DNA of 47,888 nt, counting the filler, from Jimgerdemannia flammicorona (lineage: Eukaryota): assembly GCA_003990765.1 (NCBI GenBank). It is 2 parts of 2 records of this genome, joined end to end, with 100 filler letters (N's around TTAATTAATTAA, not from the genome) between each part and the next. Parts side by side here need not be neighbours in the genome. Positions count along the whole stretch, not along the records: positions 23,997 to 47,888 come from RBNJ01001047.1; 1 more part is not named here. One strand, 5' to 3'. Within the stretch, counting starts at the first letter, position 1. Each line of letters opens with the position of its first letter. Of the stretch, positions 1-47,888 are shown piece by piece. The notes under the pieces were generated by a model, which was given only the letters and a program-made list of their open reading frames with translations, searched no databases and had not been told where the DNA came from. The translations under genes and the position numbers were made by a program.

Positions 1-1968
1 GTCAAAGTTGGTGAGGACTTTCATCCATCTAGCTTGCTTTCGAGAAAGGGTAGCCTGTGTCTTGATGTTGACTAATGACTTGTGGTCAGTCAATACAGTG
101 AAGTGTGCTCCTTCTAGATATAGTCACTATTTGATCAGAGTGTCTACGATGGCTAGCATTTCCTTCTCGTGAGTTGTATAGTTGATTTCAGCATCATTGA
201 ACTTGCAGGAGTGATAGGCCACAGGGTGTCCTTCTTGCCTGAGCACTGCTCCAAGAGCTAGGTCAGAGGCATCAGTGGTGACTTCATATAGTAGGGCAGG
301 GTTTGCTGCTTGAAGTACTGGTGTGGTTATCAGAGCATCTTTCAGCGCTTAGAAGGTGGTATCTTGTTCGGGTCCCCAATTTACAAGATTGTTGAAGTCT
401 TTCTCTTGTTTCATGGTCCAAGGTTGTTCTTGTTTCTTGCTGTGCTTGGTCATTTGGGTGAGAGTGGTAGCGATTTTAGCAAAGTTGGCAACAAATTGCC
501 TGTAATAGTTTGTTAATCCCAGGAATGACTGGAGGTCTTTCAGCTTCTTCGGTCTGGGCCAATCTTTGATTGCAGAGATTTTGCTGGGGTCCACTTTGAT
601 TCCATTCGGAGTGACAATGTGTCCAAGGAATTGAATTTCTTTCAGAAGAAATTCACACTTGCTGAGTTTTACAAAGAGTCTGTTTTCTCAGAGTTTCAGT
701 AGTACTAGTTCAAGGTATTCAAGATATTCCTCCAGGGTTTTGCTGAAGACTAGGATGTCGTCAATGTAGACAACAACAAATTTGTCTAGATTTGGATGCA
801 GAATGGTATTCATCAGTGTCTGGAAGGTTGCTGGAGCATTAGTTAAGCCAAAGGGCATAACCAGAAACTTGAAGTGTCCATAGCAAGTTTGGAAAGCTGT
901 CTTATAGATGTCTTCTTCTTTCATGGCAATTTGCCAGTAACCATTTCGCAGGTCAAAGGAGCTCATAAATTGTGGGTTGGTGAGCCTATCGAATATTTCA
1001 TCAATCCTTGGTAGTGGGCAATAGTTCTTGATAGTCTGCTCATTGAGATTGCAGTAGTCAATGCACATTCGCAGGTCTCCTCCTTTCTTAACAACGAAGA
1101 GGCCTGGTGCACCATAGGGTGATACACTAGGTCTGATGAATTCATATTCTAGGAGTTTATCGATTTCCTTCTTGAGTGCATCAATTTCTCTCAGAGACAT
1201 GTGGTAGATTGACTTGAAGGCTGGTTTGGCATCTGGGATAGTCTTGATTGCATGGTCTACTACTCATTTGGGAGGTAGGCCTTTCGGGAGCTTCTTTGGA
1301 AATATGTCTTGGAATTTCTGGAGTAGTGGTCTGACATGGCTGTCAACTTTGGAAAAACCTTCCTCAAAGTTCTCGGGTTCTCCTTTGGATGGTCGGATGG
1401 AGATGGCAAAGAGAGGGCATTTCTTGGCCAATTTCTTGAGTTGTAGCTTTTTGATGTAGGTGATCTTTGGTCCAGGGTCACTAGAGTTGAGTGAGTCCTT
1501 TTCGCCTTGTAGTTTGAAGTTGTGGCATCCTTTCTTGATGATCAGGGAATGGTTTACCCAATCAATCATGGGGTTCTCTTATTTTAACCATGGAGTCCCA
1601 AGGATGATTTCATTGTCAGGAAGTGGTACGATTTGGAGAGTAACATGTACTCGGTAGTCGCCAATTCGGAAGGGTAGATTGCAGACTTCTTTGTTAATAA
1701 CATGTGAGGTTCCATCAGCTTTAGCAACTGCTTGAGTTTGCTGTACTGGAGAGGTGAAGACCTTGAGTCTGTTGGCTGTTTCCTCATTGATGAAGTTGCC
1801 TGAGGCACCACTGTCTATCATAATCTTGACAGGTGCTCCATTGACAAAAGCCTTAAGGGTGAGCAGTTTGTCTGATCCAATGGTGGTGATTTCTGTTGTA
1901 GGAGCCTTTCTTCTGTTGGTTCTTCTTTGAGCCAGTTCGTTGACACAAGAGAAGCAATCATCAATCAT
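1..1968 (-). pseudogene. pol: Gypsy A pol (aspartic protease, RT, RNase H), single frame with nonsense mutations
   Basis: PR IMIDSGASGNFI (DSG at 1807-1815) and [48 protein letters not shown]. RNase H VTTDASD, YTTHEKEMLAI, TDHKSL. The ORF pieces share one frame and are separated by TGA/TAA stops. Confidence 0.95.
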
Positions 1969-2089
1969 TCGAGAAGAGTATATTCCAACACCATGAGGGC
2001 ATCGGCCACTTGGTATATGTATATCTGTCTTCGATCTTCTTGTAGAATTGTTCTTCTTTGCTCATGGTAGGTTGGGCTGGGGCCTTGTT

Positions 2090-2497
2090 TGATGAGCCAA
2101 ATCCTTTGGATCCTCAGATGGTGGGCAGTAGTTCAGGGACTTCCTTGACTGTCAGGGTTGACTCGATTTTTTCGAATAGGATCTGGGTAATGCAGAAGCC
2201 AATAGAGATCTTGAAGGGTGTCCAATGGTAGTTTCGAATGAGGACAATGATTTCGCCTGTATAATCTTCGTCAATGACTCCTCCTTCTACTGAGAGTCCT
2301 ATCAGTGCTAGGCTGCTGCGACAGCATATTCTTCCAATGTGTCCTTCAGGGATTTGGATACTGATTCCTGTATAGACTTGTTTAACTTCTCAGTTAGAAA
2401 CTGTAGCTTCTTCGGCTGTATACAGATCATATCCAGCTGCTTTTTGACTTCCTTTGGTTGGGGCCTTAGCAGTTTGTCTTAACTTGACAAAGTCCAG
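2090..2497 (-). pseudogene. Trimeric dUTPase domain of Gypsy A, in frame with the Gag zinc knuckle
   Basis: All five dUTPase motifs are readable: AGYDL, RSSLA, GVIDEDYTGEI, (R>C)ITQI, (R>*)GSKGFGSS. Two TGA stops fall at likely CGA codons. Confidence 0.93.
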
Positions 2498-4416
2498 TGT
2501 TCTGGTAGTCAGGTTGTTGAGGTGGTGCAGAGTGGTAACAGTTGCTCGTGTTGCTGTTCGGGGTTTTTGGTTGGGGCAGGCACTGGCCATGTGTCCTGTC
2601 TTTCAGCAATAGAAGCATGCTCTGCTTCTTCAAAGTTCATTTCTTTCACCTTCAGTAAGTTTCTTGAAGATACTTGGCTGGGTGAGTTCATGATTTCTGG
2701 GTATCCAAGAGGTGGATGTGGAGGGAGCTCAAGATGCTTCATGCTTGGGTTCTTCTTTCTTGGTCCAAGTCTTTTCCTTATTGTTGAATTGCCTTTGGGG
2801 CAGAATTGGTCCAGCTGTTAGGATTCACTTGACCACGGCTTGATTCTTGCCAGGCACCATTGTTGGTGATCACAACCAACTGGGCAGCCTTGTTCTCGGA
2901 TTTTTCTAGTAAGCCATTCAGGCAGGGCATCAAATAAATGGTCTGCTCTTGTACCATTTCATGCTTCATCGTTGGCAATATATCCTAGGCCAACAGTGTT
3001 CAGGAGTGACTTGAGTTTTGTACAGAAGGTTTTGAATTCTTCTTTGCCATATACATCAAATTTGAGGTTGCAGAGTTTTACTCAAGATTCAGCAATCATG
3101 GTTTCGCTGTGGTATTGAGCAATCATGAGTTGTTTGAGTCCAGGAGCTGCCGGATGGGCTCCATATCCTGGGGCATTGTTTGCTGCATTCTGAGCAACTA
3201 CTGCAGGTCGGGTATCCCATGTGAGGGGTTTTTCAGAAAGGGTTTGCCACTATTCTTTGGCAGGTTCTCAGAAGAATGTAACAACTTGGCGAACATAGGC
3301 TGTAGTGGTAGCAAAGAGTTGTTCCAGGGTGTAGTCTTGATTGTTTGTTAGAACGCGGTCAGCAACTTGCTCATTAGTCCATTGATTGGCTTCAAAGTTG
3401 GTGTCAACTACACTAATGAAGCTTTGGACTTCTTGTACAGTATGATTGAAGGTAGGTAGGCTCAGATTTTTGGTAGCTCGGGTCTGTTCAGCTAAGGTGA
3501 TGATAGTTGCTGCCATTATAGCTACTTGGGCTGTGAGATCAAGAATCTGTTGGTTCGCCATGTTGATTGCTGGAGGCGGTTGGACTGCTGGTAGTGGTGT
3601 TACTGGTACTACTTGAGGTACTGGTGCAGAGTGTGATGGGGTTCTTTGGGTCTGTGTAAGCTGCTGGAGTAGTAGTTGTGGGTCTGGAGTGAGGGCTTGA
3701 TAGATAGCTGTTTGTTGCTGTGTAGGTGTATTCTGTCCTGATGGGCATGTGTCTCCTTCAGTGGTATATCCGAGATCAAATTCGGTGAGATACTCCTCCT
3801 CTTCTTTGGTTTGGTCCCCCTGTAATTGGGTTTGCTCGGTGTCAAAATAGACAGAATTAGTTGTATATCTGATTTCGGATGGACTTAATTCAAAGTCAAG
3901 TTCAGGTTCGGTATTGATTTCAGATTCAGGTAGGACTGTAGCAGGGCCTGCTTTAGGTTCGGGGTCAGGTAGTTGATGAAGGGTTTCTCTTGCTTCTTCT
4001 TTGAGGATATGGTGGGCCTTGCTGTTCTGGAATCGGTAGTATAAGGCGGTCTTGGTCCTGGTGCAGTGAAAGTCGGTAGAGTTGAGCCACTTGGCTACAG
4101 AGGCTTGGGCTTCGTGAGGAACTAAAGCTAGAAAGACTGCTGCTGGTTGTCCTAGGTCACTCGGATTTGTAGAGCTGACAAAACTCTTATTGAGAAGGGT
4201 AAAGAAGGCTTCAATAAGACCTTCTTCATCTTGACTTGCTGGGTGTAGTGCAAGGAGTTCAGTGAATAGGGTTTCACCTATTTGCTGGTTTAACTTGAGT
4301 ACTTCTTTCTTTGAATGAAGTTTATCCCACTTGTTGCAGGTGTGGAGGTCAAATTGTCCTTGTACGTCAGGTTCAATTCTCTCCAGATTGTCAGATGGTT
4401 CAGGATAAATTCCAGT
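2498..4416 (-). pseudogene. gag: Gypsy A gag with CCHC zinc knuckle and long N-terminal open frame
   Basis: KLTEGERNEL*RSRACFYC*KTGHMASACP (CX2CX4HX4C) at ~2575-2660, and capsid-like LPTFN..V..FI..V and AKE*WQ. The frame is stop-free from 4416 to 3271. There is a frame change near 2850-2880. Confidence 0.8.
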
Positions 4417-5003
4417 TCAGAGGTTGGGCTTTATACCAACTTGTAGGAATTCTCAGAAGGGTTTGTAGCGGGGTGAGGAAGTATCTTGAAGTGGAATTGG
4501 ATTGTAAACTGCTGCTACCAAGTTGTAAGAGGGTTACTTTTTAGGGTAACCATTATGTAGTCTGGAAAGGTTTTCTGGATATTCTGGATGTTCTGGAAGA
4601 CCTTTTTCTTATGGTCAAGATCAATTTCATATGGAGTACATCCTCTATGCTTATTGATTTCAAGATTGGGTTGACATCTCAACCAAAGTCCTTTCCCAGA
4701 CTAGTTCTGGATGTTCAGGATTTTCCGTATTTCAGGAAGTTCAAGAAACTAAGACTAGCTTAGTTGAATTGGCGTATCGCTGCAGACAATACCCAATTAG
4801 GAAATTTCGTGATGGGGTTAGGAGTGGGACCTAACAGGGAGCAGATTTACTTAAGAGTGGTTTGTGGGTTACGGAATAGGTTTATTTGCTATTCATAATA
4901 TTGCTATACTAGAAGTATTTGTGTGAAGGGATATTGTGGGGAAGTGCTCAGGAGTTGTGTTTGGATTGTTTAAGTCTGAGATTCTGAGGTCTGGTGGAGG
5001 GGG

Positions 5004-5011
5004 TATTTATA
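5004..5011 (-). promoter_or_regulatory. TATA box of Gypsy A LTR
   Basis: TATAAATACCCCTCC on the minus strand, about 120 nt upstream of AATAAA, as expected for a U3/R layout. Confidence 0.55.
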
Positions 5012-5200
5012 ATAGTGAGGGGCTATCTGGACTATGCTGAATATGGACATAGCACTAAGTGCCTTGCTGAGTCGGAATGCAGTCATGTAGTACAAGTGTG
5101 ATCTGATATGTCAAGAGATCGTCTGACTGCTAAGTCAGTTCACAGTCATGTCATACAAAGCTAATCTAACTATACTATGACTGCTAGACTATTTATGGGT

Positions 5201-6298
5201 TTAGGCGCTGTCTGGGTAGTCTTCGATAACATCACTATCAATGACATCATCTCTGATAAAGTAGTCATCTAGGAAGAGTGGTTCGCGGATTACTTATCCT
5301 TGTTCGCTGAGGTAGTAATACATTGGGACTTCGTCTCCATCCCACAGGATAGCATCATCTGTCTCATAGGCTGGATAAGATGTTGGTGGGCGAAGGATGG
5401 GTGTATTGTCTTCGCTTTCATCAGATTCACTGTCTGCGTACCTTCTATAGGTTATAGCACTATGAGTTACAGGATTGTAGTAAGCTGGCGGCTGTGGTTC
5501 ATGTCACTCATACTCAGGTGGTGGGGTTGTTGTTTCGATCTCAAGGGTTGTCTGGAGGTACAGGTTGTGTTCTCCAGTCTCTTCATTGTAATTGAAGTAA
5601 TCGGGGGTGAACACGGGTTGATATTCGTGCCAGTGGTCATTGTCCCAATAAGTCTCATATGCAGTTATGAACTGTTGCAAGTTCATTGGCAAGTTTGGCA
5701 GTGTGATTCAGGGTTGCAGAGATCCTTGGCTAGAGGTCATGTCAGCATCAGAGGGATCATTGTCTTCTGCTTCATCTTCATCGAAGTGAATTATATTGTA
5801 GACATCCTTCATGGCATATCTGACTTGAGGTATTTGCAGGATATGGTCATCAGGGTGTGGAAAGGTTCTGTCTGTGGTCTGGATGTATTCGAGGTACTTG
5901 TGGTTGAGTTCTTGTATCATGTTGTCGATTTGGCCATAGGACAGGGTAGCAACCATTTCACTGGTAGTAACACGGAGGCGGGGAATAAAGGTATTGTACT
6001 CATAGAAGAGTTCTTGATGTTTGCGGGCAATGAGCTTCTGGTGTTGAGACATCTGGGTAATGTCTGTATTGTGGTGGTGTTCGACCATATCTTCCAGGAG
6101 GTGGCCGATCTGGTAGTAGCTTGAGATTTGTCCGATTCGGTGGGCCTCGCTAAGTATGTTCAGGGCATTCCATCAGGCTTCCATGAAGTAGTGAGGTGCC
6201 AGACTATGGATATTCATGAGGGGCAGAGGGGGTGTGGCTCGGTAGACAATGGCATTCCAAATGTCAGCACGGATATGGTTGTAGATCTTGGTGGTCAT
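5201..6298 (-). pseudogene. Unknown accessory ORF (~366 codons) within the putative U3 of Gypsy A
   Basis: ORF-track pieces 6173..6355, 5708..6088 and 5504..5692 are in one frame and continue to TAA at 5201-5203. Breaks are three TGA and one TAA. A TATA-like run lies upstream at 6368-6381. Confidence 0.7.
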
Positions 6299-6586
6299 GT
6301 TTGTGTGTTTGGAAGTCGTGGTTGTTGTTTGTTTTGGTTCTCTGATTTGATGCATCTCGGTGCTCGGTATATATACATATAGTCCTGATTGGTAAGATTC
6401 TGTTTGTGTAAATCTTGTGTTCCATGACTTCGTATTGACTCAGCTTTGTATGCTGTGACTTCGGTTTGACTCAGCTTTGTGATCAAGCAGGTGATTTCCA
6501 GATTTATTCAGAGGTCATGTGTAATTTCGGTGGCTTATTCAGAGGGTGACATATAATTTCAGTGGCTTGGAGGTTGTGCGCTTACA

Positions 6587-7371
6587 ACCTCACCACCATC
6601 TCCTTCAGCTGAACCTCTTCCTCCATTCATAGCACTTTCTTTAGCTCATCTACTTCCTTTTGTATCTGCAGAATTCACCAATCAACCATCCCCCAATCCT
6701 TCAATAACCCCACCCACATCCCCAGAAGTACTGCCAATTGCTGTGAAGCCTATTGTACTTACTGCCACTGCTGAGTACTCCTTTCTTTCCCTGTCTCCCT
6801 CCAGTACCTCTGAGCACTCAATTTCAGCCACTGCCAGCAATCCCCAATCACTAATCCCTGCTCCCACCACCTATCAATCTTCTCAATAACTTCTACCTCT
6901 CAGTCTGTCCATAAGGAACCATCCTCCTGCAAAGAAGAATTCAGTCACCAATATCTGGGCCCATCCCCACTTCTCCCAAATCTCTCACTTCCTATCAGAC
7001 CCCAGTGATCTGATCATGGGCACCAAACCACCTCCAGCATATCTCAGACATCCACTCTCCAGCACTCTGCCATTAACACTCAGTTAATTCTAGAGCCCAG
7101 CCCTGCCACCCAGTGGGTATAAATTTGGCAATCTATCCAAAACTATCACCCTGAGTCAACCAAGGAGCTCAACCTCTCAATTACCATCCAATCATCCAAC
7201 CCACCACTTCTGCCTCTCATTCCTCTTCCACCATCAGTCCTGTCTATCCCATTATCATGTACTATATTGAAATTACCCCCCAGGCAATCAATCCCTACCT
7301 CACCCATAACACCAGTCTCTCTCAGATCTCTGATCCAATCTATGCATGACCCCCTCTCAGCTGGACAATAA
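6587..7371 (-). mobile_element. L1/Tx1-like LINE fragment (endonuclease region of ORF2)
   Basis: Reverse complement aligns with 20440-21230 and encodes CLGGNFNIV (GDFN motif). Confidence 0.88.
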
Positions 7372-8572
7372 CATGACCCAGTTCTTGGATGTGAGTGGCA
7401 GTTTGTATAGTATAGATGGTCAGGCAATTTAGCAGTTTCCATATGCAATTTCTGTGTGATGATCTTGTGTAACACAACAATCTCCAAAAGTATGTGATTT
7501 CTGGCATGATGATCTTGGCGTAACGATCTCTGTGTAGCACAAGTGGATTCCTTCTTAGATGGTGGACAATTTCTATATAGTGCGACAATCTCCAAAAGTA
7601 TGTGATTTCTGCATGATGATCTTGGTGGCATTCTGTATTTGGTGGCAAACTCAATGTGGCAGATAACTCAGTTAACTTAGTTTGGCATGGATTTACCTAA
7701 ATTGGCGAGCTCTTCTGGGAATATTAGATAACTTGATAACTCAGATAACTTGGATAATACAGATAACTTGGATGGCAAATAATTCGATAGCTCGGGTGCA
7801 GATTCTTTGCAAGTTACATCAAGACTGACTTCATTTGTGCAGGGTTATGTCATAGACTGGCTCCACTGCAAGGTTGTATCAGATGACTAGATTGTGGCAA
7901 GGTTCCTTATAGCAGACTCTCTGGGAATAGCAGCAGATTCTTCTCTTTGCAAAGTTACATCAAGACTGGCTTTGTTTATATGGAGTTACATTAGATGGAC
8001 TGCAGTTATGTATGTCAACAGACTGGCTTTGTGGCAAAAGGTGGACTTCTTGAAAATGACAGCTCTTTTTTGAGCAGCAGATTTACTCAAATTCTTCAGA
8101 CTTATCTAGCAAGTGCACCAAAACATAACAGACTCTACTTTGTATCAGAAAGTGGACAAGAGTAAAAAGTAAGCTCATAATCTCCTAGCAGTGGCTTTAG
8201 AGTTCTTCTTGAAGTATAATAGGTAGACTTGTCTTTTGCTTTTGAACTTTTTAGACTGAGGTTTATTCACTCTTGTCTCTGTGATATTTTATATAGTTAT
8301 AATAACTACCTGGTTGCTATATTGCTAATTATAGATTTATATCTATGACAAGTATTCCTAGATAGTTCAGTATACTGATACAGTGTACTGAGCTAGAATA
8401 GTATATCAGGCTGATATGGTATACTGGTTCAGAATGAATAAACATACTATTTCTGATATCTCTGTCTAATTATATAGGTTGGTATAGTAAAGCAGTCTTA
8501 GTTGCTTAGTATACTAGATATGATATTTGGCTAATTTATAATTTCAGTAGTATACTTCTGCTACTCATCATA
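7372..8572 (-). repeat. 3' LTR of Gypsy B1 (distal end cut by the LINE)
   Basis: Homologous to 44405-45626 (e.g. 8095-8355 vs 45224-45468). It starts right after a degenerate PPT at 8573-8590. Confidence 0.7.
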
Positions 8573-8612
8573 TCAGTCTCTACAAAAGAATATTCTATCC
8601 TCAAACTATTCT

Positions 8613-9449
8613 TTACTCATTATTCCAATATATATAAGTATCTTTAGTATCAATATCTAAACTATTATCTTTATTTGAATCAGAGTTACTCTATTCAACA
8701 GATTCTTCTTTCTCTGAGAACAGGATTTTGATATAGTTGATGATACTTAAACAGATAATGGAATTTATTCCTTATATATAGATATCTCAGATAGCTGGCC
8801 ATATGGCCAATGGCTGGCCAGAGTGGCTTGGCCTTAAATTTACAGTCAACTAAACTTAAATTTAGTCTGGCCAGCTAGTCAATCTATAATTTAAGGCTGA
8901 GTCACTCTGTCTCAGCCTTAAATTTATAGCTAACTGATCAAGTGGTATTTATGAACCTTTTATTTAATTTGGAGAATTTGGAAATCAAAACAGCTAAATA
9001 AAGCCTAGCTATTTGATCAACTAGCCAATCTATAAATTTTAAGACTGAGTCACTCTGGCTAGCTATTTACTATATGGCCAGCTATCTGAGATCTTTACTT
9101 ATATATCACTCAGGAAGAACTATATCTATATCAGTGCTCTAGTCTTTCATTTATAGATAGTATATAGTCTGTCAGCAGTAATAGTGTTTTTTCAGATCAG
9201 GTCAGTGGAGTTTCTGATATAGATCAGGTCTGGAACTAGAAGATTCTACAACTGTTCTCTAATTACATAGTAAGCCTGCAGTTGGTAGACTTGTAGTAGG
9301 TATCTAGCCCAAGTGAGGTTCTTCTAATAGGTCTGAATTTATTGGAGAGAATTTTCATTAGCTTGGTAGAATTATGGTAAGAGAACTGAGAGAGATTAGA
9401 ATGAACTAAAGATAAGAGTCTGGAGATACTGATCAATTTTCTGATTTAT
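8613..9449 (-). pseudogene. Accessory ORF downstream of integrase in B1 (interrupted by the MITE)
   Basis: Translates (M>I)NQKIDQYLQT...QAYYVI(G>R)EQL...TADRLYTIYK...acidic tail. Homologous to 45667-46182. Confidence 0.7.
8779..9097. mobile_element. hAT-type MITE, 319 bp
   Basis: ~26-bp terminal inverted repeats (core ATCTCAGATAGCTGGCCATAT) and an 8-bp TSD CTTATATA at 8771-8778 and 9098-9105. It has subterminal repeats, and the empty site is present in B2 near 45831-45838. Confidence 0.9.
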
Positions 9450-12198
9450 AGTATGGAGAGTGATATAACTTGAGGTAGTTGATATGTACTAATATCCTCA
9501 GGGTTTGCTCATTTATATTTCTTAAATAGATACTGATTTCTCTGAAGTTACATACATATAAGATAAGATTCTTCTATTTGAGTTTCAATTTGATAGCAAA
9601 GTTTGTTTTGATCATACTTCTTCAATCTAGTACTTGATCTCCAATCTTGATCTTTTCATCCTTTTGCTTCTAATAATAGTACTTATTTTGTCTTTCTTGG
9701 GCCTTAATAATCTGAACTCAGGCTTGATTACATAACTGTTCTGCCTTCTTGAGAAGATCTCCAAGGTTCTCAAGGTTAGTAGTTTTGATTTTTTTGATAA
9801 ACATTATCTCAAATAGCTTTTTTTTAGTAGAGGTAGCAGGGGTATTCTGAATTTCCCATTGGATCTCAGATAAGCAGAGGTCTCAGTGGGTAGGATTGAC
9901 TTGGGTAAGTCTTTTTTTGATCATCTAATTCATTCATTCTATTATATCATTGGTCTGAGAGTAGTATAATATAGTCTGTTCAAGATAGATCCTATAAATT
10001 CAGATATAACTTATGATTATGTTATTGATAAATTCAGTGCATCAATCAGTGATAAGTTTTCTGAGAGTCTATATCTAAGTGTGAGTCTATGGAGAAGGTT
10101 AATGATGATCAGAACATATGTGATTTCTATTGAAAAAGCTTTGGGCCATTTGGTTGGATGTTCTATAAATACTAGAACATACTTATTACTTCATTATATA
10201 ACTGATTGGGGTCCAATTACATTTTCTTCTCATCTTTGAAAGATGTTGTCTAGTGGTATAATTGATTGTAATGATGCTTGATAATTCTTCTTTTCTTGGT
10301 ACTTCTGGTAAGTTCCACATTTCATAAATATATCTCAGACTTATATTCCAAGATTGAGTCAATGTTGATATGTTGTTTGGAGTTTTTTTTCCATATTTAT
10401 CTGTTCTTGGTGGGCTTTCTGGTATTCTTTTAGATGAGATATTTTTGTGCTTTGATGGCCAGAGGCACTTCCTTTAGGATACAGTTTCTTAGTATATCCT
10501 TCTTCTAGTTTATTAGGATTGGCAGAAAAGTATATCAATATTGTTGTGAGCTTTTCCTGCTTTATAGATAATAGTGATTTTATAATTTTGAAGAATATGG
10601 ATCCAGCAGACCAGGATTCCCATGGATTCCTTATAGTTGATTAGCCATTTAAGGTCAGCATGATCAGTTATCATAGTAAATCTATTTCTAATAAGATAAT
10701 ATTTGAACAGAGTGACCACCTATATGACTGTAAGATATTCCAATTTGGTGCTACCATAGTTGATCTGCTGCTGAATAGTAGCTTGACTTATATAAGCTAT
10801 AATATGGTTTTATTGGTCAAGTCTTTTCTGGGCTAAAACTGCTCTAAGGCCAAGTTTGGAGATATCTGTATACAAGATTAATGGCTTCTGTAGATTGGGA
10901 TATATAAGGATTAGTGCTGTGCTTATGTAGTGTTTGAGTTCCTTAAAGGCTAGTACTTGTGATTCTGTTCATTTATATGATACTTCCTACTTAAACAGAG
11001 TTTGGATTGGAGCAGTAATTTGGGCAAAGTTTTTGATAAATCTTCTGTAGTATATCAATATTAGGAATAATAGTGTTTTCTTCAGGATGTTAGTAACTAG
11101 CCAGTTGTTGATCTTCTCAGTTTTCTTTAGGTCTGCCTGGGTCTCATTTTTTGAAACTAAAAATCCAAGAAATTCAAGTTTCTGTTTTCTGAAGAAGTAT
11201 TTTTTAGCATTGAGTCTCAAGTAATTCATACAGATAAGCTTGAAAAATTCTTCTAATTAGTGCAGAGATTCCTTGAAATATACTGAATAGATATTGGAAT
11301 CATCTATGTATACAATCAAATAGCTGTAAATCAGTAGATAGACTGAGTTCATCATTCTCTAGAAGTTGAATGGTATATTGTAAAGTCGAAAAGATATTTA
11401 GAAGTACTCAAATAGTTTTTCTAGGGCAAGAAAGGCTGTCTTCTGAATTTCTTTAAGATCTATGGGGATCTCATAGAATCCTGCAAAAAGGTTCATATGT
11501 ACTACTGAAGGATCTGGTATCTTGTAACTGGTCCAAGAAGTCATTGATTCTAGATAAAGGATAAGCATCCTTCTCATAACTGAATCAAGTTTCCTATAGT
11601 CTGTATAAAGTCTCTATTCTCCTTTCTTTGGTACAATAAGTATAGAGCTGACCTAAAGGCTGATTGAGGCTCAGATGACTCTATTGTCTAAAAGTTCTTA
11701 AATTAAATTTCTTTAGATAATGGGGTATTCTATATGATTTCTGCCAGATGTATGTTGTATTTTCTGTATTTATACTATAGTAAGATGATGGGTATATTGT
11801 AGATTGCCATAATTAGTAGTGAAGATATCTTGATATTTATTGAGAAGTTCTACTAGTTGTTGTCATTGCTGGGTTATCAATTCTTCTCCAATGTTAGTGG
11901 AAGGCTTTACTATCTCCTGGGTCCCAGCAGGGTCTTTTCTTTCTTCTAGGACCTTTGGTTATTTTCCAATAAGTTTAGCTCATAGACTTCTCTGAGAGTT
12001 TGGTTAAGAAAGGGCACTAGATGTCCTATGATGATTCCTTTTAGTAAGATAATACTTTTCTAGCTTGGGTTAGTTGCTTGAGAGTGCACAGAATTTATCT
12101 TATCAGGGAATATATATTCCTTAATGTCCAGATTCAGGATGTCTTCATTGGATTCAAAGAAGCGATTTCTGGGGTCAGATGGTACAAAAATTTTGAAG
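9435..12198 (-). pseudogene. pol: Gypsy B1 pol (spacer, RT, RNase H, integrase), heavily mutated
   Basis: DYRKLDS, DAYPLSRI, YIDDSN, YYRRFIKNFAQI, ITDHADLKWL, VFIEHPTKWPKAF, AIKLKLK*KNL (degenerate GPY/F). Confidence 0.88.
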
Positions 12199-12200
12199 AT

Positions 12201-12712
12201 GTAGAGGAAGAAGGCCCAGCAGGAGCTATGGGAGCAAACCCAGAGCCAGTGTCAAAGTGAATGGAAGATATGTGGAATAACATGTATGTATAAAGGGGAC
12301 AAATAAAGAACATAACTGATTTTGCATTAGCTATTTATTGCCACATATAAATGTGGTCATTATATATAAAATATGATGTCCCAAAAGAGTGAATGCACCA
12401 CAACTCAGGGCGAACCGAATTAGAACCACATAACTGCTGAAGATAAGTGGAGATAAAGGGGGAGCCAATTCCAGTTGCAGGATAAAAATCAAAAACAAAC
12501 ACATACAAAACAAAAAAACAAATCCAAATTGAGATTAAAAAATATCATCAGATCTCAGAGGGGTGAGCATGAGCAAGGGGTGAGGCCAAAACAGAGCAAG
12601 CAACAGCAAGCCTGAGCAAAGCATAGGGCTGAAGACAGCAGAGGGGAGCAGAGTAAGGCCAAGACCCCAGAGTGAGCCAAGACCCCAGAGGGGGCAAGAA
12701 TGTTTTTTAATC
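12201..12712 (-). repeat. Pseudo-LTR, 3' copy
   Basis: Direct repeat of 15851-16352. It carries TATATA and AATAAA on the minus strand and the first codons of the ORF. Confidence 0.88.
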
Positions 12713-15700
12713 CTCTCTAGCAGAGCCAGAGGCACCAGAAGGTGACAAAAACACAAAACAAGAGTGATGGATTAAAGAAGAAACAGAAGGAAGACACAAA
12801 TGAGCAATCAGAGAGTATTGTGAAAGTGATGAAAGTCCATAGTGTGAAAGAGAAGAGCACAGGACAGTGTCAGGGCATTGAGTGACCCAATAAGTACAAT
12901 CAAATAATATAATAAGAATCAGAGGTGGGAATGAAGAAGGGGTACAGAGAGGGTAAGGAAGGAGGGAGAGAAGGGAGGGGGGGTAAAGGGGAGAGAGGAG
13001 GGAAGAGTAAACAACAGATCATTCAACAGAAGCAAGTAGATCATGAACAATAGAAATTGGGTAGGCATGATGATGTACCATAAAGTTGCCAAGGACCCAA
13101 ACTGCAGACACCCAATCAGAATGATGGGAGCAGCATAATGCAAGATGATGAGCCTCACCACAAATACATTCAAGAAGAGTGCAATGAGGATAATTGGACA
13201 AGAAGTCAGAGAACTGTTGAGAACAAGGGAAATGAGAATAAACAACAGTTCAAAAAGGAGAAAGAGAAATGGAAAGGTCCAAAAAGAGAATACTGGTCAT
13301 ACTATACACTTAAGTAATAGAATGATGGAGAGGGTAGCACCATGGAACACATTAGGGATATCAATACCAGTAACAGCAAGAACTATAAAGTCATCAATGT
13401 ATTGGCAAAAGAAGATATCTCTAGCCTGGAAAATGCTAGAAAGAGGTGAAGAAGAATTACATATTGCATAAAGTTCATGGGCTAGGCCAACAAGATTGCC
13501 AAGAGTGGGGGCACAATTCGTTCCCATGGCAATACCAGAGGTCTGGTGAAAGGAGCCAAGTGCTGACTCAAAATAATTAGAGCCACAGACAAGGAGCATA
13601 AGCTCAACAATGGAAGCCAACAAGACTGGGGAGTCCAAAGGAAAGACAATAGAACCCAAGAAGCAAAGACAATCATCAATCTCATCAAAATGAATAGCAG
13701 TGTAGAAGGAGGAAAAATCACCAGAGACCAAATGGGAAAAACAGTGAACAGGCATGACAGTGGAGCAGAGAATGGCAAGCTCCTGAGTATCATGAAGAAT
13801 AGTATACTCAGGCCCAAGACAGTGTTGTAGAAGAGCTATTTAAGAGAGGAAGAAGCAGGATAACCTCTTTAAAATCTCAGTGATAGGAGAGTTAAATGCA
13901 GCCATAATAGGATGCCAAGCCAAGGTAGGCTTGTGAACTTTAGGAAGAGCATAGAAAACCAGAAGACAAATGTCAACCAAGGACAAAGAGTCCTGAAAGA
14001 AGTTAAAAATGGGGTTTGCAAAAGGAGAATCTGAAAGTGATCTTGTATGAGCCAGAGAGACCCAAAGAAGAGTGAGAATCTCATCCAATCCAAGAGCACT
14101 AGGCTTGTAAGCCATGGCTCAAAGGAGGGCAGAAAGGCCATCAAGATAGAGTGACTTAGGAATAAGTACAATACCCTGATTCTTATCAGTGACTGTGAGC
14201 AAATGTAAAGGCAATTGCTTTACCAATTTAAGTATGATATGCATGGCATGGTCTGAAACCAAGTAAGAGCGAGCCCATCCAGGAACAGACAGTGAGAAAG
14301 CCATATCAAGGAATATGCAGTATGAAGAGATATTGGGACGGGAACCCAATTGCTAGAAACAAAATAGCAAGAGGGCATCTTACCACAATCCTCAAAAAAG
14401 ATAGCAAGGTCAAGAGCATGACAAAAATATATAAGATGAGCTGGATCAGTGAAGGAGAATTGTAAGGGAGTCACAGGAAAAATGAAGTGAGGACCCAAGG
14501 ATAAGGCAAAGACTTGAAGGGGAGAAAGGGGACAGTCAGCTAAAGAAAAAGGAGGAGACAAAAGTGTTCCAATAGAAGAATAAACCTGAAAGTTTAGGAC
14601 AAGCAACTGGGAAAGACAAAGGGGAGACAATATGAGGAACCACTCAGGGCATACCAGAAGTGACAAAAGAATCCGAGAAGAGATGGGGACACTGGGGGAG
14701 AACCATGCTGGGGGGAAGTTTAAGAGTGGGAGATCTTCCCATTCCCCTGACTTTTTTTGAAGATGACAAACCTGATAAATAGGAGTACACTTTGTCAGAG
14801 TGCCAGATCTTATGGCCACAGGCTTTTGTGTAGCCCTGATATTCAGGGGCATGGGTAGAGGAGGTAGAGGAGGAACTGGCAGAGGAGGTAGAAGGAGAGC
14901 AAGTAGCCAAAGGGACAGCAGCATGAGAGACACCACCATGGGGGCAGACAGACTTGGCTGGGTGCCAGTAGGCATGGTGGAGGTGACTGGAGCAGACAGT
15001 GCAAGGCTAGGCCACAATGGGGTGAGAACCAAGTTGGCAGCCATGCTTCAGGGCAGGGGGAATGGAAGAGAGAGGCCTTGGCAGGAGTGGGGGACTGGGA
15101 AGAGGCTGATGAAGCCTGGTTGGGCTTGGTGGGAGTCTTGGCAGGGGTTTTGGTAGTAGCAGCAGCAAAGGAGCAGACCTTGGCATGAGCAGTAGCATGA
15201 GCCTCAGCACAGATGGCCTTGGAGATTGAAACCTCAGGGAAGATAGGCAGGGAAGCAGTGGTGGCAGCATGAGCAGCAGCAGCAGCATGTGACATTTCCT
15301 GCTCATGAAGGTGAGTGAAAAATGAGGTACCAGCAAGGATGAAGTGATGAGCAGCATTGATGTCGGCAGCAACAGAGATAACATCTTGGATGGCAAAACC
15401 ACAGAAAGGGGCAGTGTCTATAAGGCAGGAGGAGGCAAAGGCCACAAAAACAGCACAGACACAGTAGAAGGAGGCTGAAGCAGTGGTAGCAGAAGTGGTG
15501 GTGGCATCAGCAGTAACAAGTTTAGTGGTGGCAGTGGCAGCACAAACCTCTTCAGAGAGGGCTTGGTGGCAGGCCTCAGGGAGAACAGAGTAACAGATAG
15601 TAGGTGGAGCAATGACATCGATATCACAGTGGAGACAAGCCACCTTAGCAGAGAGGGCAAGACCTGGCCAGAACTGAGAGAGGAACAGATGACCAGATGG

Positions 15701-15879
15701 ATGAGGTCCAGGGGGAGAGAGAGAATGGCAGATGAGATATAGGTCTCAAACAAGACAGTGGTAGGGACAAAAGCAGGGAGAGGAGGAGGAGGAACCTCAT
15801 TCATGACCTCATCAATGAGGACAGAGGCCCCGAGGGCAGACAGTACAGCAGTGGAGGAAGAAGGCTCAGTGGGAGCCAT
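12707..15879 (-). pseudogene. Penelope-like ORF: low-complexity N-terminus plus RT and thumb; no GIY-YIG recognised
   Basis: LSLGPHF, TDKNQGIVL, FYALPKVHKP..WHPI, GIAMGTNCAPTLGNL, CQYIDDF, SNYPHCT...GEAH...AYP. Frameshifts and stops are present. It ends at TAA 12707-12709. Confidence 0.85.
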
Positions 15880-16352
15880 GGGAGTGAACCCAGAGCCAGT
15901 GTCAAAGCAAATAGAAGACATGTGGAATAGCAAATATAAAGGGAATGAACAAAGAACGTAACTGATTTTGCATCAGCTATTTATTGCTATATAAAAATAT
16001 GGTCCTTATATACAAAATACAATGTCCCAAAAGGGAGGATGTACCACAACTTGGGGTGAACTGAATTAGGAACCACATGATCACTAGAGATAAGTGGAGA
16101 TAAAGGGGGAGCCAATCCCAGTTACAGGATAAAAATCACAAACAAACACAAACAAAAAAAATTCAAATCAAGATTAAAAAACATCTGCTGACCCTGGAGA
16201 GGTGAGTGTAAGTGAGGGGTGAGGCCAAAATGGAGCAAGCCACAGTAAGCCTAAGTGAAGCAAGGGGCTGAAGGCAGCAGAGGGGAGTGTAGTAAGGCTG
16301 AGACCCCAGAGCAAGCACGAGACCCTGGAGGGGGCAAGGGTGTTTTTGAATC
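15851..16352 (-). repeat. Pseudo-LTR, 5' copy, overlapping the ORF start
   Basis: Direct repeat of 12201-12712. Confidence 0.88.
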
Positions 16353-16640
16353 TAATTTTTATCCTGCAACTGAGATTGGCTCCCCCTTTATCTCTGCTTA
16401 TCTCTAGTGGTCATGTGTTTCCTAATTCAGTTCACCCTGAGTTGTGGCACATCCTCCCTTTTGGGATGTTATCTTTTATATATAAGGACTGCATTTTTAT
16501 GTAGCAATAAATGGCTGATACAAAATCAGTTACATTCTTTATTTGTTTCCTTTATACATGCTATTCTACATATCTTCCATTCACTTTGACACTGGCTCTG
16601 GGTTCACTTCCATGGCTCTCACTGGGTCTTCTTTCTCCAC
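16353..16640 (+). repeat. Inverted partial pseudo-LTR
   Basis: Reverse complement of ~12201-12491 and ~15851-16138. Confidence 0.88.
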
Positions 16641-16767
16641 TTTTGAAGGTAGTTTGCTCTTCTGGCTCCAAGATAAGGTTCTTATGCAATATTACTAGTT
16701 AGTGATACACTTGCTGGGGGGTATCCTTCTCAAAGTGGTTGATCTGAAGGAGATGTACTTCTTTCTT

Positions 16768-17170
16768 ATCTGAGCTTCCAAATCCTTCAGCTTGCCTTTT
16801 TTCCTTAGTCTGTTTGGAGACTTCTTATAATTGAGAAATTTGACATTCTTGAAGACTGCCTGAGTAATCTTCTGTCCTCTGAGAATTTGGTACCATTCTA
16901 TACCACTGATGTACAAGATGATCTTGTTTTTATCTATGTATTCTGAGTCTATAATTTCTCCTCCTACAGATACTCTCTATCTAGCAAGTCCAGACCTTGA
17001 GGTCAGATGAATGTAAGTTCTTTTGGGTGGCTGCAAGGCTGGTCTGGTTCTGAATACAAATGTTCTTCCTGACTTGATGGGGTCATCCTCCAGACTGTAG
17101 AAGTCATACCCTATATATATATATCTTCTTTGTGAGCTTTGGTCTGCAGTTTAGCTTTTGGATGTAGTAG
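16768..17170 (-). pseudogene. dUTPase domain of Gypsy B1
   Basis: LLHPKAKL..., GYDFYSLE, SRSGLAR, IIDSEYI, QKITQAVF, AEGFGSSD. Frameshifted. Confidence 0.82.
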
Positions 17171-17199
17171 GACATACTGACCAATTTCATGGAAGCCCT

Positions 17200-18092
17200 A
17201 GACTCTACAGTAAAGAGAAGAATCAACTATCTCTAAGATCCATCTACTGGTGCCAGATTGCCACACCTTAACCTCAGAGTTTAGAGACTTCCTGCCAATG
17301 GAGCTTTAGCTCAAGAACAGCCTGAACTCAGCAAGAATGTTGCCCAGTATATTTTGCTACACTCTAAGGCCAAACTCCTGATCAAGCTCATCAAGAAGAT
17401 ATAGAGTATGACCTCTATAGTCTGGAGGATGAACATATCAAACTTGTAAGAACATTGATGTTCAAAACTAGACTAGTTATATAGCCACCCTGATGAACTT
17501 ATATTCAACTGACCTCAAGGTCTGGACTTGCCAGACAAGGAGTTACTATGAAGGAGGAACTATAGATCCAGAATATATAGGTGAAATCAAGATCATTCTA
17601 TATAATAGTGATACAGAATGACACCAAATTCTTAGAGAACAGAAGATTGCCCAAATAGTCTTTATGAAAGTCAAGACTCCCCAATTATAAGAAGTTTCCA
17701 AACTGACTGAAGGAATAAGGAAAACTGAAGGATTTGAAAGCTCAGACAAAAAGAAATTACATCTCCTTCAAGTCAACCAATTCAAGAAGAATACTCCTCA
17801 GTAAGTATATTATCAACTAGTCAAACTGTAAAAGAATCTCATCCAGGAATCTTGGAGAGCAAACTATCTTTGAAATTTTTGTACCATCTAATCTCAGGAA
17901 TCTCTTCTTTAAACCCAATGAAGATATCTCAAATCTGAATATTGAAGGATATATATTCTCTGACAAGATGAATCTTATATACTCCCAGCAACTAACCAGA
18001 GATAGAAAAGCATTATCTTGTCAAAAGAAATCATCATAGAATATCTAGTGCCCTTCTTTAACTAAACTTACAGAGAAGTCTATGAGTTTAAA
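17200..18092 (+). mobile_element. Gypsy family B internal fragment (B3) with dUTPase
   Basis: Inverted homologue of 16641-17190 joined to 11975-12198. dUTPase at ~17352-17746: YDLYSLE, SRSGLARQGV, GGTIDPEYIGEIKIIL, KIAQIVF, RKTEGFESS. Confidence 0.85.
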
Positions 18093-18299
18093 AAAACAGG
18101 CATCTTGCACCAATAACATTCAGGTGATATAAGACTCAGACAACACTTTTCACAATGCTTTTGGTGAAAGGAGACTATTGATATAGACAGCAATAATTAT
18201 ACTGATGAGTATACTGGTCAGGGGGGCAGCAGTAACTTTGACTAGAGGCATGTAGGGAGGAGGGAAGCTGGTTTGGGGATGTCAGGGCCTTCTGTGGCT

Positions 18300-20097
18300 G
18301 GCCATGATGCTGGTGGTAGAGAGAGGGGCAGATTGAGGCAATAAGAAGGGGAGAGATCAACCTTCACTAACAAGGTCAAGATGGAGAGAATGGCATCTGA
18401 TCTGGATAGTTGGTTGGGACTGGGGATAGCATTGACAGCTTCAGTTGGAGACCAGGGAGGGGCCTCCATGGGAGGCTCAGACAGTAGAGAGAGGGGGGGA
18501 GTAGGGGCTGGAGATGTGACTGCTGATGAAGCTGTGACTGGGGATCTGAAAAAAATCCAGATCTGATAGTGGTTAGTGGATCAGGACAGGGAGAGGGCAC
18601 AAGACCTGGGGATCTGGCAGATGGTGTGATGGGCATGGTGTCAGTACCATTACTCAAAAAGTCAAGGTCAGAATTTGCTATCATATTGTGCTTCTGAGGC
18701 TTGGCAGTGACTGCAAGGATGAATTTGGGGCTGGTGGCACAGAAGGTGAAGGGGGCAGCTTTGGTGAAGTTCTTGAAGAGAAAAGAAGGAGTCAAGGTAG
18801 GATTTGAGGAAGAGGCATTATTATTGGAGACTGTGGAGAAGGGGGTGGTGGTGGGCAGAGTGGTGGTTCCTATGGCCAGGTGCATGCACTGGGACCCTCA
18901 AGTGGTACAGTTGATGGTGTTGGATCTTCCTATGGTGTCAAGAGGGAGGGCCAGGGAGCTGATTGTAGAGGTGCTCAAGGAGTATTGGGAGATTATAGAT
19001 ATTGGGTTCCAAGTCTGAGAGGGTACTGACCTCAGGATAGGTGATGTCAATGTCAGAGTGAGGCTGGCTGGAAGGGAGAACATGGGGAAGACAAGGGACT
19101 GGCTTGCTACTCTTAAGTGGGGCCAAGTTGAGTGCAAGGTTTTGAGGGTGAAGTAGATGCTTGAGAAGGAGGAGGACTTGCTGGAGGCTCTAGAGGATCT
19201 GGCAGAAGTGGTGGAGAAGAGGCAACTGGCTTGGAAGAAGTATGAGGCCAAGGTGGTGGTGGAGATTGTAGATGGAAAAAGGGTCAGGATGGACAAGGGG
19301 ATCTGGGAGAAGATGCAGGGGAGGCAAATCCAGAAGGGGTTGCTGGCAAAGATGAGAGGAAGTGTGGCAGATGGTGAGGTAGAGGAAGATAGTACTGGAC
19401 TGAGAGAGAGTTCCTGGGCTGGAGAGTACAAGATGGCTCTGAATGTGGCTCCAGAGGGACCAAGTGAGGAGAGTCTAGGTGGTGTAGTGGAGGATGCCAA
19501 AATTGAGAAGGAAGCTCACTCTCAGTGTGGAGTTCCGAGCAGAGCAGAGGTGGAGGAGGAACTACTGGACATACTGGAGGAGGAGTGGGATGAGTCAGGA
19601 AGGAGGAGCATCTTGGTGGACTCTGTGGTGGGGGTCAAGGGAGTTGCCCAGAGTGTTGCTGAGGTGGTGGATGAAGAGAAGTGGCTGTGGAAGACTCAAG
19701 AGGGGGTAGCAGCTAAGGAGATCAGGGGAGAGGACTTCTAGATATTAGTGATAGGCATTGGAAAGAAATTCTTCATAGAGAGGAAGTGTCAACAAAGATT
19801 AGGAATGAAATCCTGGTGGTGCTCTTAGAGTCACAGGAATATCAAGTTAATGATCAGAGAGAGGAGGCCCTTTGGGGGATTGCAAATGACTGGGTGGTAT
19901 ACTTGTGGGGCTTGAGGAAGGGGTTGAAGAAATGGAGAGTGATATGTACAGATTATTGGATGGAAATGGAGGTTGTGGATAGTGTGGAGTGTCAGAAAAT
20001 CTTGGAAGCACTGAATACTCAGGATATAGCAGAGGATGATTTGGAGGGAGAGCAGCATTTAGATCTGGCTAGAGATGGAATGAGTATAGTATTCTAG
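18300..20097 (+). pseudogene. LINE ORF1 (RRM-like segment, Glu-rich helical C-terminus); start approximate
   Basis: VQLMVLDLP...LIVEVLKEY.EIIDI...GDVNVRV. Conserved in copy 2 (24019-25800). Confidence 0.7.
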
Positions 20098-20128
20098 ACT
20101 GTGCTCTCCATATCAAACATTTTTCAAT

Positions 20129-23100
20129 ATGAATAGTACAACTAGAATCTTTTCTTTGAATGTAAATGGGTTGAGGGGAGCAGTATGATGAAGGAATATC
20201 CTTAGCTGGCTGAGGGAACTGGATGCAGATCTCTTCTTACTGCAGAATGTACAGTATGAGGTATATATAGACTTACTGAACTGGACTAGAGAATGTGGTG
20301 AGGCAGCTGTGTGGACTGAGCGGATAGGCATTCTGGTTCAAAAGGGGATGGGGGACATTGGAGACATTGGACATTGGGGGAGTAGGTTGGTGTGGAAAGT
20401 ATGGAAGAGGCCTGGGTGGAACCCTTTGATAGTTGGGTTGTATTATTGTCCAGCTGAGAGGGGGAAACACATAGATTGGGTCAGGGACCTGAGAGAGGCT
20501 GGTATTATGGATGAGGCAGGAATTGATTGCCTGGGGGGGGATTTCAACATGGTATGTGATAATTGGATAGACAGGACTGATAGCAGGAGAGAAATGAGAG
20601 GCAGAAGTGGTGGATTAGATGATTGAATGGAGATTGAGAGATTGAGCTCCTTGGTTGACTCAGGGTGACAGTTTGAGATAGATTACCAAATTTATACTCA
20701 CTTGATAGCAGGGCTGGGATCTAGGATTGAATGGATATTGATGGCAGAGTGCTGGAGAGTGGATGTCTGAGATACACTGGAGGTGATTTGGTGTCCATAG
20801 TCAGATTACTGGGGTCTGATAGGGGGTGGGAGATTTGGAGGTAGTGTGGATGGGTCTGGGCATTGGCAACTGAATTCTTCTTTGTTGGAGGATGGTTCCT
20901 TATGGACAGACTGGGAGGTAGAAGTTAGTGCAAAGATTGATAGGTGGTGGGATCAGGGATTGGTGATCAGAGATCACTGGCAGTGGTTGAAATCAAGTAC
21001 TCAGAGGTACTGGAGGGAGGCAGGGAAAGAAAGGAGTTCTCAGTGGTAGTGGTGAGTGCAATGGGCTTCACAGAGATCAGTGGCAATTTTGGAGAAGTGG
21101 GCAGGGTCTCTGGAGGACTGGGGGGAGACTGATTGGTGTATTCTGCAGATACAAAATAAAGTAGATGAGCTCAATGGAGTACTACAAATGAAGGAAGAGG
21201 CTCAGCTGAAGGGGATAGTAATGAGGTTGCAGTGAGAGGTGTTGGAGGTGAGGGAGAGGCCTACTAGGTTTCGTTCACAGTTGCTCCAAGCTAGAAGAAC
21301 CAGGCAGTGTGGAATGGTATTTTGGATGAGGATGGAGAAATGATAGCAGGGACTCCTAAGATTCTGAGATTGCTGAGGCCTTGCTGAGAGAATTTATAGA
21401 GTAAGGCAGAAGGGGTTGAGGATGTCTTGAACATTGAACAGCAGTTGGAGTATTGGCATCTGGACCCAGCACTGGGCCTGGAGACACTGAGAGATCCAGT
21501 GTGGGGGGAGGAAGTATGCAAGGTTCTGGCTTTGACAAGTAAGGGGATAGCTCCAGGAGAGGATGGACTTCCTTGGGATTTTTGGAAGAAGATGGCTTTA
21601 GTAGAGGTGGTATTGGAGGAGATGAAAGTGATGTGTGATGAAGTTCTTTGGTCTGGAACTTGGATTGGGGACCAGCACCTAGGGCTGGTCTCCTTGATCT
21701 ATAAGAATAAGAAGAGAAGAGAAGATTGGAAGAACTGGCAATCAATCATGCTCCTCAACATAAACCACAAGCTGGTGACAAAGATCTTGGTGACTAGGCT
21801 GCAGGGGATTGCTCAGCAGATGCTAGGAGTGGAGCAGAGGAGATTTGTTGGTGGTAGGTTGATCTGAGATGGTACTGCCTAGGTTTATAGGGTGATTGAA
21901 GAGGCTCAGGCAGCTGGGGTGGATGGCCAGTTAGTGTTTCTAGATCAGGAGAAGGCATATGACAGGGTGAGAACGGTCTGGCTGGAGGGAGTGCTGAAAC
22001 ATATGGGGGCTCCCTAAGCATTCAGGAGGTCATTGATCAGTTTATTGGAGGACAGTCAAGCAGTATTAGTGGTAAATGAGCACAGGGGTATAACTTTTCC
22101 ACTAGATCATGGGATGCTACAATGAGACCCCTTGTTGCCCATCCTATATGCCCTTTCCTTGGAGCCCTTGTTGGATAGGATTTGGTATCAAATTGGGGGT
22201 TTGGACATTTTGGAGATTAACTGGAAGATTGGTGCTTTTGTGGATAATATGATGGTTGGATTGGGTTAATTAGTAGATATAGAAGAATTAAGAAGGACTG
22301 TGGAATGGTATGAGAGGGGCTCAGGAGCTTGACTCAACTGGCACAAATGTGAGAGTCTAGTACTAGGTGGTGGAATAGTATGTAGTGATATGATTGGGAC
22401 AGTGGTTCTAGCAGGAGAACCAGTATGGTACTTGGGGATATACTTTTTGGTATATGGGTCCCTTCTGCCTCATATGTGGTGAGAACAGCAGCTTTAGTAT
22501 GGGGGAATGTTCTCTTGCAGTGGGGCAGCCAGCATATATCCTTAGTAGGAAGGGTGATAGTGCTGAACATGTATTGGATGCCATAGCTGTGGTATGTAGA
22601 GTATTATCTGAACTTTCTGGTTTGGGTGGTCAGGCAACTTCTGAAGATGGCAAGATCATGGGTTTGAGCTGGGTGGCATAGTTAGATAGGCTGGGAGGTT
22701 CTGACTCTGCCTGTTGACAGAGGCAGGCTGGGCTTAGTGGACTTTACTAAGTGTCTAAATTGTCTGTAAGTATGGTAGCTGAAGAGAGCAAGTGAGTTGC
22801 AGGGCCAGGAGTGGGTGCCACTCATACAAAGAGTGTGGGAAGTCTGTTATTCCCCTTGTGGAGTGACTGGTAACCTGCTTGCAATGGTGGCCATAGATGG
22901 GAGCAGAAGGAAGCATTATAAAGGTTTTTGGTAGGGAGTTGTAGATAGTGCCAGGCAGATTGGTCTTTGGTGGAGAGGTGATGAGGAGGTGGAAGACTGG
23001 AGACCACAGATGTGGAGATGGGACCTGCTACTGCTGGGAGGTACAATGGTAGAGAACTTTCAGCTTAGAGATAGAATGAAATATATGAGGGGGCTTGGGG

Positions 23101-23750
23101 GTGACATATGGCCCGAAGCATGGTAGAGGGTGGGGATTAGTGAAGAGTAGGACTGGAATGGTATTTGGTCTTGGAGCAAGCAGGTGATGTGGTGGCTTCC
23201 CCTCAAGCCCTAGGTAGTCTGGTGGAGATTCCTGAGGTGGAATGTGATATTGAACTATTAGTCTGGGCACTTGGTGGTGGATGGTATGTTTGAATATGAG
23301 GAATATATAGATATTGGCCAGGAAGGGGGAGTGGTACAGACACCTGAACATTGGCTAGGGGAGTGTGAAGCTTTGGTGGAGTTTTGGCACAGTATTTCTA
23401 GCAGACTGAAATTGAGGCCCCTTGTGGGGAGAGAAGGAGGAAGATGGGGGGACCTCTAGTGAAGGCTAGTGGGCAGGGTAGAGTATGAATGGTTGACCTT
23501 AGGGTAGGCCCTGGCTATCTGGGTCGGGATGGTCAGTTATTGGCTTCATGTCTTTGAGGAGGGCCAGTGCATTGCATTTAGAGTTAGAGTTGCATGCTGG
23601 GAATAGTTATTACTTGACATTTTAAATGGTTGGTGGAGTGGGTGGGGACCTGATAGGGGCCATTGGAATCTGGTGAACTATATTTGTAAGAAGAGTGGAG
23701 AGAGGGTTCAGGTGGCAGGTGGCTGGTGGTACTTCAGCAAGGAGTGATAG
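20129..23750 (+). pseudogene. LINE ORF2: APE endonuclease, RT, C-terminal Cys/His motif
   Basis: RIFSLNVNGL, LLQNVQ, GGDFN, WQLNSSLL, APGEDGLP, LLNINHKL, FLDQEKAYDRV, Q*DPLLPILY, AFVDNM, TPEHWLGEC. Confidence 0.92.
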
Positions 23751-23896
23751 AGAGTTGGGAGGGAGATCTGAGGGATATTGACTGAGGGGTTGTGGGTATA
23801 TATGTAGTGGGATTGGGTGAGGAGCTCATTTGTATTAATACATCATAGACAGTATGGTAATAAACTGGCAGTCCAAGTGACTATAAAAAAAAAAAA

Positions 23897-23996
23897 NNNN
23901 NNNNNNNNNNNNNNNNNNNNNNNNNNNNNNNNNNNNNNNNTTAATTAATTAANNNNNNNNNNNNNNNNNNNNNNNNNNNNNNNNNNNNNNNNNNNN
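23897..23996. other. Assembly gap with TTAATTAATTAA linker
   Basis: N runs flank a 12-mer at 23941-23952 that gives stops in all six frames. Confidence 0.95.
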
Positions 23997-26900
23997 AAAA
24001 AAAAAAAAAAAAAAAAAATAGAGGTTGGGGAAGATTGAGGTAATTAGGAGGAGAGAGGATGATCTTTGCTAATAAGATCAAGATAGAGAGAATGGCATTG
24101 TGTCTGGAAAGTTGGTTGGGACTAGGGAAGACATCTATGGCTTCAGCTGGGGGACAGAGAGGGGCCCCCATGGGAGGGTCAGGCAGTAGGAGGGGGGGGG
24201 GAGTAGGGGCTGGAGATATGACTGCTGATGGCACAGTGACTGAAGATCTGGAAAAAAATCCAGATGTGACAGTTGTTGGCAGATCAGGACAGAGAGAGGG
24301 TATGAGGCCTGGAGACCTGGCAGATAGCATGACTGATATGGTGTTGGTACTATTATTTGAAAAGTTGATATCAGAATTCACTATCACATTGTACTTCTGA
24401 GGCTTAGTAGTAACTGTGAGGATGATTTTGAGGCTAGTGGTGCAGAATATGAAGGGAGCAGTTTTGATGAAGTTCTGGAAGGGGAAAGAAGGAGTTGGGG
24501 TTAGATTTGAGAAAGAGATATCAATGTCGGAGGCTGTGGAGAAAGGGATAGTAGTAGGTAGAGTAGTAGCTCCTATAGTAATGTATATATACTGAGACCC
24601 CCAAGTGGTGCAGTTGACAGTATTGGATTTTCCTAAGGTGTCAAGAGAGAGAGCCAGGGAGCTGTTTGTAGAGGTAGTCAAGGAGTATGGGGAGATTGTG
24701 GATATTGGGTTCTGAGTCTAGGAAGGTACTGAACTCAGGATGGGAGATGTTGATGTCAGGGTGAGGCTGGCTGGAAAGGAGAATACAGGGAAGATAAGGA
24801 ACTGGCTAGTGACTCTTAAGAGGGGACCAGTTGAATGTAAGGTTTCATGGGTAAAAGGGATGCCAGAGGAATAGGAGGACCTGCTGGAGACTCTTGAGGA
24901 TCTGGCAGGAGTAGTAGAGCTGAGAAGACTGGGAATATGAAACCAAGACCATGGTGGAGATTATGGATGTAAAGCAAATCAGGATGGACAAGGGGGCCTG
25001 GGAGAAGGTGCAGGGGAGGTGAATCCAGAAGGAGCTGTTAGAGAAGCTGGGAGGGGGTGTGGTAGCCAGTGGTGCAGGAGAAGGCGATGCTAGACTGATG
25101 GAGAGCACCTGGACTGGGGAGTGCAGGATGGCTCTGGATGTGGCCCAGGGTGGATCAAGTGAGGAGAGACTGGGCAGTATAGTAAAGGATGCAGAAATGG
25201 ATAAGGAAGTACACTCTCAGTATAGTGTCCTGAGTGGGGCAGAGGGTGAGAAAGAAATACTAGATATACTGGAGAAGGAGTGAGATGAGTCAGGAAGGAG
25301 GAGTGTATTGATGGACCCTATAGTGGGGGTCAAAGTGGTCACTCAGGGTGTTGCTGAGGCAGTAGATGAAGAGAAGTAGCTGTAGAAGACTCTGAAGGGA
25401 GTAACAGCTGAGGAGCTATGGGGTAAGGACTTCTGGTTACTAAGCAATAGATATTGGGAGGAAATTCTCCATGGTGAGGAGGTGCTGAGGAAGATTAGAA
25501 ATGAGATCTTAGCAGTGCTCTTGGAGTCAACAGAATATCAAGTTGATGATCAGAGGGAGGAGGCTCTTTGTGAGATGGTGAATAATTAGGTGGAGTACTT
25601 ATGGGGTTCAAGGAAGGGGTTAGAGAAATAGAGAGTGGTATATATAGATTTTTGGGTAGAAATAGAGGTTGTGGATAAGTAGAAGTATTAGGAAATCTTA
25701 GAAGTACTGAATGCTTAGGCTGTAATAGAGGATGAGTTGGAGGCAGAGAGGCACTTAGAACTGGCTAGTGATGAGATGAGTGTGGAATACCAGACTGGGC
25801 TCTCAATATCAAACATTATTTAATATGAATAGTATAACTAAAATATTTTCTTTGGATGTAAATGAGTTGAGGGGTGTAGTATGATAAAGGAATATCTTTG
25901 GCTGGCCGAAGGGGCTAGATGCAGAACTTTACTTACTACAGGATATATAGTATGAGGTAGATATAGATTTACAGAACTGGACTAGTGAATGGGGTAGGGC
26001 AGCTGTGTGGACTAGATAGATGGGTAATCTGGTTAGAAAGAGGATAGGAGATATTGGAGATATTGGACATTGGGAGAGTAGGTTGATGTGAGGAGTATGG
26101 AAGTGGCTTGGGTGAACCCCTGTGACAGTTAGGTTGTATTATTGCATGGCTGAGAGGGGGGAACATGTAGATTGGATCAGAGACTTGAGAGAGATGAGTG
26201 TAATGGGTGAGGTAGGGATTGACATAATTTCAACATGGTACATGATAATGTGATGGACAGAACTGAGGATAGGAGATCAATGTTTTTGCCATAATGTCGA
26301 TCTATACTAGGGAGGCATAACTATACTACATTTTGCATAATATCAACTATGCTATGCTCATGTAATGTCAATCTTCGTGATAAAACACCAATAACCCTGT
26401 GTCACTGAAATGACCATATATCACCCCGAAATCCTAGGAAAGAAACCCCAAATAAATGATCAATTGTTCTGTATTTGGGTGGAAATACATGGTATAAAAG
26501 ACTGACCCAACCACTATGTATATACATATATGTAGGATGAGGTGGGTGGTAATGAAATGTGTATGAATGCACAAAAGCGCAAAAGAGTAAGTGTAAAGCA
26601 TGTATGAAGTAATGTTGGGTAAATGGTAGAATTACATATAGAAGTAATGTGCAAACTGTGCTAGTACCAAAAAAGGAATGACTATGCCTGATTTGGAAAT
26701 GCCTTAGATAAATAATGGCGTTGAAACATTTTGGGTGCTATATGCCCAAGACCTTCCTGCATTCATTGACCTGTGGTCTCAAGCGAGCCCCCTCATTCAA
26801 TGTTTTTACCATAATGTCAATCTATGCTAGGGAGGCATAACTATACTATGTTTTGCATAATATCAACTATGCTATGCTCATGTGATATCAATCTTCATGA

Positions 26901-27209
26901 TAAAACACCAATAACTCCATGTCATTGAAATGACCATGCATCACCCTGAAATCCTAGGAAAGAAACCTCAAATAAATGATTGATTGTTCTATATTTGGGT
27001 GGAAACACACAGTATAAACGACTGGCCCAAATGTTATATATAAAATGTGCAGAATGATGATTTGTAGTGGTGTGAGTTGGCAGCGCCAAAAGAAAGAACT
27101 TGGCCCAATAAAGTAAAAAGGGAGTTATAGATGTGGAAATGTGAGTGGAGTAGAAGATAGAAAGGTGCCAAAGGCTTAATAGAAAGGCCATGCCCAATGT
27201 CGATGATAT

Positions 27210-27576
27210 GGCTGGTGTTGCAAGCTACATGGTTAAAACCAAGGGCAGGTGCCATAAATCATGTGAAAGCCAAGAAGCTGATTTAATGAGCCCAGTGATC
27301 GAGGGATAGAACTGGTGTCATGAGTTGCACGGGGGTCTGAGTAGGCTGGTGTCGCGAGCTGCGTAATAACGAAAAGAAGGAGGGCTGGTGTTGTGAGCCA
27401 TACAATGTCAGAAAAGATTGGTATCGCGAACTACGTGGTGGCAAGAGGCTGAGGTGGGTGGATTAAAGGCTGGTGTTGCGAGCCACATGGTGATATAAGG
27501 CCGATGAGGAGAGGTAAAGGCTGGTGTTGTGTGCCATGCAGGACTCGGAATAAGCTAGTGTTGCAGGCTATGCGGT
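27210..27576. repeat. Array of ~8 spaced ~19-bp motifs (GGCTGGTGTYGYGAGCYAC-like)
   Basis: Copies near 27211, 27311, 27344, 27383, 27418, 27468, 27519 and 27554, with non-repeating purine-rich spacers. Confidence 0.75.
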
Positions 27577-27650
27577 AGAAAAAGAGGAATGGGAAATCAT
27601 TAACTATAAGTAATATGAGTAGCAGAGCAAGTATTACAAGTTAACGAAGC

Positions 27651-28664
27651 CTAAAGATGGAGAATACAAGAAATAGGCATGTGAATATAGCCTTTAAATG
27701 CCATGCTCCCCCACTGACCCAACATCTGAATCTCATAATCGGATAAACCAGCTACAGTGGCATCAGATGTTGCACTAATCCGAAAACTATGCCTGGTGTA
27801 AAGAAGCAGATTCAGACCAATCTGTGGAAGTAACATATGAAGATGACTAACAAGATAGGTCCAAGAGAATGATCGATTTGCAGAATACTAGAACAGAGGG
27901 GTATCGGGTGGGGTTGGGTTCGCCAGATAAAGAAGGCAAAGTAAGGATACAATGCATGGCACAGTGGGATCCGTTTTGGTGATAAAAAGTGATGCACTCT
28001 GGCAAAACAGGTCTGTTTTAGAGGCCAGCAGAGTGAGCATAATATGGGTGGGGTCAGCAATGCTAGGTTAAAAGACCACAGAGCTGCGGGACAGCTGGGA
28101 AATGGGATCAAAAGACCTGTACCACGTAAATTCACCAGAGTGAAGAAAACCAACATATGCAAGTGACATTGCAGTCACAAGATGCAGATTGTTATAATCA
28201 GATAGCCAAAGCAGACAGATAATACTGCAAAGAATACGGAGCATGATAGGAAGCCGAGGTCAAGTTGGGCGTATGCCTAGCCACCACTTCATGTAATGCA
28301 TCACTTGGGAAAGTTGGTGAAGACCGATGAACAGATTGGCAAAGCCAGAGTTGATGTGTAGAGAACGAACAGCCAAGAGATAATGTTTGATTGTAGATAG
28401 TTGAAGCCATTACAAGGCCAAGCTACAGACCCACCACATTAGCACCAGTTCAGATATGGGCAAAGGTCCACCAGAGGCATGATTACCACCATGGAGATTG
28501 CAGAATTGGAGGAAGCTGCATTGTCCTGAAGAGTATGAATGGCGCATTGATTTTGCCTGTCCGAACCACAAAAAGAAGGCAATGACAGGTGGAAGCACAG
28601 AATTCAAATGATACCAATCATGCTCGGGAGCATCTGAGCATAAGGGGCAAGATGATGGAAACAA
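27651..28664 (-). pseudogene. Ngaro tyrosine recombinase
   Basis: SYSSGQCSFLQFC and C-terminal box HSFRISAT...IQMLG(R>Q)W.S.AFKGYI. Confidence 0.9.
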
Positions 28665-30165
28665 GGAAGATTAGCATGGGATAAAGCATCAGCAATGCCA
28701 TTATTGCATTAAGATGAATATGGTGCAAAGTCGAAAAGCATGATGTGCTATTTGAAAATAGTGCAGGTGGAGAAGTTCCAGCAGAAGAGGGTTGTGTGAA
28801 GAGCCAGAGTTGATAATAGTAATGACCACCTGATTATCAGAATGAAGCAATATATGGTGAAAACACTATTGAGCACCCCAGGTAGCAGCGGCAGTGACCA
28901 CAGTATAAAGTTCCTAGAACTGAATGTTGCATAAGGCTGTATCAGGAGGCCAGGGAGCGGAAAACCATTCATTATTGAAATGTGCACCAAAGCCCTGGAT
29001 CCTGCTGGCATCCATCTATAATTGTGCATCAGGCTCGTGGAACCATGCCACCAGATGTATAATGGAAATACTGTTCCAGTGGGGTAGGAATTCGAGCCAC
29101 CATTGAATGTTGGTGTAGAATTCCTCATTCAGTGAGATATGGAATGAGGCATTGCCAGATAGAAGATTGATAAACTGCTGCAGAAATGGGCAGCCCGGTG
29201 GAATGATTTTACAGGCAAATACCAAGGAACCAATAAGAGACTGCAGTTGAGGACGTGTACATAATGTGTGCAATAGTCACTGCTGAAGAGTGGCAAGCAA
29301 TGTGTCAAGCTTGCCAAGAGGCAGGCAGGCTTCCATAGCCATTGTATCCAATTCGATGCCCAGAAAGATGAGTAATGTTGTTGGGCCTTCGACCTTGTGC
29401 TCTTGAATCGACCAGCTGAGATGATGACAGATGGCAAGAAGTAAACATATGTCAGAGAGGGCAAACAGCCAGAACGGCGGTGAAATGAGGAGAAAATCAT
29501 CAACATAGTGGATGAGTGTGCATATGTCATGATGGTGGGCAATCTATATGAGAATTTCTGTGAAAAGGTTGAAAAGAAATGGTGATGTGGATGCACCAAA
29601 AGGAGCGAACTGTTCGAAATAAAACTACCCTGACCACTCAAAATCCAGCAACTCCCAATCCATAGGATGGATGAGAATATGACAATATACATTGGCAAGG
29701 TCAACCTTCGATAGAAGACATCCCTGGCCAAAATGACGAACCAAGTCCAAAGCCTCATTGAACTTAATGTAAGAGTGCTGGAAGGCATCGGTATCTATGC
29801 CAGTATTCACTGAATCGCTGTGATGGGGCAAAGAAAGGTCATGAATATGATGCCATGCACTATTAGATTCTTCTTCGCAATGGTGCCAAGAGGAGATGAG
29901 CGAAAGCATTTGAACAGAGAGGATGAGAACAGGCCACAAATTCCTCTGGTGGCGACTTCCCACTCAATGCAAGGAAAGCAGGGACATCCAGAAGATCTTT
30001 GATAAGGGATGGCGGCTTTTGAAGTATGATCTGAGCACCCAATTCATCAAATGTTTCAATGAATTGAGCATCAGGAAGACCACTGATAGAAATGACATTT
30101 CGCTCCAAGAAACAGCTGAGCGACATGGTGGTGAACGATTGTCGATGACTACGGCCAATAGCCAT
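28665..30165 (-). pseudogene. Ngaro RT-RNase H
   Basis: IHDLS, LSKVDLANVY, PFGASTSPFLFN, LIHYVDDFL, LQSLIGSLVFACKIIPPG, WWLEFLPHWNS, DASRIQGFGA, QELYTVV. Confidence 0.9.
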
Positions 30166-30169
30166 TGAT

Positions 30170-30857
30170 TAACATGGGCATATTTTAAAGAGAGATTGAT
30201 GCCTTGGACAACAGTATGGACAGAGATGACAGAAGGAGGTATAGGGATAGACTCACCCTGGGGATTACCAGCAGGGCTGTAAATGCTGGTCGACCAAACC
30301 AAAGAGAGAGTCAGTAAGGGCTGGGATGAGGATGGGGGTGTGAGAACTGCTAAAAGAGAGGCAGTAGCACAATTGATAAAGGCTTAATCGATGATGGAAG
30401 ATACATTCTGACCAGAAATGACAGGAACTATACTAGCTGATGCCACTAAAGATATGATGTTGGGGCGAGAGCATAAAAGCTGAAAAAGTTTGTCGAACCG
30501 ATGGTCTTGCATGGACGCATGCTCTTGGAGCTGAGCAATGCTGGCTTTGATGGAAACATCAGAGGCCGGTGTACAGAAAAAAGCTGGTCCAGCCACCATA
30601 GTGCTAGCGGGAGCCTTGGATGTGGCATGCACTGATAGATACGTGATTCAGCAGGGTGCGGAAGTAGAGTGATCAGGGAGGGTGGTGAGATAATCCATGA
30701 GGATAGCAATATCGGGATTCTCACTATCAGATTCCAGGTCGTCTTGCAGAAAGTGGAGCACATGCTCAATGAAATTAATGTCCGAGTGGAAAGGGCAGGT
30801 GGCAGAGCCCAGGTCATGTTGGCCCTTCGACATATGGGAAGGGTCGTATTGACACAA
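30170..30857 (-). pseudogene. Ngaro ORF1 (gag-like) remnant
   Basis: Positional only: minus-strand ORF pieces between repeat A1 and RT. Confidence 0.45.
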
Positions 30858-33800
30858 AAGGCAGGAATTTGTAGAGAGGACTATGGTAATATAATGAAAT
30901 GCATATGAATGTACAGAAGTACAAAAGCGTAAGTATAAAGTGCATATGAAGTAATGTTGGGTGAATAGTAGAATTATATATAGAAGTAATGTACATACTG
31001 TGCTAGTACCAAAAAAGGAAAGACTATGCCTGATTTAGAAATGCCTTAGACAAACAATGGTATTGAAACATTTTGGGTGCTATATGCCCAAGACCTTCTT
31101 ATATTCATTGACCTGTGGTCTCGAGTGAGCTCACTTATGGAATGAGAGACAGAATTGATGGGTTGGATGATTGGATGGAGATTGAGAGATTGAGTTCCTT
31201 AGTTAACTTATGGTGACAGTCTTGGGAGGATTACAGAATTTATACTCACTGGGTAGCAGGGCCGGGTTTCAGAAACAACTGGGTGTTGATGGTGGAGTAC
31301 TGGAGAGTGAATATCTGGGACACACTAGAGGTAGTTTGGTGCTCATTGTCAGATTACTGGGGTCTGATAGAGAGTGGGAGATTTGGGGGAAGTGGGGATG
31401 GGTCTGGACATTGGTGACTAAATTCTTCTTTATTGGAGGATGGTTCTCTATAGACAGACTGAGAGGTGGAAGCTATTGAGAAGATTAGTAGATAGTGAGA
31501 GCAGGGACTAGTAATTGGGGATTACTGGTAGAGGCTGAAATTGAGTGCTCAGAGGTACTAGAGGGAGACAGGGAAAGGAAGGAGCACTCAGCAGTAGTAG
31601 TAAGTATAATGGACTTCACAGAGATTGGCAGCACTCATGGAGAGGTAGGCAAGGTCACTAGAGAATTGGTGGGCAGCTGATTGGAGAATTCTGTGGATAC
31701 AAAAGGAAGTAGATGAGCTAATAAAAGTACTATATATGGAGGAAGTAGTTAAGCTGAAGGGGATAGTGGTGAAGTTGCAGTGGCAGGGATAGAGAAGAGA
31801 GAGAGGCCCACTAGATTTCTATCATAATTGCTCCAAGTGCAGAGAACTAAAGAGCAGTGGGATGGTATTTTGGATGAGAATAGAGAGATGGTAGTGGGGA
31901 CTTCTATAATTTTGGGATTGCTGAGAGCTCACTTGGGGAACTTGTAGAGTGATGAAGAGGGGGGTGAGGATGCCCTGAACATTAAGAGGCAGTTGGAGAA
32001 TTAGCATCTGGATGTAGTACTGGGTCTGAGAAAGCTGGGGGATCTGGTGTGTAGGGAGGAAGTGTGTAAAGTCTTGGCTTTAATATATAAGGAGATGGCT
32101 CAGGGAGAGGATGGGCTACCCTGTGATTTTTAGAAGAAGATGACTGTGGTGGCAGTGGTTCTGGAAGAAATGATAAAGATGTATGATGAGGTACTTAGAT
32201 CTGGAACTTAGATTGGGGGCCAGTACCTAGGGCTGGTCTCCTTACTCTATAAGGGAAGAAGGAAAGATTGGAAGAACTGGTGACTGATCATGCTCCTGGA
32301 CATAGACTATAAGCTGGTGACAAAGATCTTAGTAACTAGGCTGTAGAGGATTGATCAACAGGTTCTAGGAAAGGAGCAGAGGGGATTTGTTAGTGGTTGA
32401 ATAATCTGAGATAAAACTGTCTGGGTCTATGGAGTGATTGAAGAGGCTTAGACAGCTTGGGTTGATAGAAGGCTAGTATTCCTAGATCAGGAGGAGGCAT
32501 ATGACAGGATGAGGAGTGTCTGACTAGAGAGAGTGCTGAAATGTATGAGAGTTCCCCCAGAGTTCAAGAGGTCATTAATCAGTCTATTGAAGAATTTTCA
32601 AGCAGTACTGGTAGTGAATGAGTACAGGAGGGTGACTTTTCTACTAGGTCATGAGGTGCTGCAAGGGGATCCTTTGTCACCCATCCTTTATGTCCTTTTC
32701 TTGGAGCCCCTGTTGGACAGAATCTGATATCGAATTAGGAGTTTAGATATTTTGGAAATTAACTGGAACATTGAGGCTTTTGCAGACAACATGGTGGTTG
32801 GACTGGGTTCATTAGAGGATGTAGAGGAATTAAAGAGGATGGTGAAATGGTATAAGAGAGACTCAGCTACTCAACTCAACTAGTATAAATATGAGACTCT
32901 GGAGCTCAGTGGAGGTATAGTTAGCAGTGATGTGATTGGAACAGTAGTTCTGGCAGGAGAACCAATCTAGTACTTGGAGATATACTTTGCAGTATATGGG
33001 TCCCTTCAGCCCCATATATAGTAGGAATAGCAGCTACTTGTATGGAGGAATATTCTCCTGAGATGGGGTGGTGGCATATATCCTTGGCAGGAAGAGTGAT
33101 AGTACTGAATGTATATTGGCTACCAAAGCTGTAATATGTGGGGTATTATCTGGACTTCCTGATATGGGTGGTCAGGCAACTTTGGAAAATAGCAAGATTA
33201 TGGATTTGGGCTGGGAAGTTCTCACTCTGTCTGTGGAAAGATGTAGGCTGGGCTTGGTGAACTTTACCAAGTGCCTATATTACCTGAGAGTGTGATAGTG
33301 AAGAGGGCAAGTGAGTTGAGGGGTTGGGAGTGTGTGCCATATATGCAGAGGTTGTGAGAAGTATGGTATTCCCCTCATAGAGTATCTGGTGATCTGCTTG
33401 CAATAGTGGCCATAGATGGGAGCAGAAGGAAGCATTACAAAGGATTTTGGTGTAGAGTGGTGGATAGTGTAAGAAGAATTGGACTTCAGTAGAGAGATGA
33501 TGAGGGAAAGGAGGGCTGGTAACTCTAGATGTGGAGATGGAACTAGCTACTACTTGGAGGTATATTGGTGGAGGATTTTCAGCTTAGTGATGAAATGGAA
33601 TATATAAGGAGGCTCAGGGGGGACGTGTGGCCTGAATCATGAAATTGGTGAAGAGTGAGACTGGAATAGTATTTGGTCTTAGAGTAAGCAGGTGATGCAG
33701 TGGCTTTTCTCCAAGTTCTGGATGGTATGGTGGAGGTTCCTATGGCAGAATATGATGCTGAATTATCAGTCAGGATACTTGGCAGCAGATGGTACATTTG

Positions 33801-34396
33801 AGTGTGAGGAATGTATAAATGTTGGCCAGAGAGGGGACTGGTACAAATGCCTGAACATTGGCTAAGAGAGTGCAAAGTTTTGAGAGAGTTTTACCACAGT
33901 ATTACGAGCAGGCTGTAATTGTGGCCTCCTGTGTAGGGGGAAGGAGAGAGATGGTGAGATCTCTGGTAAAGGTTAGTGGGCAGAGTTGGGGATGAATGGC
34001 TGACTTTGGAATTAGCCCTGGTAATTTGGGTTGGGATGGCCAGACATTGGCTTCATATTTTTGAGGAGGGCCAGTGGGTTGAGGTTAGGGCTAGGGTAGC
34101 ATATTGGGAATGGTTGATGCTTAATATTTTGACTAAACATTGCTTTGTTCTGGACTATTTCAGAGTTAGTTTCTGCTATCCTGATAGCATTGGCATGCTT
34201 TATTTTGTCTTAAATATGGGTTTATATATGTGAATTTCCTTCTGTCTAAGATATATATGTATGAGACATTTTATGTAAAACATGGTAATAAAAGAACATC
34301 TCAACTCTCATTGAGTCCCTTAGCCATTTTGAAAGCTTGGTAGTTCACCTCTTCTCGCAACCCATAGAATCCTTTCTTATCACATTACTATAAGCA

Positions 34397-35408
34397 ATGA
34401 ACAACCCCTTCAACAACAACAGGCCACCTTGGCTGAGCACACTGAGTTCCTTCACCAGGTCACCGAGACTGTTGTGGTCAGCCTCTGCCCTCCTCTACCA
34501 GATCCAGAAGTCACAAACTGGTGTGACCAACAATTTCTCATCAATGCTCTTTTCCTTTGGTATTCCCAACATTCTGACCCTGCAGTCCTTAGACTTGATG
34601 GGAATCTCAATAGTATGGACCTCCATAATGATATCAACAGCAGTGATGATGAATTTCTCACAGCAGCCAAGTCTCAGGCCATTGGGAGATATTACATATC
34701 CCCCACATTCACTGATACTATTCCACCAGAATGCATCAAAGCACACCTCTTCTCTGCCAGTTTCAAGAAACTCCTCTGTTGAAACCCTGAACCCAAATGG
34801 AGTGTTCTGTGTACCCCCTCCATTGACAATGCATTCATGGATGATTTCAGCAAATCCACCAAAGAAGCAGACAAGGTTCTTGCTGACACCCAACAAGCTA
34901 TCTACAACACCCTCTGGCCCATTGCCATCACTCTCCAGGCCCTCAAACCTTGCTCTGATGGAGCTGATCTCCACCACTATGGGCTGGTCCATTATGCTGT
35001 AATTCTCCCTTTGGTGGAAAAACTGCAAGACTCTCTCCAGATCAGATTCCATGAAGTAGAATGTATCTATATATACTGCTACATCGAACTTGCCAAATCT
35101 GTGGGATAGTCACCTGCCCTCATCTCCACCTGCCACCAGTGGCTTCTGGCGCTGAGTATGATGGCAACCTGTTTGGTGCCAAATTCACCTGCCATTTTCA
35201 CAATGATGCCAAACACTGCAAGCACCTTCTCATGGTCAAGACAACCTCCAAACCAAGAGGTAATCCAACTCTGTCCCATGGCCCTGATGGTCATGGCCAG
35301 GGAAATGGGTCCTGGGGTGGCCACTGCTCTGACTACCGAAATTCTCAAAAACAGAGCTCTCAGAACCACACTCTGAGTACATATAGTCAAGGAGGTTCCC
35401 AGTACTGA
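34397..35408 (+). pseudogene. DIRS ORF1 (gag-like)
   Basis: Broken ORF after the left ITR: DKVLADTQQAIYNTLWPI, NLFGAKF. Confidence 0.6.
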
Positions 35409-35449
35409 GCTCCAAATCGGGACAACAGTACATTGACACCTACCACTCA

Positions 35450-37310
35450 ACTTTGAAGGATCAATTGATCTACAATACTATCACCCCCAAGACCTCGAAT
35501 ATAATCTCAAAGATGGGAGTAGAGTTAGTCCAGGTCTCTGAGACCGTTTGGATGACCCTGGGCATCAACTGCAGGGCCATCAATACAGCCCATGACAAGA
35601 ACTGCATTGAATGGTTACAACCCCTGACTCCACTCCAGACTGAACCCAGGTTCTCCTATAAGAAGGACATATCAGCAATAGAGAAGATATTGGTAGATAC
35701 TACCATCACCAAGTTCCAGGATAAGGAGGTCATCTATCCTGTCCAGAATGGGGAGCCACTCTTCTTCCCCAACATCTTCACAATCCTCCAGGTTAATAAG
35801 AACCAAGCCTGCCTTGATGCCCATTTGCTGAACAAGTTCGTGAGGTGATTGTACTTCAAGATGGAAGGTATCCAGACCCTATGCTATATGGTCTGGCTTG
35901 GCAACCACCTCATCAAGATTGACATAAAGGACGTCTATCTACATATTACCTTACACTCAGCCAATCAACAGTTCCTCACCTTTCAGTGGTGGAAGATCAA
36001 CTGGAAATTCTGTGCTATACCATTTGGCCTGTCATCTACTTTGCACATCTGAATGAAGATGATGGCTGTGGTTCTGGAGCCTCTCTGAGCAAGAGGCATC
36101 CAGCTCACCTATTACATCAATGACATATGTCTCCTGTTCTCTATGAGGAATAAAGTGCTCTGACAATAGAGGATCCTTTGTGACCATCTGGAGATATTGG
36201 GTTTTCTTCTACACCCATATGGGAACCCATGCAGCAACAGATGTTCCTGGGGTCCCTAGTTGATACCATCAATATGGAACTCCACTTACCCAAGGACAAG
36301 GTATGCAAGATCTGCAAGAAAACTACATCCCTCCTCTGCCTGATGATTGTAAATCTATACACAAGGTAGTATCACTGGTTGGTCTTTGCAACTCTATAGT
36401 ATAGGTGATCTTTCTGGCCTGGTTTTGAGTATGGTCCCTTATTTGGGACATCCAGGACTCCCTCAATGCCAACAACTATAACTGGAATGGTCTCATGTTC
36501 ATCTCTCCAACATCTGAAGAGGACCTCCATTGATGGTCCCTCAAGCTCTCCAGCTGGAATGGCCAGTCTCTACTTACTGAACACCCTGAGGTCACAGTTG
36601 ATATGGATGCCAGCAACCTAGGTTGGGGCTTCGAAATCATAGCTTCTATGTACACCAACTATGTGATGCAGCAAGTGATGGGCATTTGGACCCCTGTGGA
36701 ATGATACTGCTCCATCAACTACCATGAACTCAAGATTGTCCTGTTCATGCTCCAGACCAATAACTGCTATTGGGAGGGCCACATGGTCCTCATTTGGATG
36801 AACAACATATTTATGAGGGCTTTCATCAACAAGCTAGGGGGCTCACTCCTCCACCTGAATGAGATCACTACCAAGAGACACCACATCTGCACAATGAGGA
36901 GGATATGCCTCTTCGCTGAATACATCCCCAGAAACAAAAACACATGCACTGATTTTCTGAGCCACATCTACCCCAGCCCAGATGAATGTCAACTCTACCC
37001 AATGATATTCCATCATCTCCACCATTGGGGTCCCATATACCTAGACCTCTTTGCATCATGAACAATGACCCAGACCCCCCTTTTCTACAGCTGGTTGGCA
37101 GACCCTAAGGCCCTGGGCACCAATGCTTTCCAATATCAATGGCTGACCTCTAGTACTTATGTAAACCTGCTATAGATCCTCCTCAACCACACACTATGCA
37201 AGGTCAAGGAGAATAGGGGTACTTGCCTAGTCCTCATCATGCTGTTTTGGCAATGACAGAGTTAGTGGTCTGAACTCCTGGAAATGGCAACCACTCCTCC
37301 CATTCTCCTT
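35450..37310 (+). pseudogene. DIRS RT-RNase H-adenine methyltransferase-like ORF
   Basis: FKMEGIQTL, KIDIKDVYLHI, PFGLSS, YYINDI. RH DASNLGWG, INYHEL, YIPRNKNTCTDFLS. MT LDLFAS, FYSW..DP, NAFQYQW, YVN(PPW>LL*). Confidence 0.9.
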
Positions 37311-37379
37311 TCTTATCATTTCTTAATAATAATGACAATGATGATGATGATACAGATGATGCACTGGGATGCCCTGGTA

Positions 37380-38360
37380 TGGCAAATCAGCAACAATCCC
37401 CTGATACCACAGTACTGGCACTGCAGGTTCACAAACTCATCCAGGCCCGCATACAGATACCCTCATGCAAGAACTATGAGTCAGTATACCAACACTTTGT
37501 CCATTGGTGCCATCAACAATATATCAATCCCTTATGAGCTTCTATTGAGCAATGTACTAACAGCTTAGCTCAGCTTTTCAAGGAAGGGATGAGCATGCAT
37601 CAGCTTCAGAGCATCTATACTGCTATTAGCTGGTGGACCCCAATGATGAATGGTGTTCACTTCTCCAACCTTTTGACCATTTCCCATCTGATCTGGGGTG
37701 TTGTGAATCTTCAACCCCCTCTCTCAAAAGATAAGGCTGCCCAATGGGACATTGCTACCCTTATTCAGTGGCTAGCTTTCATAGGCCCCTATGACTCCAT
37801 CCAGCAACATGTACTCCACAGTGAGAAAACATGTGCTCTTCTTGCCCTATGTACCTCCTGGCAAGTGGTGAGTAATTTTGCAAAATGCCAGGCAACTGTC
37901 AGTTTTTGGGGTGATATCAGTGATTAGACTGCCAAAATGGTCCTAACTACTAACATGATAAAGAAATGCTCTCCCAATATTACCACCAAGATCTCTCATC
38001 CTATTTCAGCCCTCTTAGAGGACAAGAATATGTACTCTATATACTGGGTTTTCTGCTGGGCACATAAGATAGATCCCCTCTACCCATAGATAGACAGTGA
38101 CTATCTGTTCATCAGTATGTGCTCTCTCCATTACAACCTTACACCTGACTACCTTTGAAATTGGTTTTCCGAATGTATGGCAGTCACAGACATCAATCCA
38201 GTTCATTGCCCTTACTTCATTCAGGCCAAATCCTCCACAAAAGCCCTAGAAGAAGATATGCCCATTGATGAAGTCCTTGAGAGCAGCAATTGGAGTTCCA
38301 AAACTATATTTGAATGCCACTATCATCTACTATACCAGATGCCAGGGCTTTAACAATCTG
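37380..38360 (+). pseudogene. DIRS tyrosine recombinase
   Basis: WDIATLIQWL, KTCALLALCTSW, IQAKSSTKALEEDMPIDEVLESSNWSSKTIFECHYHL. Confidence 0.85.
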
Positions 38361-38464
38361 CTCAGGCCACTTCCCTCATTTACACAGTCCTCAAACATAA
38401 GAGTAAATTCATGGCTGTCAGCGCACCCCCACCCAGATGCTCTACTTGTATCAGATCTACAAAC

Positions 38465-38573
38465 AACCAACTCTGAAATGGTCCAGAATAAAGCAATGAT
38501 TAGTCCCTGATAGATGAGGTGCCATAGGTGCTAAAGTCTGTCCCAGACTTTACAAGCTTTGGGAGAACTGTGA
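38465..38573. repeat. DIRS internal complementary region (ICR)
   Basis: 38465-38503 is complementary to the left terminus (34133-34171). 38504-38573 is complementary to the right extension (38884-38953). Confidence 0.92.
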
Positions 38574-39387
38574 ACAGTTGGTTTCCCACCCATTTCTGAT
38601 CCTTTTTTTTCATTTTCTCTGGGTATAATTTATTTTTCTATTTTTCAGCTATGCTTTGCCAGCCAGTTTTTTCCTATATTTCTCTTCAGGTGTTCCTGGC
38701 TCACATGCCAAGCTTTCTAGGCTAAGGGACTCCATGGGAGTCAAGATGTTCTTTTATTACCATATTTTACATGAAATGTCCCATATATATATGTCTTAGA
38801 CAGAAGGAAATTTGCATATATAAACCCATGTTTCAGACAAAATAAAGCAAACCAATGCTTTCAGGATGGCAGAAACCAACTCTTCACAGTTCTCCCAAAG
38901 CTTATAAAGTCTGGGACAGACTTTGGCACCTATAGTGCCTCATCCATCTGGGAATAGTTAGTGGAGAGGGTGGGGACCAGTTGGGGGGAGATGTCAGAAT
39001 CTAGTAAATTTTATTTAAAAGAAGATAGAGAGTGAGTTCAGATGGTAGGTGGCTGAGTTATACTTCAGCAGAAAGAGATAGGTATTGGCTGAGAGGTTGT
39101 GGATACATATGTATTATTATTTATAGACTGAGTAATAATAAATGAGAGTCCAATTAACTATAAAAAAAAAAAAAAAAAAAAAAAAAAGTAATATGTTTTA
39201 GAAAAGCTACCAGCTCTACTGCCAGTTCTGCCAGTATAAAATCTACCACCAAATCTACCAACTCATCATCTATAAGTACTGCCAGCAGTGTAGATAGAAA
39301 AACTATCAACTATATATCTAGCTATATATCTGATATATAAGTATACTAATACAGTAATGACAACAATGTCTGGTTAATAGATTCTGG

Positions 39388-39903
39388 TCAATGTTTTTGC
39401 TGTAATATCGATCTACGCTAGGGAGGCGTAACTATACTATGTTTTGCATAATGTCAACTACGCTACGCTCACGTGATGTCAATCTTCATGATAAAACACC
39501 AATAACCCCGTGTCACCGAAATGACCATGCATCACCCCGAAATTCTAGGAAAGAAACCTCAAATAAATGATCGATTGTTCTGTATTTGGGTGGAAACACA
39601 TGGTATAAAAGACCGGCCCAACCACTATGTATATATATGTAGGGTGAGGTGGGTGGTAATGAAATGCATACGAATATACGGAAGTGCAAAAGCATAAGTG
39701 TAAAGCACGTACTAAGTAATGTTGGGTGAATAGTAGAATTACATATAGAAGTAATGCGCCTACTGCGCTAGTACCAAAAAAGGAAAGACTACGCCTGATT
39801 TAGACATGCCTTAGACAAACAACGGCGTTGAAACATTTTGGGTACTATACGCCCAAGACCTTCCTGCATTCATTGATCTGTGGTCTCGAGCGAGCCCCCT
39901 CAT
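39388..39903 (-). mobile_element. Solo Ngaro A-B repeat unit, 516 bp
   Basis: End-to-end homologue of 26277-26796 with the same termini (TCAATG...CCCTCAT). Removing it restores Copia GAT TCT GGA GCC ACA (DSGAT). Confidence 0.92.
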
Positions 39904-42900
39904 AGCCACATAGTATATGAGATTATACAGAGAATGATTCTCTACATATCAACTATTTGAGTACTCTGTACTCATTAATTTGGAAGATAATAATATCATC
40001 TATACTCAAGGAAAGAGAATTGTCAGCATACATCTCTGTAGAAATATCATTGAGTCTGCTGCAACTCTTGCAGATATACTATATACTCCAAAGATAGATA
40101 AGAACCTCTTCTATATAGCCAAAATGATAACCTATGACAACAAAGAGATATATATATATTCAAAGGACACAATAGTATATAATTTACATAATAATAAGAG
40201 ATTAAAAATATCCTCAAAATGTGGCAATCTTTAGATGATCAATAGTATATTAAGTAGTATAATAGCCTATATATATGCAATAACTATATCTGATGTATCT
40301 AATATATGGCATCAATACTTAGGATATATTGGCAAGATGTGCCTTAAATGTATAATAAGGAGTAGATCTATTAATAGATTACCATTACATATATACACAT
40401 ATTATAAATTCTTCTATAAGGATTATATGATAAATAAAGTATCTCAGTAACTATTCAAAGAATAATTAAAGTATATATCAGGAATCATCAATCTTAGGTA
40501 TATAGATATATATTGACTAATGCATATGTCATCATACTCTGGCAAGAGGGATGTTCTCATATTCATTGATAATTATATATATAAGGTATATATATTTCCT
40601 ATCATCTAAAAGCAAGTCCTTGGATATATTTATAGAATTCAAAGCAATCATTGAAAATGAAACTGAACATAGAATACATACTATATGATCAGATAATAGA
40701 CTTGAATATATCAATCAAGTATTCAAGTAGTTTCTAATAAAATATAATATAATCTATTAAATAATGGCTCCCTATATATCTCAGCAGAATATGTGGCTGA
40801 GCAATTTAACTATATGGCCATAGAAATATTATCTATGATGATCAATACTACTAGACTATTATATTCTTATTAGGCTGAAGTAATAAGTACTATAGTATAT
40901 ATATATAATTAGTGTATATCTCAATTGCTGAGCAGGAATACTGGCAATAATAATAAGCATTACAAAGAAGATGATCTTACCCCTGAAGAATTATAGAGCA
41001 AATCCAAACCTGATATATCTCATCTATATATCCTCAATAAAAGTAATGCTATCTGAGATAAATTTAAACCCAAGATGGGTAAGCAGATATTTCTTAAGTA
41101 TTCTGGCAAAGCACACTAGCTATAGGATCTATTCAAGTAGTATATAGTCATTTTGCATAATATATAGTTTAGAGAAAAGAGAAATAATTCAGAGATCTAT
41201 GTGGAAGTGCTGGTCAAAACTTCTACATCTCAGTTAGAGTAAATATAGCAACTAGTACATCTCTCATACACCTCTCTAGTATAAATCAATATTATTTTCA
41301 ACTGCTATATATATCTGAGCCTAAGCCAGAGATACCTGAACTAAGAATAATGGAGATCAAAGATAATGATAGTGAATCTTCTAATAACAAAGGATCCTCT
41401 ACCTCTATAAAGGATAAATAAGCATAAAAGTGCTCCACTATTTGTCAAGAAACTTATTTAGAATTGGGAAATTATTGGAATATACTAATATATCTCAATA
41501 ATAATATGAGGACTACATGAGCTATACCAAAGTATACAAATGCACAATGTTGTGATATCTTCTAGTAAGTCAACTATATATAATGAAGCTATAATCAATC
41601 CTGATAGCAAGAAATGGAAATAAGCAATAGATAAGAAATACAATTCTCTTCTTATAAATAGTATATAAGATTTGTATCTCTTCTATCTAATCATTAAGTA
41701 ATCAGATCCAAGTGGGTATATAGGATAAAATATAATACAAATAGTGATATAGAGTAGTATAAAGCTCATTTCATTGCTAAGAGTTATTTATAAGATTATG
41801 GTATAGGCTATGATGAGACATTTCACCAGTATTTAATCTGACTTTACTTAGAATACTCCTTGTGATCAGTATGTTATATGATCTAGAGATTTATCAGATG
41901 GATATTAAGATAGCCTTTCTGAATATTGATATAGATACTGAACTATATATTCATCAACTACAAGAATATAGACTATATGACAACCAGAATGATAAGCTCA
42001 ATATAAACTATACAAAGGATTATACTGTATTATGCAAGCAGTAAATCTTTGGAATAAAATAATTGATAAACATTCCCTTGACAATGGATTTAATTATTAC
42101 AAAGTAGATAATTGTATATACATCTATTATTATAACAATGGCAGAGTATTTATCAGTATTTGGGTTAATGATATCATTATTATAGTCAATCAGAATAGGC
42201 TTAATAGAGTAAAGGAAACTCTATACCAAGAATTTAAGATAACTGATATGAGTGATATATCCTTTCTTTTGGGGATATCTATCACATATGATAGGAATAT
42301 ATGTGCTATAAATCTCTTGCAAGAAAATTATATCAAGTTCATTCTTGAATACTTCAATACATATGAGTAATTGCAAGCCTATTGATATACTAATGAATAC
42401 TTCTGTGAAATTAAAGAAACCTAACAATATGTCAAAGAAAGATGATGATGATGTATCTACCAAGAACAGTACTGAAGATAATGATAACATTCCCTATCAA
42501 TATGTAATTAGTTCACTTATATATCTAATACTAGAAATAAGACCCAAAATATAATAAGGTGGCACAAGATTCCTCCTATTATATATAATAACTGTCATTA
42601 GAGTACTATTAAGAGAATTTTCAGATATCTTAAGAGTATAGTATACTATATACTTATCCTTAGTGGTATTGGATTAAGTGAGAGCAATAGTATCTAACTA
42701 TCTGACACTTATGATACCAATTAGATTAGAGACTTAGATGACTATCAATCTACACTAAGTATCTCTTTTATATTAGCAATCAAGAATCTAACATTTTATG
42801 GCAAATATATAAGCAGAGTTCCATAGCAATATCCTCAATACAGGCAGAGTACCAGATGTTATTATCAGTAATAAAGAAAGCTATATGACTCTATAAGCTT

Positions 42901-43405
42901 TTAAAGAAGCTTGGCTTTACTTAGAAGAACTCTATAGTAATCAGACAAGACCATCAATCTAAGATTATACTTATCAAGAATTCAGTACACTACAGCAGAA
43001 AGAAACATATTAATATACAGTACTATTTTATTTAAAAATGCATAACAAATAGTTCTATATAGTATCTGGAATTAACTCCTACAAAGTATATAACTACTGA
43101 TTTACTTACTAAAGCCCTTCTAAGGCAGAAGTTCAAGCAATGCACTAAAGGAATGGGTCTTATGATCACTATACTATATTCAGGTGACCAATAGATACTA
43201 TTTAAGCTGTTAAGAGTTTTGTACCATATATATATATTAGTTATATATGAATAACATAATATTGCATTTCTGCAGACATTACTATAAATATTTCAGATAT
43301 TTCAGAACAATGTTTGATCTGCAAAAATTCTTTAAACATAGGATTTTATATTTAGTATTTGGGTTATATATAGTTTTAGCTCTTTTTTTATATATATTAT
43401 ATATC

Positions 43406-43406
<1 letters not shown>

Positions 43407-43475
<69 letters not shown>
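43407..43475. repeat. Poly(T) tract
   Basis: About 68 consecutive T in the Copia 3' UTR. Confidence 0.9.
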
Positions 43476-43549
43476 CTAGTTTGTATTCTATTCTTCCTTT
43501 TTAGATATATTTCATATTCTTTATATATATATAACTCATTGAGTAGAAG

Positions 43550-43676
43550 TATTGGGATGGCAACATTATATATTAATATATAATTGATAATTTCATCAGT
43601 CTTATGTTATCTATCAATAATGTATAAAATATATATATCCTATACAAACTCAATAAAAATCTCCCTCTTACTAACA
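43550..43676 (+). repeat. Putative Copia 3' LTR (~127 bp)
   Basis: PPT-like GAGTAGAAG, then TATTGG...CTAACA (mutated TGTTGG...CCAACA) with TATA and AATAAA inside. Confidence 0.65.
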
Positions 43677-45666
43677 TTATTAGTTTACATTTTATTCAAT
43701 TAAAAGATATTTTATGTAATTATTATATCAGAAAGTTTTTAATCAGTATACTTAGTTTGGTTGAATTTTAATAAATATTCATATAGAAATGGAAATTTTT
43801 GTCATAGATCTATATTTATTCATCTCTATCATTTGCTATCCACTACTTAACACTATTGCTCACTACTGCTCACTATTTCTGTAAACTATTTTCATTAATA
43901 TATTCCAGCAAAGTAATATTCACTTTTGATATAATACTCTAAGTATAAATGTCCAATATATCAAATTGGACTTTTGTTATTTATTTTATAAAGAATTATA
44001 TTATCTTATAATATACAAAATAGATAGTAAACTATTTACATAGGTGTTCAAAATTTAGATAATTATATCAGATAGAGTTTTGTTTTAGAATATAAGATAG
44101 ATGAGAGTATTCTACTATATACTATACTGTACCATTCACAATTACAATTATATATATAGGTATTCTACTATACTAGTTACTGAATTAATAAAGCTACTAA
44201 TTTAAAGATCTGATATCTAAGGCTATAATTTAGTAACTAATATATTTATAGTATATCATACCTGGCTTAATGGAGGCAAATTACAAGGTTAGAGACTAAT
44301 GTAGTTTGGCTTGAGCCCCCAGTTACTTTTTTAAAAGCAACAAAATATTCTTAGTATTTAGTAGTATAATATCACAACTGAGTATCTGCAAGTAATTTTC
44401 TTATTGAGATGGTTCTCTGGGTGTAGCAGCAATATGTGAATATGGTTTCTTCTTGGGTCAACTGGAAATTGGTACTATTTCCTGTATAGTATGAGTAGTT
44501 TCCTTATGCATAATGATCTGGCAATTTGGCAGTTCTCCTTATGTAATTTCTATATGATAATCTTGTATAGTATAATGATCTCTGTGTATGACAGTCTGGT
44601 GATTTAGCAGTTCTCCTTCTTGGATTGCAATCTTCAAAAGTATGTAAATTCTGGTAGATAGCTTGATTTGGGTACAGCTTCTCTGAAATAGTGGCTTACT
44701 GGGAATTATACTGGTGACAGATTCTTCTTGGGCTCACTGGGAACAATAAATAATTCAGAGGTCGCAGATTCTTCTTGAATCGGTGGGTTTCTGGGAATAA
44801 TAACTCAGGTGGCACAGATTCATCCTGAATTAGTGGGGTTTTCTGGGAATACAGATAACTCAGAAATGATGGCTTCAACTGGGAAACATGCTGGCAGCTT
44901 TTGGAAAAGGGTCTCTTGGCAAAGTTGCATCAAATACTGACTTTGTTTGCATGAATGAATTAATGCAAAGTTGTATCAGAAACTGGCTTAAGCAAGGTAG
45001 CTTTCTCTTAGGCAGCAGAAACCTGGGTTCTTCAGGCTTATCTGGCAAGTATACCAATAATAATAATTCCAAAGATAGTGAAGTTCTTTCTTGAACTTAG
45101 GCAGCAAACTCAAATTCTTCAGACTTAGTCTGGCAAGCATATCAAAAGCACAGCTAATTCCTTAAGTGGCAGATTTCTCTTCAAAAGGCAGTGAAGGTCT
45201 TTCTTGAACTTGGTGGCAAATCTTCAGACTTATCTAGTAAGCGAATCAAAAACAGACTCATTCTTAGTATCAGAAAGTGGACTGGAGTGGAGAAATAAGC
45301 TCACAATCTCCTAGCAGTAGCTATAGAGTTCCTCTCGAAGTATGGTAGGCAGACTTATCTTTTGTTTCAATTTCGGACTGAGGGTTATTCACTCTTATCT
45401 CTGGGGTAATTTATACAGTATATGGTTACTATGTTGCTAATTATAGATTACTATCTATGGTAAGTATGCAGGTCTTGCACAGATGTACAGATCTTGTACA
45501 AGTATACTAATCTTGTAATCTGGCTATTTATACAGCTTTCCACAGCAATGGTTGCTGGTTACTATGCTATGTATTCATATCATCTGGCTAAGTTATAATT
45601 CAGGTGATACATTTTGGTTTGTCATATCAGCCCCTACTAAAGGATGGTCTGTCCTCAGGCTATCCT

Positions 45667-46182
45667 TTAGTCATCATTATAGTGTGGGTAAGTATCTTCT
45701 GCATCAATATCTGTTCCATCATCTTCATCATCTATACCATTGTTGCTCCATTTCAGGAGTTCTTCTTCTTTCTCTAGAAATAGGATTTTGATAGCTTTGA
45801 TGATGCTTAGGTAGGTGGCCAAGTTCATTCTTTATATATTCCATCAGGAGAATTATACTTATAACAAGGCTGCAGGGTTATATTTGTAAAGGGAATAGAG
45901 CCTGTCTGCAGCAGTGACATCTCTTCTTGATTGTCCTGTAGTACTTCAGATATATATTTGTTCTGAGATGGGGAGGTTCTGCAATTGTTCTCCAATTGTA
46001 TAGTGGGCCTAAGGTTGGTGGACCTGTAGTAATTATCTGGCCAGAACAAGATTCTCTTGATGAATTGGAATTTTTTGGAGGGTAGTCTCATTGATTTCTC
46101 GAAATTGGGATAGAGAAACTGGCAGTGATTTAAATGAGCTGAGGACAACAGTCTGGAGATAGTTGTCAACTTTCTGATTCAT
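45667..46182 (-). pseudogene. Accessory ORF (172 codons) downstream of integrase in B2
   Basis: MNQKVDNYLQ...AHYTIGEQL...AADRLYSLYK...MNLATYLSIIKAI...DDEDDGTDIDAED. One frame, broken only by TAA/TAG/TGA. Its ATG overlaps the pol stop. Confidence 0.75.
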
Positions 46183-47735
46183 GATGTAGGGGAAGGTATA
46201 TCTTAAGGCAATTTATGTGTACTGGTGTCTTCAGGGTTCATTCATCCATGCTTCTTAAATAGATGCTAATTCCTCTGATGTTGTGTACAAAATAAGGTCC
46301 TTCCCATTTGAGTTCCAATTTGGCAGCAAAATTTGTTTCAATCATACTCCTCCAAACTAGTACTTGATCTCTAATCTTGATCTCCTAATCCTACTGTTTC
46401 TGGTTATAATACTACTTTGTCTTTCTTGGACTTTGATAATCTGACCTCAGGCTTGATTATGTAACTGTTCTGCTTCCTTGAGGAGGTCTCCAAGATTCTT
46501 ATGGTCAGCAGTTCTGGTTTTCTTAGCAGACATCATTTTGAATGACTTTTGTTTGGTGGAGGCAGCAGGGGTGTTCTGATTTTCCCATATGATCCAAAGT
46601 AAACAGAGGTCCCAATTGGTAGGATTGACTCAGGCAAGTTCTTTCTTGATGGTCTGGTTCAATCTTTCTATCATACCATTGGTCTGAGGGTGGTATGATG
46701 TGGTCTATTTGAGATAGATCTTGTGAATTCAAGCATTACTTGTGATTATGTTGTTGATGAATTCTGTGCCTCAGTCAGAGATTAGTTCTACTGGGGGCCC
46801 ATATCTGAGTGTGAGTCCATGTAGAAGGCCTACAATAGTTAAGGCATCTGTGATTTCTATTGGAAAAGCCTTGGGCCACTTGGTCAGATATTCTACAAAT
46901 ACAAGAATGTATTTGTTTCTTTTTGGTGTAACTGGTAGAGGTCCCATTATATCTATTTCCCATCTCTGAAAGATGTTGTCTGGTGGTGTGATTGGTTGCA
47001 ATAGTGCTTGATAGTTCTTCCTTTCTTTGTACTTCCGGCAGATGTGTATTGTTTGCATCTTTTCTTCTATATTCATCTGTCTCTGGTGGGCTTTCTGATG
47101 TTCTTTCTGGATGAGATCTTCTTGTGCCTTAATGACCTGAGAAGCTTCCTTTAGGGTATAGTTCCTCAGGACACCCTCCTTCTGGTTTATTGGGGCTAGT
47201 GAGAAAGTATATCAACATTGTTGTGAGCTTTTCCTGCTTTGTGAATGATGGTGATTTTGTAATCCTGAAGAATAAGGATCCAGCAGGCTAGGATTCTGGT
47301 GGATTCCTTACAGTTGAATAGCTATTTGAGAGCTGTATGGTCTGTGATCAGGATGAACCTTTTTCTGATAAAGTAATGCTTGAACAGAGTGACCACTCAT
47401 ATGACTGTAAGGCATTCTAGTTTAGTGTTACCATAGTTCATCTACTGCTGATTGGTAGCTCTGCTTGCATAAGCTATCACATAGTGTTGTTGATCAGGCC
47501 CTTCTTGGGCTAGAACTACTCTGAGACCATCTTTTGAAACATCTATATATAAGTTGAATGGCTTCTGTAGGTTGGGGTACATAAGGAGTAGTACTGTAGT
47601 CATATAGTTCTTGAGTTCTTTGAAGGCTTTTCTTGTGATTCCGTTTATTTGAATGGTACTCCTTTCTTGAGAAGGATTCAGATTGGGGCAGCAATTTAGG
47701 CAAAATCTTTAATAAACCTTCTATAGTAGGATGAC
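46166..47735 (-). pseudogene. pol: Gypsy B2 pol (RNase H, integrase with GPY/F)
   Basis: SYYRRFIKDFA, ITDHTAL, WEIDIMGPLP, YILVFVEYLTKWPKAFP, YGPPVELISD, KLELKWEGPY. Confidence 0.92.
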
Positions 47736-47739
47736 AAAA

Positions 47740-47862
47740 TATCTGAGAGAAGAGAGGCTCTGAGTATAATTTCTAAGCTACGCAACCTAGTTGTATCAGT
47801 CCAATCATCTCCACAATGATAAGACAAATTTGTTATGCAGTGTAGGGCAATCATTTTAGCTC
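47740..47862 (+). pseudogene. Probable hAT transposase fragment
   Basis: Translates SIISKLRNLVVSVQSSPQ**DKFVMQC, matching my recollection of the fungal hAT KLR.lv..irsSPQRr..F motif. The match is short. Confidence 0.55.
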
Positions 47863-47888
47863 TTTTTTTTTTTTTTTTTTTTTTTTTT

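What the first reader, a model, noticed from the sequence alone, without database searches (positions are those of the whole stretch)
45667..46182. Post-integrase ORF in Gypsy family B that appears related to the family A LTR ORF
Seen: both B copies (8613-9449 and 45667-46182) keep a ~172-codon frame whose start overlaps the pol stop and which ends just before the PPT. By eye, B AHYTIGEQL...AADRLYSLYK...NI*RMNLATYLSII aligns with A SYYQIGHLL...IARKHQELFYE...MVATLSYGQIDNMI, and both are followed by an acidic tail. There is no hydrophobic transmembrane segment, so it is not env-like, and it is not a chromodomain. Inference: a shared, uncharacterised small helical accessory protein in two divergent dUTPase-bearing Gypsy lineages, moved between the 3' internal region and U3. 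It could be a transactivator or anti-silencing factor. This is my best candidate for an undescribed system.
Basis: partly seen in the sequence, partly recalled or inferred. Interest (0 to 1): 0.8.

Follow-up and report, generated by a model that had tools for sequence, protein, structure and literature searches.

The report
Shared accessory gene of Gypsy retrotransposons
A small extra gene behind the integrase of a Gypsy-type jumping element is real, was kept by selection, and is a distant relative of genes that other such elements carry inside or just before their terminal repeats; its acidic tail suggests a switch that turns the element on, but that is untested.

Summary
The frame at 45667-46182 (-) is a real 171-codon gene. 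It is dead here (7 stops), but 26 of 150 scored genomic matches have no stop, and transversion-only pN/pS between two subfamilies is 0.23 (other frames 0.75-3.1). Directly, kinship with the family A LTR ORF is weak (BLASTP E 0.29, HHalign 6-9%). Two further carriers found here (C inside an LTR, D between integrase and PPT) bridge it: four families align almost without gaps over ~135 residues, and held-out profiles beat 5000 of 5000 shuffles. No Pfam family matches. Naturally open A, B and most C copies end in a tail passing a published acidic activation-domain rule (0 of 61 gag/pol controls; D fails). Best guess: a Tas-like transactivator (0.4); anti-silencing or RNA-export roles remain open. 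Corrections: the A ORF is 365-400 aa; copy B1 carries a ~320-bp insertion and lacks the ATG; the window's start overlaps integrase by 17 nt, while a younger subfamily has an AUGA stop/start. Family B also encodes integrase as a separate AUGA-coupled frame. The scan noted both features before on other pieces of this genome.

The parts
45667..46182 (-). Family B accessory ORF, copy B2 (171 codons, 7 internal stops, dead copy)
45778..46182 (-). Shared helical domain, codons 1-135
   Evidence: alignment A3
45670..45777 (-). Acidic, aromatic-studded tail, codons 136-171 (in an open copy 15 D/E, 0 K/R); activation-domain-like by composition
46166..46182 (-). 17-nt overlap of ORF start with the integrase end (integrase stop 46166-46168); AUGA overlap in the younger subfamily
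46166..47190 (-). Family B integrase (decayed), in its own frame; no chromodomain-like tail
47187..47190 (-). RNase H stop / integrase start junction, ATAA here, ATGA in most copies
45625..45640 (-). Polypurine tract of B2
44243..45624 (-). 3' LTR of B2 (approximate, about 1.3 kb; its 5' boundary rests on one independent copy)
8613..9449 (-). Family B ORF, copy B1, more decayed, ATA start
8774..9091 (.). Insertion with inverted ends inside the B1 ORF (approximate)
   Evidence: (I14)
4527..6585 (-). Family A 5' LTR (about 2.06 kb)
   Evidence: alignment starts and ends pile up at both boundaries
5201..6298 (-). Family A LTR-borne ORF (365 codons from the conserved Met; broken here, open in other copies)
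2111..2470 (-). Family A dUTPase (PF00692, E 3e-27)

Best explanation
The ORF is a third, element-encoded accessory gene of a non-chromo Ty3/Gypsy family. It belongs to one unclassified family: a ~135-residue helical domain plus an acidic, aromatic-rich tail, carried by at least four retroelement units of this genome in three positions (SHOWN: gene, selection, positions; WELL SUPPORTED: homology). In family B it has no TATA box of its own and is most likely translated from the genomic RNA by termination-reinitiation after integrase; D and C have a conserved TATA upstream and probably make their own mRNA (INFERRED). Most likely job (INFERRED): a nuclear transactivator in the manner of foamy-virus Tas. 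The helical domain tethers it to the element's LTR, directly or through a host factor, and the acidic tail recruits coactivators, raising transcription against methylation-type silencing.
For: Open copies: 26 of 150 scored matches without a stop. Transversion-only pN/pS 0.23 between subfamilies, against 0.75, 3.1 and 0.79 in the two other frames and antisense; only 1.8 of ~30 transversion differences fall at codon position 2; the tail itself 0.14. Relatives in metagenomes at 58-82% identity, two seen directly after integrase. Homology: A->B 4 of 5000 shuffles reach the median score, B->A 5, ACD->B 0, BCD->A 0; in 1.85 million residues of six-frame DNA the ACD profile's best hits outside its training families are B ORFs (13.4 bits; reversed decoys 5.1); near gap-free alignment with invariant Y-x-I-G-x-x-L; same helix order in both models. 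Tail: rule of PMC10550315 passed by 15 of 16 open B, 10 of 10 A, 8 of 13 C sequences, 0 of 61 gag/pol ORFs. Start stays at the integrase stop while the frame relation differs (-1 in 15 of 17 young copies, +1 in 40 of 47 others), which fits re-initiation and not a frameshift fusion. TATA 72-74 nt upstream in D (28 of 28 have it), 13 of 14 in C, 0 of 16 and 1 of 25 in B. Family CpG o/e 0.03-0.07.
Against: No functional data. The helical domain is not basic (B 11 K+R to 8 D+E; A 9 to 15), unlike a usual DNA-binding domain. D fails the full activation-domain rule (0 of 7), and the rule was made for human transcription factors; any very acidic tail with a few aromatics passes. Direct A-B similarity is weak (E 0.29; HHalign 6-9%; 12-19% identity); C->B and D->B alone are not convincing (93 and 144 of 5000). 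Shuffles destroy helical periodicity and so flatter the result. Both models are low confidence (pLDDT 56 and 48). No stable RNA structure precedes the integrase/ORF junction (z -1.0 to +2.0 in 16 copies). A has no clear TATA within 130 nt of its conserved Met (3 of 29).
Confidence: 0.4

Rival explanations
1. Anti-silencing or host-adaptor protein: the acidic-aromatic tail is a short binding motif or nucleic-acid mimic that engages a host silencing, repair or degradation factor (works like VANC or Vpr-type accessory proteins) rather than a coactivator.
For: Strong CpG loss in these elements; tail under purifying selection; accessory TE proteins counteract silencing (PMC13547354 passages); the core is not basic.
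Against: No sequence link to any such family. Copies still decay heavily, so any protection is partial. Tail length varies from 36 to 230 residues.
Confidence: 0.25
2. RNA-handling factor like Cer1 CERV or Rev: the helical domain oligomerises on genomic RNA and promotes export, translation re-initiation or packaging.
For: Precedent in a Ty3/gypsy element (PMC10309623 abstract); family B has an unusual four-frame RNA that may need such help.
Against: No arginine-rich stretch; net acidic protein. Families A and D have ordinary pol frames where seen (for D), yet keep the gene.
Confidence: 0.15
3. Particle or integration cofactor made in step with integrase, for example a targeting or chaperone subunit replacing a chromodomain.
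For: In B the start is tied to the integrase stop in two geometries; B integrase ends without a chromodomain-like tail.
Against: A and D integrases carry a chromodomain-like tail (label recalled, not scanned) and also the ORF; in A and C it sits in the LTR, uncoupled from pol.
Confidence: 0.1
4. B and A ORFs are both real genes but unrelated; the likeness is helical periodicity plus an acidic tail.
For: BLASTP E 0.29; HHalign 6-9%; C->B and D->B weak.
Against: Tests used the domain without the tail; reversed sequences keep periodicity and score lower (maximum 6.3 and 5.0 against medians 9.2 and 9.9); held-out joint profiles 0 of 5000; collinear from residue 1; same place in the element.
Confidence: 0.08

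Closest known systems
Sense additional ORFs between pol and the 3' LTR (aORF-3S; review PMC7264820, abstract and section 4 read)
   Same: Sense strand, after pol, before the PPT, present in most copies.
   Different: Those described there are mostly env-like with transmembrane segments and spliced mRNA. This one has no hydrophobic segment, and its relatives also lie wholly inside LTRs.
Fungal Gypsy elements with dUTPase and an 'additional ORF of unknown function' (PMC2864245, passages read; supplements not opened)
   Same: dUTPase at variable places, including between PR and RT as in family B; additional ORFs are noted in a figure legend.
   Different: No protein family, shared domain or LTR-borne form in the passages seen; integrase is part of Pol there.
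Foamy-virus Bel1/Tas (PMC517496, passages read)
   Same: Accessory gene of a retroelement, C-terminal acidic activation domain, internal promoter (as family D appears to have). Its 3' position is recalled.
   Different: No sequence match; DNA binding and response elements not shown here; a functional analogy only.
Bdelloid ORF3s shared between unrelated retroelements (PMC5408684, abstract read)
   Same: One accessory module shared by divergent, partly dUTPase-bearing LTR lineages.
   Different: Those are recognisable enzymes or env proteins (GDSL esterase, DEDDy exonuclease); this is an unclassified helical domain.
CERV of C. elegans Cer1 (PMC10309623, abstract read)
   Same: Novel non-env accessory protein of an LTR retrotransposon.
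   Different: Made from a spliced mRNA and acts in RNA export; no evidence of relatedness.
Victorivirus AUGA stop/restart and SART1 UAAUG coupling (PMC13013214 and PMC10275272, passages read)
   Same: AUGA overlap at the RNase H/integrase junction and, in the younger subfamily, at the integrase/ORF junction; a hairpin precedes the first.
   Different: Here in an LTR element and twice in a row; the window's subfamily has a 17-nt overlap instead; no structure found before the second junction; untested.

Membership tests
Sense additional ORF (aORF-3S) | Sense ORF between pol and the 3' LTR | tested here: met
Sense additional ORF (aORF-3S) | Kept across copies and under selection | tested here: met
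env-like ORF | Transmembrane segment | tested here: not met
   max 19-residue Kyte-Doolittle mean 0.95 (B), 0.86 (A), 0.75 (D), 0.48 (C)
env-like ORF | Spliced subgenomic mRNA | not testable with these tools
   needs RNA reads
Chromodomain of chromoviruses | Chromo profile match, fused in frame to integrase | tested here: not met
   no Pfam family at E<=1 for the B ORF; separate frame
Foamy-virus Tas-type transactivator | C-terminal acidic activation domain | tested here: inconclusive
   composition rule passed by B 15 of 16, A 10 of 10, C 8 of 13, D 0 of 7, controls 0 of 61; activity not measured
Foamy-virus Tas-type transactivator | Binds response elements in LTR and internal promoter | not testable with these tools
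   core not basic
Foamy-virus Tas-type transactivator | Expressed from an internal promoter | tested here: inconclusive
   TATA conserved in D 28 of 28 and C 13 of 14, absent in B; no start-site data
Foamy-virus Tas-type transactivator | Sequence homology to Bel1/Tas | tested here: inconclusive
   no Pfam family matched; not compared with Tas directly
Victorivirus-type AUGA stop/restart (integrase/ORF junction) | AUGA with UGA ending the upstream frame | tested here: inconclusive
   met in 15 of 17 young copies and L141; not met in the window's subfamily (17-nt overlap in 38 of 47)
Victorivirus-type AUGA stop/restart (integrase/ORF junction) | Pseudoknot just upstream | tested here: inconclusive
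   no stable nested fold (z -1.0 to +2.0, 16 copies); pseudoknots not modelled
CERV/Rev-type RNA export factor | Binds and exports unspliced genomic RNA | not testable with these tools
   no assay

The most novel reading that the evidence does not exclude
A retrotransposon transactivator family, a counterpart of foamy-virus Tas outside retroviruses, that travels as a module: translationally coupled behind integrase in one lineage (whose RNA has four frames: gag-PR-dUTPase, -1 frameshift, RT-RNase H, AUGA, integrase, AUGA or short overlap, accessory ORF), on its own internal promoter in a second, and wholly inside the LTR in two more, so that every solo LTR is a complete activator gene.
Probability: 0.3. 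Interest if true: 0.78.

Novelty: new variant of a known kind. Interest (0 to 1): 0.55.

Why it matters
Non-env accessory genes of LTR retrotransposons are mostly unexplained. One family here is conserved across lineages whose integrases are only about 28% identical, and occurs in three positions with apparently different ways of expression. If it is an activator or anti-silencing factor, it would help explain how these elements reached high copy numbers under heavy CpG decay, and LTR-borne copies could act in trans. The tail and the junctions can be tested with simple reporters.

Tried and rejected
Direct A-B BLASTP and pairwise HHalign of shallow profiles: not significant; only C-D is strong (99.8%). 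Pfam: nothing for A, B, C or D (two single-member hits at E 0.11 and 0.24 taken as chance). ESM Atlas: best scores 0.90 and 0.89 with few shared features, no lead. Profile search of 1.84 billion representatives with the B alignment: 5 hits, all B-like. Word-seeded searches with the A domain and with the four-family alignment among longer proteins: no hits; weak evidence by the tool's own note. Solved-structure sequences: best E 0.013 to ATP synthase subunit b, a long helix, rejected. Fold searches on low-confidence models: B best Z 4.9, rmsd 5.4, 105 aligned; A best Z 11.2, rmsd 3.0, 118 aligned, to a designed four-helix bundle; viral library none at E<=0.001; a generic helical arrangement only. 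Viral contigs and phage records: none. No RNA holder was listed. PF00665 search returned Copia-type elements in the rows seen. I first read the junction as AUGA in all copies from a 4-mer count; the frame check showed that this holds only for the younger subfamily. I first tied the C ORF to the integrase of L212; boundary mapping showed that it lies in another LTR whose internal region I did not identify. The C and D leave-out rows are confounded by cross-labelling and are not used. The hairpin after the slippery site is no stabler than shuffles (z 0.36). No complex prediction was run.

Full report
Setting. The window is a pile of decayed retroelements across two contigs (gap near 23897). CpG is almost gone in family B (o/e 0.03-0.07) and partly kept in A (0.31). 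The host was not established. The element types fit a fungus, and earlier scan notes say so; I did not test it.

Observation. 45667-46182 (-) is one frame of 171 codons with 7 stops. A protein search of the genome scored 150 of 1579 candidates; all 150 matched and 26 have no stop. They fall into the window's older subfamily and a younger one, about 60% identical to the window copy. Among gap-free full-length copies that I fetched (52 of 64 distinct ones), 11 of 17 young and 2 of 35 older copies are open in this frame and none in the other two frames; the young ones were picked partly for having few stops, so that count is biased. Copy B1 has a ~320-bp insertion, an ATA start and 10 stops in 120 codons. 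The ORF ends just before the PPT; the LTR start rests on one independent boundary.

Selection. Decay here makes transitions, so I counted transversions only. Young against older copies: pN/pS 0.23 in the ORF frame (about 13.5 synonymous and 14.8 non-synonymous differences per pair), 0.75 and 3.1 in the other frames, 0.79 antisense, 0.14 in the tail; older against older 0.41. The pairs are not independent: this is largely one branch. Seven metagenomic proteins match at 58-82%, and two metagenomic contigs show the ORF directly after integrase. The gene is therefore not peculiar to this assembly.

Family A. Its LTR spans about 2.06 kb (34 alignment starts and 39 ends at the boundaries) and holds an ORF that is naturally open for 365-400 aa. 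Both A and B carry dUTPase, A after the Gag zinc knuckle and B between PR and RT.

Is B related to A? Directly the signal is weak: BLASTP E 0.29, HHalign 6-9%. I then read what follows integrase in 19 other Gypsy loci and saw similar ORFs in three of them, which define two more carriers: D, between integrase and PPT, and C, inside an LTR. I chose them by position and by eye. Using only naturally stop-free domain segments without tails, the number of 5000 shuffles reaching the real median was: A->B 4, B->A 5, CD->A 1, CD->B 16, ACD->B 0, BCD->A 0, AB->C 1, AB->D 3, C->A 5, D->A 36, C->B 93, D->B 144. Reversed sequences scored below the real medians in the A-B and joint tests. Against 1.85 million residues of six-frame DNA, the ACD profile hit 68 of 87 B stretches at 3 bits or more (best 13.4, median 6.5); the best unlabelled hit (8.6) is an A fragment, the next 4.1, reversed decoys 5.1. 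The BCD profile hit 65 of 69 A stretches (best 21.9, median 16; decoys 7.4). Both models give the same helix order but are low confidence. I put homology at about 0.9. B is the most distant member. B and D integrases are 28% identical, A and B RT 43%.

Expression. In the window's subfamily the ATG lies 14 nt before the integrase stop in the +1 frame (38 of 47 non-young copies; 2 more have an earlier stop; 4 are -1, one of them the metagenomic L141; 3 had no motif). In the young subfamily the two overlap as AUGA in the -1 frame (15 of 17; 2 no motif). A start that stays at the stop while the frame flips fits termination-reinitiation better than a frameshift fusion. AUGA coupling is known from victoriviruses and UAAUG from SART1 (PMC13013214, PMC10275272; passages). 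No stable fold precedes this junction, which counts against a victorivirus-type signal. B has no upstream TATA (0 of 16, 1 of 25), D has TATAAATA in 28 of 28 (72-74 nt upstream in 27), C has TATAAAAG in 13 of 14, A 3 of 29. Family B also splits pol: gag-PR-dUTPase, a G GGA AAC/AAT slippery site in frame (seen in L142 and 3 of 5 young copies), RT-RNase H, then integrase in its own frame with ATGA at the junction (11 of 12 young copies by motif; 7 of 11 by strict frame check, the rest decayed), preceded by a hairpin (z <= -2 in 8 of 11 copies, 1 of 55 control windows). I noted this before I looked it up; earlier scan notes report the split integrase too.

Function. All four proteins have an acidic tail with scattered aromatic and leucine residues. 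The rule of PMC10550315 (passages) is passed by 15 of 16 open B sequences, 10 of 10 A, 8 of 13 C, 0 of 7 D and 0 of 61 gag/pol ORFs (D passed only looser variants). Foamy-virus Tas is an acidic-class activator with a C-terminal activation domain and an internal promoter (PMC517496, passages). With the LTR location in two carriers, this makes a transactivator my best guess (0.4). The core is not basic, the rule is compositional and made for human factors, and nothing was assayed. Anti-silencing adaptor (0.25), RNA factor (0.15), integrase cofactor (0.1) and non-homology (0.08) remain.

Known or new. The class is known: sense additional ORFs (PMC7264820, abstract and section 4), fungal Gypsy elements with dUTPase and unexplained ORFs (PMC2864245, passages; its supplementary tables, not opened, could list relatives), shared ORF3 modules (PMC5408684, abstract), CERV (PMC10309623, abstract), TE accessory proteins (PMC13547354, passages). 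The B ORF meets the aORF-3S definition and fails env-like and chromodomain tests. No Pfam family matches. Literature searches (listings only) showed no paper describing this family, an LTR-borne form of it, or a Gypsy integrase coupled by AUGA; the library lacks most subscription papers. The scan itself noted the shared ORF on other pieces of this genome, with verdicts from 'shared domain' to 'unproven'; my homology figures come from my own tests.

Verdict. A real, selected, unclassified accessory gene family in a known class, with an unusual spread of positions and likely modes of expression; function inferred only. Interest 0.55.

Noticed in passing
window 47187-47190 (-); L142:2791-2794; young copies L091-L110: Family B integrase is a separate frame whose ATG overlaps the RNase H stop (ATGA), with a hairpin just upstream (z <= -2 in 8 of 11 copies, 1 of 55 controls). 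Candidate termination-reinitiation signal, possibly as notable as the ORF.
   Followed up: partly
L142:1322-1328; L094, L108, L110: In-frame slippery heptamer G GGA AAC/AAT where gag-PR-dUTPase passes to RT in the -1 frame; the stem 7 nt downstream is no stabler than shuffles. The frameshift falls after PR and dUTPase, not after gag.
   Followed up: partly
L211, L223-L252 (family D): The internal ORF has TATAAATA about 73 nt upstream in 28 of 28 copies; the same TATAAATACCC motif stands in the D LTR and the A LTR (window about 5000-5010), suggesting a dedicated internal promoter.
   Followed up: partly
L212:~2098-2497: A very common Gypsy family with a short (about 400 bp) LTR shows no such ORF after integrase in the copies read, so the gene is not universal here.
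   Followed up: partly
window 8774-9091: Small element with inverted ends inserted in the B1 ORF; the frame is kept by chance.
   Followed up: no
window 4511-4520 (-); L099:~8050: Primer-binding-site-like TGGTAGCAGC a few bases after the LTR end, shared by family A and the element in L099; the tRNA was not identified.
   Followed up: no
window 12000-16300, 18000-34000, 34160-38900, 39900-43300: Other decayed retroelements: LINE-like copies, an element bounded by inverted repeats (I4, I20) and a Copia-like relic. Labels by eye from ORF pieces, not scanned.
   Followed up: no
window 1-6500 against the rest: CpG o/e 0.31 in family A against 0.02-0.07 elsewhere: A is younger or less methylated.
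   Followed up: no
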